NCBI GenBank assembly: GCA_000165345.1
Contig: CM000430.1
Coordinates: 480,001-544,000, forward strand
DNA length: 64,000 nucleotides
Reading direction: 5' to 3'
Shown: piece by piece, positions 1-64,000 of the stretch
How the letters are laid out: each line of letters starts with the position of its first letter
Numbering within the stretch: the stretch's first letter is position 1
Notes under the pieces: generated by a model
Seen by the model: the letters and a program-made list of their open reading frames with translations, nothing else
Database searches by the model: none
What the model was told of the DNA's origin: nothing
Position numbers and translations under genes: made by a program

Positions 1-2373
1 TGGAATTTTGTAAATAGAATTTACTGAATATTTCATAAAAATAGATAATTTTTTGATATTTTTAATTCTAAGGTCAATCTCCAATACACTCAACTGGCTT
101 ATAAATAATTGATTCAAAATAGAACTTCCCCTAATAACTGAAGCTTGACTATGGATATTGATTTGATTTGATATACGACTAAAATTTGCCTGAGCCCAGT
201 TTTCTAAGTCAATCAATAGGTTAGTTGTAGGTTCATGAAATCTGAAAAGGTCTGAATTGAGAAAACCCCAAAGCATCTTCACTATTTTGAGAGTACATTC
301 TGCCCAACAAGATGGTATAAATTCTTCTTTAGAAAACAAATTCGAATTAAATAATAAATCAATTATAATTTTAAGGCATTTGAAAAAGTCTTCAATATGA
401 TAGTTTTCTAATTTTAGAAGTGAGTATTCTGTGAAATCCACTTCAACTAATCGACTGAATAATTTATAGAGCCAAGACGGAATTGGAAACTTTTCAAAAG
501 GGGATAAGTTAGACATGTCCATTTGGGTTAGTAATATTTCATTGAATATTTTAATATTAAATAGTTTAGTTAGAGCTTCATAAAGTAGGTTTCTGAGAGT
601 AATTTTATCTTCAGTAAACACATTTTCATATAAGAAAGTTGAAATGAATCCAATAAATTGTTTAAGTGTTTCAATTGAAGATTCAAGTGTGTCGTTATTA
701 TTAATCTCCTTGAAAGCTCCTAGATTATTTAAAGAAAATATACATAGTTCGGTAAAAATGATCATTTCTTTGTCCTCAGCCTTAAATTCAACCATAATTT
801 TAATTAAAATTATAAACAAATCCATAAAGAAAGATTCTAATGAATTATATTCAGCTTCTTGGTTCAGTAAGAAGTTATCAACGTAAAATAAAATAATTTC
901 TTTCAAGAGTAAGGATGTAGGGCTTGTAATTAAAGATTCATTTGGATCAATAATCACTTTTTCTGTCTTTTTTTTTAAAAGATTAAAAAAAGTTGAATTA
1001 ATTGTGTCTAAAAAAATATTTGGGTTTAAATTAGTTGAATTTATAAGAGATCTGCATTCTTCGATTATAGAATCCTTTAACTCTGGAACCTTTATCGTCA
1101 ATTCTCTAGAATACATAAATATTGGAATCAATATTTTAGGAGCAATAAAATTTACACATTGAACAAATTCTTCAAATAATGCATTAATCATCTTAATAGG
1201 CTCAAGAATAATTGTTTGATTTGCTAAATTATTTGTTTGCTGTAAGCTATGGAGGTTTTTTGAAACCCTAATTGATTGATATTTTGCAAAGCTTGAGCTA
1301 TTTTCAGAAACCGAGAAATAATTGTCTAAGAGTGAAAATGAGAAAATTAACTCCTCAATAATAGCAGCAATTAATGTTTCCACTATTTCATCATCCATTT
1401 TATATTCATTTTTTTTTTCTGGAGAAAAGTATTTATCATTCATAATCCATTGTATCAACCTCCTTGTTAATGACCATTCTCTTATCAAAAAAAGTTTCAG
1501 TGCTTTCCTAAGTAAGTTAACTTTTGATTTATGAGGCAATATTTCTTCAATATGGCTATTATAAAGTTTTAAACTAGTTTGTTGATTAATAGGAACATGA
1601 GAAATTAGGAAATCCAAAAGATATCTTTTAACCAAAATATTTTCATCATCAATACAAGATTCAAGAGCTTTCAAAAAGAGAATACTACAAGGGATAAGAC
1701 TCTGAACTTTCTTCATAGAAATGATTTTATTAGATGTAGAGATAGCTGAGAACCTTGCTAATATCACTTCTAAAGCAGGATACCTAACTTGTGTTGTTCT
1801 CAAAATAACTAGCCATAGGGTGCACATAAAATTTTTTTCTCCAACGCAATTTTTGCTTGATATTGATTGGAATGTCTTCATTATTCTGTCATAGCATTCG
1901 CTTTTCGAATCCTCTAGCCCTGGGAGTAGCCCTACTATTAACCCGGATAAACATGGGAGTAAACCTGGACCTAAAGGCAAAAAATACTGGTCAATTAAGT
2001 CAAGAAAGATGGGCTTAACTTGTGTTGACGAGTGAACAAAAAATGGGAAAAGCCCGGATCCATACAGTGCAAGATCAGAGCTTAATTCATTCTTGCCTAT
2101 TTTCCCAAATATTCCTCCATAAGTCTCTAAAGCTTTAGTATGAACACCGCTAGGTAAAGACGGATTCAAACATTGAGCAAGTCTCTTTGAAATAGTTTCT
2201 TTGAGAGGAACTCCTGGAATATCGCAGAACTCTTTGCTAATACATCTGTTTAATCTTTGTAGGCAATTGCTAAGATCAGCCCATTCCTGTGCTTTTTCAA
2301 AACTTTGAAGGATACTATGAATTTCATTTTCATATTTTTTAAAATCGCTTTTTGGCCAAGAAAAATCGCTCAT
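1..2373 (-). CDS. Dopey/DOP1 family protein, N-terminal part (partial; gene continues beyond window start)
   Basis: Minus-strand ORF starting at the ATG at 2373..2371 and open to position 1. It is absent from the ORF track, presumably because it has no in-window stop. N-terminus MSDFSWPKSDFKKYENEIHSILQSFEKAQEWADLSNCLQRLNRCISKEF matches the conserved Dopey_N opening (KYRNY...ALKNFE...EWADLIS.LGKL.KVL). The rest is leucine-rich helical. No other long ORF is reported in 1..2400. Confidence 0.7.
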   Translation of the reverse strand, partial: MSDFSWPKSDFKKYENEIHSILQSFEKAQEWADLSNCLQRLNRCISKEFCDIPGVPLKETISKRLAQCLNPSLPSGVHTKALETYGGIFGKIGKNELSSDLALYGSGLFPFFVHSSTQVKPIFLDLIDQYFLPLGPGLLPCLSGLIVGLLPGLEDSKSECYDRIMKTFQSISSKNCVGEKNFMCTLWLVILRTTQVRYPALEVILARFSAISTSNKIISMKKVQSLIPCSILFLKALESCIDDENILVKRYLLDFLISHVPINQQTSLKLYNSHIEEILPHKSKVNLLRKALKLFLIREWSLTRRLIQWIMNDKYFSPEKKNEYKMDDEIVETLIAAIIEELIFSFSLLDNYFSVSENSSSFAKYQSIRVSKNLHSLQQTNNLANQTIILEPIKMINALFEEFVQCVNFIAPKILIPIFMYSRELTIKVPELKDSIIEECRSLINSTNLNPNIFLDTINSTFFNLLKKKTEKVIIDPNESLITSPTSLLLKEIILFYVDNFLLNQEAEYNSLESFFMDLFIILIKIMVEFKAEDKEMIIFTELCIFSLNNLGAFKEINNNDTLESSIETLKQFIGFISTFLYENVFTEDKITLRNLLYEALTKLFNIKIFNEILLTQMDMSNLSPFEKFPIPSWLYKLFSRLVEVDFTEYSLLKLENYHIEDFFKCLKIIIDLLFNSNLFSKEEFIPSCWAECTLKIVKMLWGFLNSDLFRFHEPTTNLLIDLENWAQANFSRISNQINIHSQASVIRGSSILNQLFISQLSVLEIDLRIKNIKKLSIFMKYSVNSIYKIP

Positions 2374-3094
2374 GTTTAATTATATAGTCATGAAGCCATT
2401 CCAATCGTTCTTCATGAAGGCCTGTCTCAGATAAATTCTCTTCTTAGAATTAATTTTACCTTGAATAAAATGCCGCAATTAACTTGAGCCTCAGTAAATT
2501 GTAAAAACAATTTCCAACAAAATAATTTTGGTTTTAACAAATGAATACAGCTTATCAATAAGAAATATGTAAACCTTAACAAGAAAATTATTTATATTTC
2601 TTGAGTTATCGAAAATATTAAATCGTGTTTAAATATCAGTTATGAGAATTACACACACAATTCATGATCAAAAAAAATACTTGAATTCATTGTGCATTAA
2701 TAATTTTGTTGACTTCGAGCCTTGCTTCATTAGAGAAATAACTTCTAAGTTGATAAATCAAAAAAAATATGTCAAGGTTTTGGGAATAATAGTCAACATA
2801 AGAAAAAGACCAAAATTTTTAGAGTTGACAAGTGGGTTTAAATAATATTTTCTGATCATAGTTATTTTTTTAATATAGTCGATGATTCTTCAGATATATT
2901 GAGGGCTGTCTTCTGGGGAAGTAGGCCAGAATTCCAAAAGTTAAAGCTTATAAGAAATTTCTACACCAACTCTCTTGTAAGTTTATTGAACGATAGCAAA
3001 ATAGTTAATAGAAATTTTCGCCAAAAAGAACCTTGGAGCTCTTGTAGAAGCACGAGGAATTGTTGAATCTTATAATAATACAGCCCAATTAAAA

Positions 3095-3532
3095 TTGTTT
3101 TGCATAAATAACGTTTATAATTTCAATATGGAATCACTTTGGTGGTTAAACATTTTTGAAAAATTTATTAAAGAAAAAATGAGCATTTCAATTCCTTCAG
3201 ATAATATATTAAATGGAGAGTTAATAAAATCCAGTTCTTTTAATAAAATTGGTCGCTTTGAACTCATTAGTCAATTAAATAATCAATACTTCTCTTGCTT
3301 CTGCAGAAGGTGTCACAAAATAATTAATAATGCAAAGTTGATTCCGAATAATTCTAGATATGAAATTATAAGTAGGATGATTGTATCAGCTTTAAATAGA
3401 TTTAGAGGTTTATTTCGTTGTTCTGAAACTAACAAATTAAACAAGGAAGATATTCAATTTATAATCAATAGAATTTTAATCACCAATTGCGAAATTAATA
3501 ACGTTCTAAGAGAAGTACCTGTAAGTTATTAA
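3095..3532 (+). CDS. hypothetical protein; probably the 3' exon of a spliced gene (candidate exon 2878..2976, intron 2977..3028)
   Basis: 145-aa track ORF (TTG-initiated in the track; first ATG codes MESLWW). The upstream frame-compatible ORF VDDSSDILRAVFWGSRPEFQKLKLIRNFYTNSL ends exactly at a GTAAGT (2977..2982). An AG acceptor at 3027..3028 restores the downstream frame. No ATG was found for the upstream exon, so the model is incomplete. Confidence 0.35.
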   Translation: MFCINNVYNFNMESLWWLNIFEKFIKEKMSISIPSDNILNGELIKSSSFNKIGRFELISQLNNQYFSCFCRRCHKIINNAKLIPNNSRYEIISRMIVSALNRFRGLFRCSETNKLNKEDIQFIINRILITNCEINNVLREVPVSY

Positions 3533-3860
3533 TATAGTTTACGACATTCAATGGACAAATTTCATAAATTAAAACACAATAAATAGATGAGTTGTATTTC
3601 CTGTATATTGAACTCTGTTAAAGAAATTTATATTAAAGAATTTGGATATGAGGTAAGATCTAAGTGAGTTTATTTTTCATTAACATAAAAATTTTAGGAT
3701 TTTAAAATCCCTTCATTTTACTTATGTAATTAAATCAAGTGTGCACGCTTTGCTATAAGTCGAAAGTAAGCGCACCCTGCTCACACAACTCTAATTAAGC
3801 TATTCTGAAATCTTAATAAATAGCTGGTTTTTATCGTTAAAATTTGGATAAAATGCCGAA

Positions 3861-4826
3861 ATGAATACTGAATCTAGCAGCTTTGAATGGCTCGATGTAA
3901 TAAGTAGGCAAGGTAGTAAACTTTCAAGAACTAGTTTTAATACTGCAAAAACGGACTTATCAATATACTATGAATGCGATGAACTAGAAGAATATATTGA
4001 AGATAAAATAGAGTTACCTCGTGATAAAAGTGAAGACTATTTCGATTTTAAAAAGTCTGTTACTACGAAGTTTACTGAAGTTGTTCCACGTTCTAAGACA
4101 AGAAGTACATATATTTCAGACGCCTACTATGGGTTTTCGAATAATCGTGATAAAAACAAGGAGCACGAAAGAATTCGATCAAAAACAATACCTTACAAGA
4201 ATAATATTTCAGGCATTATTAGTAGTGCTTTATTCAGCGATGTTTTTTTAATCGAGAATTCTGAGGATGTATTTATAGATAATAGCAACTTAGCTTCAAA
4301 AAAGTTTAATACAAAAATTAAAATTATTAAAGAAGGAAATAGCTTTCAAAGTATCAACTCTCAAGACAGTTTCGTAAATTACTTAAATGATAATACACCA
4401 TCTACGCATTGTACTGAATCCCAAGTAAAAGAAAACCTTATTAGAAGGAGCGAAGATACTAATAAGAATCATGAGAAAAAGCAAGATTCTTTCCAGAAGT
4501 CATGTAACTTAGAAAACAATCAATTATTTGAATCCTTTGAAGTTAAATTAAATAGCAAAAGATCTATTTTTGAAACAAGACAGTCTTATAACGCTACAAA
4601 CCGAAACTTATTTAACAGTAATCCTCAATTAATTGAAGGTAAATCTAGAACCGTTGAGTCTAAAACAAGTATTGAAAAAAATAAAGATTTTAATAATAAA
4701 TTATACATTGACCTTCCCACTATTTTTGTAGAGGGAGAAACAGATATTAATAGAAAAGTTAGTCAGTTTGACTGTATCTTATCCACTTTTTTTAAATGTA
4801 AAAATATTTGCTGCTTAGTTGATTGA
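3861..4826 (+). CDS. hypothetical Ser/Asn/Lys-rich protein
   Basis: 321-aa ORF with ATG start and coding-like composition. No recognisable domain. Confidence 0.5.
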   Translation: MNTESSSFEWLDVISRQGSKLSRTSFNTAKTDLSIYYECDELEEYIEDKIELPRDKSEDYFDFKKSVTTKFTEVVPRSKTRSTYISDAYYGFSNNRDKNKEHERIRSKTIPYKNNISGIISSALFSDVFLIENSEDVFIDNSNLASKKFNTKIKIIKEGNSFQSINSQDSFVNYLNDNTPSTHCTESQVKENLIRRSEDTNKNHEKKQDSFQKSCNLENNQLFESFEVKLNSKRSIFETRQSYNATNRNLFNSNPQLIEGKSRTVESKTSIEKNKDFNNKLYIDLPTIFVEGETDINRKVSQFDCILSTFFKCKNICCLVD

Positions 4827-4893
4827 AACTAAGCACTCTATTTTGCATTGAAATGTAATTATACCCTATAATTTTCTATTTAACTGGCTCCAA

Positions 4894-5904
4894 TTACATA
4901 CTATCCTTTTCAGAAACCTTATCATCTCCGCTTTTATTTAATATTATAAAAATTGTTACGGATATAAATCCAATTGTAATATAATCGTGGGAGAATAAAA
5001 TACTGGGGAATATGGAATATAGGGCATACTCAAAAAATGAAATATTAGGAATAGTTATGATTTGCAAAGGAAAAATTATTCCAAATGAAATGAATGAAGA
5101 TATAATTACTTTAAGAGCCGAAACGCGGCCACACCTTGCCAAGTCAAATAAAAACAACTTGTACTCACGTCTAGGTAGTAATTTGTTCATTCTCCAAGTA
5201 TGAACAAGAACTCCAATTGGGATACCTATCTTCGAAACATTTAATAGACTGGTTGCAGAGATTTCCAATGGTCTTATTTTATTTTTATTTATTTTAATTA
5301 CTGTTAAGTAAAATATTATTTTGCAAATTAAGAAAATCGACGTAAAAAATATTAAGTAAATAAAAAAAGCCCAGCTATTCTTAATTTGAATGAAATTAAT
5401 AATAGATCGAGTTGAAGCGATTACTGACCAAAAAATTATAAATAAATAAATAAATCTTTTCAATAGACTATTTTTCTTATTCAAATATATATTTTTATCA
5501 TAAAAAATTCCAAAAATAACTAGAGCTGGTGCTAGTAATATAAAATTATCATTGAATCTATCATCAGTTGAACCAAATAAAAGGTATATTCCCATAACCG
5601 AAATTTGCCCAATAGAAAAACAATATGATAAAACTTTCGTGTTGAAATCAGTTGGTAAAGGCTCTCTAATTAAAGAGAATATGGAAATAGTCGAAAGAAA
5701 TACCAACCCCCCAATACATCTTAAAGCTAATAAAATCCAAGGTTCCAACCCAATATTTCCTATTAAAGTTAAATTTAACGCTTGTACAATTGATTGAGCA
5801 ATCATCAAAGTATGGCTGAAAATAGTATTATTGGCTAGAACTCTCTCTTTAAATGTTGTTAATGCATTAGAAGGTGTTAGTTTGCTTGCTTTACTTTTTT
5901 CCAT
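4894..5904 (-). CDS. multi-pass integral membrane protein (about 9-10 predicted TM helices), family unknown
   Basis: 336-aa ORF with repeated ~20-residue hydrophobic segments separated by short polar loops. No signature motif recognised. Confidence 0.6.
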   Translation of the reverse strand: MEKSKASKLTPSNALTTFKERVLANNTIFSHTLMIAQSIVQALNLTLIGNIGLEPWILLALRCIGGLVFLSTISIFSLIREPLPTDFNTKVLSYCFSIGQISVMGIYLLFGSTDDRFNDNFILLAPALVIFGIFYDKNIYLNKKNSLLKRFIYLFIIFWSVIASTRSIINFIQIKNSWAFFIYLIFFTSIFLICKIIFYLTVIKINKNKIRPLEISATSLLNVSKIGIPIGVLVHTWRMNKLLPRREYKLFLFDLARCGRVSALKVIISSFISFGIIFPLQIITIPNISFFEYALYSIFPSILFSHDYITIGFISVTIFIILNKSGDDKVSEKDSM

Positions 5905-6137
5905 GTTTGTTCTCTACATTTTCAAAATGCAGAAAATTATTTATTAAATTGCACATAATGGCGGGAAGATTTGGCTATTAAGATTCCTCATTGCGTACTA
6001 ATTTTATTCAATACCCACCAAAATAAAATTATTCTAATTAGCTATTTAATCACTTAAAAGCAAATAATTCGTCTCTCACATTAGAAATAATCGCAGATGT
6101 TGTTTCATGTTCATCAAGTAGAAGAAATTAACTAGAG

Positions 6138-9100
6138 ATGCAAAAATATGAAGAAAAATCGCCGTTAATAAGAACAAATAAAAGCAGTTTCTCAATCTTT
6201 TCTTTTTTTAACTCTCTACTTTTTAAACCTAGCTTGAGCTATTCTGAAAGGAGTATTCATTTAAGCGGAAGAACATTGCCTTCAAAATTTGTGCCAAATG
6301 TAGTTTGTAATCAAAAGTACTCACTCATAACCTTTATTCCAAAAGTATTATTTGACCAATTTAGTAATTTCTTCAATTTCTTCTATCTAATTGTGGCACT
6401 ATTTCAACTTATTCCCGAACTCAGAACTGGCCCTCTATTTACATATATCGCTCCGCTATTACTAGTACTATCAATTACAATCGGAAAAGAAGCAATTGAC
6501 GATTTTAAGAGATATAAGAGAGACAAAGAGTTCAATAACAAGAAATATCGTAAAATTACTAGGAATGGAATTCAAGAAATACGTTCATCTGATATTAAGG
6601 TTGGAGACTTGATAGAAATTAATACAAATGACAGAATACCTGCAGATATACTCTTTCTAAGAACCAACGATCCAACTGGTACGGTATTTGTCAGAACAGA
6701 TCAATTGGATGGTGAAACTGACTGGAAAGTTAAACGTGCACTAGGAATTACTCAGCACTTGGAAACTTTGGATGATATTTTTAGTTTAGAAATTATTGCA
6801 AACATTGAAGGACCAAAAAAGGATATATATGTTTTTAATGGAACTATTCAATATTACGAGCAGAATATTACTAGCTCATTTAATCCTGATGATAGCGGCT
6901 CCTTTTTCAATTCACAAATATCTGTTGGAAACTTAAGCGCTGCAAATCTAGAAAAGAATATCTCTGAATATGGAGCCGGCACAGCAATACAGCCAGTAGT
7001 AGAACCCCTTATGCTTGATAATACTATCTGGGCAAATAGTGTTTTAACGTGTGGAAAGATATATGGATTAGTTATTTACACTGGTATTGAAAGTAGGTCT
7101 CTGATGAATACATGCACAAAGAGTTTACGTACAAAAGTTGGATTACTTGACAACCAAGTAAATACATTGTCAAAGATTTTATTTTTATTGCTTATAATCA
7201 CATCTTTTGTTCTTGTATTTTGCAAAGGTTTTGATACACTATGGTATGTTTCATTTGCTAGATTTATGTTATTATTATCTTCCATAATCCCAATATCACT
7301 AAGAGTTAACCTAGAAATGGCTAAAATTGTATTTTCATCCCAGATAAATAATGACAAAAATATGAAGAGTGTAACAGTAAGGTCGAGCATTCCAGAAGAG
7401 CTTGGAAGGATTGATTATTTATTAACAGACAAAACTGGAACTTTAACACAAAATTATATGATAGTCCAGACATTACACATTGGTCATGCAATCTTTCACC
7501 AAGAAAATTTTTCTGAAATTGTGGATGCGCTGCAATATGTGCAAAAGGGACGAGTAAACATTGAGAAAGAAGAAAGAATCATTATAGACACTATGGATAA
7601 TATTCCAACTTTTCCCATTATTAGCAGTAATCCAACCATTTGGAATAACTCCAATAATACTCTTCATCTACAAAACTTTATGTTAGGGATAGCTTTATGC
7701 CATAATATCTTCCCTAGATCTTCTATTGATGCTAACTTAAGTAATGAAAACAGAAATAACTCAGCAGAAGACATTTTAGATAATAACTTGGGATCTGATG
7801 AGTGTATGGTTGATTTGAATCAAAAACATATAGTATATCAATCTTCTTCTCCTGATGAAATTGCACTAATTAATTTCGCAGCAAGCTTGGGGCTCAGACT
7901 AGTTAGTAGATCAAATGAAAATATGGACTTAGACTTGGAAAAACTTTATTTAGGTGACCACTTAAGAAATTCTATGGAAAGTGGTCTGTATAAAAATGAA
8001 AAAAATTTTCCAGTTAGGCTTTCTTTCAAAATCCTAGCATGCTTCCCTTTTTGTAGCTCCTCAAAGCGTATGGGAATTTTATTAGAGTTTAAGGGTAGAT
8101 ATATATATTTTTGCAAAGGCGCAGAAAGCGTAATGATTGAATTGCTCCGTCAAAAAGGGTCTGGATGGCTTATGGAAGAATGTACAAACTTGGCTAGGCT
8201 TGGGCTAAGGACTCTAGTATTTTCTTACAAGATTATTTCAAAAGAAGAATATGAGGTTTTTAACAGTGTGTATTCTTTTCCATGCACTAGCTTATTACAA
8301 AGAGACAAAAATCTTAATAGCTCCAGAAAAATATTAGAGAGCAACATGGAATTATTGGGTTTAACTGGAGTAGAAGATAAACTTCAGATCGATGTGCCGC
8401 TTACGCTTGAAGCATTTAGGTACGCAGGTATTAAAATTTGGCTTCTTACGGGCGATAAGCTTGAGACTGCTCTTTGTATTGCAATTTCTGCTGGGCTAAA
8501 ACCAAAGTATTTAAACTTTTATATTTTAGAGTCTAAATATTTAAAACATAATGTTAATTTTACCGAAAAGCTACTCCAAGTAGAAGAATTAAAGTATCAG
8601 CTCCAAAGGTACATAAATGAATCTGCAAATAGCAATGTTCTGGTTGTAGAAGGTTCAATTTTAAGCCTATGCATAAAATATTGCCCATTTTTGCTTATAC
8701 ATGCAGCATCCCTATCTCCTGCAGTTGTATGGTGTAGATGCTCTCCATCTCAAAAAAAAGATCTTGTTCTTCTTCTAAAAGAATATCATCTAAAATATTT
8801 AAAACTATGCGAGTCAAATGCTCTAATTTCTTTAGATGATTTAGATTCTTTAAGTAATAAAGATCTAACATATGGCCAAAATGATGGTGAGTCAGCAAAA
8901 AATAGGGAGAACTCAAAAACTTGTTCTGTCAAGAGGCGTATTAATGAAGCCAAAAGTGGTTACAATAGAAACAATAACAAAAACTTAAATATGTTCAGCT
9001 TTGATGAACTAAACTCTAAATCCTTTGGGATAAATAATTTCCCAAAACTAGCAGAATCTGTAGGAAATATTGATGAATGGGGCAACGATTCAGGTCCAAT

Positions 9101-10013
9101 GAGTAATTACAGTAAGCAAAACACATTATCTTTTGTACAAACAGAATCCAAGAGGATATATAATTTAGCAAATGTTTCAGAAAATGCTAGAACATGTAGG
9201 ATATGTGCTGTTGGAGATGGGGGGAATGATGTGGGAATGATTCAGGCAGCTGATATTGGAATTGGGATAGTTGGGAAGGAGGGGCAACAAGCAGCAAATG
9301 CAGCAGATATTAGTATACATGAATTTGCTGATTTAAGACCACTCTTTCTTTGGCATGGGCGTCATGCATATCAGAATAGTGCAAAGCTGGCGCACTTCGT
9401 GATTCATAGAGGATTAATTATTGCTTTCATGCAGTGCGTGTTTTCTGCACTTTTTTATTTTATTCCAGTAGCGCTTTTCCAAGGGTGGCTAGCGGTTGGT
9501 TACGCAACATATTATACAATGGCACCTGTATTCTCATTGGTTTTTGATGTTGATGTTAATAGGTCAACTGCTCTATTATACCCCGAGCTATATCGGCATT
9601 TGAAGGCTGGTCGAGTTATGTCAACAAAAACTTTTTTCTGTTGGGTCTGGAAATCATTATATCAAGGAACCGTAATTATGTTGGGAGCATTTGTACTTTT
9701 CAAAGATAATATCCTTATGAATCTTGTTGCAATTACATTCACGTCTTTGATACTATCAGAAATTTTAAATGTTGTTACCGAAATTCATTATTGGAATGAA
9801 GTCATAATATCATCTTGTATAATTTCAATATTAATTTATTTTGCATCATTTTTCCTCTTAGAGAGTCACTTCGATCTTCAGTTCATTTTTACCTTTATAT
9901 TTTGGGGTAAAATTTGTGTTCTCACCTCTATTTCATGGGGTCCAATACTTCTATACAAATTAATCAAGAAAACGATTCATCCCCCCAGATATTATAAGTT
10001 GATGCAACATTAG
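6138..10013 (+). CDS. P4-type ATPase (phospholipid-translocating flippase), Neo1/ATP9-like
   Basis: 1291 aa. P-type motifs DKTGTLT (phosphorylation site), TGDKLETA and GDGGNDVGMIQAADIGIGI. The P4-specific N-terminal motif CNQKYSLITFIPKVLFDQFSNFFNFFYL precedes TM1-2. Ten TM segments. An Asn-rich low-complexity insert lies between TGDK and GDGGND. Confidence 0.9.
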   Translation: MQKYEEKSPLIRTNKSSFSIFSFFNSLLFKPSLSYSERSIHLSGRTLPSKFVPNVVCNQKYSLITFIPKVLFDQFSNFFNFFYLIVALFQLIPELRTGPLFTYIAPLLLVLSITIGKEAIDDFKRYKRDKEFNNKKYRKITRNGIQEIRSSDIKVGDLIEINTNDRIPADILFLRTNDPTGTVFVRTDQLDGETDWKVKRALGITQHLETLDDIFSLEIIANIEGPKKDIYVFNGTIQYYEQNITSSFNPDDSGSFFNSQISVGNLSAANLEKNISEYGAGTAIQPVVEPLMLDNTIWANSVLTCGKIYGLVIYTGIESRSLMNTCTKSLRTKVGLLDNQVNTLSKILFLLLIITSFVLVFCKGFDTLWYVSFARFMLLLSSIIPISLRVNLEMAKIVFSSQINNDKNMKSVTVRSSIPEELGRIDYLLTDKTGTLTQNYMIVQTLHIGHAIFHQENFSEIVDALQYVQKGRVNIEKEERIIIDTMDNIPTFPIISSNPTIWNNSNNTLHLQNFMLGIALCHNIFPRSSIDANLSNENRNNSAEDILDNNLGSDECMVDLNQKHIVYQSSSPDEIALINFAASLGLRLVSRSNENMDLDLEKLYLGDHLRNSMESGLYKNEKNFPVRLSFKILACFPFCSSSKRMGILLEFKGRYIYFCKGAESVMIELLRQKGSGWLMEECTNLARLGLRTLVFSYKIISKEEYEVFNSVYSFPCTSLLQRDKNLNSSRKILESNMELLGLTGVEDKLQIDVPLTLEAFRYAGIKIWLLTGDKLETALCIAISAGLKPKYLNFYILESKYLKHNVNFTEKLLQVEELKYQLQRYINESANSNVLVVEGSILSLCIKYCPFLLIHAASLSPAVVWCRCSPSQKKDLVLLLKEYHLKYLKLCESNALISLDDLDSLSNKDLTYGQNDGESAKNRENSKTCSVKRRINEAKSGYNRNNNKNLNMFSFDELNSKSFGINNFPKLAESVGNIDEWGNDSGPMSNYSKQNTLSFVQTESKRIYNLANVSENARTCRICAVGDGGNDVGMIQAADIGIGIVGKEGQQAANAADISIHEFADLRPLFLWHGRHAYQNSAKLAHFVIHRGLIIAFMQCVFSALFYFIPVALFQGWLAVGYATYYTMAPVFSLVFDVDVNRSTALLYPELYRHLKAGRVMSTKTFFCWVWKSLYQGTVIMLGAFVLFKDNILMNLVAITFTSLILSEILNVVTEIHYWNEVIISSCIISILIYFASFFLLESHFDLQFIFTFIFWGKICVLTSISWGPILLYKLIKKTIHPPRYYKLMQH

Positions 10014-10094
10014 TTTCTTTTTAATTGGCTTATTTAATTACAGTTGTAGAATACAAGATAGTAATTGTTAATTTACTTTATTGACGATTAAAGT

Positions 10095-10562
10095 TCAACT
10101 TGAATCGGCTTGTAAGTTATTTATGAATATTCTCTTCCTCGAATTATAATACAAAAAGAATGAGAAAATAAATCCCAATATAGAAAAAAAAGATAAGTTA
10201 CCTAAATGAGGAGATAAATCACTAAATACCTGCAAATTGGCTATGGCAAAAACCGCAAAAAATAATTTAATGTAAGTTGAAAATATTCCGCAATAAAAGA
10301 GTTTGATTCTAGAACCTTGAAAAAAAACAAAATGCGTGTTTCTTGGTATTGAATATGGATGAAGGCAAACGCTACAAAATCTGCTTGACCATGGTCTGTT
10401 GATTTGCAGCCTTTGCCATTTATATAAACAGTTTAAATGGATATATGCTTGAGTTCCCTTGCATTCACAAGGAGTTATCAATGGAGAGTGATCTGTTTCT
10501 ACTCCAAAGCAAAATCTACATTCTTTGTTGTATATATTTAAAAAACCCTCTTCCATATACAT
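10095..10562 (-). CDS. RING-CH (RINGv/MARCH-type) zinc-finger membrane protein, putative E3 ubiquitin ligase
   Basis: 155 aa. The C4HC3 pattern CRFC...CEC...H..C...W......CSVC is followed by two hydrophobic TM segments, as in MARCH/Doa10-type ligases. Confidence 0.75.
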   Translation of the reverse strand: MYMEEGFLNIYNKECRFCFGVETDHSPLITPCECKGTQAYIHLNCLYKWQRLQINRPWSSRFCSVCLHPYSIPRNTHFVFFQGSRIKLFYCGIFSTYIKLFFAVFAIANLQVFSDLSPHLGNLSFFSILGFIFSFFLYYNSRKRIFINNLQADSS

Positions 10563-10789
10563 TTTTTTCTGGCCAAATTATAGCTATTTGAATTAAGAAC
10601 CTGCACTTTTTAAATACTAGATATTTGAATAATTACGGAAATATCCCAATTAAGTAATTTATGATGTTTATAATATAATAATTGTTTTCGTATCGTGTAC
10701 AATTCATGTTGATTAAAAATGACCAGCTTGCATCTATGTGGATAAAATATGGACAGCTTTTAAACAGAAAAATGGAACTAAATTAACGT

Positions 10790-12235
10790 CTATAACAATC
10801 CTAATTTATTATTTTTTAATTCACTTAGTATCGACTTGTTCCAGTAAGGCCAATCTTCCAGGACTCTTGCAATATTTAAGTTTGTATTCTTAGCTATCCA
10901 ATCGGGCAAAACTTCGCATTTAAAAATCAAATATTTTTCGGTGGGTACACTAGGCGGTAAAATATATAATAATGAGTGAAGGCATATTCCTATTGGAGGT
11001 TCTACAAAATATTCGACATGTGCAAGTCCATCAGAGGAATCTAATGACATAGAACCACCTCCACCAAAGTACTTTTTTTGTAAAGGGAATTCTAATAGCT
11101 CTTCAACTTCTAGATCTTTTATGTTATATATACATCTAGCTGACAAATTTGAGTCCGTGAACTTAAAACTTGAGGTATTTAATTTAGTTCCTGGTAAAAC
11201 TTTATCACTATAAAGAATATCTCGAACGATAGGAAATCCAATATACTTCAAATGAGCCCTTATTTGATGTGTTCTTCCAGTAATTGGTTTACAAAGCAAA
11301 ATAGAATACTTATCTGTTTCATTTATTTTTTGTTTTTTTGCCTCGTTTATGTCCAAACATGAAATTAGAGGGAAAAAATATGTCAGAGAGTACTTACTAT
11401 TTTCTGAACTGTCGATTCTTGTTATTAATGATTCGCCTTCTCTGTCTTTTAACGTTTTAAGTCCAATCTCGCATTTGATTACATGGCTTGTGATTCCGTG
11501 TGATTCATCCAGAGATAGCTCCCTAATGCTCACGCCTTCAATGCTACTCTGGGAAATATGAGAAATAAAGTTTGAAGTGCTCTCATTTATCATAGCTAAA
11601 TAATATTTATGTGCAAACTGGACTTTTGATGATAAATTTTTAGTTGTTGAAGAATCTTTACTAAGCAATACAAGGCCAGATGTAACTCTATCAAGTCTAT
11701 TTATCGGATGAATATAAGTACTGTTAGTGTTCAATTTTGAAAGATATTCTGATTGAATTAATTTTGTAAGTGAAAGTTTATTGAACCTTCCTTGAGGATG
11801 GCATGGAATGCCACAAGGCTTAAAAACTGCCAATAAGGTAGAAGAATCATACAATATTTTAACTTTATCTATCGCAACAGGAAGTTCTATAAATAGCGAT
11901 CTGTGTTTAATTTTGTCACCATTGCGAACAATATAGTCTAATGAATTAACAGGTGTATCATTAACACTTAGTCTTCTTTGGTCGATTAATCTCAGGTATT
12001 CTTCTATAGGTCTGGTTCTAAACTCGTTCAGAAACAAGTCTCTTAAGGTTCTGTCTCTCCATCTTAATTTACAAAACGATTCGTATTCAAACATATATGG
12101 AGGAACAACAACGACGTAGTCTTCAACTTCTTTATCATTATAATTTTTTTTTATAATTTTTAGTGTTTTTGCATCACTGGACGAGATTTCAACATTCAAT
12201 TCACTATATATTGTAAAGGTGTTATTTGAATTCAT
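10790..12235 (-). CDS. RluA-family pseudouridine synthase
   Basis: 481 aa. Catalytic motif HPINRLDRVTSGLVLLSK (HRLD..TSG in RluA/RsuA enzymes) and the downstream ITGRTHQIRAHLKYIGFPIVRDILY block. N-terminal S4-like region. Confidence 0.85.
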   Translation of the reverse strand: MNSNNTFTIYSELNVEISSSDAKTLKIIKKNYNDKEVEDYVVVVPPYMFEYESFCKLRWRDRTLRDLFLNEFRTRPIEEYLRLIDQRRLSVNDTPVNSLDYIVRNGDKIKHRSLFIELPVAIDKVKILYDSSTLLAVFKPCGIPCHPQGRFNKLSLTKLIQSEYLSKLNTNSTYIHPINRLDRVTSGLVLLSKDSSTTKNLSSKVQFAHKYYLAMINESTSNFISHISQSSIEGVSIRELSLDESHGITSHVIKCEIGLKTLKDREGESLITRIDSSENSKYSLTYFFPLISCLDINEAKKQKINETDKYSILLCKPITGRTHQIRAHLKYIGFPIVRDILYSDKVLPGTKLNTSSFKFTDSNLSARCIYNIKDLEVEELLEFPLQKKYFGGGGSMSLDSSDGLAHVEYFVEPPIGICLHSLLYILPPSVPTEKYLIFKCEVLPDWIAKNTNLNIARVLEDWPYWNKSILSELKNNKLGLL

Positions 12236-12299
12236 AATTTAGAATTAACACTACTGTTAAATTTTTATTAGGCGGCGTTAGTTATTCAATTATTTTGAA

Positions 12300-13303
12300 A
12301 TGGATTCTACAGCTTTAAAAGAAGAGATAATCGCACTCGAAAGTATATTTGGAGAAAGCCTTTACAACTTAGATAAGAGTGGACTCCCTTCCCCCGGTGT
12401 AAATTTTAATGATAAAGAAAGATCCCTTAAGTATTTTGTAAGTTTAAACTCGTAACTTTTTTCAATTTTTTAATATTTCTTCAGTCGGAATATCTTGATG
12501 GGATCTTGGAAATTAAAATTAGCATTCCATTTGGATACCCCTTAGAAGCGTCTTCTTTTTGTATATCTTCATGGTATTTTGACGTTCATTATTTAACAAA
12601 TTCAGAAGAATTACCGCAATCAAAAAATATCTCTCTAACTTCCAATACATTCAAGCAGTTAAAGGAACTAATTGAAACAAGAGTAGAAAGCAAAACCCCA
12701 ATTTTATTTGAGATAATTGACATTTTGATTTCCTGTAATATTGATCACGAGAAATATAAAACAAAATCAAGTATTAAAGAACAAAGAATTGAAACTAACC
12801 ACTTTGATCAATTTGATGGAGATAAAATTTTTGGTGTAACGCATGGCGAACCTATAATTGATCGAAAAAGTGTTTTCCAAGCTCATGCGTGTAAGGTAGA
12901 AACAGTTGAACAAGTTAAAAAAGTTATCAAATGGTTGCTTTCGAACCCAAAGATTGCTAAAGCAACGCACAATATTTGGTCATATAGAATATTCAAGGAG
13001 AAAAATTTCGCAGAAGTAACTGAAGGATCTTTCCCCATTGGGTACGATATCATATCACAAGATCACGACTCGGATGGCGAGAATGCAGCAGGAGGCAGAC
13101 TTCAACATCTTCTTGAAATTACTAATGCAAAGAATGTATTCGTTATGGTGTCTAGATGGTACGGGGGTATTCAACTAGGGCCAGACAGGTTTAAACATAT
13201 TAATAATGCTGCAAGGCTGATCTTAGAAAAATCGGGCTTAATAACTAGATCGGGGACTTTTTATAAACCGCAATCGAATAAAAACAAAAAGAATCAAATT
13301 TAA
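12300..13303 (+). CDS. IMPACT/Yih1 homolog (N-terminal RWD domain + YigZ/UPF0029 domain), 2 exons
   Basis: Exon 1 is 12300..12437 (MDSTALKEEIIALESIFGESLYNL...SLKYF; RWD-like opening). The intron 12438..12484 (47 nt) has a GTAAGT donor and TTTCTTCAG acceptor, phase 0. Exon 2 is 12485..13303 and carries YigZ motifs: GEPIIDRKSVFQAHAC, HNIWSYRI, DDGENAAGGRL, and VSRWYGGIQLGPDRF. The track ORF 12506..13303 is the TTG-initiated remainder of exon 2. Confidence 0.8.
12438..12484 (+). other. spliceosomal intron (47 nt, GTAAGT...CAG) of the IMPACT gene
   Basis: Canonical donor and acceptor. Splicing joins the RWD N-terminus in frame to the YigZ body. Confidence 0.7.
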
Positions 13304-13321
13304 TCGTTCTAAAAATGTTTT

Positions 13322-13803
13322 TCAATCTTTGGAAACTAAACTGCTGAATATCATATCTGGTACTCCTTTGGAAACAATATATCGATGGTTACATATTGGG
13401 CAGATCAACTCCGCCTCCATAATTTGAAACTATAAAAGTTAAATTGAAAAAAAAAAAATGATTATTAACTTACTCTTAAAATCGCGTCATGTACTGCGCA
13501 TAAAAAAACTTCATCATCAAAATCTTGCTCGGAATAACTCAACGGCAAGCTTAATCCAAATTGAGAAGCACTTTTTACTAGAACACCCCAATCTACCTTT
13601 TTTATTATTTGCTTAATTTGTTCTATATTAAATTCAACATCCAGCATTTTTGTCGATTCCTCAACGCTTCCATTCAAAGAAATTTCCAACGGAAAACCAT
13701 TCCTACATTCAGATCTATTACTTAAGTTATTAAAGATGGATATTTTATATTCATGTAATTATTTGACTTACCAAATTAAAATGTTATGAGTCAACAAACG
13801 CAT
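13322..13803 (-). CDS. TRM112: TRM112 (methyltransferase activator subunit Trm112), 3 exons
   Basis: Exons (minus strand) are 13803..13772 (MRLLTHNILI + TG), 13702..13474, and 13429..13322. The two introns are 13771..13703 (69 nt, GTAAGT..TGTAG) and 13473..13430 (44 nt, GTAAGT..TTATAG). The spliced product MRLLTHNILIWNGFPLEI...VEFNIEQIKQIIKKVDWGVLVKSA...FLCAVHDAILR/FQIMEAELICPICNHRYIVSKGVPDMIF aligns along its length with Trm112 (MKLLTHNLL...GFPL...VEFNPNFV..MIPKVEW..FL.AA...FL..MHHLLLEV..IEGTLQCP.SGR.FPI..GIPNMLL). Track ORF 13465..13689 is exon 2 alone. Confidence 0.75.
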
Positions 13804-14011
13804 TTTACTTTTGATAATCCTGATTTGACTAATCACATCATAGACATATCGACAAAATTTACGTTTTATCACCGCTTCATGGCGGCTTTCTCTTGCATGA
13901 CTTCTCAACTATTCTCTAAATTAGTAGTCATATACCTAAGGAATAATTTTTATAATAATTTATTAAAGAAATATTTTATGACCTGATTGTTGGAATCAAA
14001 TTTTTGCTCTC

Positions 14012-14515
14012 ATGATGGGAAGATTAACTATCGAAATATTTTTATCTATCATAATATTGTTCATTTCTTGCTCCACACAGTTAGAACTTGATATCATGAA
14101 GGATATTGGAACTAATAATAAAGATTTTTTCCAAAAAGAAATATCTCCAGTTGCCATTTCAAGAATTATTGCAATTAAAGATCAATTAAGAATATTTAGT
14201 GGGTCAAATGCTGATACTTCTATAAGAGAGGGTAATTTTATTTCGACTATAATGGCAAACAATTTGAAAGAGTACATAGGATTAGACCACAAGGTAATGT
14301 CAGGGAGTAATAGAGGCGCATTCGTAATATATGATACAAACGACTATCCTTTTGCGTGTAACTGCAACTCGGCGCAATATCAAAACTGGAAAAACGCCAG
14401 TGAAAACCAAAATATAAAAGTAGAATGTACTAACACAATAAATACGGGAATTTTCAATAGCAACGATATTGATTATTGTGATCCTACAAATATTGCAGCA
14501 TCACAAAGTGTCTGA
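14012..14515 (+). CDS. small secreted protein (signal peptide, 8 Cys), orphan
   Basis: 167 aa. N-terminal hydrophobic signal RLTIEIFLSIIILFISCSTQLELD. Mature part is polar with scattered cysteines. Confidence 0.5.
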   Translation: MMGRLTIEIFLSIIILFISCSTQLELDIMKDIGTNNKDFFQKEISPVAISRIIAIKDQLRIFSGSNADTSIREGNFISTIMANNLKEYIGLDHKVMSGSNRGAFVIYDTNDYPFACNCNSAQYQNWKNASENQNIKVECTNTINTGIFNSNDIDYCDPTNIAASQSV

Positions 14516-14608
14516 ATTGAAGAATAATGAAGCGAAAAAAAATTCTCTATTTTGACTATTTGCAATCATAAATTTAATAATTTAAACTTAGTAGTTATTA
14601 CATTAATA

Positions 14609-15236
14609 TTACATTATATCGTTATCATTAGTATTGTCTTCCAGTTCATCATAATCTTCATTAGCTCCAGAATTCATATATTCATAATCGATGTCAGACT
14701 CTTGATCATCTTCTAAAATTTCAATGTCTTCATTATAGGTATCTTTATTCTCTTGTACTGTTGTATCTTCGTCATCACCTAAATTCTTATTCTTCAAATT
14801 ACCAAAATTTGCCATACATATGGCTCTCTTCGAAATCCCTAGCCTTCTTTTATTCATATTCAATGAATTGGAAAGGAGATCATGCGCAAAAAATGGGTTT
14901 TCTTTTTGTAAATTCTCAGGTAAATTCAAAAGGGAAAATAAATATTCCTTTAAAATATTCTGATTTTCGTTTGAATGTTCATCCAAATTCTCATTTACTA
15001 TACTGTTTGTGCTCCCAATATTAAACTGCCAAAACTGCATTATGTGTAAATATTCATCTACGCAAAATTTGACCTCGCGTGCCAAATTAATTTCTTTGTC
15101 AACTTCAGATTGATCAGGAAAATATGGATGAATTGGAAACACTCCTTAAAACAAATGCGTAAATTTCTAAAAGCATAGCAAGATTGCTTAACAACTTACC
15201 TTGGGTGTTATTTTGATTAGTAGTTTGTCCACTCAT
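14609..15236 (-). CDS. hypothetical protein with acidic C-terminal tail, 2 exons
   Basis: Exon 1 is 15236..15200 (MSGQTTNQNNTQ + G). The intron 15199..15145 (55 nt) runs from GTAAGT to TTTTAAG, phase 1. Exon 2 is 15144..14609. The track ORF 14609..15142 is GTG-initiated and corresponds to exon 2. A GGCGCC box lies 42 nt upstream of the ATG. Confidence 0.55.
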
Positions 15237-15277
15237 TAAAAGTAAACCAGGTAACGAGCATCTCTGTTAATTTGCAA

Positions 15278-15285
15278 TTGGCGCC
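15278..15285. promoter_or_regulatory. TTGGCGCC box 42 nt upstream of the ATG at 15236 (minus-strand gene)
   Basis: One of a recurring set of GGCGSC boxes at -25 to -50. Others: 12271..12277 before IMPACT, 62642..62647 before the 62689 ATG, 40050..40078 before the 2319-aa gene. Confidence 0.35.
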
Positions 15286-15316
15286 TGTCAATTTATTTAT
15301 CCCGCTATTTTTAATT

Positions 15317-16021
15317 TTAAGATAAAAAAATTGCCACTTCTATTGCAAATTTGATCTTTTTCGCAACTCTTAATATATTCAACTTAATATTTTGTAGCAC
15401 TACATCCCTTTCAATGTTCATTATTATTTGCAACCTTTCTTTTTCATGCATGAAGTGATTCTTTTCTTCCTTTGATAATATTGAATCATCCAATTTAATT
15501 ATTTCGGAGTAGCACATAACTAATGTATGTTTTGGAATTTTTAACCTATGTAACATAACTTCAGAGAAATCTTGTAGGTGAGATATGACTAAATATTTTG
15601 TTTTCGAAATAAGTATTTTTCTGTAAATTAAGAATAAGAATTGATAGCTGATATCAATTGAATTTGACGGAAACGATTCGGAAAGCAGTTTTAACAATCT
15701 TTCATTGAATTTTTGAGAAGAACTCAACTCATTAGCGTCGTAAACAATTTTATTAAAGCTACTAATAAACTTGCAAACAAGTCTCTGTGCTGAAATATTG
15801 TTTAAAGAATTAATATTGTTAATTGACTCTCTATTATGAATTTCTGTTGCCTCATCTATAACATTTTGTAAAATTTCTGCATCATATAATACTGAGATTA
15901 TACCAAAATAAACCAAAACTGTTGTGATTAAAATGATAAATAAAATTTCTTGGTAACCAATAATAGAACCATTAAATATAAAAGTTTCGTTTTTGAGGAA
16001 TATATTAATTTTTTTAAACAT
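15317..16021 (-). CDS. hypothetical protein with N-terminal signal-anchor/TM segment
   Basis: 234-aa ORF. Hydrophobic stretch IIGYQEILFIILITTVLVYFGIISVLY near the N-terminus, then a helical polar body. Confidence 0.5.
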   Translation of the reverse strand: MFKKINIFLKNETFIFNGSIIGYQEILFIILITTVLVYFGIISVLYDAEILQNVIDEATEIHNRESINNINSLNNISAQRLVCKFISSFNKIVYDANELSSSQKFNERLLKLLSESFPSNSIDISYQFLFLIYRKILISKTKYLVISHLQDFSEVMLHRLKIPKHTLVMCYSEIIKLDDSILSKEEKNHFMHEKERLQIIMNIERDVVLQNIKLNILRVAKKIKFAIEVAIFLS

Positions 16022-16205
16022 TAATTTTGTTCGCTTTGAGATAACTATTTGACCCTATTCAAAAGTGAAAATTTGATATAGCCAAAGCAATAAGGAATAG
16101 CATGGAGTAGGCAGTAGCTATAAGGAGGAAAATATTTTTAGCAATCAAGAAAGTCATCAAATTTGAAAAATTTTTTATAGCATGACTTTTCTATAAATAA
16201 ATAAG

Positions 16206-16212
16206 GCATGCA
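16206..16212. promoter_or_regulatory. GCATGCA (AP2-type) box about 230 bp upstream of MetAP2
   Basis: GGCATGCATTC followed by a CGCGC island in AT-rich spacer. Matches the apicomplexan TGCATGCA upstream element. Confidence 0.35.
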
Positions 16213-16442
16213 TTCATACGCGCTTTTACGTACGTTTTTCATAACAATGTAATTTATGTTCTTTTCGAACAACCTAACTCAAATTTGAATTAACTTATTC
16301 ATTTCTAATATGTGAATTGAAATTAAAAACCTGAAATTTAATTTCTGCTTTGGAGCAGTTGTCAATTACTAGAGTAAAAAAAAATTAAAATCAGAATTTT
16401 TTGCCGCAATTAAAGTATAGAAGTCAATCAGAATTAACAAAA

Positions 16443-17861
16443 ATGAGTGAAAATGAATATAATGAAAAAGATAATCAGAATAATGGAAAAGAATTGGGAA
16501 CTAAAACTGAACAAAAAACTCAGCTTCTACTCGAAGAATCAGGTGTTTTAAATCTTGATAAACCTCTAAATGAGATAGAATCTATTGACAATAAACAAAA
16601 TAATAAAAAGAAAAAAAAGAAAAAGAAAAAAAAAGGAAAGGAAAACCTATACGAAGATAAAGATGATACTTATGATCCAGATCTTCCTACTTATTCAATT
16701 CCTATACAAGATAACACCCATCTGAGAAAAGTTTGCAACTGGCCAGCTATTGAATTTAGCAAACAAACATCTCCTCCAACTGTGCCTATAAATAAAATTT
16801 ACTCAAGACATGAATTTCCAGAGGGCGAAATAATTGAATATAATGGGCCTAACTCATATAGAATATCGTCTGAAGAATTAAAAGATAAAGAAAAACTCCA
16901 TATTTTGGACTACGCCTCTTTAAGAAGAGCAGCAGAGGTACATAGACAAGTTCGAAAATATATGCAGAGTATCATTCGACCAGAGATGAAACTTATAGAT
17001 ATGTGTAATATTTTAGAGAGTAAAGTGAAAGAATTAGTTGCTGCAGAAGGGCTCAAGTGTGGATGGGGATTTCCAACAGGATGTTCGCTTAATCATTGTG
17101 CGGCACACTACACTCCAAACCCCCATGACTTTACAAAATTAACCCAAGATGACATTTGTAAATTAGACTTTGGTGTACAGGTTAATGGAATGATAATTGA
17201 CTGTGCTTTTACCGTTGCATTCAATGATGTTTTTGACCCTTTAATTCAATCTACATTAGATGCAACAAATACAGGATTAAAAGTTGCCGGAATTGATGTT
17301 ATGTTTTCTGAAATAGGCTCAGCTATAGAAGAAGTCATTAAATCTTATGAATTTGAGTACAAAAGTAAGGTTTATAATATTAAACCTATTAAAAATCTAA
17401 ATGGTCATTCAATTCTACCATATCATATCCATGGAGGGAAATCAGTACCAATTATTGCAACAAATGATGACACAAGAATGGAGGAAAATGAAATATATGC
17501 CATCGAAACATTTGCAACCACTGGAAGAGGCTACGTTACAGAAGGGCTAGATTGTAGCCACTATATGAAATACTATGACAATCCCTTCCTAAACGAAAAT
17601 TCAACCAGACTTAATTCTGCTAAAATTCTTCTTGGTGGAATTAATACCCATTTCGGTACACTTGCGTTCTGTAGAAGATGGTTGGACCAATTAGGATTTA
17701 ATAAGCATGCACTAGCTCTTAAATCATTGGTAGACTCGGAAATCATTCGGCCGTATCCTCCATTAAACGACATTCCGGGTTCATTCTCCTCTCAAATGGA
17801 ACACACCATTTTATTAAGGCCTTCTTGTAAAGAGGTTGTATCTAGAGGTGATGACTTTTAA
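16443..17861 (+). CDS. MAP2: methionine aminopeptidase 2 (MetAP2, peptidase M24A)
   Basis: N-terminal poly-Lys block (KKKKKKKKKKKGKE), as in eukaryotic MetAP2. Conserved body FPTGCSLNHCAAHYTPN, DFGVQVNGMIIDCAFTV, HSILPYHIHGGKSVPI, AIETFATTGRGYV and C-terminus EHTILLRPSCKEVVSRGDDF. The first in-frame ATG is at 16443 (track start 16401 is a TTG). Confidence 0.9.
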   Translation: MSENEYNEKDNQNNGKELGTKTEQKTQLLLEESGVLNLDKPLNEIESIDNKQNNKKKKKKKKKKGKENLYEDKDDTYDPDLPTYSIPIQDNTHLRKVCNWPAIEFSKQTSPPTVPINKIYSRHEFPEGEIIEYNGPNSYRISSEELKDKEKLHILDYASLRRAAEVHRQVRKYMQSIIRPEMKLIDMCNILESKVKELVAAEGLKCGWGFPTGCSLNHCAAHYTPNPHDFTKLTQDDICKLDFGVQVNGMIIDCAFTVAFNDVFDPLIQSTLDATNTGLKVAGIDVMFSEIGSAIEEVIKSYEFEYKSKVYNIKPIKNLNGHSILPYHIHGGKSVPIIATNDDTRMEENEIYAIETFATTGRGYVTEGLDCSHYMKYYDNPFLNENSTRLNSAKILLGGINTHFGTLAFCRRWLDQLGFNKHALALKSLVDSEIIRPYPPLNDIPGSFSSQMEHTILLRPSCKEVVSRGDDF

Positions 17862-19104
17862 GTAGTTGGTTCTCTTTTACTAGGTTTAGCTTTTTAATAT
17901 CATTCACAATAATGAATTTCAACGTCTAAGTTTTTGAAAGCTAACCCAAATTGACTATTTAGAATTGAAATGAATAACTATTTGCTTTATTGCGTTCTAT
18001 TGACTATTATACGTATTATATTTGAACCGAGTGTTCGAAATGTCGAGCAAATAAAAATTTGCAACTTGCTTCCTCTCACTATAACTGTCTCAATTACCAT
18101 TTTTTTATATTTAATATTCTGTTTCTTATAGAAAGGCCCTTTAATATGAGCAATTAATTACCACTTCAAATAGAAATTTTTTTCAATTAAAATTCTGAAA
18201 AAATACAAAGAATACAAAACTTTCAAATGTGAAGTTATTTAGAAATGTTAAATGATGAAGTATTCTTAATTATTGTTTTATATCTTAGTATAGGAAATAA
18301 TTTTAGAAATAAGAATTAGTATGGAAAATATTTAATCACTTGTGAGAGTGGTTTTAGGGAATTATTAGTTCATTAAAGATTAAAAAATAATAATTGTTCA
18401 ATTTAAAAACTAGAAGTGTTTATCTAATAATTCAAAATTGGGATTATACTTTTGGTTCCAGGAATAATAAAAATTTGGTGTTGAAACGGTCATATCTTTG
18501 ATATTAATCATTTTAATATAATTTGGAGAATGCTACGAAATATTAATATAGATTTTGTCCTGCAATAAAAAGTTATTAACTCTAAGCAATATAAGCCATG
18601 AATGTCAATAATGAAAAAAAAAATTATCAAAAAAACTCGATATTTGACTCTACGAAATCAAACTGTATAAAGACTGTTCAATAAAATTCTTTTCAAATAT
18701 TTCTTTCAAGCTATTTTCTTTCAATTTAAATATTTTAGAAATACATGAGATTTGGTATTAATAAATTATAAAAAGGTATTCGGACCAAAATTATCTAAAA
18801 AAGTATTGAAAAACAACACCGTTACTTCTAACCCAATATTGTACGGCACAAATTTAGAAATGAAAGGTTTTTAATGTGTAATAAAGAATTTTATAATTTA
18901 CAAAAGTCCTAAATAAGTTTAGTTTGATTTTGAAAGAAGTATTTTTAAAAAATTAGATAAAAAATAAAGAAACTCATACCAGATATAACAAATTAACTTT
19001 TGGTTCAAGTTGAATATTATATGAATAGCATAAACCGTTTTAATGAAATGTTTAAAATTCAAATAATTAACTAAATGTTTGAACTTAAATTTTTTTTTTA
19101 TTTA

Positions 19105-20010
19105 TTATTTCCAAAAAAATGTTATGAAACATAATATTGGGGAAAGAAGCATGATAATAAAAGTTGCAATTAAAAAAACAATTCCTTTGTTTATTTTCCC
19201 ATAATCCGCAAATACAAGTGGGTCTTTTGGGTCAAGCTCCCAAAGTAAATCTATAATTCCGACCCCAATCCCCTGAATTTGGAACTTTGTGATGAGATAA
19301 ATGTATTTAAGCGCAATTTTTCTGACTAAGGATTCAAAGACGCTTAGTCTTTGTTTAGACGATAAATTTAAGTTTTCTTCTATATAAACTTCGGGTAATC
19401 TGTAAAACTTTGCAACTTTTGTTATCAGGTTTATGTAATTTTCACTAGGAAGTGCTGGACTAATTTTTTTAGATGATTTACTTAATTCTGTTAAATATGT
19501 ATAATTTGAAAAATCATCTTGTTTTTCCAACAAAAAATCAGTAAATGTACTATCAAATATCATATTTGAAGTTTCTGTGAAAAATGTCATAACTTTTAAA
19601 TCAAATGAACTCTGATTTTTTGATTCACGAATTCCTGAATTAGAAAATAGCATGTTTTTCTGTGAATTTTTTCCAGAATTCTCAAAGTTTAACTTAATTA
19701 TTACGGCATTTGTTTCAATTAAAAGGTTATTTGGTAAATACTTGACGTATTTCCTGATCATTTTTTTTTCGTAACTATTTATTTCAATAATTACTCCATA
19801 AGTTGCCGTATTTAACGAAGGCGTCAACGTTGGTCTCGTTCTACAACAAAATGGTAAACCTTTTGCAATCCAATTAATTTTGAAATTATCAAGTCTTCCT
19901 ATTCCAAAAAGCCTAAACTCAACGTTTGGAAAACATTGCTTGAATTCGAATGGGTCCATTAAGTGGTCATAAATGAATAAAAATGTCATACCTAAATCAA
20001 TTAATTTCAC
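19105..20010 (-). CDS. hypothetical protein; N-terminus weakly resembles the GGCT/AIG2-like fold; C-terminal TM helix
   Basis: 301-aa ORF. The N-terminus LFIYDHLMDP...FRLFGIGRLDNFKINW...YGVIIEI loosely follows the GGCT pattern (YGSNL...DFKLDF...VWGVV). C-terminal hydrophobic IVFLIATFIIMLLSPILCFITFFW. The family assignment is speculative. Confidence 0.45.
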   Translation of the reverse strand: MKLIDLGMTFLFIYDHLMDPFEFKQCFPNVEFRLFGIGRLDNFKINWIAKGLPFCCRTRPTLTPSLNTATYGVIIEINSYEKKMIRKYVKYLPNNLLIETNAVIIKLNFENSGKNSQKNMLFSNSGIRESKNQSSFDLKVMTFFTETSNMIFDSTFTDFLLEKQDDFSNYTYLTELSKSSKKISPALPSENYINLITKVAKFYRLPEVYIEENLNLSSKQRLSVFESLVRKIALKYIYLITKFQIQGIGVGIIDLLWELDPKDPLVFADYGKINKGIVFLIATFIIMLLSPILCFITFFWK

Positions 20011-20473
20011 ACATTAAATTGCATTTTGTCCAAAAAAATTTGTTAAAGTTATACCGCCAAAAATGTGGGTAAAATGTAACTAATCTGTTGAAATTATAGG
20101 AAAAATAATTTATTTTTGAAAGTTTTGATCATATGATTATAACTATTTGCTTCACATGAAGGATATATATTTGTCATCTGTCTCAAACTCCAAAAAAAAT
20201 GTTGAATATTCAATAGGGAGATCTCAATTAAAGGTAAGACTAAATATTTAGAGTCTATTAATTATCAAAATAACCTTAACTTAATCACGTATCCTCATTC
20301 ATACTTATTAGGACGAAAAAATTGTTAAATGTTGTGAGGTTAATCAAATTCATGAAAGGTCAAATATCTACTCTAACGTCAATTATTTTAGAAATAGACA
20401 TTTACAACGATATCAAGTAATAGAATATTTATTAATTAAGCACAAATCATTTACATTCTATGTCAAAAATAAA

Positions 20474-21904
20474 GTGAAAACTAATGAAATATTGTTAGAT
20501 AAAATTGGAAATGAGTTCATTGGAGAAATCGGCATAGATTTGGATATTGAAAAGTCTAAATTCGTTGTTTATCCATTAAAGCATGTAATCTCTCTTAGCG
20601 AACAGGTAACCACTTTAGGGATGCTAATAAGTAACGGAGAGGGTCAAATATTAATAGAAGATCCAACTCATAGAGTTAAAATTGTTACTTCAAGCAAGAC
20701 CTTATTTGGCAAAGGTATTTATTGTTTTAACCATTTCGTTATTGCAAGAGGCAAAATGAATAAAATAACTCAGAGTTTTCATGTGGACCTGATGTTCCAT
20801 CCTCCAATCCAAAATATTGATAAAAATGTAGCAAATGAAATTCTATCCAATTTATTTTCAGGCATAAATTATACTTTATTAAAATCTGAAGATAGAGAAA
20901 AAAATATCAAAAATCAAAGCTTAAACAAAACAAAATTTTTTAGAACTACAAAATATTTGGAAGATTTAAAGATTAAAGTTCAGGTATCGAAAAATGATTA
21001 TTGGGTAATTTTTTCAGATATTATGTTAACAAGCATGAGGGTAATTGAAAATTTACGTAAAGTGTTTTCTGGTTATGAAAAAATGATTAAAGACTCAAAC
21101 ATTAATATAGGATTTATTTTATTAGGCAATTTTATTAATATCGACTTTGATAAGAATGGAGAAGATTGGATGGAAGATAAAACTTGTGTTGAAAATGATC
21201 ATAATTTTAGCAACGTAAATGAAAAAGGAAGATCTAAGAGTCTATCTATTTTTAACTCAAACTCACGTGAAAATCATTTTAAAAATTCTCAAAACAATTT
21301 CAATACAACGAGAAAAGGTTTTGAAGGATTCAAAAATGTTCTGAAAGAATTTCCAGTGTTGCTTTCAAACTGCAATTTCTTCATTATTTCTGGTCCAAAT
21401 GATATTGGGCCCGATTTACTTCCTAAACCCCCCCTTTCTAATTACTATGCATCATACTTATCTAAAGTATTTCCAGATTCGAAAATTCATTTTCTTTCGA
21501 ATCCATCTGTTATCGATGATAGTGATATTAAGATGTTTTGTTCAAGGTATTCTCTAACTAAAGAACTTAAGGAAAAGACTTTATTTTCTTACTGTGGTAC
21601 AAAAGATATGGGTTTCACAACCCAATGGAATATTGAACCTGAAACTTTAGAAAACATTATACCACAAACTGTGTTAGGCCAACAACACTTAACTCCAACA
21701 AGTTCCAATGTCATGCCAAATCTAGATTATTTCTTATTTTTACTACCAACCCCAAAAATATTAATTATTGGCGATTCCAGTCCAAGCTACTCAGTCAAAT
21801 CAATAAACCAAACTTGGATAGTGAATCCAGGGTCTTTTAATAACACATGTTCATGGGTCCAGTATAATGTTTTAACTGATTCAATTGACCATGTATGGTT
21901 GTAA
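20474..21904 (+). CDS. DNA polymerase epsilon subunit B (POLE2/Dpb2 family); main exon, N-terminus probably on an upstream exon
   Basis: OB-fold region (VYPLKHVISLSEQVTTLGMLISNGEGQILIEDPTHRVKI) followed by the inactive phosphoesterase domain (YWVIFSDIML....GFILLGNFI....FIISGPNDIG....NPSVIDDSDIKMFCSRYSL), typical of DNA pol alpha/epsilon B subunits. The frame is open back to 20252 without an ATG. A candidate upstream exon is 20156..20233 (MKDIYLSSVSNSKKNVEYSIGRSQLK), with a GTAAGA donor at 20234 and an in-phase AG acceptor at 20439..20440. Confidence 0.75.
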   Translation: MKTNEILLDKIGNEFIGEIGIDLDIEKSKFVVYPLKHVISLSEQVTTLGMLISNGEGQILIEDPTHRVKIVTSSKTLFGKGIYCFNHFVIARGKMNKITQSFHVDLMFHPPIQNIDKNVANEILSNLFSGINYTLLKSEDREKNIKNQSLNKTKFFRTTKYLEDLKIKVQVSKNDYWVIFSDIMLTSMRVIENLRKVFSGYEKMIKDSNINIGFILLGNFINIDFDKNGEDWMEDKTCVENDHNFSNVNEKGRSKSLSIFNSNSRENHFKNSQNNFNTTRKGFEGFKNVLKEFPVLLSNCNFFIISGPNDIGPDLLPKPPLSNYYASYLSKVFPDSKIHFLSNPSVIDDSDIKMFCSRYSLTKELKEKTLFSYCGTKDMGFTTQWNIEPETLENIIPQTVLGQQHLTPTSSNVMPNLDYFLFLLPTPKILIIGDSSPSYSVKSINQTWIVNPGSFNNTCSWVQYNVLTDSIDHVWL

Positions 21905-21968
21905 TCAATATAATGATTATTGATCTTCAATATTTAAATTATTGAAATTAGTATACTAATCAAGGTAC

Positions 21969-24263
21969 TTATGAATATATTCTTTCATTATTTTCTTGAT
22001 TTTTTTTACGCAAATTAATAATTGAAATTCCTGCATATCTTCCTAAACTCATGATTGTATAGACAGGATTAATTCTTGGCAATATTTTTAAAAGAGACGC
22101 ATCAACAATACCTAAGTTTCTTGTGCCTGATAATAAAAACGATTCATTTTCCACAAGCTCTCCCAATGGAACAGATCCTGACCAATGCCAAATACTTGTT
22201 CCTATATTGTAAGCTAATCTTAAAATTTCGTCTTTATTCGAAAGATCTGGAAGTATTGGAGGGAATGTTGCAATTTTCTCAAATATTATGTTTTTGCTTT
22301 CAAGACAATCCCTTGGGTCAGAAACTCCGTTACATTCATCTGGAAATATTGAATTTTTATAATTGAGTATGATGTTATAAACATTTTCAAGCTCATCCAT
22401 AAAATCTGGAGATAGTGGCTTGTTTATAAATAATCTCTCAGTTCTTGCAGATGCAAGCACGCCAATTATGCCATTCAATACTGTCATAGGGCATGAAGAG
22501 TATCCTCCTTGTTCTGCAATATTTTGAAATCTTCCTGACCTTAGCATCTTTATCACAGAACTAAGTCCAATTATTACGTTTTCTCTATCTTCTTCTTCCG
22601 ATAAATATTTCCCATCTAATTCAAATTTTCCATCACTTTTTACACTTATTCCCCCCCTGCTTTTAGGTTCAGATGTAAAATAAAAAACAGCAGCAGATCT
22701 CCTTAGACATTCTAAAGGATACTGTAAAATCAGACAAATTGGTATTCCTCCACTTAATGGGTAATTTTCTGCGCATTTTTTGAATATTTCAATCACAAAA
22801 TCCGTAACAATATTATTCCTAAGTCTTGGAGGGAAAATAAGTCTTGTAGCATATAATGTGCCTTCCACAGTTCTTCCTCCTCCCAAAGACTCGATATTAA
22901 TAGTACTGCAGCTATATCCGCAATTTCCAGAAGTTTTTGAAAAACTTGACATGATTGGGTTTACGAAAGGGTTAGTAAAAACATCACTTTTGAAAAAAAA
23001 TGGAATTGCAAATAACAATCTATCGACGATATTTGTTCCCAAATTTGGAACTTCTAGCAATGGCATTATATTCATATTTTGTAGAGATTCAAGAGGTCCT
23101 ATCCCGGACTTATAAAGTAATACAGGGGTATGGATTGCCCCTGATGATAGTATTATCATTCCATTGTCATTTAAACAAATTCTTTTGGCAAAGATACTTC
23201 GAATTAAGTCTTTAGAAGGTTTTATACCGTCCTCAATACCAAATTCATTGGCCAGTTTTCCTGCAGTTATATTAAAAAATGGGTATTCAAAGTCAGAATA
23301 TTGATTTTTTAACATAACTCTTTCTAAAATAATACATTTTGCATTTAAAACACTTTTACTAGAAAGTGCCGATTGAAAACCCATTTTATTATAATTAAAT
23401 TTTCCTCCTAAATTTGCATTCCTTAAAAATGGAAAACCTGTGCTTTGAGTTTTGTTTCCTCTAATCTCTCTCTGTCCTTCGATTTGTTCAAACTCTACTT
23501 TTGTTACAAGATGGTTTGTTAAAATATCAACAGGACTTGTTTCAATGACCGTATTATTTTTGGCATTTTGATAATCAGAAAGTAAGATATCTGATGACAT
23601 TCTGAAACCGTGGTCACTTACATTAAATAGATTGTATACTCTCCAAGTTCCGTTTATTCTATTTAAGCTGAATTCTGAGTTCGGGTTTTTTTCTGTCACA
23701 AATCCAATATCTTTAAATGCATTCTCCATAGGTTCAACAATTGGGAGATCCTGATCGCCTTTATTACTAACTCTATTTACAATCCAATCATAACTCTCTT
23801 TCAAAATGGTTTTGTTAAAACTAGCTCCTGAATTTTCTTCTAAAAGTTTGAAATATTCTGGATTTTCTTCCATGATCATTCCCATATTTATTGCTGTCCC
23901 ACCTCCTAATACATTTCCAATATGAGTTCTTATTCCCTGTTTAGTAATAACAAGTTCGCTAACTTTTTTGTCATCCACAACACTTCCCATTCCTTTTATA
24001 TCACGAGTAAGTATTGATTCATCTAGCCTAGCACCTCCTCTTTCTACAAGCAAAACAGAGTATTTCGAGTCAGCAAGAGTTCTAGCTAATGCGCATCCTG
24101 CAGCCCCACCCCCAACTACTATATAATCATAGCTAGATTTAATATTCCTCGATCCAGTTATGATTCTTTTAGGTAAAACGAAAGCTCTCGCACTTATTTT
24201 TTCAAAAATACGAAGCGCATTTAGTGAAAATAATAATAAAGTGAAATATAAAATATTTTTCAT
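21969..24263 (-). CDS. secreted GMC-family oxidoreductase (FAD-dependent; choline dehydrogenase/glucose oxidase-like)
   Basis: 764 aa. N-terminal signal peptide MKNILYFTLLLFSLNALRIF. Rossmann FAD motif YDYIVVGGGAAGCALARTLADS. C-terminal GMC_oxred_C signature HWSGSVPLGE....NLGIVDASLLKILPRINP. The oxidoreductase body is uninterrupted. Confidence 0.85.
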   Translation of the reverse strand: MKNILYFTLLLFSLNALRIFEKISARAFVLPKRIITGSRNIKSSYDYIVVGGGAAGCALARTLADSKYSVLLVERGGARLDESILTRDIKGMGSVVDDKKVSELVITKQGIRTHIGNVLGGGTAINMGMIMEENPEYFKLLEENSGASFNKTILKESYDWIVNRVSNKGDQDLPIVEPMENAFKDIGFVTEKNPNSEFSLNRINGTWRVYNLFNVSDHGFRMSSDILLSDYQNAKNNTVIETSPVDILTNHLVTKVEFEQIEGQREIRGNKTQSTGFPFLRNANLGGKFNYNKMGFQSALSSKSVLNAKCIILERVMLKNQYSDFEYPFFNITAGKLANEFGIEDGIKPSKDLIRSIFAKRICLNDNGMIILSSGAIHTPVLLYKSGIGPLESLQNMNIMPLLEVPNLGTNIVDRLLFAIPFFFKSDVFTNPFVNPIMSSFSKTSGNCGYSCSTINIESLGGGRTVEGTLYATRLIFPPRLRNNIVTDFVIEIFKKCAENYPLSGGIPICLILQYPLECLRRSAAVFYFTSEPKSRGGISVKSDGKFELDGKYLSEEEDRENVIIGLSSVIKMLRSGRFQNIAEQGGYSSCPMTVLNGIIGVLASARTERLFINKPLSPDFMDELENVYNIILNYKNSIFPDECNGVSDPRDCLESKNIIFEKIATFPPILPDLSNKDEILRLAYNIGTSIWHWSGSVPLGELVENESFLLSGTRNLGIVDASLLKILPRINPVYTIMSLGRYAGISIINLRKKNQENNERIYS

Positions 24264-24403
24264 AACTTCGTAAATATTAAAAAATAAATATGCAACGGGG
24301 AAATTAAAAATTTAAATTAATATTAAACAATAATTACTTATACGTATTCATGATTTAGTTATATTCTGAAACGCTAATTTGCGACTATTTTTTTTTTCTT
24401 AAA

Positions 24404-25184
24404 CTATGTTATTGAAATAATAATAAAAGTTAAAGAAAAAAATATGATACTCATTAAAAATAGTATTGTTGTATGAAAAAATGATATATTTGAATTTTTT
24501 ATAAATTTTTTCATATCTTGGATTGATTTTTGCGTTTTTTCTGAATTTACAGCTTGCTCTTTCTCTAAAATAAATAAGACCTAAAAACTATTATTTTTCT
24601 TTTCAAATTTAAGGAGAAAAACTTACTTTTTTTTCACTTCTAAGTAATTCTTGAAATCTGAATGCAGAGCACTTCATTTCTTCAGCTAGTTCAACCAATT
24701 CATCTTTGAATCGCTCATTTATAACTTTTATATCAAGCCTATTATCAATATTTTCTGGTTTCAAATTATTTTTCGAAGTAGGTGGCAATTCTAAACTATG
24801 CTCTGCAAATTTAGTTGAATTACTTTCAAGATATTCATAAATATTTTTGTTTGGCTTCAAATGTGAATATAAATTTTTGATATTTTGGGGTTGATTTTCA
24901 TCTCCTAATAATTCTAGATTTAGCTTATCTTCCAATTTCAATTTTAATATCTCTATTCTTCCAAGGTAATCATCTTGCAGTTCTTTATTGCCGCTAATTT
25001 GGAGCTTGACAGACTCAAGAGAGTGTAATATCTTTTTGTATGCAATAATATTAATTATGCTTTTGTCAAATGTTACAAGCATTTCTGAACAGTTAGTTCC
25101 GAATGCATATTCTAAAAATTTATCTTCTTCAAGTACACATTCAATATTGTATAATAGTACATTAGACCGGTGCATAATATTCAT
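24404..25184 (-). CDS. tail-anchored coiled-coil protein (SNARE-like), 2 exons
   Basis: Exon 1 is 25184..24627. The intron 24626..24581 (46 nt) runs from GTAAGT (directly after ...RSEKK) to TTTTTAG. Exon 2 is 24580..24404 and encodes VLFILEKEQAVNSEKTQKSIQDMKKFIKNSNISFFHTTILFLMSIIFFSLTFIIISIT, a C-terminal TM anchor. Without splicing the ORF ends at ...KKVSFSP and lacks the anchor. Confidence 0.6.
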
Positions 25185-25417
25185 GATATCTCGGTTACAT
25201 AATAGCCATAGTTTATCAATTTATAGAATATTTAGCAAATATTGTTAATAGGAAACATTTATTCATATATCTAATTTAACCGCCCTAATCAATTTATTTA
25301 AAATAATATTCTAATTTCAAGCAAGAAACTCAATTCCACACCTTTTACATAGTAATGAGGGAAAATTGTGTGTTTTAAGGAAAGAATGCAGGCTCAAGCT
25401 ATTACAAATAGATAGTC

Positions 25418-26140
25418 ATGAAAGTTAAATCAACCTTTATTTTGCTAATTTTTACTCTTAATTATCTCACATCTTATTGTTCATTAAGGAATACTAATGG
25501 TGTAAGTACATAAATAAAAAAATTATTAATTATTTGTAACATTTTATTAGAATGGAAACAAATTAGTTGAAATACTTGAACCAAAGGAAATGAACAACGT
25601 AAGAGATAATTTTCAAAAGTCGAATAATAATTTTGAGCTTTTAGGTAACTTCTGCATTGAGAATCTTTCCTTTTGTTTACTATGGATATATTTCAAGGCT
25701 CAGTTTAAGTAATTTAGATAGCAATATAGTGGAAAGAAGGCTAGAAGAATTATATCCTTTTTTGCAGAAAATAGCCTGCACTGCTTTGAATTGTTTAAGT
25801 ATGTTTAACTAAATTTACACAAATAGTAACACTCAATCTCACAGTGATCTTTAATCCTATTCCCGGCTCAGCTATGACAGTTTCCGCTCTTTCATGTAAG
25901 TGGAATAAATAAAGAAAATAATTTATAATTGCTTTAGGGATTCTTTCATTTTCAACATTGAGCAATAGCGTATTACCTTACTTGTTACAATACGCAACGG
26001 GTCTTCCTCAAGCACTTTACTTTTCTTTGCAAATTTCCGAATTTCAGATAATTACTTCACCTGTCAGCCTAGTTAAAGAGGGAGATGTAAGTCGGAACAC
26101 GTCTTTTTTTTTTCGAATCTAGAACAGAGCTAATAATTGA
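25418..26140 (+). CDS. candidate intron-dense small gene (signal peptide protein, 6 exons), provisional model
   Basis: This 1.3-kb stretch has no ORF of 60 aa or more but holds five consecutive canonical short introns, each restoring frame. Exons: 25418..25501 (MKVKSTFILLIFTLNYLTSYCSLRNTNG), 25551..25598, 25645..25798, 25845..25895, 25938..26086, 26123..26140. Introns: 25502..25550, 25599..25644, 25799..25844, 25896..25937, 26087..26122 (36-49 nt; donors GTAAGT/GTAAGA/GTATGT; acceptors YAG preceded by T-rich tracts and TAAC-like branch motifs). An alternative last acceptor at 26145 would extend the protein through 26316. Confidence 0.35.
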
Positions 26141-26526
26141 TGCAGATATTTGGAAAACTAATTTCCCATAGGGATGGAGATAATGCTATACATGATCTAC
26201 TAGTTTCTCCATGTGATGGCGTTTTGCAATATGTTTGGCCAAATGTTTCAACACCTACTGTTGCTTTCATGCTAATTGCAAGGATTCAATGTAATTTGAA
26301 AATACAAGGATAGTGAGGCAGATTGAAATATCTTAATACTAAATAAATTATAATAGTTTGATAATTATCAAACACGCTTTTTCTAAATTGTTCATATTAC
26401 AAGAAAATGACGTCATCATATTTGATTATTAGATCAAAAGGCGGCTTGAATGCACGCAAAATCCCCACTGAGCGTTTTGATGTTTTCTAAATCAAATTTG
26501 TAGAAATTGAGAGAATTTATGTAAAT

Positions 26527-27555
26527 ATGCAGATTAATTACCTAATTTTTTCTGTATTTTCTGCGTTACTTCTTGGGTTAAATAGTCCAGTATACGCAAT
26601 AACTACTGAGTCAAATGAATATGTTGCTAACACCAAAAGCAAATCTAGAAATAGACTTAGAAGATTTTTGGATAGTTTAAATAAAGTGGAACTCAAGCTT
26701 CCCAAGATAACCAGAAAAAATGTGATTAGTGAATATACTGTTGAGGATTTAGTCTCAAAGTTGCGAGAAATAGAGAAAACAAGAAGTAACACAAAAAATC
26801 CATTCAAGAAAATAAGATGTCTCATTCAAGAGTCAAATATTAAGAAAAAAATCAGTTCATTACTTAAAGAAAAGAGTGAAGAAGAAAAGTTCGAAAAGTT
26901 TGAAGAAGAATTTCCAATGGATTATTCTCCAAAGGCATTATCTGAAGAGGGGTCTATATCGCCCTATATCCCAGTAGTTGTTGAAGACTACAAGGACGTA
27001 GAAGTTGCGTCAGGAGCATCTATTAGAAATGAGGGAATTCAAGACGAGATTAAATATCTGACATCGGAGGATACTGATCAATCGACTAGTGGAGAGTTGG
27101 ATGATTTGGCACATCCAATTACATCAGAAACTGGCAATGAAAATGAAGGCACTGAAGATTCCGTTACGGAAGACTTTGAAAAAAAGGAAGTTGTAGAAGA
27201 CAATTTGGAAGACTATCAAGCCAAAGATGTGGATGGTGAAAGCCAGTCAAACGAGAATGGGCAGCAAACAGATTCAGATCTGCAAGAAAACGCAGATAGA
27301 GGAGAAAAAGACAACATTCAAAGCAAGGCAAGATTAGCGAACATTTTTAAAAGAAAAAAGTTAACTGCTTCCGAAAAGCTTGAAAGATTAATGTCACTTA
27401 AAAAAGATATTGAAAGCAGGATTTCTAGTTCTAAGAGTAAACTCCTTAGAAGAGTTTTGGAAATGAAACTTAAAAGAGTGAATCACAAGATTTCTAAAAT
27501 AACAGATGCGGCTGTAGATACAGTTACTGAATCAGGCGAGATTGACATCGAATAG
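26527..27555 (+). CDS. secreted acidic low-complexity protein (signal peptide; contains an SKSR tetrapeptide)
   Basis: 342 aa. Signal peptide MQINYLIFSVFSALLLGLNSPVYA. Mature part is Glu/Asp/Ser/Lys-rich and includes ...NTKSKSRNRLRR.... Reminiscent of Cryptosporidium SKSR-type secretory proteins, but the family assignment is uncertain. Confidence 0.6.
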   Translation: MQINYLIFSVFSALLLGLNSPVYAITTESNEYVANTKSKSRNRLRRFLDSLNKVELKLPKITRKNVISEYTVEDLVSKLREIEKTRSNTKNPFKKIRCLIQESNIKKKISSLLKEKSEEEKFEKFEEEFPMDYSPKALSEEGSISPYIPVVVEDYKDVEVASGASIRNEGIQDEIKYLTSEDTDQSTSGELDDLAHPITSETGNENEGTEDSVTEDFEKKEVVEDNLEDYQAKDVDGESQSNENGQQTDSDLQENADRGEKDNIQSKARLANIFKRKKLTASEKLERLMSLKKDIESRISSSKSKLLRRVLEMKLKRVNHKISKITDAAVDTVTESGEIDIE

Positions 27556-27908
27556 GTCCTATCATACATATACACCGCTATTAACTAAAACTGCACGAGG
27601 AAAGTATACTTTATTACATAAATCAACAGTTATAAAAAAAATAAAATCGATTTAGATCTGATTTGAAAATAACTGCCGACAAGTTAAAAACAGGCTTTTA
27701 AGACCTAAAGGATTTAAGACTAAATGAGACATTTAAATGGCAAGATATTTAGGTAATATGATAGAGAAATACACTGCATTTATTCTGTTCTATAGTAAGA
27801 TTCTGGTATTATTAGATTTAAATCTTGCACCACGTCTTGTCTAAGAGATACCTCTATTTTTTTTTTGTACACAAAATATTAAGAGAATTATTTCTTGATT
27901 TATTCACA

Positions 27909-28412
27909 ATGTTTAAACTATTTAGTTGTTTGTGCTGTCAAAATGTTGACTTGAATGAAGAAAGGTAAGTCATATTTGACAGTTTAGATGAATTTATATC
28001 TTTTTTTACAGAATGGACACAAGATTATTCACAAGGTTTCCTTCAACGTATCATCTTAGGACTCTTTTTGACGAATATGTAAGTTTTCCTATTCAACATT
28101 ATATAAAGTAAGTCTAATTATTGGTAGAGCTTAAATGGATCAGATATTTCTGAAGGAAGCGAAGTTGGAGATAATCATGAGTGTCAAAATGAAGATCGTC
28201 TAGAAATGATTGTTGAAGAAGATAATGAATTTTTAGAAGATGGACTTTATGATAGAAATTCTCTAAATGCGAGTAGGAAGGTCACTGAAAAAAGTGAAGT
28301 TGATGTAATGAACATAAACAGCAATAGAAGTTCATTGAACACAAACTCTGGATCTAATACGAATCGATCAAAGCAATCGAAGAGGAATAAAAGGAGGAGC
28401 TACAGGAAGTGA
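27909..28412 (+). CDS. small protein with N-terminal Cys cluster (MFKLFSCLCC) and basic C-terminal tail, 3 exons
   Basis: Exons 27909..27964, 28012..28078, 28128..28412. Introns 27965..28011 (47 nt, GTAAGT..TTTACAG) and 28079..28127 (49 nt, GTAAGT..TTGGTAG). The unspliced frame hits TAA immediately after exon 1. The splice joins the frame to track ORF 28206..28412. C-terminus SKQSKRNKRRSYRK. Confidence 0.5.
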
Positions 28413-28571
28413 ATATCGCTTATCCAAGAGTATGCTGAAGATTTGCAATAAATAAGCGGTTGGCTAATTGCAATGTAAATTTCTTATTATACAGATTAAC
28501 GCGCTTAGAAAGCTGATAAATGTTGTAAATAGTTAGGTTTGTAAAAATAACTAAAAAATATTGACACTGCA

Positions 28572-28877
28572 ATGAACTCAATAAAGTTATTAGTAGAGTC
28601 ATTCATAAGTTCAGGAGATATCTGTGTTATATCGAAGAGTTATTGCCCATACTGCATAAAAGCAATCAATAGCTTGAAAAGCGCTGGATATTCACCTTTG
28701 GTTATGCAAATCGACGGTAGAGTAGATACTAAAGAAATTCAAGATTACTGTAGGGAGCTAACTGGAAGTGGAACTGTCCCAAGAGTATTTGTTAAGGGAA
28801 GGTTTATAGGAGGATGTGATGATACCCTGAAGCTGTTAGAAGACGGCTCATTGAGTAGTTTTGTTGAAACGATCTAG
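28572..28877 (+). CDS. GRX: glutaredoxin (dithiol, CPYC active site)
   Basis: 101 aa. Active site SYCPYCIKA, GSH-binding TVPRVFVKGRFIGGCDD, Trx-fold length. Confidence 0.9.
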   Translation: MNSIKLLVESFISSGDICVISKSYCPYCIKAINSLKSAGYSPLVMQIDGRVDTKEIQDYCRELTGSGTVPRVFVKGRFIGGCDDTLKLLEDGSLSSFVETI

Positions 28878-29048
28878 GCACCTTAATTTGTTTTTTTCTT
28901 CATACTTGTAACAGTATTTTTGCTCAATTGCGAATTGTGCGTTGTATAGCAAAAATGTCTAATTAATACAAATTTAACTTTTGTTTATTTCTATCCATCC
29001 CACTACCAAGATATTTGCAAGATCAAGGAGCCGCGCATTCACTGTGGG

Positions 29049-29055
29049 GCATGCA
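29049..29055. promoter_or_regulatory. GCATGCA box about 215 bp upstream of the 1869-aa gene
   Basis: GGGGCATGCAATTCGG, in the GC-richer island GGAGCCGCGCATTC. Confidence 0.35.
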
Positions 29056-29270
29056 ATTCGGATATGCTTAATGGCGAATAATTTGAGGATTTCTTTAAGA
29101 CGTATATATTCTTTATTTTTATTACATTGTAAAGGGTGTTATATTTCTCTAAAAACGCACATTAATTACATGCACATTACAAATTAAGTCTGCGAAGCTT
29201 TAATTTTTTGCGATTAAGAAGATCTCCAATTGTGGTCTAACTACAGTAATAAATTTTGCAGATTTAACGA

Positions 29271-40248: not shown

Positions 40249-43200
40249 ATGAAGTTTAAATGCAAAAAAGATTACTTAAGTATAATATTTTTATGGATTT
40301 GTTTTTTTAGTAGAAATGAAATATTTGTCAGAAGTAATAATTATTACCTTGGGGAAAACTACGATAGCCCATTCACAAAAGATGAGCCGAATCCACTAAT
40401 AAATCATTTAAATTATGTTCCATTTTATGGAATGACAGGAATAAGCCCAGGTTACGAAAATCCAGCAATGATCCCAATGGATCCTAATCAATTTAACCAG
40501 CCAGTAACAAGTTTAGGAAAACAACTTGCAAGTGAGCTTAAAAGTATTCAATTAGGAAACGGGCATTTAGTTCCAGATATAAATGTTAATTTAGAATCTA
40601 GAGCAAGTTTAGGGCAAGATATTTTAAAGGTTAAAAAAATTAATCCAAAAAAAAAGATAAAATCAAAATCGAAATCTGAAACATCTGAAAGGAAACCCTT
40701 AATTAATTCTTCCTCATTAATTTCATATAGAGAATATTTCCTGCCAGTTCCGGAAGAAGTTGGGAAAGGAGTTAAATTGAATGAAAGTTGCCTATTTTCT
40801 CCGACTCCAATGAAAATCTCCAAAAAAGATTCCTATTGGAGGAAAACAGACGACTCAAAAGCGGTTAATCGTTTTGAAGTTAGTAGCCCAGTTTTCACTG
40901 ACGAGAATCCATTCAGAACATCATCTGAATGTTTAAATTTATTTGATGAGGCTTTTAATGCTTATAGAAAAAAAGAATTATTAATTTCACCGGAGAGGTT
41001 TGTGAGTTTGACAAGACAAGTTGCAATGCAGCTACGAGATTCTCTACTAAACTTCAAATATGTGGTATCCACAGAAGATTCATGTTTAGCAATGAGAATG
41101 ATGCTTTTTTTGCCGCATCAACTGAGAAATACCCTGAATTGCAAGTCTGCAATTATAGCTTCATTAAGGGATCCAGAGGAAATAACTAATTTCGAATTGC
41201 TAGACCAGCTTGATGAAAATACAGAGTCCAAATTCAAAGATATTTCATTTGTTTGTAAAAATACATTTAAATTCAACGAACCAAATAGCAGTTTAATTAG
41301 TACACAAATTTTTAAGCCTAGTGAAATGGCAAAATTTTTCAGACTAGATTTAACTGTAAAGAACCTACAGTTTTTTCATAGACTTTCAATTCCGCATAGA
41401 AAAGCAGCTCTCAAGGTTCAAGAAAGTTATCAAAAACATACGAAAGATATTCTGCTTTATGATATTGCGGCATCGATCATTTTTCTTTTAAATGAGTTGC
41501 ATGCGACTGACCAGTCAATAGAGCAATGTAGCGTTATTGTATTTGCATGTGTTTCCATGCAAAATGGTGAGACTTCCAACTTAAATCAAATGACTGCAGA
41601 GCAAATATGCAAGGAACTTGGAATAGAATTGATTTTGAAAAAACATAATGTCAAGTATAGTAGTTTGATTTTTTTTCAACTATTGAAAAAACAAACTCAC
41701 GATAAGTCAATTTTCGGACGGGTGTCAACCTCATCATATACTCTTCCTTCTGGAAAAATATTTTTACCATATTCTAAGTATGGATATCCAAAAATTAGTT
41801 CAAACTTAGAAATTTGGGCATCCGTAGGCAAGGTATTTTCGGATGGGACAGTCAGTAGTTTTATTATTCCAGCATGTACAGGCCTCCCTGCATCTGAGTT
41901 TAATAGATTTATATTCTTGAATACCATGATTGAAAGATACTTAACTATTTCTGGGCTTGGCCAATTTAAGTTAACTGTGGAAGACATCTGTATGATTGCG
42001 AAATATTATCTTGCATACAAAAAACATCTTAGGAATGAGATGGGAAATCAAATTTCAACTGAAGACACAATCCCATTAGCCATTTTTAAAGTTGCTCAAA
42101 GATTAAACTTAGATATATTTACTATTTCAGCATGCAGAGAGATATATAGAGAGTTTTCTGAAGAAGAAGAAGCAATGTTGAAGAAGACAGTAGGAAATAG
42201 AAAGGAAGATAAATTAGAAAGTATCTATTCAAAACCACCTTTCAGTTATAATTCAAACATTATTTTAAGGCATCAACCAAAAATTAATGAAAAACAATAT
42301 GCCAATACTTGGTGTTTATTCCAAAAAGACGATGCTTGCTCACATTTGAAGCACTTTGTTTTGAACAGAATGGTACTTTTTGTAGCATATGTTCTTGAAT
42401 TTTGGAGGAAGAGCAGAACTTCCGAAAAAATGCCATTTAAAAGTATTACTGAGATTTGTATTGGTTTCTCTGGTGATTATTTAAATTTTAGACCTAAAGC
42501 TAGCGATTTCAAACTGTTCACAGAAGATTGGTTATTTCAAAAAGATGAACAAACTCTTTATTCGAACACTCTAGATTTACTTTGGAATAACTTTTTGATT
42601 TTTGAAAATTCTGCGTTCCCAAAAAATTCTGAAGAAACTGAATCAGATTATTTACAAAGGATCTATAATAATGCACTTGTTCCCGAGCCATTGTTTGTTC
42701 ATGACTGGAAAAATATTGAGCTTCCTATTAGAATGGATATTGCTGAGTTCACAAAACTTTTGCCACATGTACAAAAATCGGTAGAAATATTCTCTACTCT
42801 TGATGATATAACACTTAATCATGTAACATTAGTCAGAGCATTTTTGGAATCTTTTTTTGAAGAAACTTACCAATTTCCTGTAATAATTTCTGAGAAAGAT
42901 ATACTTTTATTACTTGAACGCCGTGAACTTGAGAAGAAGCCTTTGGATGAGTTATTTTTCGAAATTATGTCGTCCAAAAGTGACTGGTCATGGATTAAGC
43001 ATGAAACTTCATCCCATGCAATCTTAAGGCTTCTCGAATACTTAAAAACAGTAAAGAAGAGTGTGGAGGAGAGTATTAAAAGAACTCCAACAAAGAGTGA
43101 TATTTATTCTGCGCCTAGGGCAGTGCTTGCTCACGGAAAATGGTTAATAAAAGCACCTTATCCTGTATTTTATCCATCAACCCCTTTACAAAAGAGGGCT

Positions 43201-46200
43201 TTACATGGCCTCCCCAAATTCCTAATAAATAAGGCCCGTTATATTCAGGCATATTTTATTAATGCTTTTGACAGAGTTCTTCAATTTGATCTTTCACTCC
43301 GCCTTGCAGATATTGTTTATTCACTCACAAACTGCGCAGGAGATGACAAAAAATTAGTAGAATTGCTTAGAGAACGAATTTCTATTCAAAATGGTCAGGA
43401 CTTCGTTAATGACAATGTAGTAAGCGAGATTTATAATTCTTGCATGTCCTTCAGTTTTTATAAGTATCTCCTAAAAGGTGCATTATCAGAAGAACAAGCA
43501 TTTGCAGCGCCGAGAGTGTTTTACAAACCTAAATTTGGGTGGAGATTCTTTCCTCCAAATGTACCAGACTTTTCAAGGCTTTTGGTGTTGAGTAAAGCTT
43601 TCAAAGTTGAAAGTGGAAATAATGAATTTGATCGAGATCCACATAAATTATTAGATGAAACAAATTCTAATGAAATAGTTGTTAGACCATATACATGGAA
43701 AACTTTAAAAGGGATTTATGAACAGAAAAAACTGGAAATTTGGCAACTTAATAGGGCAATATCTATGTGCGCATATTTTAATCATTGGATTTCATATAAA
43801 TTCTCAACAAAGAATTCGAGAGATCTTCAAGTATCAAATTGTATAAATGCAATATATCGTTTGAAAAGCATAAATAAGAGTCAATCACAATCAGAAATAT
43901 CGCAAGTTTTTTTAAGGTACTTAGGAGTACCTTTTATTAAGGAAAATGATTTTAATGAGATGCTTTCAGCATTCACTTCATTCGAATGCGTGGGTAAACC
44001 GAACAGTATGAGCACTAGACAATGGCTAATGAACTTATATAGGATTCCTCAAATTCAAGAAAATAATAAAAATTCTCTTTCAGAAGAATTTGAATCACTA
44101 AGATTTCACATACCACCTGTCTTTGGTGAGCAAAAAACTATTTTTGAGCATGGACAGCCCCAGATCACCAGTATTAATGCGGATATTCCGGAAATATATA
44201 TTCCAATGGATCTAGATTCTGATTCGCTTAATAATTTGAGGGAGTTATTTGAAAAGTTTACTTATCGTTATTTAAGTAGGGTTGGGATAATGGTTGAAAC
44301 TGAACTTGAAGCTCTAAACTTTTCAATGGTAGATGTGTTTAAGATTGCAAGAGATAGAAAATTATCATTTTCTGAGGCACTACAGCAACATGTTTCTGAT
44401 ATTGGGGGTAATATTCAAAAGAATGTTTTTAAGAAACTCTCAGCAGCATTCTTTAGATTTATTCTTTTAAAGTTTGCAAGTAGCAACGAAGAACCATTTG
44501 TACAGATACTGAGACGAATTTCCATAAGTAGAGTAATTACTGATGTAGGAAAGCTCCCATTTGATATTCCCTTGGGTATAGTTTCGGGGAAACTCGATCT
44601 AGATCTTCCATACAATTCCCACTCTTTTGGAGAAGTAAATTTTGCAAGATTGGTAGTTGCATATATGAATGAATATTTGATAGAACTTTTTGATCTTAGA
44701 AATAAAATTTTATCCGATGGAACCGTCGAAAAAAATGTTCTTAAAGAATTTCCAGGGTTTGTTAAAGAGAATTGTGTTGCAAAAAGTATGGATGTCATTA
44801 GAAAAGGGGGGATTGATCTTCAGAATGCATTAGATCAGTCTTGTTCATCCGAATTATCTTGGATGAGTATGAAAGTTCTGAGAATGTTGGTATCTGGGCT
44901 AATGACGTACTGTAAACTTAATTTTAGAGGATTTCCAATTGAGAAAAATGGAAGAAGCATTTTAGATTTTTCCAGGGAAAATTTAAATTCCCCTATAGTA
45001 TTGTTTGACAAATACTTCAAAACTTGGACAATGCAAAATGCAAGGAAAAATACAAGAGAAGGCGAAGATTTTGGGTCTAAATTTTCTACATTGGAATCCA
45101 TAGGGATTGTGGATCAAATGACAGGAACAATTATTTCCTCAAATTTCAATTTCTGTAGTGAAATGAATACATCCCAGATAAATAGACTACTGATTAAGCT
45201 TCAATATTACAAACATTGTATTTCTGAGAATGCAATTTCAAATATTGAAGTTGATCGACTATTGGATTTGAATATTTGGTGTCTTGCTTTACGACAAAAA
45301 GTACCAGATATGAAAAAAACATATTCGAATATGTTGTTCACTTATTTTGGAATTCGCGGAGCAGTTAAAGAGAGTTTCGAGATTCTTGAGGACTCATTTG
45401 AATTTGTAGAAGAATCTTTGTTAGGAAAAAACTCTTTGGTATCTATTAGGCAGTGGGCCCAAGATTTTTATTCGTCACATTCTAAACCATTTTCTCAATT
45501 TAACTCACTTGTAAAATCTGATAAGTTATTTTGTCCAAGAGTAATTACTGAAGATGAATTGCACCAATTTCAAATTGTTCAGAAAGATAACATATTTAAT
45601 CGTGTAGAAGCATTTCAAGGATTTTCAGAGATTTTCTTAAGAGAGAAATATGGAATAATTTTTGAATCAAGACCAATAATTGCAGCGCTTTTAGTAGATG
45701 GATTCTCCATTATTAAACCATCCAACTCTAATATAGCATTAATAAGGTCTATGATACCTATTGCGTCTGAAGAAATTGTAAATTCATTAATTGGAGCATT
45801 TAATTCTTTCGAAGCAAATTTATTAAAAGGTGGTTTGACTTCTCTACAAGATTTGTATAAAAATCCAATTTGTGAACGTTCTCAAGGAAATTGGCATTTT
45901 CATGTTGAATTGGAAACAATAAACAGGGCTGATGTGCTAATAAATTCAAAGTTAATCTTTTCCGAATTAGAAATTAACAGATTTCAAAATATTGTAGCTT
46001 TTTTGAATACTGCTTTGAATTTTAAGTATTCAGAAAAAATGTTGGGATCTTATATTTCGTTTAAACATATTGCTACATTATTTAAGGCAGAAATAGACCT
46101 TTCTTCTTTTGCACATATTATTAATTATTTCCATAGAACTTTGCAGGATGATTTAAGTTTTTCACCTTGGCTTACCGTGAAGGCACTAAAAGGTATTTTC

Positions 46201-47208
46201 CAGTCCTTCATTTCTTGGGAAAGGATTGAAATCTTCAAAGTCTCGCCAACGCACTCAAAAAATTTTGGATTAGTGGTTTCTAGTGCTGATATGGCTAAGT
46301 ACAACAATTCTCCAGTGGGATTGATCAATGGAAAATGGCATTGGTATACTTGGTGTAAAAGGCCAGACTTTAATTTAATACATCGTGAAGTTTTAGGAGA
46401 CGAAGTTGTACATGTTTTGACACCCCAAGAAAGAAGTTTATATGGGATTCCCAGAATTAAACATAAATTTGAGATTGCTACTTTATTTATTCAATATTTT
46501 CTACAAGATGTATTGAATATTCTTATACCATTTAAACCGGATGTTACAATGAAGATATTTAAGGGGGAAACAAACTTATCACCTGATTCAGTTGAGTTTT
46601 TAAGAAAAATATGGGAACATTATAAAAACTCTTTTATTTATAAAGGTTCCTTACCTAAGCACGATTTATTCCACAACCCAATAATCAATGTTGTAAATAA
46701 ACAAAGATTCTTCCCAGCTGCTGCAATTCCTCGATTTGATAATTTTGATACAACTCTTATTCCACCTTCCCTAATAGAAATAGAAAATCTCTATCCTGGA
46801 ATTGTTCTTGGTTCAAAGTTTGAAATAAACAGACTGATTACTATTTGCGCATTCATAAATCTAAGCTTTGAAATTTTTATTGATGATTCAACAGAAAAAG
46901 ATGATATTATTACGCCAATAGGTTTATATGATATATTAAAGGACAAGATGAATATTTTAATTATTGAAAAACAAGACGAAATTACAGGTTTGTTTAGGCA
47001 ATGGCAATTTTATTCAGGTAGTCAAGAAAAAGCATCGCATTTAAAGATTACATTACTTAATTATAATAATTTTGAAAAGTCTATGTTGGACAGAGGATGG
47101 GATTTTTCGAAATTATATCGAAAACCTATAGTTTTTTCAGTCCAAAATGGTTATAAGATGAACTTTAATTTGAAAAGTTATATACCTAAAGTTAAGAACA
47201 GAATGTAA
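40249..47208 (+). CDS. giant orphan protein (2319 aa) with N-terminal hydrophobic signal/anchor
   Basis: Uninterrupted 7.0-kb ORF. N-terminus MKFKCKKDYLSIIFLWICFFSRNEIF. No recognisable catalytic motif; helical-rich. Confidence 0.8.
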   Translation: MKFKCKKDYLSIIFLWICFFSRNEIFVRSNNYYLGENYDSPFTKDEPNPLINHLNYVPFYGMTGISPGYENPAMIPMDPNQFNQPVTSLGKQLASELKSIQLGNGHLVPDINVNLESRASLGQDILKVKKINPKKKIKSKSKSETSERKPLINSSSLISYREYFLPVPEEVGKGVKLNESCLFSPTPMKISKKDSYWRKTDDSKAVNRFEVSSPVFTDENPFRTSSECLNLFDEAFNAYRKKELLISPERFVSLTRQVAMQLRDSLLNFKYVVSTEDSCLAMRMMLFLPHQLRNTLNCKSAIIASLRDPEEITNFELLDQLDENTESKFKDISFVCKNTFKFNEPNSSLISTQIFKPSEMAKFFRLDLTVKNLQFFHRLSIPHRKAALKVQESYQKHTKDILLYDIAASIIFLLNELHATDQSIEQCSVIVFACVSMQNGETSNLNQMTAEQICKELGIELILKKHNVKYSSLIFFQLLKKQTHDKSIFGRVSTSSYTLPSGKIFLPYSKYGYPKISSNLEIWASVGKVFSDGTVSSFIIPACTGLPASEFNRFIFLNTMIERYLTISGLGQFKLTVEDICMIAKYYLAYKKHLRNEMGNQISTEDTIPLAIFKVAQRLNLDIFTISACREIYREFSEEEEAMLKKTVGNRKEDKLESIYSKPPFSYNSNIILRHQPKINEKQYANTWCLFQKDDACSHLKHFVLNRMVLFVAYVLEFWRKSRTSEKMPFKSITEICIGFSGDYLNFRPKASDFKLFTEDWLFQKDEQTLYSNTLDLLWNNFLIFENSAFPKNSEETESDYLQRIYNNALVPEPLFVHDWKNIELPIRMDIAEFTKLLPHVQKSVEIFSTLDDITLNHVTLVRAFLESFFEETYQFPVIISEKDILLLLERRELEKKPLDELFFEIMSSKSDWSWIKHETSSHAILRLLEYLKTVKKSVEESIKRTPTKSDIYSAPRAVLAHGKWLIKAPYPVFYPSTPLQKRALHGLPKFLINKARYIQAYFINAFDRVLQFDLSLRLADIVYSLTNCAGDDKKLVELLRERISIQNGQDFVNDNVVSEIYNSCMSFSFYKYLLKGALSEEQAFAAPRVFYKPKFGWRFFPPNVPDFSRLLVLSKAFKVESGNNEFDRDPHKLLDETNSNEIVVRPYTWKTLKGIYEQKKLEIWQLNRAISMCAYFNHWISYKFSTKNSRDLQVSNCINAIYRLKSINKSQSQSEISQVFLRYLGVPFIKENDFNEMLSAFTSFECVGKPNSMSTRQWLMNLYRIPQIQENNKNSLSEEFESLRFHIPPVFGEQKTIFEHGQPQITSINADIPEIYIPMDLDSDSLNNLRELFEKFTYRYLSRVGIMVETELEALNFSMVDVFKIARDRKLSFSEALQQHVSDIGGNIQKNVFKKLSAAFFRFILLKFASSNEEPFVQILRRISISRVITDVGKLPFDIPLGIVSGKLDLDLPYNSHSFGEVNFARLVVAYMNEYLIELFDLRNKILSDGTVEKNVLKEFPGFVKENCVAKSMDVIRKGGIDLQNALDQSCSSELSWMSMKVLRMLVSGLMTYCKLNFRGFPIEKNGRSILDFSRENLNSPIVLFDKYFKTWTMQNARKNTREGEDFGSKFSTLESIGIVDQMTGTIISSNFNFCSEMNTSQINRLLIKLQYYKHCISENAISNIEVDRLLDLNIWCLALRQKVPDMKKTYSNMLFTYFGIRGAVKESFEILEDSFEFVEESLLGKNSLVSIRQWAQDFYSSHSKPFSQFNSLVKSDKLFCPRVITEDELHQFQIVQKDNIFNRVEAFQGFSEIFLREKYGIIFESRPIIAALLVDGFSIIKPSNSNIALIRSMIPIASEEIVNSLIGAFNSFEANLLKGGLTSLQDLYKNPICERSQGNWHFHVELETINRADVLINSKLIFSELEINRFQNIVAFLNTALNFKYSEKMLGSYISFKHIATLFKAEIDLSSFAHIINYFHRTLQDDLSFSPWLTVKALKGIFQSFISWERIEIFKVSPTHSKNFGLVVSSADMAKYNNSPVGLINGKWHWYTWCKRPDFNLIHREVLGDEVVHVLTPQERSLYGIPRIKHKFEIATLFIQYFLQDVLNILIPFKPDVTMKIFKGETNLSPDSVEFLRKIWEHYKNSFIYKGSLPKHDLFHNPIINVVNKQRFFPAAAIPRFDNFDTTLIPPSLIEIENLYPGIVLGSKFEINRLITICAFINLSFEIFIDDSTEKDDIITPIGLYDILKDKMNILIIEKQDEITGLFRQWQFYSGSQEKASHLKITLLNYNNFEKSMLDRGWDFSKLYRKPIVFSVQNGYKMNFNLKSYIPKVKNRM

Positions 47209-47434
47209 ATCAACTATAAAACCTTATAAATTTTTTCTCATTGTTTTTTTTTTATCTTAATTTTTTTTTTCGGGGTTGTTCATTTGTTATTTTAGTAATT
47301 TTTTGACCCACTTATTGATAATTTATTTGAAGATACATTTTAGTTATTAAATTCAATAATTTCTGAAATTGAGATAAGAATTGAATAAATATCTTAATAG
47401 CCTGGAATGTAAATTTTTTAGGGAAATGGAAGAT

Positions 47435-48618
47435 TTATTCCACATTAATGCCTGATAATTTTTCCAATTTGTTTCTCAATGAAATTTGATTTGATTTTTT
47501 GATATTTTTTTCCCATTCCTCCCAATTTTTATTTTTTGGGGTGTTTGATTCATCTAAAATTGCAGAATTATTATCCATATAATTAAAATCCGTGGGGGCA
47601 TTCAAAAAAGATTCATTTGTAAACTGAATCATCTAATTTGATTAATAATATGTAAATTAAAAAATACTTTGTGATTAAACTTACCGAAACATTTATATCA
47701 GTATGATTCGTAGTAAGTCCTAAATATTGTTCTCTAGTACTAAAAATTTTTCTAGTTGCATTGACCAAATTTTCTGGATTTCTAGGGATTTCCCAAAGCC
47801 CATAATGTTGGAGATTTATCAAATTTTGTCTCATTCTGGCATAATTCCTTCTTTTTAGAGATAACAAAGGATATTTATCCATAATTGCTAGATAAATCTA
47901 ATGCAATAGTTAAATTAAAAATTATAAATAAATTTACACTTACATCATACGAAAACTTTGCTTCACTAGAATTGGACGTTTTGTTCATATTAATTTCAAA
48001 ATCAACAATTTCAGAACTTTCTGATTCAGTAGTTATTTCAGATGATTCATTAAATTTTCCAAATACCCCAGTTTCATTTTTTATTTTAACAAGTTCATCT
48101 TCACTTAATTCAAATTGGGTACAGCATTTGCAATTCTTTTTAGAATGATTTTTTTTGAATCTTGGAAACGTAAGGCACAAATCATTTGGGGAAAGATTTG
48201 GACAAGAAATAAAAGCACTTGAGTGTAGTTCAAAGCAGGAGGAATTGCAATTTTTTGGGCAAGAATGATTACATAAATTAGAATATGTGCAGGAACTTCC
48301 TTTACACCCTGAACAGGGGCTCAAGTTGTTCGAATAATTACAATTCGGCATGTCCAAATGCTTTCTTTTACTGTAACTTGATTGTTTTGTTGCACAATAA
48401 CATTTTTTTGAACAGCAAGCAATTTTACAGGTTTTTTCTTGATCATATGGTCCAACTGTGATTTTATTTCTATATGGGTTTACAAACCTTCGATGGACTC
48501 CAACCTGCATAAAACAAGAGATATGTTGATTTTCTCTTAAATTTACATAGGGAAAACTCTGAAAGATGTCAATATAAAAGAGAATTATACTTATAAAATT
48601 TTTTATTTTATGTATCAT
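47435..48618 (-). CDS. cysteine-rich protein, 3 exons (merges three separate track ORFs)
   Basis: Exons are 48618..47944 (Cys-rich: ...CKIACCSKKCYCATK...CSGCKGSSCTYSNLCNHSCPKNCNSSCF...KNCKCC...), 47897..47685, and 47632..47435. The two introns are 47943..47898 (46 nt, GAT|GTAAGT..CATTAG) and 47684..47633 (52 nt, TCG|GTAAGT..AATTAG). Both are phase 0. They join track ORFs 47875..48618, 47613..47882 and 47435..47632 in one frame. Exon 1 begins with a signal-like hydrophobic segment MIHKIKNFISIILFYIDIF. Confidence 0.6.
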
Positions 48619-48823
48619 TTTTTATTTTCTTCAAATATTAAATCTAAATGCATGAACAATAGGCGCCTCTTTAAACAAAATCTTTAATATTGTAAATACA
48701 ATATTACTTAGTGTCAATCTGGTACATTAATACAAATAACAGTATAGAAAAATGAATTATATATTTATAATTATGCTATCTATAGGTTGAGACTAATACG
48801 GTCATTTGTTTGATAAATACCTT

Positions 48824-51800
48824 TTAAATGATTATTATAGTCGAGTTTTGAGAATAATTTCCTTGGTTAAACCCATCGTGAACTATGCTAGATCCTTCAA
48901 TATCAACATTATACTCCTTTGATCTAAGACTTATTGTGCCAAGAACGCCTTCTTGCCTAAGGGTTAGTTGGGTAACAACATCATAATTGGAATAATTTTT
49001 TAAGGGGAACTGACGCTTCCCTACAGTAACTCTATCTGGATAAATGGTAATTATTTCATTAGAAATAATATCAAATACTTGGTTATTATAGTAGAATTTA
49101 CCATTATTAACTTTGTATATAATACCATTAATGTTAACTTCTTGTATTGATCCTGGATTGTGAGATAACTTTACTACAACTTCTGTGAGAGAGGACTGAT
49201 AAGTTGTAATTAATCCGTATTCTCCAATAGAATTACAGCTACAAACTATTTTTCCCTGTTTGAATTTAGTTTCACAGCCATTTTGATACCAAGAACCATC
49301 TTTTCCCTTATATGTGCATTGGTAGCTTAAACGCTTACCCAAAACAACACTAGGAGTGTATTCTGGGCTAACAATAAAACTGATTTTGTTCTCAATCCCG
49401 TAAAGACGATATTCATAGCCGCATTTAGATATAAATACGTCATACACTTTTTGAAATACTCCATTAAAGCTTTTATCTTGCTGAATTTTATTGGCTAATT
49501 CAAAAAGATAATTATACAATGGAGGTTTAATAATAGTAAGGCCATATCTAGGATCATGGCAGTTAACGAATAAATTTCTTCCCCAAAATTCTTGGTAGTC
49601 AACATTCTCATGATGTAACTTAAAGTATATGTTCTTTATCAACGAAATATCAATATTTTCAAGTTTTTCATTACTAAGGTCAAGAGTAGGAATAACTAGT
49701 TCATTTCCAATAGCTGCACCGCTATGTAAATCTAAATTAGAAAATATTGAACTTTGAATTGATAATTTTGTCATTTTCCCCTTAATTTCTATCTGGCTAC
49801 CAAAGTCATTATTCATTGCCCATTGGTTAACTGAAAATGCTCCGAACAAATTAGTATCAGCTTCAATATTATTAAGTAGTCTTAATTCAACCAAGAAATC
49901 TAAAATATCTACAATAAGATTTTTAAAACCTTCAAAATATCCACATTCAGCCTTTAGTGCAATTCTAAATAACCTTTCAGGGTCAAACGAATGATCTGGT
50001 AATGTTTTATCAAAATTCATATAGCTAAATTCAAATAATCTCCAAAAAATGTATAGAATCATTGCTGAATTTCCTCCTGTTGTATCTTTATTATTAGGAT
50101 CTATTTCAATTAGTTTCTCTTGAAATTTTTTAATCTGATCTATCGTTAGGAAATCTAATTTCGCGGATAAGATCGATGCAATCATAAGTCTATCATTTAA
50201 AGTGCCAATTTTTTGATAGTTCAAAAAATATTCTAATAAATTAGAGTACTCTTCTTTAAGTTCATCTTCTTTCAGAAAAGCTTGCCCTACTTCCAAGATT
50301 TTCTTTGACTTTTGAAAAACGAAATAATTGCATTTTGAACTTGAGTTTTTTACGCAAAACATATTTCTTAAGTGTTTGTCAATCGCATCATTACTGAATT
50401 CTGAACAGTCTATCCCACAAAGTAACTCATTATCTTGGTTATGAATAATTAGATGTATTTTCCAAGATTCATAATTTGTGGGTAATCTTAAATATTGTGG
50501 AATATTTGATGTTAAAAAGGATAGTAGTAGCGCATTACTTTTGAATTTGTTATTTTGCTCATTATCTAAGCCATTTTCACTAACTGTTGCCAGTATTGAA
50601 TATTTCCAATTACTCATCCCAGCCAAGTTTGAAATCTTAAAGTTAATGGGAATTATTTCTCTAGGTCCTTTATTCTCAGTTGTCCCTTTAATTTTTATTA
50701 ACGAAAAATCGTGTTCAAAGAATAGATCCTCCCATACGTATGACACATAATCTCCAGAAGAAGCTAGATTATGAATATTGCTTCTTTTTACAATAATGTT
50801 CAATTTATTTTGATTTATTATTTCGTTAGAATTTTGCTTTATAACTAAAAGTATAACAGAAAGCCTGCCATCTCTTGGGTTGACATCGGTTTCAGTAATA
50901 TTTAATTTAATTGAAACAGCTATTAGATCATTTTGAATTGCTTGATCTTTTAAATTGTAAACACTGGGAGTAGTTTTTAATTGAACATATCCTGTGTTTT
51001 CAAAATAAGCGAAGGAAAGGAATTTAAGTCCTTGTACATTATCCCATTCATTCCCTCCAATGAATTTTATCTTTGCCAAGAGCAAACTCTCAGAGGCTTT
51101 AGAAATTATACTTGGAATCTTGTGCGGAATAATTTGTAGTGGTAATTCTTTATTAACCATAGAAAGATAGAAGTGCTTACACTCTATTGCATCTATAATT
51201 TTACTCTTTATTCCCACTGCAATGACCATATGGGTTAAACTTTCTTGTGGTATTAGACTAAGCTCAGTGTGGGTGGCATTACCTGAAAGTGTCGCATTTG
51301 ACTGTTGAAATGAACATGCTTGACCCCAATAGGATCCATCTGTTCTACATGCTGCTAATAGCCCTGTTGTAAGATCCTCAATTTGATTTTCATCTGAAGT
51401 TGCAGAGCAGTAGTATCGGATTTCTTGATCTTGAAATTGGAAATCAGCCTGATAACTTCTTGAAGCTCTACAAGAGGAACAACCCGTTTTGATAGAATCA
51501 CAATATCCACTCTGAGAAACAATCTGGTCGATAGTTTTAGAAGTACCAGTTTCAATTGTTATTTTTGGATGATTTTTTGAAACTATCGATGAAAAATAAG
51601 CATTAATACTTGGTTGGATTGTTTCGTTATGAAAAATTACCTTATCTTTCGAAGAAGCAAATGAGTTTTTAGTGGATACTTTGGTAACATTTATCATTGA
51701 TATTGGTTGTTCTAAGATATTTATGTCTAAGTTTTTTCTTGAAGTAGATTTTATGCAATCAAATGACCCACCTTTAATATATTCTTCATTCGTAATTGAA

Positions 51801-54800
51801 ATCCTACAGCTACCAATTGATGACAGTAATTCTGGGTTGAAGAAACTATCTTTACTAATTCCAAGGCCTTCGCTCATTTCGAATTCAATGCTTTTTAAAT
51901 AATTACTTGAGAAATAGTTATTCAAAAATGGAGGACAGTTTTCTAAAGAATTATATGGTATAGAATATGGAATAACGTGCTCAATAATAGATGATACTGG
52001 AACTTTTGATTTAGTTAATGCTCCAGGAAAATTGATTAGTTTGCTGGGAATATATGTTGTAGATAACTCCCCCATTTCAGAGGCTTGTTCCTTTGTGCTA
52101 GTTTCTATTGATGTAATAATATCAAAAGTAGAATATCCAAATAAATCAGGCAAATTGTTTCCTAGCCCTAATCTACTTAATTCGAGAGTTACGTTCAATA
52201 AAACTGTTACTCCAGCTACTCCATTTATTTGAGGAAGTTCATCTTGTTGATTTAGCGGTCTCCAAAATGATTGTTTTGTTGGAAGAACTGTTCTTTGAAT
52301 AATATTCGGCTTTACATAATATGTTAAATTTATGTTTTGTCCTAGTCTTGAAAAAGAGTAATCCATATATTGAAGTTCATTTTCAAATTTCGTACAAAAT
52401 TCTAAGCTTGAGTATGCAGAGTTTGGAATTATACATTTGAAATTCAGAGATAAGCTTTCATCTGGAACAAAATCAGGAATGTTTTTTAGCTGAATAATAA
52501 TTGGAAGGAAGTCATTACAATAGGTGGATAATTTAGGATTTGAAATTAACATATATGGTTGAAGTATATTGGGCCTAGATTTAGAAAATAATGGCTTAAG
52601 GTCTTTATCTGATAAAGTTGGGATATATGGAATTGGCTTTCCTTTTAAGCCGTAATATGTAATTGCAGAACAACCACACTTGAACTCAATTGTTTGGTTT
52701 GTGAAATGTTTAACCCTCTCTGTAGTGCATAGTTCATCTGAAAGTTCGGATTGATCTTGTTTCATTGCTGTACATTTTACTTCTGAATAATCCAGTTCTT
52801 CTTTATATTCTGCAAAGAAAGAAAGTTCAACATTATTTTCTAAATTCCAAATTTCATATTCCAAAGTGCATAATACGAAAGAAGTAAATGCCAGAGGAAA
52901 TTCTTCAATGTTTTCTAGGCTTTTTGTCACCAAGTAGTTACTAAGGTATCCGCCTGTTCTTATCACAGTTATTGTGTTAAAACTTTTCGCACAAAAATTA
53001 AAACCTTCAATTGCCAAGTTATTTTCATATAGTTTTTTGTTAACTCTGTAGTAAACTCCGTTATGGAATAGTATATCTTCGGGTTTGATACTTTTCATGT
53101 CAATTTTTGGGAAAGATATCCCACCTACTTTGACGCCTTTGTTCATATCGACTTGATTAAAGGTACTACTAAATACAATATTACCAGTCTTTTCAGTAAT
53201 TATGGAGTAGGTATCTTGAACTCCATGAGTATAGCTCTTTCTAGAAGCTACACCTTGGTAAATACTTAACAAAATTTTCAAATTTTCAGGGGATAACTCT
53301 GGAAGTGGGTTTGTAGCACCAATTAGATCTGTAGAATTTAAAACAAGGTTATCAAGTCCGTTAACTAAAAAGCACTCAACCAAAGTGTATATCCTTTGTA
53401 TTGAATTGAATGGTAGTGAAGTTTTAATATCAAGCCTTTCTCTATAGTAATGCTTGCTCAAGATTCTGTTTATTACAGCTAATGTTGTTGGTTGTGCAAA
53501 CGGATAGTCTTGGTTGAAAGATATATTATGTGAATCTATTGCAGTTTCATATATTAGCTGAAAATATTTTCCCCATACAAGTTCAAAAGTGGCTGGAAGA
53601 GAAAAAATGGCATTAACAAGGCTCATTGTATCGACATAAGAAAGATAAGAAATTGGATTTGTAACAACAGCTATTGCATCTTCTATTTGCGATTCAGAAA
53701 TGTCTGGTGATGTGGTCACAACTGTGTAGTTGCAAAGATTATAATCAAAAGGGTTATTTTCGACGAATTTGGGTAAACACCATTCGGCATAAGGACTTCT
53801 ACTCATATCTCCTTCACATTCCACAAAACAGCCCTGATCCCACTTATCCGCAGTTCTAGTAAATACGTACCATTTTGAATGGGTAGGGGGCAACCTAAGA
53901 CCAAATCTATTATGCTGGCCAGACAATACCATTTCAAAAATCTGGCTATCTGGGCTAAATACAGGTTTATTCAAAGCGATAGCAGAAAATAAAAATGGTG
54001 TTATTGTGAAGTTGTAATGATGGGTTACATTCACAGGGGTGTATAACGCATCAGATATTGATGTTTTACCAGGATGTGGTTCCAGAATATTCGAACTCTT
54101 AGCTAGAAATCCATTATTTACAAAGATCCATTGCGCATATTCATGCATACCTTCATCTGACCTATATACTCTGGGGTTTAGTTTCTCATATTCGTTCAAA
54201 CTTACAGCTTTTAATAGTTCAATGTTATTCTTCTCTACAATATCATTCACAAATATGAATGCCCTTAATACACAGTAAGTTGGACTTCCATAAAACTTAG
54301 ATAATACAAATGGAGGAATTTTCACAGATCCCCCAACTTTTCCACCAGAAATAAGCACATCTCCAAGCAATACACTTTCTGGCATTACTATCAAATCAAT
54401 ATTCTCAATTTCAGGGCACATTAGCCAAGATCGCAGTTTTAGTTGGGAGTTTTCAGTCCAAGTGTTATCGGGATAAACATCCATATAAAACTGATAAGAA
54501 AAGTTTCTGCTCATAAAAATCCCTGGGAGGATTCCTCCTGCATATGGGTCTGTATATGGTGTGATTTGGGTTAGTTGAATGGGCTGATAAATATCGGTGA
54601 CGATTGTGTAATAGTGCTGGAAATAATAATAAGTATTCATTGGAGAGCAACATGTATCATTTGAAAGAGTATTGTATATGAACATAGTATTGGTGTGATA
54701 TTCTCCTGCTTTAAACGTAAACTCTGTTGTATTCAATCCAACAGGAATCCATCTATCTGGAACAGATTTTAAGCATGATTGGAACCCACTGGCAATTTGA

Positions 54801-56689
54801 GCAGGAATATCTTCTTCAAAATTACCATAATAAAATTTTAGTGCAATCATTCTTGAATTAGGGATTACTGTTAAATTTGAAGCACAGAATTCTGTAAAAT
54901 TCATTTGATCAATGATTTCTGTCTTCCAGGGAATCACCCTAGGGTTTGAGCAAATCCAACAACCATTTGGTTCCGAGCAATGGCCAAATCTATCTTGCAT
55001 ATATTGAAAATTAAAATTAAAGAAAGGGTCTCCTGCTTTTAGATCTCTGCCAGAGTATTGTACAAAAGGAACGTTAAGCCTTGGAGAAGGAGATGTTAGT
55101 TGTAATCCAGGGGTTGCCCCAAATATGTGAAATGATGGATATGCCCCCAAAAATTCAACATTTGAATTGAAATCAAAAATTGAAGATGAATCTGAAGAAC
55201 TTTGTACGCCGTATTGAAGTATTGACGTAATCATAGTTTGCATATTACTAACACCATATTGAAGAAATTCCAGTGGGGGAGGATAAAATGCAGTCTTATA
55301 TACATCTGAAATGCTTGCAGATTGAGTTGAACAGATTGTATTTGCGAATCCCGAGTTTGTTGAGCTCGGAACAAGTGGGAAGGTTCCATTAAAATAACAA
55401 CCGCCATAGTAGTTACCTGTTTCTATCCATTGCGAATTTGGAGATCCAACAGGAAAACCCTGCTCATACCAATTTGCGCCAAATGGGATCTTATTCCAGT
55501 AAGATTGGACAGCTACAGTATTTCTAAATATTTTTGATGAGTCTTTGTTAAACAAAGATTCAAGATTCCTAGGATAATTTTTGATGGAACCATCTGGTTC
55601 TTCATTGGTTGGATAGTAAAAGTCATAGTTACTTGTGCAAACGATTTCGGAGCCAGGTATTCTAGAAGGAGGCACTATTCTTACAAAGGGGCTCGTAATT
55701 GGGATATTTATATTGCCCCAGGCAACAAATCCAGCATGCTTACCTGGCTCTGTATATGTAGTATACAAAACGCCATTTGAAAACTTATCATTAGGAACTA
55801 ACATGGGGAAAAACCCTCCGAATCCAGCGGGGGGCGTCCAGAAAGATGACAATCCTGAGCTCTGCTTTGAAAATTCATAGCTTAGGGTGATATTTGCAGA
55901 GAATTCAATTACAGGAATGTCGGTTCCATGAGAATTTGTGCCAGGAACAACTTCAGAATAATCTACACTAATTTTAAATGGGAATGATGTTGCCTTAAAT
56001 AAATATGTAGAAATTCCAACTTTATCCATAACGTCTTCTCCAAATATTGTGGGATCAAACTGGTACTTAACATCCCTATCCATTATTTGGGGAATCTTAT
56101 CTGGAAGTTGTTCATTAAATTCTTTAACAATATTCACGAGTTTCGATCCTTCTAACCAAATTGTAATATTGTTTGCTCCATTAAATATTGTATACGTAGT
56201 TTCACTTTCCATCAGAGCTTGTGCAATATCAGTACAAGCCTTGACAACTTTTACTGTATCTACACCTAATTGGAACTTCTGTAAGCTTTTTTGTAATGAA
56301 ACTGAATCACAAATAATATTTTTAATTGGAGTCATGCCACTTTTTGGATAAGACCCAATAAACTGTATTGTTATTGGATGCATAAATTGGCATGGGCTTA
56401 CAAAATTGGTTACTTGACTATCTATAGAAAGAAAGTTACCTACTCCCGGCCCAATGAATAGAGATGCCAAATTAAATCCGATAGGGTAGTAGTAAACTCT
56501 GTCAGGCGGACCGTTCATATCTATGTTTGCATTGGCCATACCAAACATAAATATTTTAAAGCTTACGAATGAAAGCAGAAGTAAAATGAACTGCAAACAC
56601 TTTAGTCGTCTTATCTTCATCTTAAAAAACGAGGGCATCAAAAAGAATCCTATATTGTCCATATTACTGGAATTATTCTCCAAAATCAC
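48824..56689 (-). CDS. giant secreted Cys-containing orphan protein (2621 aa)
   Basis: Uninterrupted 7.9-kb ORF. Probable signal peptide at the internal Met (MKIRRLKCLQFILLLLSFVSFKIFMFGMANA; ATG at about 56620). More than 70 Cys residues and many N-glycosylation sequons. No recognised domain. Confidence 0.8.
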   Translation of the reverse strand: MILENNSSNMDNIGFFLMPSFFKMKIRRLKCLQFILLLLSFVSFKIFMFGMANANIDMNGPPDRVYYYPIGFNLASLFIGPGVGNFLSIDSQVTNFVSPCQFMHPITIQFIGSYPKSGMTPIKNIICDSVSLQKSLQKFQLGVDTVKVVKACTDIAQALMESETTYTIFNGANNITIWLEGSKLVNIVKEFNEQLPDKIPQIMDRDVKYQFDPTIFGEDVMDKVGISTYLFKATSFPFKISVDYSEVVPGTNSHGTDIPVIEFSANITLSYEFSKQSSGLSSFWTPPAGFGGFFPMLVPNDKFSNGVLYTTYTEPGKHAGFVAWGNINIPITSPFVRIVPPSRIPGSEIVCTSNYDFYYPTNEEPDGSIKNYPRNLESLFNKDSSKIFRNTVAVQSYWNKIPFGANWYEQGFPVGSPNSQWIETGNYYGGCYFNGTFPLVPSSTNSGFANTICSTQSASISDVYKTAFYPPPLEFLQYGVSNMQTMITSILQYGVQSSSDSSSIFDFNSNVEFLGAYPSFHIFGATPGLQLTSPSPRLNVPFVQYSGRDLKAGDPFFNFNFQYMQDRFGHCSEPNGCWICSNPRVIPWKTEIIDQMNFTEFCASNLTVIPNSRMIALKFYYGNFEEDIPAQIASGFQSCLKSVPDRWIPVGLNTTEFTFKAGEYHTNTMFIYNTLSNDTCCSPMNTYYYFQHYYTIVTDIYQPIQLTQITPYTDPYAGGILPGIFMSRNFSYQFYMDVYPDNTWTENSQLKLRSWLMCPEIENIDLIVMPESVLLGDVLISGGKVGGSVKIPPFVLSKFYGSPTYCVLRAFIFVNDIVEKNNIELLKAVSLNEYEKLNPRVYRSDEGMHEYAQWIFVNNGFLAKSSNILEPHPGKTSISDALYTPVNVTHHYNFTITPFLFSAIALNKPVFSPDSQIFEMVLSGQHNRFGLRLPPTHSKWYVFTRTADKWDQGCFVECEGDMSRSPYAEWCLPKFVENNPFDYNLCNYTVVTTSPDISESQIEDAIAVVTNPISYLSYVDTMSLVNAIFSLPATFELVWGKYFQLIYETAIDSHNISFNQDYPFAQPTTLAVINRILSKHYYRERLDIKTSLPFNSIQRIYTLVECFLVNGLDNLVLNSTDLIGATNPLPELSPENLKILLSIYQGVASRKSYTHGVQDTYSIITEKTGNIVFSSTFNQVDMNKGVKVGGISFPKIDMKSIKPEDILFHNGVYYRVNKKLYENNLAIEGFNFCAKSFNTITVIRTGGYLSNYLVTKSLENIEEFPLAFTSFVLCTLEYEIWNLENNVELSFFAEYKEELDYSEVKCTAMKQDQSELSDELCTTERVKHFTNQTIEFKCGCSAITYYGLKGKPIPYIPTLSDKDLKPLFSKSRPNILQPYMLISNPKLSTYCNDFLPIIIQLKNIPDFVPDESLSLNFKCIIPNSAYSSLEFCTKFENELQYMDYSFSRLGQNINLTYYVKPNIIQRTVLPTKQSFWRPLNQQDELPQINGVAGVTVLLNVTLELSRLGLGNNLPDLFGYSTFDIITSIETSTKEQASEMGELSTTYIPSKLINFPGALTKSKVPVSSIIEHVIPYSIPYNSLENCPPFLNNYFSSNYLKSIEFEMSEGLGISKDSFFNPELLSSIGSCRISITNEEYIKGGSFDCIKSTSRKNLDINILEQPISMINVTKVSTKNSFASSKDKVIFHNETIQPSINAYFSSIVSKNHPKITIETGTSKTIDQIVSQSGYCDSIKTGCSSCRASRSYQADFQFQDQEIRYYCSATSDENQIEDLTTGLLAACRTDGSYWGQACSFQQSNATLSGNATHTELSLIPQESLTHMVIAVGIKSKIIDAIECKHFYLSMVNKELPLQIIPHKIPSIISKASESLLLAKIKFIGGNEWDNVQGLKFLSFAYFENTGYVQLKTTPSVYNLKDQAIQNDLIAVSIKLNITETDVNPRDGRLSVILLVIKQNSNEIINQNKLNIIVKRSNIHNLASSGDYVSYVWEDLFFEHDFSLIKIKGTTENKGPREIIPINFKISNLAGMSNWKYSILATVSENGLDNEQNNKFKSNALLLSFLTSNIPQYLRLPTNYESWKIHLIIHNQDNELLCGIDCSEFSNDAIDKHLRNMFCVKNSSSKCNYFVFQKSKKILEVGQAFLKEDELKEEYSNLLEYFLNYQKIGTLNDRLMIASILSAKLDFLTIDQIKKFQEKLIEIDPNNKDTTGGNSAMILYIFWRLFEFSYMNFDKTLPDHSFDPERLFRIALKAECGYFEGFKNLIVDILDFLVELRLLNNIEADTNLFGAFSVNQWAMNNDFGSQIEIKGKMTKLSIQSSIFSNLDLHSGAAIGNELVIPTLDLSNEKLENIDISLIKNIYFKLHHENVDYQEFWGRNLFVNCHDPRYGLTIIKPPLYNYLFELANKIQQDKSFNGVFQKVYDVFISKCGYEYRLYGIENKISFIVSPEYTPSVVLGKRLSYQCTYKGKDGSWYQNGCETKFKQGKIVCSCNSIGEYGLITTYQSSLTEVVVKLSHNPGSIQEVNINGIIYKVNNGKFYYNNQVFDIISNEIITIYPDRVTVGKRQFPLKNYSNYDVVTQLTLRQEGVLGTISLRSKEYNVDIEGSSIVHDGFNQGNYSQNSTIIII

Positions 56690-57131
56690 CAGTATTTTAC
56701 CCCTCTATCAAGAAAGAATACCTTTAATCTCCACCACACATTTTTACACAATTATGCTACTTGACACAATAGCTGATTTTAAATAACTAAGGAAAGTTAT
56801 GGAGCCATATTAATCAATGTAAAATATGTTTGGCTAAAAAAAAATAATATGTTTATTACAATTTGAGGTGCAATATCACAATTACAATAAATTGAAGGTA
56901 AATAAAAGTTAAAATACAATAGTTTTTATAGGAACAGTGTTTCGTTATCATTATTGAAATAAGCAATGGGAATTTTTGTTATTTGTAAAAATTACGCATA
57001 TGTTTATTCTAACCTGATTTCTAAAATTATTAAGTAAAGGTAAACAATTATTTTGTTCTATAAAGAAAAATTTGATTTATGTTGCGCCAAAATAATTTTT
57101 TATAAACGGTTGTTTTAAAAATCGATATGAA

Positions 57132-58931
57132 ATGAAACATTTTTTTTCAATTAATAGGATATTTCCAAATATATCTATTGAACTAAAGTTCAGTTTAAAT
57201 CATATCTTTGATTTTATACAAGATAAACATACTCACTACAGAATATTAAATGCTATTTATATTTTAAGTATTGATCTTAAAGATGATAATACATTGGATC
57301 CCGGAGCAGTAATAAACAATTTTATTAAATTGATTGGAAGGTTATTGGAATTGGAAAAATATGAAAATCATGATGAGCTTGATTTAAATATTAGTTTAGT
57401 TGAAATATTTTTAGATACATTCTTTCTTATTAAGTTTCCAAAGAATTGCAACTTAATTGAATTAATTAATTCAAAAATGAACGAACTAAGGGTATATAAT
57501 TTTTGGATTTTAGGACAATTGATTAACGAACTCTATAGAAACTCTAGAGAAAGCAATTATAAATTTCAAGAATCAATTTTAACTGAAAATAGAAATATTG
57601 AGAACAACTCAGATGAAAAGAAAGATATAATTATCGAATGGGATACTTTAAATGCTAAGTTTGAAAGTATTGTTAAAGATTTTGAAGACATTGACCAAAT
57701 ATTCGAATATAAAGATTCTATAAAAATAGGCATTCCTTCATATTTGGATTTTGATTACGACTTAAACAATAGCAAAAGAATAAATTTCTTTTATTTGGAT
57801 GAAGGTGAAGTGGATGTGGTATATAGAATAGCAGCTTTTTCAATTAGCTTAAGAAACCAGATATTGGAAAATTTATTTAAATCATTGAAAAATTTTCAAA
57901 ACAAGTATCAATGTAACTCTTTGTCAATTTTAATATGCAGATTAATTATTTACAGGCATACCGAATTTGAAAATAACATAATTGAAATACTAAACCAATT
58001 GATTGAAAACTCGAGATCTGAAATTCTTGTAGCTTCTTTATTCGAATGTTCTTTATTAATTAAAGACAAAGAGTTATGCGATATTTTTGACTTTTATAGT
58101 GAACTAGAAAATTCCTGTGATTTTTTGGATGTGGTCATAACGATCAACAACCTTATTAGACTTCATATGGAAAGCTATTCATCTTCTTTAAGTAAATTTT
58201 TACCCTGGATAAAAACAAAAAGGAATGATCAGATACTGAAGTTAGATAAAAAACTTATAAATATGAGTTTTTCAGATACATTCGAAATGGTAAATTTTTA
58301 TCTAGACCGCTTCAAAAGCGAATTTAATTTAATTTCAAAAAACCTTGATATTTTGATATCTATTATCAGAGAAAACATTGATGAGTATTGCTACGACTAT
58401 ACTGAGTTAGTTATAAATGAAATAAAAGGTTTAATTTTCTCAACTCCAATTTTTGACAGAAATGACCTTTTGGAAATTCTTTGTAAATTTTTTTCAATGA
58501 ACTCTGACGCGTATTTAGGTTCTACTTCATATACTAATTATGATTTTGCAAGTAAAAAGCCAGTTGAAGAAACTAAATATTGCTCAAATAATGAATCGTC
58601 AGTTGCCTCTGCCTTATATAGTACCAAACTCTCTCGGAACAATTATTCTAAATCATTACTTTGCAATCTTTGGTTCCGTTCAATAAAAATAATACAAGAA
58701 ATTCAAAATTACAATTTTCAGAAGGAATTGTTAATTGTATTAAAGACTATATCAAAAAGACAACAATTTATTTTTTGGTGGTATATTACTTCTAATAATG
58801 CTCACTACAATTTTGAATTTGTTTCCAAATTATTTACGGAAAGAAGAAGAATAGGTACATTACAGTGCTATTTAACCTGCATGGAGATCGAGTTTAAGAG
58901 TGCATTTATTAACAATGCTCTAAAAGCTTGA
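57132..58931 (+). CDS. hypothetical protein (599 aa), Leu/Ile/Asn-rich helical
   Basis: Long ATG-initiated ORF with coding-like composition, divergent from the giant minus-strand gene. No recognised domain. Confidence 0.6.
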   Translation: MKHFFSINRIFPNISIELKFSLNHIFDFIQDKHTHYRILNAIYILSIDLKDDNTLDPGAVINNFIKLIGRLLELEKYENHDELDLNISLVEIFLDTFFLIKFPKNCNLIELINSKMNELRVYNFWILGQLINELYRNSRESNYKFQESILTENRNIENNSDEKKDIIIEWDTLNAKFESIVKDFEDIDQIFEYKDSIKIGIPSYLDFDYDLNNSKRINFFYLDEGEVDVVYRIAAFSISLRNQILENLFKSLKNFQNKYQCNSLSILICRLIIYRHTEFENNIIEILNQLIENSRSEILVASLFECSLLIKDKELCDIFDFYSELENSCDFLDVVITINNLIRLHMESYSSSLSKFLPWIKTKRNDQILKLDKKLINMSFSDTFEMVNFYLDRFKSEFNLISKNLDILISIIRENIDEYCYDYTELVINEIKGLIFSTPIFDRNDLLEILCKFFSMNSDAYLGSTSYTNYDFASKKPVEETKYCSNNESSVASALYSTKLSRNNYSKSLLCNLWFRSIKIIQEIQNYNFQKELLIVLKTISKRQQFIFWWYITSNNAHYNFEFVSKLFTERRRIGTLQCYLTCMEIEFKSAFINNALKA

Positions 58932-59186
58932 TCTAAAGTAGATATGTATAATAAGCCGTTAAACATTGAAATTAAAGTTTGCATATGCTTGCGGAATATA
59001 TATTAATTCTTCGAGTTTATATTTGCATTACAAAAAATTAAGAAAGTTGTTAGCTATTTTCAGTATTCCGGACTTAAATTCTGATTTATTAATAAATAAC
59101 TTCAATTTATTTTGAAATAATAGCGTTTGCTGCATTGCTTGATTATTCATCTTAATCAACATACAGGTTTTCAGCCAGTCTCCCTT

Positions 59187-59194
59187 TGCATGCA
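59187..59194. promoter_or_regulatory. TGCATGCA box abutting the start codon of the 59194 gene
   Basis: CTTTGCATGCATGGCGC. Full 8-mer palindrome. Confidence 0.4.
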
Positions 59195-61164
59195 TGGCGC
59201 TAAACATATTTTATTATTTTAGTAAAATTATGAATACCCTTTATACATCGAAATTCATATTTTTTGGAGTTTTCACAGTTCTTTGCTCTTGGTTCCCATT
59301 TACATCATTACTTGCTGCTCCTGGAGTTTGTTCTAGCAGCTTTGAAGGGCTGATTAAGCAGACAAATGGGGGCATAAATTTAATATTAGTATGCGCAGTA
59401 ATCTTAATTGGACTTTATTTATTTTTTTCTGGTGTTGGATTGATTAATTTGTCAGGCTGTCTGTTGAGATTAGGAATGCCATCAGACTATCCAAACGCTG
59501 TAATGAGGGCATTTATGTACTCACAGTTCAGGAGCGATTCAAATTATTCAAAGTCTGAAATTAGAGAGGCAAATGTACATCTTACTGTAAATTCAATATA
59601 TAGCAGCAGTAATGCGAATAGGAGTGTTGAATCAAAGCAAAATACTGATGGATATTATAATAATCACATTTTGACGTTAGACGGTGAGTTTAAAAAGAGG
59701 TTAAAGAGAGCAATGCAAACTGCTAAAGCAAGATTAATCTTAGCAATTGTAAGTGTAATGGTAGTGATATGCGTTTCTTATGCTTCATTTGCTGTCTTTG
59801 AAGGGTCTCAAATTTTTTTGGAACCAAATAGCATAATATTGAATCATAATGGAGTTGATTTGTTAGGACCTGAATCAAAATTTGGAAATACATGTTTACT
59901 TTTAATAATTACAGCAATTTCAATAGTCATTCTGAACATGAATAAGTGCGGCTCATTTATTTTGTGTATTGTTTCTTGCATACATTTTTTTGGATTATTA
60001 CTTTTCTTCACTCTTTATTTTATAAACTTTCCTAATGAAGCTGGCCTATCTTTCATTAGTTTTGAAAGCGAAAGCATTCAATTTGATTGGGATGTACATA
60101 TCTGGGGCTTTGTTGGAGGAATTTTGGAGATGGGAGCCTTTGTGATTTCTGCTGTGTCATTTCATATAATCTTGCCTGGGGCATTTAAACTCTTTCCCGA
60201 TTATGAAGTAAAGTCTTCAAGAATTTGGAGAATTACAATATCTTTGATTTTGTTTATTTTTTTCTGCGGGATATCAATAATTTTGGGTACAGTCCCTTCA
60301 TTTCCAATTTTACCTTATGGGCTTGAGCCTAGCAGTGAAGGAATTGGTCTGGCATGGAGGATTTTGGAATCAAAAATTAGTTCAAATAGTTTTTTTTCAA
60401 TAAAATTATTAAAGCGTGTTTTTCTTCTGGGTAACTTTATCACTTGGATTCTTTTCGTCTCAGTTGTTATGAAATGCATAGATAATATCGTTAGAAGTAT
60501 TTCAAACCAAGTTGAATGTAATTTTGAGTCGTTCTCTCCAAACAAAAATTCTTTAAGTAAAAGGTATTTTTTAAGATCTGCAAAACAGCAAATTTATGGG
60601 AATGAAACAAATAATACAGGAGGGACATATGAGTATTTATCAAACGACAAAATTGAAGCAAACAGAGTGTTTTTTTGGACAGTATTCAAAAATTTAAAAG
60701 CGTTAGTAAACAGAAATAGAATTCTAGACTTTGCAAGATATTCTGCGAGCTCTGCTTCAGCAATTGGAATAATCTTTTTTGTTCATCACAAGCTAATTTC
60801 TGAGCCATATCTGATTCCTATTTTTAGATCGTTATCTGCCTCAATATTTTCTATTATTGTCCTGATTTTACCCTGTGCAATATTTTGGTTTGTATTTTAT
60901 TCTGAAATGGTTCCACAATCAAGTTCTAATTATCAGATTTTGAATTTAATATTTCTTGGCAGAGTATCCTCAAGAATTGATAGAAGTTATGAGAAACATA
61001 GAGATAAACTTTCCATATACAATGATAATTGCAATTTCTCATGTAATCCCCTCACTTTCGGGTTTTTTTCAATCACTTTTCCAATTATCTTAGGGTGCAC
61101 AATTTTGGTTTATGAGATTTCGAAGTTTGCTTCGTTATGCCTAGGTTTAAGGTTTAACAGTTAG
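59194..61164 (+). CDS. multi-pass integral membrane protein (656 aa; at least 10 predicted TM helices), orphan
   Basis: Alternating long hydrophobic segments across the ORF. The start codon is embedded in a TGCATGCATGGCGC box. Confidence 0.65.
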   Translation: MALNIFYYFSKIMNTLYTSKFIFFGVFTVLCSWFPFTSLLAAPGVCSSSFEGLIKQTNGGINLILVCAVILIGLYLFFSGVGLINLSGCLLRLGMPSDYPNAVMRAFMYSQFRSDSNYSKSEIREANVHLTVNSIYSSSNANRSVESKQNTDGYYNNHILTLDGEFKKRLKRAMQTAKARLILAIVSVMVVICVSYASFAVFEGSQIFLEPNSIILNHNGVDLLGPESKFGNTCLLLIITAISIVILNMNKCGSFILCIVSCIHFFGLLLFFTLYFINFPNEAGLSFISFESESIQFDWDVHIWGFVGGILEMGAFVISAVSFHIILPGAFKLFPDYEVKSSRIWRITISLILFIFFCGISIILGTVPSFPILPYGLEPSSEGIGLAWRILESKISSNSFFSIKLLKRVFLLGNFITWILFVSVVMKCIDNIVRSISNQVECNFESFSPNKNSLSKRYFLRSAKQQIYGNETNNTGGTYEYLSNDKIEANRVFFWTVFKNLKALVNRNRILDFARYSASSASAIGIIFFVHHKLISEPYLIPIFRSLSASIFSIIVLILPCAIFWFVFYSEMVPQSSSNYQILNLIFLGRVSSRIDRSYEKHRDKLSIYNDNCNFSCNPLTFGFFSITFPIILGCTILVYEISKFASLCLGLRFNS

Positions 61165-61557
61165 TTTTAGATATTGCAGAGTCAAAATTATGAATTTGAT
61201 CTATTTTTATTTACTACGGATCGTACAACATGTTCTTTAAAAACAAGTATATAGCTAATTCGCTTTTGTAAGAGTGCTATGGGCGTTTGAATAGACGCTA
61301 TTCGTAGATTATTACAATAAGAGGATGATCAGTTTAACAATTTATTAAGGAGCCAATCAATCACAATATTTTGAGGAAGTTTTTGAATAATTATTGCAGC
61401 ATTGCATTGCTCTAAAAATGGAGTACAGCAATAAAGGGGTGTTGGGCGCCAAAAAAACATGCACCCTTCGAATGTTTTTGCTAATAAAAGAAGAGGCTTT
61501 AGAGAATTAAAGATCATAGCTTCTTAACAGTCAATGCTGAAGTTTTAGTTTGAAAGT

Positions 61558-62115
61558 ATGTATGAATGCACAGACATATGTTCACAGAGGGAAGTAAGAC
61601 TTTCAATCTTCCCAGAAAAATATCCAGAGAAGAGGAAAATTTCTGAGGAAATACAAACTGAAAATATAGAACTTCAAACAGATTGGAGCACGAAATGTTG
61701 TTGTACTTCAAGAGTAAAGTTTTCAGATACGGACATTCAGGAGGATGCCACTATAGAGGGTGAGGGTAACTCAGGGGGACAAATAATCGATGAGATAGCA
61801 AACGTTATTTCAAATTATAGAAGAGATAGTGTCTTGAATACCATCTCAGAATTTGAAAAAAAATTGTTAACAATTGGAATGGCTGAAGAATTAAGCCCAG
61901 AAAACAGTGATACTGAAGGTAGTGAATATGGAGAGTTAAATATAAGAAGGCATTCTGAGCTGGCTTTTAAACCTTTGGTTTTAAGTGCCGTGGAAAATAG
62001 AAGAGCTACAGCTCCTGATAATATGAAAAGAAAAATTATTGATCAACTAAAAATACAAATAAATGAAGATAATACTGAAGAGTTAAGATCTAACCAAATA
62101 CCACCAAATAACTAA
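61558..62115 (+). CDS. hypothetical acidic protein (185 aa)
   Basis: ATG-initiated ORF, Glu/Asp-rich. No domain recognised. Confidence 0.4.
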   Translation: MYECTDICSQREVRLSIFPEKYPEKRKISEEIQTENIELQTDWSTKCCCTSRVKFSDTDIQEDATIEGEGNSGGQIIDEIANVISNYRRDSVLNTISEFEKKLLTIGMAEELSPENSDTEGSEYGELNIRRHSELAFKPLVLSAVENRRATAPDNMKRKIIDQLKIQINEDNTEELRSNQIPPNN

Positions 62116-62577
62116 ATTAAATGTAAATTTTTTAAAATCATTAACTTCGAACAAAAAAAAAATCATCGTGGTATTGATGGAATTTCTTGAAGAATTTTGA
62201 GAACAGTGAGCTCCGGGTATATTTTTTCAGTTGTAATACATCTAAGTGCGTTCAAATAAAAACATAGATTGATTAGGAAACACGAAGAATAGAATATTCC
62301 TTGTTTTTTTTCAAAAATTATTAATTGTGAAATTTGGATTATTTTTGTCTTTGAAAACTCATAAAATATGAACTTAAATAAATAGATTTCTGAGTATTTT
62401 GTCGATTATTTTCGAGATTGGAACTTAGTTTTTAATATTTAAGCGAAATAAATTTTGGCAATAAATAGTATTTAAAGACTATTAAGGTTCAAAGTTTCAT
62501 TTTGGCTATTTACTTTTTATATTTTATGATAGAAAGTAGGTCTAAGGAGTTAATATGGGACATTTTCTTCTTTTTTA

Positions 62578-64000: not shown

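What the first reader, a model, noticed from the sequence alone, without database searches (positions are those of the whole stretch)
13322..13803. TRM112 recovered as a three-exon gene; the track shows only a 74-aa fragment
Splicing two GTAAGT introns (69 and 44 nt) yields a protein with the Trm112 N-terminus (MRLLTHNILIW/NGFPL vs MKLLTHNLL...GFPL) and the Trm112 C-terminal strand (ICPICNHRYIVSKGVPDMIF vs CPESGRMFPISRGIPNMLL). The 12-codon first exon and the terminal exon are invisible to ORF-based calling. A plus-strand spurious ORF (13786..13986) overlaps exon 1.
Basis: partly seen in the sequence, partly recalled or inferred. Interest (0 to 1): 0.55.

Follow-up and report, generated by a model that had tools for sequence, protein, structure and literature searches.

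The report
Cryptosporidium TRM112 gene, one splice misplaced

Summary
The window is Cryptosporidium parvum chromosome 2; two stretches around the gene (8.5 kb and 3.5 kb) are 100% identical to two public assemblies. On the minus strand, 13803..13322 holds a real three-exon TRM112 orthologue.

One detail is wrong. Intron 1 is 51 nt (13771..13721, acceptor AAG), not 69 nt. The product is therefore 128 aa, not 122. The correction restores the N-terminal CX4C motif, which with the C-terminal CX2C forms the four-cysteine zinc knuckle of non-metazoan Trm112.

- The 51-nt acceptor AG is conserved in five Cryptosporidium genomes.
- With the corrected model, Pfam PF03966 rises from 23.3 to 32.4 bits and covers profile positions 2-40 of 40 instead of 17-40.
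- The exact 128-aa protein is already in GenBank and UniProt (QOY42989.1, "Trm112p-like protein"), from an annotation whose introns are stated to be RNA-seq supported. The 122-aa product is in no database searched.

Verdict: a real feature, already known, low interest.

The parts
13772..13803 (-). TRM112 exon 1 (32 nt): ATG + MRLLTHNILI + first 2 nt (TG) of codon 11
   Evidence: Sequence. It is the first in-frame ATG of the upstream open frame. Identical N-terminus MRLLTHN in C. muris, C. ubiquitum, C. tyzzeri, the SRR18693150 (Logan) contig L005 and the ENA contig L006. Aligns to residue 1 of human TRMT112 and, in the 128-aa model, of yeast Trm112.
13721..13771 (-).
   Evidence: Enumeration of open splice models. 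13721 is the first AG after the donor hexamer. The AG is conserved in all 5 species, while intron length varies 51/117/51/58/58 nt. It matches the deposited gene models. GC 0.20 against 0.34 for the CDS.
13703..13720 (-).
Evidence: Gap-free in all 5 species. The Cys codons are conserved (CNRSEC / CNRKCC / CNKPEC / CNKSEC). Present in deposited proteins P0001, P0003, P0007, P0008, P0010 and P0011.
13474..13720 (-). TRM112 exon 2 (247 nt): rest of the zinc-knuckle N-terminal part plus the central helical domain
   Evidence: The mechanical 74-aa ORF 13465..13689 lies inside it and runs 9 nt into intron 2.
13430..13473 (-). Intron 2, 44 nt, GTAAGT...TTATAG
   Evidence: Donor GTA[AT]GT and acceptor YAG|TTYCAAAT are conserved in 5 species with lengths 44/60/43/42/42. 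Consistent with annotated gene spans.
13322..13429 (-). TRM112 exon 3 (108 nt including the TGA stop): FQIMEAELICPICNHRYIVSKGVPDMIFSSLVSKD, with the CX2C and the C-terminal beta strands
13786..13986 (+). 66-aa antisense ORF in the divergent promoter region, overlapping exon 1 by 18 nt: spurious
   Evidence: No Pfam hit. The frame is interrupted in C. ubiquitum, the SRR18693150 species and C. muris. Not a called gene in any of the annotated loci.

Best explanation
Window 13803..13322 (minus strand) is the single-copy Cryptosporidium parvum orthologue of TRM112/TRMT112. It has three exons (13803-13772, 13720-13474, 13429-13322) separated by introns of 51 and 44 nt, and encodes a 128-aa protein.

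Shown here: the N- and C-terminal ends carry the CX4C (C11, C16) and CX2C (C103, C106) motifs that ligate zinc in fungal and microsporidian Trm112, and a central helical insert lies between them.

Inferred from the family: the two ends fold together into a four-cysteine zinc knuckle. Like Trm112 elsewhere, the protein would act as an obligatory, non-catalytic partner. It would pair its last beta strand with strand beta-3 of class I methyltransferases (Bud23, Trm9, Trm11, Mtq2/HemK2 type) and cover their hydrophobic surface. This stabilises and activates enzymes that methylate 18S rRNA, tRNA and the release factor eRF1.
For: - Splice model. It is the only donor/acceptor pair that gives an open frame with the N-terminal cysteines. 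The acceptor at 13721 is the first AG after the donor. The acceptor AG, both donors and the intron-2 acceptor are conserved in five Cryptosporidium genomes. Intron lengths differ by non-multiples of 3, and every exon, including the disputed 18 nt, is gap-free.
- Homology. Pfam PF03966 scores 32.4 bits (cut-off 22) over residues 3-115, profile 2-40/40. phmmer against PDB gives human TRMT112 E 2.8e-13 (1-123 to 1-120), yeast Trm112 E 8e-12 (1-121 to 1-130), and Yarrowia and other Trm112 chains.
- Zinc ligands. They fit the CX3-4C + CX2C rule stated in the Trm112 review PMC5372719.
- Deposited annotation. The exact 128-aa sequence is QOY42989.1 / UniRef100_A0A7S7LIJ8, 'Trm112p-like protein'. It lies on CP044421.1 of GCA_015245375.1, with a 482-nt CDS span identical to the window. 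The paper on that assembly states that its introns are 100% supported by RNA-seq (PMC8744675).
- Synteny. Peptidase_M24 / ... / Trm112 / Impact / PseudoU_synth_2 / RINGv / P4-ATPase is kept in C. muris.
- Pathway plausibility. C. parvum ALKBH8 hydroxylates mcm5U in vitro (PMC4051686). mcm5U is the product of a Trm9-type enzyme, which works with Trm112 in yeast and mammals.
Against: - No RNA-seq junction reads or cDNA could be examined here. A search of metagenome contigs for either spliced junction found nothing.
- The acceptor in C. parvum and C. tyzzeri is AAG, a weaker acceptor than the YAG of the other species.
- The AlphaFold model from a 5-sequence alignment is mediocre (pLDDT 70.5). Its top three Foldseek hits are all TRMT112, but with TM about 0.4 and rmsd 10-11 A, so the fold is not independently confirmed.
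- No partner methyltransferase of C. parvum was identified here, and none lies in the window. Zinc binding and partner binding are inferred from the family, not shown.
Confidence: 0.95

Rival explanations
1. One reading: intron 1 is 69 nt (13771..13703, acceptor TGTAG), giving a 122-aa Trm112 with Trp11 and no N-terminal cysteine pair, like zinc-free metazoan TRMT112.
For: The frame is open and the acceptor is a canonical TAG. The product still hits human TRMT112 (E 2.3e-11) and just passes Pfam (23.3 against 22 bits). Metazoan Trm112 lacks the zinc cysteines (PMC5372719).
Against: The TAG is not conserved: it is TAA in C. muris and C. ubiquitum, where this splice is impossible. It is the third AG downstream of the donor. 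The alignment to human TRMT112 shows a 7-residue gap exactly at the junction. Pfam covers only profile positions 17-40. The C-terminal CX2C is kept, which makes loss of its two partner cysteines unlikely. The 122-aa sequence is absent from a 15-billion-protein collection, while the 128-aa one is present from several independent annotations.
Confidence: 0.02
2. Both acceptors are used. The AAG at 13721 gives the main 128-aa form. The in-frame TAG at 13703 gives a minor 122-aa isoform without the N-terminal zinc ligands, specific to the C. parvum / C. tyzzeri lineage.
For: The two acceptors are 18 nt apart and in frame, and the upstream one is a weak AAG in C. parvum and C. tyzzeri. The CpIA paper mentions a few putative alternative splicing events in the genome.
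Against: There is no evidence for it in any database entry. The downstream AG is absent in two of the five species compared (C. muris, C. ubiquitum), so any such isoform would be lineage-specific and probably splicing noise.
Confidence: 0.03
3. There is no gene: the similarity is chance in AT-rich DNA, and the ORF fragments are spurious.
For: Each exon is short, and only the middle one is visible as an ORF.
Against: E-values of 1e-13 against PDB and 9e-8 against Pfam. Orthologues at the syntenic position in five species have purifying, gap-free exons and indel-rich introns.
Confidence: 0

Closest known systems
C. parvum IOWA-ATCC Trm112p-like protein QOY42989.1 (UniRef100_A0A7S7LIJ8; also KAL5370037.1, CPHLJ_2g2440)
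   Same: Identical 128-aa sequence and an identical 482-nt genomic CDS span. The 3,482-nt locus has zero differences from the window.
   Different: Nothing. It is the same gene.
Saccharomyces cerevisiae Trm112 (PDB 2J6A, 4QTT/4QTU) and Yarrowia lipolytica Trm112 (5CM2)
   Same: Full-length alignment (E 8e-12 and 4e-9). Same two-part zinc-knuckle signature, CX4C + CX2C, at equivalent columns. Same central helical insert.
   Different: About 33% identity. The Cryptosporidium protein is shorter (128 against 135 aa), with a shorter loop after the first cysteine pair and a shorter helical-domain loop.
Human TRMT112 (PDB 6G4W, 6H2V, 6KMR, 6PED and others)
   Same: Best sequence match (E 2.8e-13, 1-123 to 1-120). 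Conserved M(K/R)LLTHN start, GFPL, and the G(I/V)P(N/D)M(L/I) C-terminal strand.
   Different: Human TRMT112 has lost all four zinc cysteines (PMC5372719). The Cryptosporidium protein keeps them.
Bacterial/archaeal short Trm112 (UPF0434 / YcaR, PDB 2JS4)
   Same: A weak hit to the C-terminal zinc-knuckle half (E 0.26).
   Different: These lack the central helical domain. The window protein has the eukaryotic architecture.

Membership tests
Trm112 / TRMT112 (Pfam PF03966, eukaryotic type) | Significant match to the family profile above the curated threshold, covering both the N-terminal and C-terminal halves of the split zinc-knuckle domain | tested here: met
128-aa model: 32.4 bits against a cut-off of 22, residues 3-115, profile 2-40/40.
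Trm112 / TRMT112 (Pfam PF03966, eukaryotic type) | End-to-end homology to experimentally characterised Trm112 proteins of known structure | tested here: met
   Human TRMT112 E 2.8e-13 (1-123 to 1-120), yeast Trm112 E 8e-12 (1-121 to 1-130), Y. lipolytica E 3.6e-9.
Trm112 / TRMT112 (Pfam PF03966, eukaryotic type) | Zinc ligand motifs CX3-4C (N-terminal) and CX2C (C-terminal), as in fungal and microsporidian members; absent in metazoa, so not obligatory for membership | tested here: met
   C11-NRSE-C16 and C103-PI-C106, aligned with the yeast cysteine columns. Rule taken from PMC5372719. Conserved in the four full-length relatives aligned (C. muris, C. meleagridis, chipmunk genotype I, ENA contig P0006) and in the C. 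tyzzeri, C. ubiquitum and SRR18693150 re-translations. Actual zinc binding was not tested.
Trm112 / TRMT112 (Pfam PF03966, eukaryotic type) | Two-domain fold: zinc knuckle formed by both termini plus a central helical domain | tested here: inconclusive
   AF2 model with pLDDT 70.5. Predicted strands are at both ends and four helices lie at 43-91. The Foldseek top three hits are all TRMT112 (E 2e-4 to 1e-3, prob 1.00), but TM is about 0.4 and rmsd 10-11 A. The shallow alignment limits the model.
Trm112 / TRMT112 (Pfam PF03966, eukaryotic type) | Forms heterodimers with, and activates, class I methyltransferases (Bud23, Trm9, Trm11, Mtq2) through a beta-zipper | not testable with these tools
   Needs co-expression or pull-down. 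The only indirect hint is that C. parvum ALKBH8 acts on mcm5U, the Trm9 product (PMC4051686).
Trm112 / TRMT112 (Pfam PF03966, eukaryotic type) | Orthology: single syntenic locus conserved across the genus | tested here: met
   Same neighbours (167-aa gene, Impact_N, PseudoU_synth_2, RINGv, P4-ATPase) in C. parvum and C. muris, and partly in C. tyzzeri, C. ubiquitum and the SRR18693150 contig.

The most novel reading that the evidence does not exclude
In the C. parvum / C. tyzzeri lineage, the weak AAG acceptor of intron 1 and the in-frame TAG 18 nt downstream are both used. A minor 122-aa Trm112 isoform lacking the two N-terminal zinc ligands would then be made beside the 128-aa form. Such an isoform might be unstable, or might differ in which methyltransferase partners it supports.
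Probability: 0.03. Interest if true: 0.25.

Novelty: already known. Interest (0 to 1): 0.08.

Why it matters
It matters little for discovery. The gene, its three exons and its product are already in GenBank and UniProt for C. parvum and several sister species, and Trm112 biology is well described.

The practical value is methodological. A plausible in-frame TAG acceptor misled a by-eye splice call and silently removed two functional residues. The gap at the junction in the homologue alignment, and cross-species conservation of the acceptor, expose such errors without RNA-seq.

There is also a small curation point. The C. tyzzeri (93 aa), C. ubiquitum (88 aa), Iowa II (130 aa partial), GCA_035232765.1 (141 aa partial) and C. 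hominis (157 aa partial) entries for this gene are truncated or mis-started. All could be corrected to the 128-aa model.

Tried and rejected
It gives an open frame but was rejected: the acceptor is not conserved, there is a gap at the junction, and Pfam coverage is partial.
- Other donor/acceptor combinations. Seven keep the frame open. Only 13771/13721 keeps both MRLLTHNILI and the cysteine pair.
- Upstream extension of the CDS, as in the 'partial' 141-aa and 157-aa entries. There is no in-frame ATG upstream within the open frame, the upstream DNA is poorly conserved (54-67% with indels), and all characterised homologues start at the equivalent Met. Rejected.
- Direct junction evidence. An exact search of JGI metagenome contigs for either spliced exon1-exon2 junction found nothing. 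An exact-protein look-up returned only genomic contigs, no transcript contigs. The supplementary tables of the re-annotation paper are not held.
- Structure. The AlphaFold2 model from a 5-sequence alignment gave only a mediocre model, so the fold comparison is weak support at best.
- Partner methyltransferase in the window. Pfam scans of 20 of the larger ORFs found none.
- Plus-strand 66-aa ORF as a real gene. Rejected.

Full report
**What is in the sequence**

On the minus strand an ATG at 13803 opens ATG CGT TTG TTG ACT CAT AAC ATT TTA ATT TG, followed directly by GTAAGT at 13771. A second GTAAGT at 13473 starts a 44-nt T-rich stretch ending TTATAG at 13430. The frame closes at TGA, ending at 13322.

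The mechanical ORF list shows only a 74-aa ORF (13465..13689, -) in the middle, a 32-aa ORF at the 3' end, and a 66-aa plus-strand ORF (13786..13986) that overlaps the first exon by 18 nt.

**Where the window comes from**

A search with the 122-aa product found only Cryptosporidium proteins. An 8.5-kb stretch of the window around the gene is 100% identical to CP141119.1 of C. parvum assembly GCA_035232765.1. A 3.5-kb stretch is 100% identical to CP044421.1 of GCA_015245375.1, the IOWA-ATCC assembly (assembly identity from PMC8744675). The deposited locus tag CPHLJ_2g2440 and the ~992-kb contig indicate chromosome 2 of C. parvum. Window GC is 30.5%.

The deposited C. parvum, C. hominis, C. meleagridis, chipmunk-genotype and C. 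muris proteins read ...MRLLTHNILICNRSECRNGFPL... (C. muris...ILMCNRKCCKNGFPL...).

I enumerated every GT/AG pair that keeps the frame open. With the donor at 13771, the acceptor AAG ending at 13721 gives a 51-nt intron and a 128-aa product with exactly this sequence.

**Comparative test of the splice sites**

This test stands in for RNA-seq, which I could not examine. I fetched the orthologous loci of four relatives:

- C. muris (L002)
- C. tyzzeri (L003)
- C. ubiquitum (L004)
- an unnamed Cryptosporidium from run SRR18693150 (L005)

I aligned them with the window. The findings were:

- The AG of the 51-nt model is present in all five (CTTAAG, TTTCAG, CTTAAG, TTATAG, TTTTAG).
- Applying one splice rule to all five loci gives complete 128-135-aa orthologues.
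- Intron 1 lengths are 51/117/51/58/58 nt and intron 2 lengths are 44/60/43/42/42 nt.
- All indels fall in introns and flanks. Exon 1, the disputed 18 nt, the rest of exon 2 and exon 3 have no gaps in any species.
- The C. muris intron total (177 nt) equals its annotated span minus its CDS. The C. parvum total (95 nt) equals 482 - 387 in IOWA-ATCC.

The IOWA-ATCC re-annotation paper states that its introns are 100% supported by RNA-seq (PMC8744675). This is indirect support, and I could not inspect this gene's reads.

**Homology**

|---|---|---|
| Pfam PF03966 score (cut-off 22) | 23.3 bits | 32.4 bits |
| Pfam coverage | residues 65-109, profile 17-40 of 40 | residues 3-115, profile 2-40/40 |
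| Human TRMT112 (PDB) | E 2.3e-11, 7-residue gap at the exon 1/2 junction | E 2.8e-13, 1-123 to 1-120 |
| Yeast Trm112 (PDB) | residues 14-115 only | E 8e-12, full length 1-121 to 1-130 |

In a multiple alignment, C11, C16, C103 and C106 fall in the columns of the four yeast cysteines. The Trm112 review states that fungal and E. cuniculi Trm112 bind one zinc through CX3-4C and CX2C motifs, and that metazoan proteins have lost them (PMC5372719). The Cryptosporidium protein therefore belongs to the zinc-binding type.

**Structure**

An AlphaFold2 model from a 5-sequence alignment reached only pLDDT 70.5. It places strands at both termini and four helices between residues 43 and 91. Foldseek against the PDB puts three TRMT112 chains on top (E 2e-4 to 1e-3, probability 1.00), and nothing else reaches even E 0.1. 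However, TM is about 0.4 and rmsd 10-11 A. I count this as weak, not independent, support.

**Prior knowledge**

The exact 128-aa sequence is in NCBI and UniProt (QOY42989.1, KAL5370037.1, UniRef100_A0A7S7LIJ8, "Trm112p-like protein"). The gene is therefore already known.

Several deposited entries are truncated or mis-started:

| Entry | Length | Problem |
|---|---|---|
| C. parvum Iowa II (XP_001388221.1) | 130 aa, partial | reads through the 3' part of intron 1 and lacks exon 1 |
| C. tyzzeri | 93 aa | starts at an internal Met |
| C. ubiquitum | 88 aa | starts at an internal Met and uses a wrong intron-2 acceptor |
| GCA_035232765.1 | 141 aa, partial | extended upstream of the true ATG |
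| C. hominis | 157 aa, partial | extended upstream of the true ATG |

**Mechanism**

Shown here: gene structure, orthology, family membership by sequence, and presence of the zinc-ligand motifs.

Inferred from established knowledge of the family (PMC5372719): the two termini form a zinc knuckle. The protein's last strand forms a main-chain beta-zipper with strand beta-3 of class I methyltransferases (Bud23, Trm9, Trm11, Mtq2) and buries their hydrophobic surface, which stabilises and activates them.

That at least the Trm9 branch operates in C. parvum is suggested by the demonstrated mcm5U hydroxylase activity of C. parvum ALKBH8 (PMC4051686). No partner was identified here, and none lies in the window.

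**The plus-strand ORF 13786..13986**

It has no Pfam hit. It is open only in C. parvum and the nearly identical C. tyzzeri, and is broken in the three more distant genomes. It lies in the 208-nt region between the divergently transcribed TRM112 and the 167-aa gene at 14012..14515.

**Verdict**

The feature is real and correctly identified as TRM112 with three exons. Intron 1 must be corrected to 51 nt (13771..13721) and the product to 128 aa. The gene is already annotated and of low interest. The only non-excluded novelty is minor use of the downstream in-frame acceptor, at about 3%.

Noticed in passing
window 12300..13303 (+), intron 12438..12484: The neighbouring IMPACT/YIH1-family gene (Pfam UPF0029/Impact_N; annotated as 318 aa) also has a short GTAAGT...CAG intron of 47 nt. 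The ORF list shows only its second exon (265 aa from a TTG). It converges on TRM112, and the two stop codons (13303 and 13322) are separated by only 18 nt, so the 3' UTRs must overlap on opposite strands.
   Followed up: partly
L003 (C. tyzzeri PYHZ01000002.1), L004 (C. ubiquitum LRBP01000027.1), Iowa II XP_001388221.1, WRK31033.1, CUV04600.1: Public TRM112 gene models in sister species and older C. parvum annotations are truncated or mis-started (93, 88, 130, 141 and 157 aa). The same three-exon rule gives a complete 128-aa orthologue in C. tyzzeri and C. ubiquitum. The C. ubiquitum model also skips 'FQIMEA' through a wrong intron-2 acceptor.
   Followed up: yes
L006 (ENA ERZ12420515, NODE_16171, 595 bp): A 125-aa Trm112 that is 44% identical, with the same MRLLTHN...CNRKQC start, is encoded colinearly without introns on a short low-coverage contig. 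It is either an assembled transcript or a related apicomplexan without these introns. Its C-terminus (GIWSYETCLSG) diverges from the GxPNM motif.
   Followed up: no
L005 (Logan SRR18693150 contig 28633, 29 kb): An unnamed Cryptosporidium genome close to C. ubiquitum carries the syntenic TRM112-Impact-PseudoU synthase block. Its TRM112 has GTATGT as the intron-2 donor and a 132-aa product.
   Followed up: partly
window 14609..15236 (-): The annotated 190-aa gene of unknown function (no Pfam) spans 628 nt, which implies a ~55-nt intron. Together with TRM112 and IMPACT, that makes three intron-containing genes within 3 kb in a genome where introns are scarce.
   Followed up: no
window 26527..63834: Ten large ORFs in the right half of the window (up to 2319 aa, e.g. 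40249..47208 + and 29271..34880 +) have no Pfam match at E<=0.001. The 2621-aa ORF 48824..56689 (-) was not scanned.
   Followed up: no
window 10790..12235 (-), 12300..13303 (+), 13322..13803 (-): Three translation-related genes lie side by side: a pseudouridine synthase (PseudoU_synth_2), an IMPACT-family protein and TRM112. The order is conserved in C. muris. This may be no more than conserved synteny in a compact genome.
   Followed up: partly

Follow-up and report, generated by a model that had tools for sequence, protein, structure and literature searches.

The open reading frame analysed here, which lies within a 64,000-nucleotide stretch of contig CM000430.1 (the window), is the Cryptosporidium parvum gene cgd2_2510. 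It probably encodes a secreted, alcohol-oxidising GMC flavoenzyme that was inherited vertically within an apicomplexan and chromerid family and that serves in construction of the oocyst wall. Secretion, redox activity and the role in the wall are what we infer, unlike the identity, fold, motifs, distribution and female transcription of the gene. The gene is already annotated and its superfamily is already known; the listing of cgd2_2510 among female-gamete genes and the tie between its Eimeria relatives and oocyst-wall formation are likewise known, and the locus is an ordinary feature of the genome. What changes is the evolutionary reading: a candidate for recent horizontal transfer is removed and replaced by an apicomplexan and chromerid family with a possible deeper "green" affinity.

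The gene is a single uninterrupted frame from ATG to stop that specifies 764 amino acids. EAK88750.1, the annotated cgd2_2510 protein of C. parvum Iowa II, was 100% identical to the translated frame over 100% of its length, and CPATCC_000681 was a further 100% match. Because the annotated protein is identical end to end, cgd2_2510 contains no intron. The GC content was 0.325 and GC3 was 0.21, in line with GC3 values of 0.22-0.29 in neighbouring ORFs, which upholds the description of the composition as host-like in the earlier note. The order of genes (GMC, DNA_pol_E_B, an ORF of ~300 aa and Peptidase_M24) was the same in C. andersoni, and this conserved synteny is contrary to recent transfer. 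Contamination as the source of the gene was rejected on composition, synteny and the chromosome-scale contig, in agreement with what the earlier note had proposed. The features of the gene and its product are collected in Table 1.

Table 1. Features of cgd2_2510 and its predicted product, with positions in the window.
Feature	Position	Strand	Evidence
Complete single-exon CDS of cgd2_2510 (EAK88750.1)	21969..24263	-	ORF listing and identity to annotated protein
Putative signal peptide, residues 1 to ~25 (MKNILYFTLLLFSLNALRIFEKISA)	24189..24263	-	Hydrophobic segment, model, homologs
FAD-binding beta-alpha-beta unit, residues 44-76	24036..24134	-	Pfam, alignments, model
Best-scoring GMC_oxred_N stretch, residues 45-196, including GGGTAINMG with N126	23676..24131	-	Pfam, alignments
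Cryptosporidium-specific insertion 1, residues 265-301, predicted disordered	23361..23471	-	pLDDT <50, alignment
Low-confidence insertion 2, residues 329-350	23214..23279	-	pLDDT <50
Second GMC signature region (SSGAIHTPVLLYKSGIG), residues 373-389	23097..23147	-	Pfam, PDB matches, alignment
Clade-specific expansion of the substrate-binding domain, residues 430-530, with C452, C497, C510 and C519	22674..22976	-	Alignment
Clade-specific helical expansion, residues 575-670, with C591	22254..22541	-	Alignment, model
GMC_oxred_C match, residues 673-741, holding His693, Asn732 and D721	22041..22247	-	Pfam, structure-sequence alignments

With Pfam PF00732 and PF05199 (CAZy AA3-type) as the reference for the GMC superfamily, both domains scored above their gathering thresholds: GMC_oxred_N at 46.9 bits against a threshold of 23 (E 3.9e-12) and GMC_oxred_C at 36.3 bits against 24.6 (E 9.9e-9). 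The Pfam matches to GMC_oxred_N, DAO and NAD_binding_8 all began at the beta-alpha-beta unit, where the GxGxxG motif reads GGGAAG (residues 51-56, window 24096-24113) and is followed downstream by E74-R75-G76 (ERG) of the same fold, in which E74 is the acidic residue expected ~20 positions after the motif. G51, G53, G56 and E74 hardly varied across two alignments (93 and 144 sequences), and the pLDDT of the model exceeded 90 in this unit. The second signature region formed the second GMC_oxred_N stretch and was also the best stretch of many PDB matches; P380, S386, G387 and G389 were invariant in 93 aligned sequences. The codons of the predicted catalytic pair were checked and correspond to 22185-22187 for His693 and 22068-22070 for Asn732. 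In residue-by-residue alignments these two positions fell on His459 and His497 of almond hydroxynitrile lyase (1ju2) and on the His and Asn of the Picea alcohol oxidase PaAOX1 (8s2y). Of the 37 sequences in the apicomplexan clade defined below, 35 carried H693 and 34 carried N732. The full GMC architecture that had been read from the sequence is thus confirmed by the two domains, the GGGAAG motif and the His693/Asn732 pair.

An AlphaFold model built from an 11-sequence apicomplexan alignment was unusable (pLDDT 54), and an AF2 model from a 93-sequence alignment that included plant homologs was used instead (pLDDT 83.3, pTM 0.85). This model predicts the two-domain GMC fold, with one FAD-binding and one substrate-binding domain. 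Foldseek returned 274 PDB matches for it at E <= 0.001, and the top 50 were all GMC enzymes, the best being Prunus hydroxynitrile lyases and PaAOX1 (E ~5e-33, target TM 0.82-0.84). The N-terminus consists of MK, NILYFTLLLFSLNAL and a polar stretch ending in ISA/RA, and hydropathy identified it as the only strongly hydrophobic terminal segment of the protein. Inspection by eye and hydropathy were the sole basis for calling a signal peptide, with a putative cleavage somewhere between about residues 16 and 27; in the model, residues 17-38 form a low-confidence linker after an N-terminal helix. A comparable hydrophobic stretch is present in most family members, and the paralog of cgd2_2510 carries the database labels "secreted" and "signal peptide-containing". 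The predicted leader suggests that cgd2_2510 is secreted, and it agrees with the domains, motifs and fold in supporting the name of secreted GMC oxidoreductase first given to this gene.

Prunus hydroxynitrile lyases were the top structural and near-top sequence matches, and models of the C. hominis paralog are annotated accordingly, so that a non-redox hydroxynitrile lyase has to be considered. We regard this function as extremely unlikely for cgd2_2510, since Asn732 occupies the position of almond His497, the general base of the lyase active site, and the majority of plant HOTHEAD-like clade members likewise have Asn there. To our knowledge, hydroxynitrile lyase activity of this type is a specialisation of Rosaceae only, and we know of no cyanogenic glycoside metabolism in apicomplexans. 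Identity as a hydroxynitrile lyase was rejected on the replacement of His by Asn732.

GMC oxidoreductases had been described in the earlier note as uncommon in apicomplexans, a view that the distribution of the family does not support. Full-length members were present in every Cryptosporidium species sampled, in Gregarina, Blabericola, Selenidium and Rhytidocystis, and in Eimeria, Besnoitia (4 copies), Neospora, Cardiosporidium and the chromerid Vitrella (3 copies). Among the alveolates, this distribution by named taxa covers Apicomplexa and chromerids. An exhaustive profile search of representatives ranked ~35 full-length, single-stretch representatives of the family above the plant matches; these were recovered by the exhaustive search, whereas a profile search with a word index found no additional apicomplexan members.

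We defined a six-cysteine HOTHEAD-like clade by C310, C363, C497, C510, C519 and C591 together with three expansions (segments 308-375, 414-535 and 559-693), and on its sequence cgd2_2510 is placed within this apicomplexan and chromerid clade. cgd2_2510 carries the complete pattern, CCCCCC, as do 28 of 37 clade members, and the majority of the remaining members are partial sequences; the pattern occurred in 0 of 34 plant-clade sequences. C497, C510 and C519 were kept in 95-97% of the apicomplexan clade, C591 in 92% and C452 in 78%, and each was found in 0% of plants. Median segment lengths in the apicomplexan clade and in plants were 73 and 30 residues for segment 308-375, which contains insertion 2, 134 and 67 for segment 414-535, and 187 and 63 for segment 559-693. 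The model places helices at residues 591-608, 619-639 and 650-656 of the last expansion. Insertion 1 is narrower in its distribution. The segment that holds it (221-308) is 87 residues long in cgd2_2510 relative to a median of 38-41 in other groups, and the insertion found counterparts in the alignment solely among sequences from other Cryptosporidium, both intestinal and gastric.

Relationships were examined by neighbour joining (NJ) on a 433-column alignment, in which partial and long-branch sequences left the deep nodes weak (9-62 of 200 bootstraps). Because of this low support, explicit groupings of named taxa were tested instead. The named alveolates of the main clade clustered without plants in 196 of 200 NJ bootstraps, and in 183 of 200 when Rhytidocystis and the second C. 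parvum paralog, cgd8_2670 (EAK89454.1, "secreted glucose methanol choline like oxidoreductase"), were included. Plants were monophyletic, with all named alveolates outside, in 200 of 200 bootstraps. A HOTHEAD-like superclade of plants, alveolates and protist or metagenome sequences stood apart from other GMCs in 185 of 200, while the branching order inside the apicomplexan/chromerid clade was poorly resolved by NJ bootstraps. The alveolate sequences fall outside the plant HOTHEAD-like clade; cgd2_2510 resembles that subfamily and is not a member of it.

These groupings bear directly on the horizontal acquisition that the earlier note had suggested, that is, recent transfer with bacteria, fungi, insects or plants as donors and with Cryptosporidium, or a narrow lineage of apicomplexans, as recipient. 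The best non-alveolate matches are plant HOTHEAD-like and mandelonitrile-lyase-like proteins, and C. hominis paralog models bear the name "(R)-mandelonitrile lyase", both of which point toward such a transfer. It is nonetheless highly improbable, given orthologs and paralogs that extend from Cryptosporidium and gregarines to coccidia, Cardiosporidium and Vitrella, clade cysteines and insertions that are missing in plants, and alveolates that group with one another and are not nested within the plants. The neighbour-like composition and the synteny kept within the genus argue in the same direction, and cgd2_2510 is absent from the C. parvum candidates for horizontal or endosymbiotic gene transfer (HGT/EGT) of Huang et al. 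2004. Orthologs with a vertical phylogeny, which had been named as the finding that would speak against acquisition, are largely what we see for Apicomplexa and chromerids; what may survive of the idea is a much older origin in an algal lineage.

Such an origin would involve an ancient transfer, endosymbiotic or horizontal, of the alveolate HOTHEAD-like clade from green or other algae into the apicomplexan-chromerid ancestor or earlier, followed by vertical inheritance and by loss in lineages without resistant walls. We consider this a tenable minority possibility. Within the superclade, plant HOTHEAD-like GMCs are the nearest neighbours of the alveolate clade as a whole, and a Chromera velia GMC transcript, JO803246, was classed as "green" with a support of 0.99 (Burki et al. 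2012, PMC3516247); the three Vitrella paralogs suggest that this transcript belongs to the same subfamily as cgd2_2510. However, the alveolates are not nested within plants, the NJ tree and its 433 columns leave the deep nodes weak, and the data fit just as well with an ancient eukaryotic family that was lost patchily, because two intermediate clades lack an organism assignment and one of them contains, in a 90% cluster, an MMETSP marine-protist transcript. A search with an alignment of the intermediate clades returned mostly orthologs of the Cryptosporidium chromosome 8 paralog and generic GMCs. The question of ancient transfer concerns origin and is compatible with the function that we favour for cgd2_2510.

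cgd2_2510 is already known as a female-gamete gene. In published RNA-seq, its log2 CPM rose from 4.14 in asexual stages to 9.52 in females from culture and 10.70 in females in vivo (Tandel 2019, PMC6877471 supplement 4), and the LogFC of females versus asexual stages was 5.38, an increase of ~40-fold in female gametes (Tandel 2019, PMC6877471). The same study pairs cgd2_2510 with the E. tenella gametocyte gene ETH_00031405 in OG5_156113 (PMC6877471 supplement 6). In the literature searched there was no main-text mention of cgd2_2510 and likewise nothing specific for cgd8_2670. Searches for "glucose methanol choline like" and for GMC oxidoreductase with Toxoplasma gave nothing specific, and HOTHEAD was combined with oocyst in no paper of the literature searched. 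Expression confined to females would equally fit a function in the zygote or sporozoite instead of the wall.

A housekeeping GMC enzyme unrelated to the wall, for example a betaine-producing choline dehydrogenase or a sugar oxidase, is very unlikely, even though the best NCBIfam match was a choline dehydrogenase subfamily model (E 2.8e-22) and some database names read "alcohol oxidase 2". Scores were 79 against a curated cut-off of 605 for PRK02106, 50.8 against 732 for BetA and 62 against 387 for MftG. The secretory-type leader, the clade-specific cysteines and the strongly female-biased transcription also argue against a housekeeping enzyme, as do the Eimeria homologs tied to gametocytes and wall-forming bodies. 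Identity as a BetA or mycofactocin MftG equivalog was rejected, the scores being far under the curated cut-offs.

If cgd2_2510 is a secreted alcohol-oxidising enzyme of the wall, its N-terminal leader would send the protein through the female gamete's secretory pathway and FAD would be held non-covalently in the Rossmann-type N-domain. The substrate would pass a hydride to the flavin, its hydroxyl becoming a carbonyl, while His693 acts as the catalytic base and Asn732 as the partner of His693, and the flavin would be re-oxidised by O2 to yield H2O2, or by another acceptor. The enzyme would thereby take part in building or hardening the oocyst wall. At only ~18-30%, identity to characterised enzymes is insufficient for naming a substrate. 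By analogy to HOTHEAD and PaAOX1, it might oxidise hydroxylated acyl or glycerol moieties in the acid-fast lipid layer, to which we assign a modest chance, and we give the same weight to a function that consists mainly in supplying H2O2 for oxidative cross-linking; the rest of the probability falls to some other wall substrate. Supply of H2O2 for dityrosine formation in particular is weakened because Cryptosporidium walls are reported to be without dityrosine (PMC3760245).

The oocyst wall is the basis of the resistance of Cryptosporidium to chlorination. Since cgd2_2510 and cgd8_2670 are both female-induced and their nearest characterised relatives act in the plant cuticle or make apoplastic H2O2, they are plausible, genetically testable candidates in the wall lipid process, and they could be transmission-blocking targets. 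[quoted passage not shown] A more specific and rather doubtful proposal is that the six-cysteine clade is the functional counterpart of plant HOTHEAD and oxidises acyl or glycerol hydroxyls for a cutin-like wall lipid. A secreted flavoenzyme with an old affinity to the algal lineage would then let the acid-fast lipid of oocyst and chromerid cyst walls polymerise or become anchored, and there would be two female-specific copies because the wall relies on a lipid layer, without glucan or dityrosine. If this were true, cgd2_2510 and cgd8_2670 would be entry points to the chemistry of the chlorine-resistant wall.

Among known relatives, cgd8_2670 is like cgd2_2510 in its GMC architecture and in starting with a hydrophobic leader, retains four of the six signature cysteines, and is likewise female-specific (LogFC 5.84; Tandel 2019, PMC6877471). 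The two proteins share 27.7% identity over 386 aa, cgd8_2670 is shorter (698 aa), and it belongs to a different subclade with Rhytidocystis and protist or metagenome sequences of ~600 aa. No E. tenella partner is given for cgd8_2670 in the Tandel tables (PMC6877471).

The gametocyte GMCs of Eimeria (ETH_00033360, ETH_00031405 and EnOXIO1/XP_013435736.1) are assigned to the same apicomplexan GMC family as cgd2_2510: a homolog from E. stiedai scored 913 bits against the family profile, and OG5_156113, the group that connects ETH_00031405 to cgd2_2510, is an OrthoMCL group. ETH_00033360 of E. tenella was up 475-fold in gametocytes (PMC4345034), and a GMC oxidoreductase of E. necatrix was detected in proteomics of wall-forming bodies and the oocyst wall (PMC10729351). 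The Eimeria proteins and cgd2_2510 have in common expression in sexual stages and a proposed role in the oocyst wall. They differ in that the Eimeria proteins are longer (~940-1060 aa) with extra insertions, that Eimeria walls contain dityrosine-linked tyrosine-rich proteins in contrast to those reported for Cryptosporidium (PMC3760245), and that localisation to wall-forming bodies is reported for Eimeria only, namely for E. necatrix EnOXIO1 as cited in PMC10729351.

The closest non-alveolate sequences are the plant HOTHEAD-like GMC/AA3 enzymes (Arabidopsis HOTHEAD, PaAOX1 8s2y, and the Prunus lyases 1ju2, 3red and 5eb4), which also provide the closest solved structures (E 2.5e-35 to 8s2y). 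HOTHEAD acts on omega-hydroxy fatty acids and PaAOX1 on glycerol. The plant enzymes are secreted, and the HOTHEAD-like proteins and PaAOX1 have the same His/Asn pair as cgd2_2510, while the plant lyases have His in place of Asn732. PaAOX1 is a secreted, H2O2-producing oxidase with this His/Asn site (bioRxiv 10.1101/2025.01.06.631446). Compared to cgd2_2510, the plant enzymes are only ~18-30% identical, are ~520-600 aa long and have neither the six clade cysteines nor the three expansions. Fungal and bacterial GMC oxidases (choline oxidase 2jbv, aryl-alcohol oxidase 3fim, alcohol oxidase 5hsa and glucose oxidase 1gpe) share the two-domain fold and have the catalytic His at the same position as cgd2_2510, but with Foldseek E values of 1e-24 to 1e-27 and ~14% identity they stand further away, and they lie outside the HOTHEAD-like superclade that includes both cgd2_2510 and the plant enzymes.

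The gene at 21969-24263 is cgd2_2510, already known and annotated in C. parvum and located on chromosome II according to its accession series. Its single uninterrupted ATG-to-stop ORF encodes 764 amino acids, 100% identical over the whole length to the Iowa II protein (EAK88750.1 / CPATCC_000681); the gene has no intron, since the annotated protein is this uninterrupted ORF itself. Both GMC domains passed the Pfam curated thresholds (GMC_oxred_N, 46.9 bits, E 3.9e-12; GMC_oxred_C, 36.3 bits, E 9.9e-9). In HMMER alignments, His693/Asn732 line up with His459/His497 of the almond hydroxynitrile lyase 1ju2 and with the corresponding His/Asn of the alcohol oxidase 8s2y. cgd2_2510 has the fold and the intact FAD and catalytic motifs of the GMC family behind a secretory-type leader, which fully bears out the sequence observations of the earlier note.

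Features of the cgd2_2510 region (window positions)
Feature	Position	Strand	Residues	Remark
GMC protein cgd2_2510	21969-24263	-	1-764	
GGGAAG dinucleotide-binding motif	24096-24113	-	51-56	
ERG			74-76	after GGGAAG
His693, C-terminal catalytic pair	22185-22187	-	693	codon verified
Asn732, C-terminal catalytic pair	22068-22070	-	732	codon verified
Insertion	23361-23471		265-301	rich in N, K, G; predicted disordered
Insertion	23214-23279		329-350	rich in N, K, G; predicted disordered
Syntenic flanks of GMC gene	16401-21904 and 24609-34880			C. andersoni counterpart LRBS01000121.1
P4-type phospholipid-translocating ATPase (flippase)	6138-10013	+		
Pseudouridine synthase	10790-12235	-		
M24 metallopeptidase	16401-17861	+		
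1869-aa ORF	29271-34880	+		

The N-terminus consists of MK, NILYFTLLLFSLNAL and a polar stretch ending in ISA/RA. It is the sole hydrophobic terminal segment, as judged from hydropathy, and a comparable leader is present in most homologs. We infer secretion from this leader, the cleavage site being uncertain. Composition was host-like, as previously claimed: GC is ~30% throughout the window, and the GC3 of cgd2_2510 (0.21) is like that of neighbouring ORFs (0.22-0.29).

An AlphaFold2 model built on a 93-sequence alignment gave a pLDDT of 83.3 and a pTM of 0.85; its low-confidence parts were the post-leader linker (17-38) and the two insertions. The first insertion was seen only in Cryptosporidium sequences and bears an N-glycosylation sequon, N270-K-T. 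The best PDB matches by Foldseek were hydroxynitrile lyases from Prunus together with the alcohol oxidase PaAOX1 of Picea abies (8s2y; E ~5e-33, target TM 0.82-0.84), followed by choline, alcohol, aryl-alcohol and glucose oxidases. PaAOX1, a plant enzyme of family AA3, is described as secreted and as forming H2O2 when it oxidises glycerol; it carries Asn525 at the position of aryl-alcohol oxidase His546 (bioRxiv 10.1101/2025.01.06.631446). Its His/Asn arrangement is that of cgd2_2510. The lyases, in contrast, have His where cgd2_2510 has Asn732, and a lyase function is therefore unlikely. BetA and MftG were rejected as identities, the NCBIfam equivalog models scoring far below their cut-offs. 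Identity to characterised enzymes (18-30%) is too low for a substrate to be assigned.

The earlier note raised possible horizontal acquisition, which orthologs across alveolates with a vertical phylogeny would contradict. Orthologs of 53-99% identity were found throughout Cryptosporidium (C. tyzzeri, meleagridis, hominis, ubiquitum, canis, felis, bovis, ryanae, andersoni, serpentis and chipmunk genotype). When 1.84 billion representative sequences were searched exhaustively with the family profile in HMMER, ~35 clusters (50% identity level) matched it full-length in one stretch (250-1070 bits); plant-type matches came in 3 or 4 separate stretches at <250 bits. The members that could be named were Cardiosporidium cionae, Besnoitia besnoiti (4 paralogs), Neospora caninum, Eimeria stiedai, Gregarina niphandrodes (3), Gregarina sp. 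Poly1, Blabericola migrator, Selenidium pygospionis, Rhytidocystis pertsovi, several more transcriptome assemblies and the photosynthetic chromerid Vitrella brassicaformis (3 paralogs). None of the matches that could be named was haemosporidian or piroplasm. One member, XP_028344104.1, is labelled Physeter catodon (sperm whale); it resembles a Besnoitia paralog most closely, with 52% identity across 436 aa, and is probably coccidian (sarcocystid) contamination of the whale assembly.

Six cysteines (C310, C363, C497, C510, C519 and C591) are common to the apicomplexan/chromerid group in an alignment of 147 sequences, being 86-97% conserved within it and found in 0/34 plant-clade sequences; this pattern would fit oxidising surroundings, whether extracellular or luminal. 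Three segments are expanded relative to plants (medians of 73 vs 30 residues for 308-375, 134 vs 67 for 414-535 and 187 vs 63 for 559-693). In an NJ tree of 144 of these sequences (433 columns, Kimura distances, 200 bootstraps), the named alveolates of this main clade grouped to the exclusion of plants in 196/200 replicates and all named alveolates in 183/200. Plants and Cryptosporidium were each monophyletic in 200/200, while order inside the alveolate clade was poorly resolved. A HOTHEAD-like superclade of plants, alveolates and other sequences stood apart from other GMCs in 185/200.

C. parvum shares the order GMC / DNA_pol_E_B / ~300-aa ORF / Peptidase_M24 with its distant congener C. andersoni, in a block that also takes in a ~1860-aa ORF beyond GMC and small ORFs between. 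Neither the ~300-aa nor the ~1860-aa ORF had Pfam hits. The latter, 1869 aa in the window (no family at E <= 0.001) and 1861 aa in C. andersoni, is large, conserved and functionally uncharacterised. The flippase, pseudouridine synthase and M24 metallopeptidase are ordinary housekeeping genes flanking the region. The GMC models of C. andersoni and C. serpentis (987-988 aa) carry a ~220-aa N-terminal extension without a hydrophobic leader, and the C. andersoni gene range (LRBS01000121.1:7001-10284) exceeds its CDS length; their 5' ends are probably mis-modelled, with a spurious exon or intron.

Because distribution, shared cysteines and expansions, tree and gene order place orthologs across alveolates, at least in Apicomplexa and chromerids, recent horizontal acquisition is rejected on these comparisons. 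The clade lies closest to plant HOTHEAD-like GMCs, and a Chromera GMC transcript was scored 'green' by Burki et al. 2012 (PMC3516247); the family may thus stem from an ancient transfer out of an algal lineage, although no nesting of alveolates inside the plant clade was seen. An ancient eukaryotic origin followed by losses is equally likely.

A second C. parvum paralog, cgd8_2670 (EAK89454.1; 698 aa, chromosome 8), annotated 'secreted glucose methanol choline like oxidoreductase' and conserved genus-wide, is very divergent (27.7% identity over 386 aa). It groups not with cgd2_2510 but with Rhytidocystis and ~600-aa protist/metagenome sequences, in an adjoining clade with the same cysteine pattern, one 90% cluster of which contains an MMETSP transcript. 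The ~600-aa members (P0166-P0171, P0184, P0194, P0200, P0223, P0248) come from metagenomes and marine-protist transcriptomes (Logan, JGI or MMETSP) and are key to the age of the six-cysteine family.

Transcription of cgd2_2510 is female-specific: it rises from 4.14 log2 CPM in sorted asexual stages to 9.52 in cultured and 10.70 in mouse females (LogFC 5.38), and that of the strongly female-specific cgd8_2670 from 5.21 to 11.05 and 11.16 (LogFC 5.84; Tandel et al. 2019, PMC6877471, supplement 4). Both are in the stage-wise top-500 expressed-gene file (supplement 7), and OG5_156113 pairs cgd2_2510 with the E. tenella gametocyte gene ETH_00031405, in a row without a P. berghei column (supplement 6). 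The same study reported enriched redox genes and a set of 69 female-biased genes, probably for oocyst-wall synthesis, the majority of them with a predicted signal peptide. In Eimeria, gametocytes of E. tenella show a 475-fold increase of the GMC oxidoreductase ETH_00033360 (PMC4345034), and an E. necatrix one was detected in a wall-forming-body/oocyst-wall proteomic study, which cites EnOXIO1 as localised to wall-forming bodies (PMC10729351).

The modest interest of cgd2_2510 lies in this possible oocyst-wall link. In the macrogamete the protein would be routed into the secretory pathway. There it may oxidise an alcohol group, passing hydride to FAD while His693 acts as the base, partnered by Asn732; O2, yielding H2O2, or a different acceptor would then re-oxidise the reduced flavin. 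Wall assembly may benefit from this reaction. The Eimeria literature favours oxidoreductases feeding peroxidase-driven dityrosine cross-linking, but Cryptosporidium walls are reported to be without dityrosine (PMC3760245) and without glucan. They reportedly rely instead on an acid-fast lipid layer, and how this layer is composed and put together is still given as unknown (PMC12548878). An attractive alternative may be that the substrate is a lipid or polyol of the wall. No paper linking HOTHEAD to the oocyst was found in the literature searched. The appeal of a lipid or polyol comes from the nearest characterised relatives, which are plant enzymes: HOTHEAD is tied to cuticle formation, with omega-hydroxy fatty acid oxidation proposed as its reaction, and PaAOX1 acts on glycerol.

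What the first reader, a model, noticed from the sequence alone, without database searches (positions are those of the whole stretch)
25200..26520. Apparent 1.3-kb ORF desert that actually contains a run of five canonical micro-introns
No ORF of 60 aa or more exists here. Yet an ATG at 25418 opens a signal-peptide exon that stops exactly at a GTAAGT, and four more donor/acceptor pairs (36-49 nt introns with T-rich tracts and TAAC-like branch sites) each restore an open frame. Five frame-restoring splice pairs in series are unlikely by chance. This gives a roughly 170-220 aa protein with a signal peptide and hydrophobic segments. It is the most intron-dense gene in a window where most genes have no introns or one. 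The 3' end is ambiguous: an acceptor at 26122 gives ...NRANN stop, while an acceptor at 26145 extends through 26316.
Basis: seen in the sequence. Interest (0 to 1): 0.6.

Follow-up and report, generated by a model that had tools for sequence, protein, structure and literature searches.

The report
Six-exon Cryptosporidium gene, already annotated
The apparent gene-free gap is a real, already catalogued Cryptosporidium parvum gene. Five tiny introns split it into six exons, and it encodes a 217-residue protein of unknown function found only in this parasite genus.

Summary
The window is Cryptosporidium parvum chromosome 2. An ATG at 25418 opens a six-exon gene ending at the TAG at 26311-26313. 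Its five GT-AG introns are 25502-25550, 25599-25644, 25799-25844, 25896-25937 and 26087-26145 (49, 46, 46, 42 and 59 nt).

The spliced 217-aa product is identical to a protein already deposited for at least four C. parvum assemblies (e.g. QOY42980.1, CPATCC_0028280). All deposits call it "uncharacterized".

Four lines of evidence support the model:
- A C. parvum transcript contig joins 26086 to 26146 exactly. This settles the 3' ambiguity in favour of the 26145 acceptor.
- A transcript contig from a sister species lacks introns 1, 3, 4 and 5.
- Eight Cryptosporidium species, including the gastric C. andersoni, keep all five intron positions. Exons 3, 4 and 5 are invariant at 154, 51 and 149 nt, and substitutions are biased to third codon positions.
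- None of 300 shuffles reached 217 aa.

The protein has a signal-peptide-like N-terminus, an invariant NVT sequon, four invariant cysteines and no convincing transmembrane helix. It has no Pfam match, and no homologues were found outside the genus. A low-confidence model hints at a lipoyl/biotinyl-like beta-barrel at the C-terminus.

Verdict: a real gene, already known, of modest interest.

The parts
25185..25417 (.). 233-nt divergent intergenic region, holding the promoters and 5' UTRs shared with the Use1-like gene on the minus strand. It contains blocks conserved in four species: AATTCCACACCTTTTACA at 25332-25349 and GAGGGAAAATTG at 25357-25368.
   Evidence: The role of the conserved blocks was not tested.
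25418..25501 (+). Exon 1 (84 nt, 28 codons). It encodes the ATG and the signal-peptide-like segment MKVKSTFILLIFTLNYLTSYC|SLRNTNG.
   Evidence: The ATG column is conserved in the seven species of the DNA alignment.
25502..25550 (+). Intron 1 (49 nt, phase 0). It runs GTAAGT...TTATTAG and has a TGTAAC branch-like motif.
   Evidence: It is absent from the sister-species transcript L011.
25551..25598 (+). Exon 2 (48 nt).
   Evidence: It is 48 or 45 nt in the other species. It is also 48 nt in C. andersoni under the GTTAGT intron-1 model derived by hand from the sequence and matched by the annotated C. serpentis protein; the automated model for that species picked other intron-1 boundaries (exon 2 = 29 nt).
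25599..25644 (+). Intron 2 (46 nt, phase 0). It runs GTAAGA...TTTTAG.
   Evidence: The position is conserved in 8 species. It is retained in transcript contig L011, so I obtained no direct splice evidence. It is part of the deposited model.
25645..25798 (+). Exon 3 (154 nt). It encodes the invariant NVT sequon, the PF.YYGYI.RLS motif and the C89/C94 pair.
   Evidence: It is 154 nt in all 8 species.
25799..25844 (+). Intron 3 (46 nt, phase 1). It runs GTATGT...CACAG and has an AGTAAC branch-like motif.
   Evidence: It is absent from L011.
25845..25895 (+). Exon 4 (51 nt).
   Evidence: It is 51 nt in all 8 species.
25896..25937 (+). Intron 4 (42 nt, phase 1). It runs GTAAGT...CTTTAG.
   Evidence: It is absent from L011 but retained in the C. 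parvum transcript contig L012.
25938..26086 (+). Exon 5 (149 nt).
   Evidence: It is 149 nt in all 8 species.
26087..26145 (+). Intron 5 (59 nt, phase 0). It runs GTAAGT...GATGCAG with a T-run and a GCTAAT motif. It contains the unused alternative acceptor at 26122.
   Evidence: L012 matches window 25867-26086 and 26146-26467 at 100% identity with nothing in between. The intron is also absent from L011.
26146..26313 (+). Exon 6 (165 nt plus the TAG stop). It encodes the most conserved stretch, SPCDGVLQYVWPNVSTPTVAFMLIARIQC.
26314..26467 (+). 3' UTR, at least this long. It runs into the upstream region of the next gene, whose ATG is at 26527.
   Evidence: Transcript contig L012 extends to 26467.

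Best explanation
Window 25418-26313 (+) is a genuine spliceosomal, six-exon protein-coding gene of Cryptosporidium parvum chromosome 2. It lies between the Use1-like SNARE gene (cgd2_2520) and cgd2_2530. The ORF desert arises because five short GT-AG introns (49, 46, 46, 42 and 59 nt; phases 0, 0, 1, 1, 0) cut a 654-nt CDS into exons of 48-168 nt.

Shown: the gene structure, its conservation, and its coding nature under purifying selection. The mRNA encodes a 217-aa protein that is conserved across the genus and was not detected outside it.

Inferred: the product enters the secretory pathway through a cleavable N-terminal signal peptide (predicted cut near C21|S22). It is probably N-glycosylated at the invariant N44-V-T sequon and disulfide-bonded through the four invariant cysteines (89, 94, 185, 211). 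It acts as a soluble lumenal or secreted protein. Its C-terminal ~70 residues probably fold as a lipoyl/biotinyl-like beta-barrel that serves as a binding module rather than a cofactor carrier. Its biochemical role remains unknown.
For: Identity. The spliced model equals deposited proteins KAL5370046.1, QOY42980.1, WKS76549.1 and WRK31042.1. The gene is called at exactly this span in CP029781.1.

Transcripts. ENA contig L012 is 100% identical to C. parvum and lacks 26087-26145. Logan contig L011 comes from a related Cryptosporidium and lacks introns 1, 3, 4 and 5. It translates colinearly once its retained intron 2 is removed.

Comparative. In 8 species all five intron positions are kept. Exons 3, 4 and 5 are 154, 51 and 149 nt everywhere, while introns vary from 39 to 77 nt. 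Introns have lower GC than exons. Differences by codon position are 2/4/17 (C. meleagridis), 7/12/37 (C. ubiquitum) and 49/36/71 (C. andersoni).

Null test. 0 of 300 shuffles reach 217 aa, and the minus strand gives 46 aa.

Protein features. There are 72 invariant columns among 9 full-length orthologues, including NNVT and 4 Cys. The N-terminus has an n-h-c signal-peptide layout, and no 19-residue window reaches Kyte-Doolittle 1.6 in C. parvum.

Literature. An RNA-seq-based re-annotation found that C. parvum genes with introns have 2-10 exons (PMC4637869).
Against: Function is not established.
- There is no Pfam hit.
- The PDB sequence search gave no hit better than E = 0.4.
- No homologue outside Cryptosporidium appeared among 1.84 billion representatives, in the 5.8-billion-protein word-seeded search, or in JGI metagenome contigs.
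- Both AF2 models have low confidence: mean pLDDT 38, and only about 58 over residues 150-190. The fold matches are therefore suggestive only. All Foldseek E-values are above 0.1, and the hhalign probability is 4.5%.
- No lysine is conserved at the hairpin where lipoyl and biotinyl domains carry their cofactor.
- The signal peptide was judged by hand, because no dedicated predictor was available.

Gaps in the splicing evidence:
- I obtained no direct transcript evidence for splicing of intron 2.
- Each of the two transcript contigs retains one intron.
- The first ~40 nt of L011 are not in frame with an ATG.
Confidence: 0.9

Rival explanations
1. There is no gene. The five frame-restoring GT...AG pairs are a chance pattern in AT-rich intergenic DNA.
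For: With loose splice rules, thousands of alternative chains exist and many keep an open frame to 26313. Frame restoration on its own is therefore weak evidence.
Against: Spliced transcript contigs exist. Exon lengths are invariant and substitutions favour third codon positions in 8 species. None of 300 shuffles reached 217 aa under strict rules. The model is identical to a deposited, evidence-based annotation.
Confidence: 0.01
2. The locus is transcribed and spliced but non-coding: a spliced lncRNA or a decaying pseudogene.
For: Both recovered transcript contigs retain one intron. No protein-level evidence was available to me, and there is no known domain.
Against: 72 residues are invariant across the deepest split of the genus. 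Exons 3-5 carry no indels, while introns vary freely in length. Third-position bias is strong. No orthologue has an in-frame stop in the spliced frame.
Confidence: 0.02
3. The main product uses the acceptor at 26122. This would give a 167-aa protein ending ...KEGDNRANN and lacking exon 6.
For: An AG with an upstream T-run exists at 26121-26122 and gives an in-frame stop after 5 codons. C. meleagridis and chipmunk genotype I also have an AG there.
Against: The C. parvum transcript contig uses 26145. That AG is missing in C. ubiquitum and the more distant species. Exon 6 encodes the most conserved segment of the protein, with 20 invariant columns between residues 181 and 211.
Confidence: 0.03
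4. The product is an integral membrane protein, with a signal anchor and/or a helical hairpin at about residues 103-146, rather than a soluble lumenal or secreted protein.
For: Moderately hydrophobic, Ser/Thr-rich segments occur at about 80-98, 111-129 and 188-206. One C. andersoni window reaches Kyte-Doolittle 1.6. AF2 predicts helices in parts of residues 108-131.
Against: No C. parvum window exceeds 1.36, against the usual threshold of 1.6. The segment at 188-206 is predicted as beta-strand within the barrel-like domain. The conserved sequon and cysteines on both sides of the putative hairpin fit a single lumenal topology better.
Confidence: 0.2
5. The protein is a highly diverged orthologue of a widespread family, for example a NifU/Nfu-like domain or phosphatidylserine decarboxylase. 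It would then not be genus-specific.
For: The best PDB sequence hit is rice NifU1 domain 2, 1th5_A, at E = 0.4 over 41 residues. The 'SPCDG' motif resembles the PSD 'SPADG' motif (from memory). Five conserved introns in an intron-poor genome suggest an old gene (inference).
Against: hhalign against an Nfu alignment gives 1.8% probability. No other Nfu structure was hit. No Pfam NifU or PS_Dcarbxylase match appeared even at E <= 10. There is no LGST-type cleavage motif, and the protein ends 30 residues after SPCDG. The profile search of 1.84 billion proteins found only Cryptosporidium.
Confidence: 0.06

Closest known systems
Annotated Cryptosporidium orthogroup: C. parvum CPATCC_0028280 / CPHLJ_2g2525 (QOY42980.1, KAL5370046.1), C. 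hominis CUV04609.1, C. tyzzeri CTYZ_00002499, C. meleagridis cmbei_2002523, C. serpentis ACR3K2_31420
   Same: The C. parvum entries have the identical 217-aa sequence and the same gene span. Identity to the window's protein is 98% (C. tyzzeri), 97% (C. hominis), 92% (C. meleagridis), 82% (chipmunk genotype I) and 44% (C. serpentis and C. andersoni). The locus is syntenic, lying between Use1 and the cgd2_2530 orthologue.
   Different: Nothing differs for C. parvum. Several deposited orthologue models are incomplete compared with the conserved six-exon structure. C. ubiquitum is split into 102-aa and 123-aa genes. C. felis has 130 aa. C. xiaoi and C. ryanae skip exon 5 (190 and 187 aa). C. meleagridis UKMEL1 has 176 aa. 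The gene is absent from the 2004 Iowa II protein set, which has only the two neighbours.
Other intron-containing C. parvum genes as described by RNA-seq re-annotation (Isaza et al. 2015, PMC4637869)
   Same: It has GT-AG spliceosomal introns with low GC (0.24 here, against 22% genome-wide). Its exon number falls within the published range of 2-10 exons.
   Different: Six exons exceeds the published mean of 2.6 exons for intron-containing genes. The introns (42-59 nt) are shorter than the published mean of 99 nt. They are similar to the 46-49 nt introns of the neighbouring genes.
Biotinyl/lipoyl 'barrel-sandwich hybrid' domains (BCCP, E2 lipoyl domains, GcvH, aspartoacylase C-terminal domain)
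   Different: No lysine is conserved at the hairpin tip, there is no Pfam PF00364 match, and the protein is apparently secretory. The resemblance rests on a low-confidence model. It is a likeness in fold at most, not family membership.

Membership tests
Spliceosomal multi-exon protein-coding gene (annotated CPATCC_0028280 orthogroup) | The spliced product is identical to the deposited protein, and the gene is called at the same coordinates. | tested here: met
   The exact-sequence look-up found the 217-aa model under four C. parvum accessions. The called gene at L002 3892-4787 equals window 25418-26313.
Spliceosomal multi-exon protein-coding gene (annotated CPATCC_0028280 orthogroup) | GT-AG boundaries are present and the reading frame is restored at every junction. 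| tested here: met
   The donors are GTAAGT, GTAAGA, GTATGT, GTAAGT and GTAAGT, and all acceptors end in AG.
Spliceosomal multi-exon protein-coding gene (annotated CPATCC_0028280 orthogroup) | Transcripts lack the introns. | tested here: met
   Intron 5 is removed in C. parvum contig L012. Introns 1, 3, 4 and 5 are removed in sister-species contig L011. I found no direct evidence for intron 2.
Spliceosomal multi-exon protein-coding gene (annotated CPATCC_0028280 orthogroup) | Purifying selection acts on the spliced frame, and intron positions are conserved. | tested here: met
   In 8 species, exons 3-5 have invariant lengths and introns vary from 39 to 77 nt. Differences favour third codon positions.
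Classical secretory protein (cleavable signal peptide) | An N-terminal basic n-region, a 7-15-residue hydrophobic h-region, and small residues at -3 and -1. | tested here: inconclusive
   The sequence reads MKVK / STFILLIFTLNYL / TS-Y-C|S, with a Kyte-Doolittle 19-residue maximum of 1.34 at residues 5-23. A similar hydrophobic N-terminus occurs in all orthologues. I judged this by rule of thumb, because no SignalP-type predictor was available.
Integral membrane protein | At least one internal segment of about 19 residues with mean Kyte-Doolittle hydropathy of 1.6 or more. | tested here: not met
   The C. parvum internal maxima are 1.36, 1.17 and 1.09. Only one C. andersoni window reaches 1.6.
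Biotinyl/lipoyl domain (Pfam PF00364) | A significant profile match to the family. | tested here: not met
   No Pfam hit appeared at E <= 10 for any of 9 orthologues. hhalign against a small biotinyl/lipoyl alignment gave 4.5% probability and P = 0.009.
Biotinyl/lipoyl domain (Pfam PF00364) | A conserved modifiable lysine at the tip of the beta-hairpin (the (A/E)MKM or DKA motif). | tested here: not met
   The corresponding segment, residues 167-180, is variable and has no invariant Lys.
Biotinyl/lipoyl domain (Pfam PF00364) | A flattened beta-barrel (barrel-sandwich hybrid) fold. | tested here: inconclusive
NifU/Nfu C-terminal domain (Pfam PF01106) | A profile match and the CxxC cluster-binding motif. 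| tested here: not met
   The only hit was 1th5_A at E = 0.4. hhalign gave 1.8% probability. There is no CxxC motif; the conserved pair is CxxxxC.
Phosphatidylserine decarboxylase (Pfam PF02666) | A profile match and the (L)GS(T/S) self-cleavage motif downstream of the SPxDG-like motif. | tested here: not met
   There is no Pfam hit. The protein ends about 30 residues after SPCDG and has no GST/GSS motif.

The most novel reading that the evidence does not exclude
The protein is a genus-wide, strongly constrained component of the Cryptosporidium secretory pathway or of a secreted complex, built around a cofactor-less lipoyl-like beta-barrel. Its unusual retention of five evenly spaced introns in an intron-poor genome might reflect regulation by intron retention, since each recovered transcript contig keeps one intron. 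Alternatively, it may be an ancient eukaryotic gene that has diverged beyond sequence recognition.
Probability: 0.15. Interest if true: 0.4.

Novelty: already known. Interest (0 to 1): 0.2.

Why it matters
It matters mainly as a check on method: a reader working from raw sequence correctly recovered a six-exon gene that ORF scanning misses and that the 2004 reference annotation lacked.

There are three practical points:
- The conserved six-exon structure shows that the deposited models in C. ubiquitum, C. felis, C. xiaoi, C. ryanae and one C. meleagridis assembly are truncated, split or mis-spliced.
- The product is a well-conserved, genus-restricted protein that probably enters the secretory pathway in an important diarrhoeal pathogen. 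That makes it a reasonable candidate for tagging or knock-out, although nothing yet links it to virulence.
- The locus is a compact test case for splice-site and intron-retention studies in Cryptosporidium.

Tried and rejected
- Unrestricted enumeration of GT..AG chains timed out. I replaced it with a donor-restricted search and a search guided by the DNA alignment.
- Pfam scans of the protein and of 9 orthologues found nothing.
- The PDB sequence-profile search gave only E >= 0.4.
- NifU-like idea: rejected by hhalign at 1.8% probability.
- PSD idea, prompted by the SPCDG motif: rejected, because there is no Pfam hit, no cleavage motif and the protein is too short.
- Biotinyl/lipoyl membership: rejected. 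There is no lysine and no profile match. A fold-level resemblance remains possible.
- Two AF2 runs with 10 and 13 sequences gave pLDDT 37.6 and 38.2.
- The afdb50 fold library was unavailable.
- The profile search of 1.84 billion representatives gave one non-Cryptosporidium hit, P0024 at E = 3.7e-4. It is a repeat protein without the family's motifs, and I judged it spurious.
- The JGI metagenome scan with two conserved peptides found no relatives.
- The C. serpentis synteny locus ended at a contig edge and did not reach the gene. Its orthologue was later found by profile search.
- Literature searches for the locus tags (cgd2_2523/2525, CPATCC_0028280 and others) found no paper, and they are not in the Isaza 2015 supplement.
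- Rfam and tRNA scans of the whole window found nothing.
Full report
**Origin of the window.** Exact look-ups of the two flanking ORF products placed the window on a 992-kb chromosome of Cryptosporidium parvum (CP029781.1, assembly GCA_031892065.1). Window coordinate equals locus L002 coordinate plus 21526. The flanking proteins carry the names of C. parvum Iowa II hypothetical proteins: EAK88748 (191 aa) and EAK88749 (342 aa). The composition of about 30% GC and the dense packing of long ORFs fit this genome.

**Checking the observation.** Between 25200 and 26520 no ORF of 60 aa or more lies inside the interval. The longest are 58 aa (+) and 56 aa (-), and an 86-aa TTG ORF only clips the left edge. 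The ATG at 25418 follows an in-frame stop two codons upstream. It opens 28 codons that end exactly before a GTAAGT at 25502.

I enumerated splice chains with a restricted donor set. The most canonical full-length chain has these introns:
- 25502-25550 (49 nt)
- 25599-25644 (46 nt)
- 25799-25844 (46 nt)
- 25896-25937 (42 nt)
- 26087-26145 (59 nt)

This chain gives 217 aa and ends at the TAG at 26311-26313.

Under a strict rule (donor GTA[AT]G[TA], intron 35-62 nt, at most five introns) the + strand yields 217 aa and the - strand yields 46 aa. Three hundred dinucleotide-preserving shuffles gave a mean of 46 aa and a maximum of 162 aa. The same heuristic, applied to the other ORF-poor stretches of the window, recovered the annotated two-intron 135-aa neighbour at 27909-28412. 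It found no other chain with more than two introns.

**The gene is already annotated.** In CP029781.1 a gene is called at L002 3892-4787, which is window 25418-26313, with a 217-residue product. An exact-sequence look-up showed that my 217-aa model is identical to the following:
- KAL5370046.1
- QOY42980.1 (CPATCC_0028280)
- WKS76549.1
- WRK31042.1
- the entry named CPHLJ_2g2525

All are described as 'uncharacterized' or 'hypothetical'. Orthologues of 217 aa are deposited for C. hominis, C. tyzzeri and C. meleagridis.

The 2004 Iowa II protein set has only the two neighbours. RNA-seq-based re-annotations later added genes and introns. Isaza et al. 2015 reported 74 new genes, introns in 10.8% of genes, 2-10 exons per intron-containing gene (mean 2.6) and a mean intron length of 99 bp (PMC4637869). 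A 2021 preprint reports more than 1,500 evidence-based updates, including introns. No paper mentions the locus tags I tried.

**Transcript evidence.** Two short products in the protein collection could only come from spliced RNA, so I fetched their contigs.
- ENA contig L012 (ERZ21845938, 542 nt) matches window 25867-26086 and 26146-26467 at 100% identity with nothing in between. Intron 5 has been removed at exactly the 26145 acceptor. Intron 4 is still present, and the transcript extends at least 154 nt past the stop.
- Logan contig L011 (SRR31831731, 2219 nt) comes from a related Cryptosporidium, closest to C. ubiquitum at about 85% identity. It lacks introns 1, 3, 4 and 5 and retains intron 2 (44 nt). 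After that intron is removed it translates colinearly with the six-exon protein from the end of the signal peptide to the stop. Its first ~40 nt are not in frame with an ATG, which I cannot explain beyond low-coverage error.

I therefore have direct evidence for four of the five junctions. The evidence for intron 2 is indirect: comparison across species, and its inclusion in the deposited model.

**Comparative evidence.** I fetched the syntenic locus from C. meleagridis, chipmunk genotype I, C. ubiquitum, C. felis, C. xiaoi and C. ryanae. For the gastric species C. andersoni I reached the locus through the neighbouring GMC oxidoreductase.
- All five intron positions are conserved, with GT...AG boundaries.
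- Exons 3, 4 and 5 are 154, 51 and 149 nt in all eight species.
- Introns range from 39 to 77 nt and have lower GC than exons.
- In exons 3-5 the differences from C. parvum by codon position are 2/4/17 (C. meleagridis), 6/7/29 (chipmunk genotype I), 7/12/37 (C. ubiquitum) and 49/36/71 (C. andersoni). This pattern is the signature of purifying selection on the spliced frame.

The AG at 26122 is absent in C. ubiquitum and the more distant species. Exon 6 is the best-conserved part of the protein.

Measured against the conserved structure, several deposited models are incomplete:
- C. ubiquitum is split into 102-aa and 123-aa genes.
- C. felis has 130 aa.
- C. xiaoi and C. ryanae skip exon 5.
- C. 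meleagridis UKMEL1 has 176 aa.

**The protein.** Nine full-length orthologues share 72 invariant columns. These include:
- N43-N44-V45-T46, an N-glycosylation sequon
- PF.YYGYI.RLS
- YPFL
- C89 and C94
- the block S183-x-C185-x-GVLQY-x-WPN...P199...FML-x-AR-x-QC211

The N-terminus (MKVK-STFILLIFTLNYL-TSYC|S) has the layout of a cleavable signal peptide. No internal 19-residue window in C. parvum exceeds Kyte-Doolittle 1.36. I therefore favour a soluble lumenal or secreted protein over a membrane protein, although I had no dedicated predictor.

There is no Pfam match, even at E <= 10. Profile searches found only Cryptosporidium proteins, and a JGI metagenome scan found no relatives.

**Fold leads.** A weak PDB hit to a rice NifU-like domain (E = 0.4) did not survive profile-profile comparison, which gave 1.8% probability.

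The C-terminal motif V-K-E-G-D...S-P-C-D-G-V-L reminded me of biotinyl/lipoyl domains and of phosphatidylserine decarboxylase. Against a small biotinyl/lipoyl alignment, hhalign found the expected register but only 4.5% probability.

I read this as a moderate hint of a lipoyl-like beta-barrel. The family-defining lysine and a profile match are both absent, so the protein is not a member of that family and cannot be a swinging-arm cofactor carrier.

**Surroundings.**
- The gene is transcribed divergently from a Use1-like SNARE gene, 233 nt away. That gene (25184-24404, minus strand) has a 46-nt intron at 24626-24581. Splicing it restores the C-terminal membrane anchor that the old 191-aa model lacks.
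- The downstream 135-aa gene has two introns of 47 and 49 nt.
- Short introns of 42-59 nt are therefore typical of this neighbourhood. What is unusual is having five of them in a 654-nt CDS.
- No Rfam family or tRNA lies anywhere in the window.

**Verdict.** The feature is a real six-exon gene that is already in the public annotation, so it is not novel. This analysis adds four things:
- direct junction evidence that resolves the 3' end
- proof that the five introns are conserved across the genus
- identification of faulty orthologue models
- a tentative structural description of an otherwise uncharacterised, genus-restricted protein that probably enters the secretory pathway

Interest is low to modest (0.2).

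Noticed in passing
window 24404-25184 (-): The neighbouring Use1-like SNARE gene has a 46-nt intron (donor GTAAGT at 24626, acceptor end at 24581) near its 3' end. The spliced 244-aa product matches Pfam Use1 (E = 1.8e-5) and ends in a hydrophobic tail anchor. The original 191-aa Iowa II model (EAK88748) stops inside the intron.
   Followed up: yes
window 27909-28412 (+): Another small gene is hidden in an ORF-poor stretch. It encodes 135 aa and has two introns, 27965-28011 (47 nt) and 28079-28127 (49 nt). The model matches the length and span of the gene called in CP029781.1. The product is Ser/Asn/Glu-rich and has no Pfam hit on record.
   Followed up: partly
L007 1042-1920 (C. ubiquitum); L008 1501-1937 (C. 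felis); L009 1501-2501 (C. xiaoi); L010 1501-2496 (C. ryanae): The deposited orthologue models are split, truncated or skip exon 5. Re-splicing at the conserved positions gives full-length proteins of 213, 220, 229 and 230 aa.
   Followed up: yes
L012 1-542 and L011 1-720: Each of the two transcript-derived contigs retains exactly one intron: intron 4 in C. parvum and intron 2 in the sister species. In C. ubiquitum and C. felis intron 4 is 39 and 45 nt long and has no stop, so retention there would stay in frame. The deposited C. ubiquitum and C. felis models read straight through it. This may reflect incomplete or regulated splicing.
   Followed up: partly
window 25332-25368: Two upstream blocks, AATTCCACACCTTTTACA and GAGGGAAAATTG, lie 50-85 nt before the ATG. 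They are conserved in C. parvum, C. meleagridis, chipmunk genotype I and C. ubiquitum, although they sit in the divergent intergenic region. They may be a promoter or 5' UTR element.
   Followed up: no
window 26314-26526: The 3' UTR of this gene reaches at least 26467, only 60 nt before the ATG of the next gene (26527). It contains a TGACGTCA palindrome at 26408-26415 and an AAAGGCGGC motif. The sister-species contig L011 runs continuously through both genes. Transcription units here seem to abut or overlap.
   Followed up: no
window 1-3860: This is the largest stretch of the window without an ORF of 150 aa or more. The strict splice-chain heuristic gives only modest candidates: 165 aa from 3128 with two introns, and 154 aa from 644 with one intron. 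I did not check them against annotation.
   Followed up: no
L013 8001-11284 (C. andersoni) and L014 951-4255 (C. serpentis), compared with window 21969-24263: The GMC-oxidoreductase neighbour has 987-988 aa in the gastric species. Its gene span exceeds the CDS by about 320 nt, which implies introns. In C. parvum it has 764 aa and is intronless.
   Followed up: no
L011 1-45: The 5' end of the sister-species transcript contig is out of frame with any ATG, relative to the conserved signal-peptide exon. The cause may be an indel or assembly error, or a different start in that species.
   Followed up: no

Follow-up and report, generated by a model that had tools for sequence, protein, structure and literature searches.

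Three minus-strand open reading frames of Cryptosporidium parvum read as one spliced gene, cgd2_2600, encoding a probably secreted sporozoite-stage protein

Three small open reading frames (ORFs) on the minus strand of a 64,000-nucleotide stretch of DNA, referred to here as the window, are almost certainly the exons of a single gene, transcribed as one minus-strand pre-mRNA from which two GT-AG spliceosomal introns would be removed to yield a protein of 361 aa. The locus is the C. parvum chromosome 2 gene cgd2_2600 (CPATCC_0028190 / cpbgf_2002600). Its best overall explanation, to which we assign a probability of roughly 0.7, is a spliced gene whose product is a secreted protein of the sporozoite. 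The three-exon model is already public, first in the C. hominis UdeA01 annotation (2015) and then in the IOWA-ATCC and BGF annotations of C. parvum; the only model it puts right is the obsolete one of 2004 for Iowa II.

The three ORFs encode 247 aa (47875..48618), 89 aa (47613..47882) and 65 aa (47435..47632), all on the minus strand. They had been described in a sequence-only reading as abutting, each ending one codon after a splice donor; neighbouring ORFs were found to overlap by 8 and 20 nt, and ORF 1 and ORF 2 run 22 and 23 codons past their respective donors. The proposal made in the same reading, that the ORFs form one spliced gene with introns of 46 and 52 nt, both in phase 0 and bounded by GTAAGT donors and YAG acceptors, was borne out, as the coordinates agree, the spliced product is identical to a deposited protein and the introns are conserved across eight species.

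Exon 1 (47944..48618, minus strand; 675 nt, aa 1-225) contains the start codon, a signal-like segment, the sequence FVNPYRNK, a variable Cys/Ser-rich region and an acidic Ser/Glu-rich stretch. It is followed by intron 1 (47898..47943, minus strand; 46 nt, GTAAGT..TAG, phase 0) at the D225/I226 boundary. Exon 2 (47685..47897, minus strand; 213 nt, aa 226-296) encodes the core of the conserved domain with the motifs MDKYP, RRNYxRMR, GLWEIPR and REQYLGLTxNHT, and intron 2 (47633..47684, minus strand; 52 nt, GTAAGT..TAG, phase 0) separates it at the S296/M297 boundary from exon 3 (47435..47632, minus strand; 198 nt including the TAA stop, aa 297-361). The GTAAGT donors start at 47943 and 47684 and the TAG acceptors end at 47898 and 47633. 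Each of the exon lengths (675, 213 and 198 nt) is divisible by three, and the GT..AG joins are in frame. The GC content of the introns is 15%, compared with 27-30% in the exons; the window as a whole has a GC content of approximately 30%, its long ORFs are densely packed and no tRNA genes were found in it. GTAAGT occurs 32 times in the window against an expectation of 23 ± 5, a count reached in 2 of 100 shuffles. Because the motif is not clearly enriched, the case for splicing rests on cross-species conservation and not on the motif.

The 247-aa ORF showed 100% identity to the Cryptosporidium parvum Iowa II hypothetical protein EAK88743.1 / XP_626462.1, an older record that corresponds to the first ORF in unspliced form. 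Assignment of the locus to cgd2_2600 is based on gene order and on the supplementary table of Isaza et al. 2015, in which cgd2_2590, cgd2_2600 and cgd2_2610 are matched to their C. hominis counterparts (PMC4637869). Of the flanking ORFs, that of 2319 aa (40249..47208, plus strand) was assigned to cgd2_2590 and that of 2621 aa (48824..56689, minus strand) to cgd2_2610. The joined 361-aa product agrees in every residue with the C. parvum protein P0009, deposited as QOY42971.1 and WRK31050.1 under the locus tags cpbgf_2002600 and CPATCC_0028190; the two are the same gene. A further record, KAL5370055.1, starts at M37 and therefore lacks the signal-like segment. Deposited proteins from C. hominis, C. 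tyzzeri, C. ubiquitum and C. canis include full-length orthologues, 359-416 aa long. The C. hominis orthologue (CUV04618.1, CHUDEA2_2600) is 92-93% identical to the C. parvum protein, and its locus has the same giant neighbour genes, the counterparts of cgd2_2590 and cgd2_2610.

For the cross-species comparison, orthologous loci were retrieved and their introns located in C. hominis, C. meleagridis, Cryptosporidium chipmunk genotype I, C. ubiquitum, C. canis, C. felis and C. bovis. In all seven, both introns occupy the same codon boundary in phase 0 and retain GT[A/G]AGT..YAG; GT..AG boundaries were thus seen in eight of eight species. Intron 1 measures 46 nt in C. hominis, C. meleagridis and C. 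ubiquitum, 47 nt in chipmunk genotype I, 48 nt in C. canis, 43 nt in C. felis and 82 nt in C. bovis. For intron 2, the lengths are 52 nt in C. hominis, C. ubiquitum and C. felis, 50 nt in C. meleagridis and C. canis, 57 nt in chipmunk genotype I and 46 nt in C. bovis. The peptides flanking the introns are conserved (..SYD|IYL..MDKYP and ..YLGLT.NHT...|..). Since the lengths vary between species (43-82 nt for intron 1 and 46-57 nt for intron 2), mostly by values not divisible by three, next to flanking peptides that are maintained, we conclude that these are non-coding introns between coding exons. Pairwise dN/dS values of 0.10-0.70, below 1 in each region tested and spanning all three exons, fit purifying selection in these regions. 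As to published support, the introns of the CPATCC annotation are stated to be 100% supported by RNA-seq (PMC8744675), and gene models were altered in the 2015 re-annotation only where expression support was given (PMC4637869).

An orthologue profile was run exhaustively with HMMER against 1.84 billion representative proteins and retrieved 11 proteins at E ≤ 0.001. All named ones were from Cryptosporidium, the most distant being those of C. felis, C. ryanae and C. bovis, and the rest were unnamed assembly ORF fragments closely resembling the named orthologues. No paralogue, nothing from gastric species and nothing from outside the genus was retrieved in this search; as judged from these matches, the family is found only in Cryptosporidium, apparently with one copy per species. 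A word-indexed search with a C-terminal profile had the 89-aa ORF fragment as its sole match. A search with the C-terminal 999 aa of cgd2_2590, aimed at reaching C. muris and C. andersoni, gave no match among 8000 word candidates, a result that was not taken as absence. C. ubiquitum, C. felis and C. bovis retain the order of giant gene, cgd2_2600 orthologue and giant gene, and both flanking genes are at least partly present in C. hominis, C. meleagridis and chipmunk genotype I; the C. canis contig stops just past the orthologue, leaving only the upstream giant gene visible. Between C. parvum and C. hominis, the orthologues share 92% identity with a dN/dS of 0.28 (table in PMC4637869) or 0.31 (computed here). 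This divergence is greater than that of the neighbouring genes (94.5% and 98% identity), but still indicates purifying selection.

With regard to function, we consider it probable that the cgd2_2600 product is a secreted N-glycoprotein of the sporozoite stage. The signal-peptide-like N-terminus (aa 1-23, MIHKIKNFISIILFYIDIFQSFP; 48550..48618, minus strand) is the sole hydrophobic segment of the protein: the highest Kyte-Doolittle 15-residue windows all lie inside aa 2-25, and no other membrane segment was detected. An equivalent hydrophobic segment is present at the N-terminus of ten of ten orthologues, and upstream of the truncated C. meleagridis model, M1 and the hydrophobic N-terminus are encoded in frame; both observations support the start codon at 48618. 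A conserved, promoter-like block (48640..48667, minus strand) is located 22-49 nt upstream of this ATG and consists of GGCGCC (48667..48662) followed by TGTTCATGCATTTAGATTT (48658..48640). It is nearly unchanged in C. hominis, C. meleagridis, chipmunk genotype I and C. ubiquitum, and its GCGCC core is found at -44 in C. canis and at -35 in C. felis. The block appears to resemble E2F-type and AP2-type upstream motifs listed in PMC7840661.

Potential N-glycosylation sites are abundant. The C. parvum protein contains 15 N-x-S/T sequons where 6.5 are expected, a number reached in none of 2000 shuffles, although C. felis and C. bovis show no significant excess. Sequon N212 is conserved in nine of ten orthologues and N271 and N289 in eight of ten. 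Three conserved sequons (N190, N212 and N216) lie in the acidic Ser/Thr/Glu-rich stretch of aa 167-222 (FNESSEITTESESSEI..NKTSNSSE; 47953..48120, minus strand). In the proposed mechanism, the N-terminal segment would drive entry into the endoplasmic reticulum and the secretory pathway and would be cleaved as a signal peptide; the N-x-S/T sites would there be glycosylated and the cysteines disulfide-bonded, and the mature protein would act outside the parasite cytosol at the sporozoite stage, whether at the surface, inside a secretory organelle or within the oocyst.

An aspartate (D17) lies within the hydrophobic segment, which may instead be a signal anchor that remains uncleaved. The protein would then be a type II membrane protein, its N-terminal segment tethering a glycosylated ectodomain to a parasite membrane. 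This reading draws on the lysines K4 and K6 ahead of the segment, on the charged residue within it and, for the C. parvum group, on the missing textbook small-x-small motif for cleavage. It is, however, rather unlikely, given that the hydrophobic core, at only about 15-17 residues, is short for a transmembrane segment and that the signal peptides of C. bovis and C. ryanae are of the classic type, with CQG at their end.

The assignment of the secreted protein to the sporozoite stage follows from published transcript data. Tandel et al. 2019 profiled excysted sporozoites and 24 h and 48 h cultures in triplicate, and their code lists the samples in this order (PMC6877471). In the supplement of that study, the values for cgd2_2600 are 7.93/7.75/7.91, 2.92/2.69/2.90 and 3.58/4.00/3.61 (PMC6877471). 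Because the triplicate columns were taken as sporozoite, 24 h and 48 h, an order inferred from the study design and the code listing, the mRNA is read as being approximately 30-fold higher in sporozoites than in 24 h cultures. The gene is also contained in the sheet 'SporoVSinvivo-Sporo' (PMC6877471), which we read as listing sporozoite genes not shared with in vivo females. The expression of CPATCC_0028190 correlates with that of the lncRNA Cp_lnc_89 (r = 0.85), for which five expression means are listed, falling from 9.8 to 6.8; these were taken to run from the oocyst to 48 h. Since the mRNA is concentrated in oocyst-derived sporozoites, the most likely role of the protein would be that of sporozoite-stage secretory cargo or of an extracellular or surface-associated protein. 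In a full-text literature search, no mention was found of cgd2_2600, its neighbours or the newer locus tags; cgd2_2600 had no entry in the supplements of PMC6617391 or PMC6536522, and a search for localisation, proteomic or glycosylation data on its protein returned none.

The peak of the mRNA in material from excysted oocysts, together with a product that is Cys-rich, signal-bearing and predicted to be glycosylated, would also suit a structural protein of the oocyst wall or a sporozoite-tethering protein, made for the oocyst and not for invasion. We regard this as very unlikely. Oocyst-wall genes are expressed in female gametes (PMC6877471), whereas cgd2_2600 occurs in the sheet read as sporozoite-not-female, and the profile search yielded 11 proteins, one per species, with no second copy and no other family. 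Membership among the oocyst wall proteins was rejected on these two results, that is, neither a relationship to them nor expression in female gametes was found.

The cysteines of exon 1 had been taken in the sequence-only reading as signs of a metal-binding or Zn-ribbon-type protein. Of the two Cys patterns quoted there, the CC..C.C cluster is present in the product, while the second has to be read as C.GC....C.....C...C...C...C, with four residues and not three after GC. Most of the array lies in a variable Cys/Ser/Lys/Asn-rich region (aa 63-166; 48121..48432, minus strand) with 17% Cys, 17% Ser and a net charge of +12, which is preceded by the conserved motif FVNPYRNK..V..Y..EK (aa 45-62). 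The alignment of ten orthologues revealed poor conservation of the Cys positions: C166 is the sole invariant column, C68 and C102 are kept in nine of ten and the others in two to nine of ten. C73 and C116 are replaced in C. hominis, a 34-residue part of the array is absent from C. ubiquitum, and total Cys numbers range from 11 in C. ryanae to 23 in C. felis. The region also has the highest dN of all regions of the protein.

Profile searches pointed in the same direction. Searching Pfam with the C. parvum product and ten orthologues at E ≤ 1 gave only scattered noise below threshold (an Erv26 match to the hydrophobic N-terminus at E = 0.02 and matches in single members) and no Zn-ribbon, zinc-finger, metallothionein or TNFR family. 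PDB sequence searches with full-length and C-terminal profiles likewise produced only noise; the best match, a homing endonuclease at E = 0.039, was rejected as a chance match.

A cytosolic or nuclear protein that coordinates zinc through the exon 1 array would account for the 19 cysteines encoded there and for their CxxC-like and Cx3C spacings, and the UniRef name 'TNFR-Cys domain-containing protein' on one C. hominis copy shows that automated tools react to the Cys pattern. With one invariant column among 19 and no Zn-type profile or PDB sequence match, this explanation is nevertheless highly improbable. The metal-binding idea is disfavoured because the cysteines are unconserved, because a secretory-type N-terminus is conserved and because sequons are in two-fold excess, the latter two features pointing to the secretory pathway. 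Cysteines usually form disulfides in the secretory pathway, and those of the cgd2_2600 product would accordingly be expected to form disulfides rather than metal sites. In the secreted-protein reading, the Cys/Ser-rich middle may serve as a fast-evolving spacer.

The block encoded mostly by exons 2 and 3 (aa 223-361), which had been described as conserved-looking, proved to be the most constrained part of the protein. Across ten orthologues, 18 columns are invariant, namely the initiator Met and 17 columns between C166 and W336; they include D232-K233, R241/N243/R246, L259/I262, F277, R280-E281, Y283, G285-L286-T287 and W333/W336. Exon 2 holds 12 of the 18. It comprises 71 codons in seven species and 73 in C. 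bovis, its codon-level alignment of six species contains zero gap columns, and its dN/dS is the lowest (0.10 versus C. hominis and 0.18 versus C. ubiquitum). Conserved motifs of the block are DKYP, RxNYxR, REQYLGLT and WxxW. The peptide RRNYARMRQNLINLQHYGLWEIPRNPENL quoted from it is present in the product, as is the Trp/Glu-rich tail, found as NWEEWEK.

In the W-x-x-W motif (W333-E-E-W336; 47513..47524, minus strand), which lies at the start of a predicted C-terminal helix, both Trp residues are invariant in ten of ten orthologues. The motif might be a C-mannosylation site outside any thrombospondin repeat. AlphaFold2 prediction of the full-length protein from a 7-sequence alignment gave a pLDDT of 29.9; for the C-terminal module, an 8-sequence alignment gave a pLDDT of 49.0 and a pTM of 0.19, revealing helical propensity only. 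A Foldseek search of the PDB with this low-confidence C-terminal model returned 0 matches. As the AlphaFold2 models are not confident, the description of the module as a helix-prone binding module is a weak one. The C-terminal module could present a conserved interaction surface to a putative partner. A bolder version, namely that exons 2 and 3 encode a new domain, limited to intestinal-clade Cryptosporidium and carried by a sporozoite-specific secreted protein, which binds a host or parasite partner at excystation or invasion, is quite unlikely to hold in full.

The same block bears on the remaining alternative to the three-exon model. That the locus comprises three separate small genes, or an unspliced transcript with translation confined to the 247-aa ORF, the model of the original Iowa II annotation (EAK88743.1), has in its favour that all three C. 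parvum ORFs possess an ATG of their own and that GenBank continues to list unspliced models of 247 and 246-249 aa for C. parvum Iowa II, C. hominis TU502 and chipmunk genotype I; its probability is close to nil, since the ORF pieces cannot be independent genes where exon 3 (in C. canis, C. felis and C. bovis) and exon 2 (in C. felis) have no ATG of their own. In the first three species, exon 3 begins with A or I without a nearby ATG, and exon 2 of C. felis is without an early Met. Moreover, the read-through tails past the donors are conserved in neither sequence nor length, and exons 2 and 3, whose coding sequence is the most conserved of the locus, join the frame of exon 1 only by splicing, the sole exception being intron 1 of C. 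canis (48 nt); the GT..AG boundaries kept in all eight species also weigh against it. Retention of intron 1, with its hydrophobic read-through tail (VSVNLFIIFNLTIALDL...) serving as a functional membrane or GPI signal, was also considered and was rejected because the tail varies between species in length and sequence.

The significance of the three-exon gene is slight beyond annotation hygiene, the gene being ordinary and already annotated; truncated or fused GenBank models persist for C. parvum Iowa II, C. hominis TU502, chipmunk genotype I and C. meleagridis. Its product joins a large set of uncharacterised proteins that are confined to the genus, bear a signal and have mRNA enriched in sporozoites, and it represents a reasonable, if unremarkable, candidate for epitope tagging in screens of Cryptosporidium invasion or secretory organelles.

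Compared with known systems, the cgd2_2600 protein is a genus-specific orphan of no defined family, on which the zinc-ribbon, TNFR and oocyst-wall readings each fail at a defining test. Its earlier description as a protein of unknown family holds, in that no Pfam, PDB or fold match was found for the product. The locally dense CxxC, Cx3C and CC motifs recall Zn-ribbon and metallothionein-like arrays, but the product has neither conserved ligand positions nor a profile match to these and carries a secretory N-terminus. With the cysteine-rich domain of TNFR / NGFR it shares an extracellular-type Cys-rich stretch; this candidate was rejected, as no TNFR Pfam family was matched at E ≤ 1 in any of the ten orthologues, C. 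hominis included, and the Cys columns are unconserved. Like the Cryptosporidium oocyst wall proteins (COWPs), the product is Cys-rich and signal-bearing. COWPs have regularly spaced Cys repeats, whereas the Cys spacing of the cgd2_2600 product is unconserved and its 11 profile matches include no other family; it further differs from COWPs in that its mRNA is read as highest in sporozoites and its gene is placed in the sheet taken to separate sporozoite genes from those of females.

At the locus of cgd2_2600, a three-exon minus-strand gene (47435..48618), several GenBank models were found to be erroneous in one of three ways, being either unspliced, started at M37 or fused. Unspliced models are represented by EAK88743.1 (247 aa), XP_667235.1 (249 aa) and ELE39_001761 (246 aa), while KAL5370055.1, KAL3129518.1 and POM85337.1 start at M37 and, thus, miss the signal-like segment at the N-terminus. 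The fused model OLQ16167.1 (567 aa) combines the C-terminus of the neighbouring cgd2_2610 with cgd2_2600. For chipmunk genotype I, the spliced orthologue was reconstructed in this study, yielding a product of 364 aa.

Examination of the introns revealed a putative in-frame alternative CAG acceptor on the minus strand (47624..47632), located 9 nt past the acceptor of intron 2 and common to C. parvum, C. hominis, C. meleagridis and C. ubiquitum. If spliced, it would extend intron 2 to 61 nt, with loss of M297-I298-Q299. Intron 1 of the C. canis orthologue (48 nt; positions 9727..9774 of the C. canis locus) is devoid of an in-frame stop codon, and its retention would maintain the reading frame, which is not the case in the other seven species.

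Elsewhere in the window, the plus strand carries a cluster of GTAAGT sites between 25502 and 28113 (at 25502, 25896, 26087, 27965, 28079 and 28108), with a 342-aa ORF (26527..27555) in their midst. This cluster may be a sign of another multi-exon gene.

cgd2_2600 is flanked by two genes encoding giant proteins with a hydrophobic N-terminus each, namely cgd2_2590 on the plus strand (40249..47208; 2319 aa) and cgd2_2610 on the minus strand (48824..56689; 2621 aa). The order giant gene, cgd2_2600, giant gene was also found in C. ubiquitum, C. felis and C. bovis. Pfam analysis of both giant proteins revealed no significant domain, the top match being the GPS motif with E = 0.021. When the last 999 aa of the cgd2_2590 protein (44209..47205, plus strand) served as query in a word-indexed protein search, zero matches were obtained, although orthologues are clearly present in the Cryptosporidium loci analysed; the empty result looks like an effect of a saturated candidate list of the search method rather than biology. 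In the portion of the co-expression cluster table examined, cgd2_2590 and cgd2_2610 were not listed next to cgd2_2600.

Two lncRNAs, Cp_lnc_89 and Cp_lnc_90, have been assigned to cgd2_2590 (CPATCC_0028180), with the expression of Cp_lnc_89 correlating at +0.85 with cgd2_2600 and at −0.81 with CPATCC_0028180 (PMC7840661). From that listing, we take both to be antisense to cgd2_2590. Since any such antisense RNA would run on the minus strand, as does cgd2_2600, and the 3' ends of the two genes are 227 nt apart, Cp_lnc_89 could be a 3' read-through product of cgd2_2600 transcription.

Upstream of cgd2_2600, a conserved promoter-like block consisting of GGCGCC followed by TGTTCATGCATTTAGATTT is located on the minus strand at 48640..48667, 22–49 nt 5' of the ATG. 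It is almost identical in C. hominis, C. meleagridis, chipmunk genotype I and C. ubiquitum, and a GCGCC core likewise precedes the orthologues of C. canis and C. felis. The block appears similar to the E2F-type and AP2-type upstream motifs tabulated in PMC7840661.
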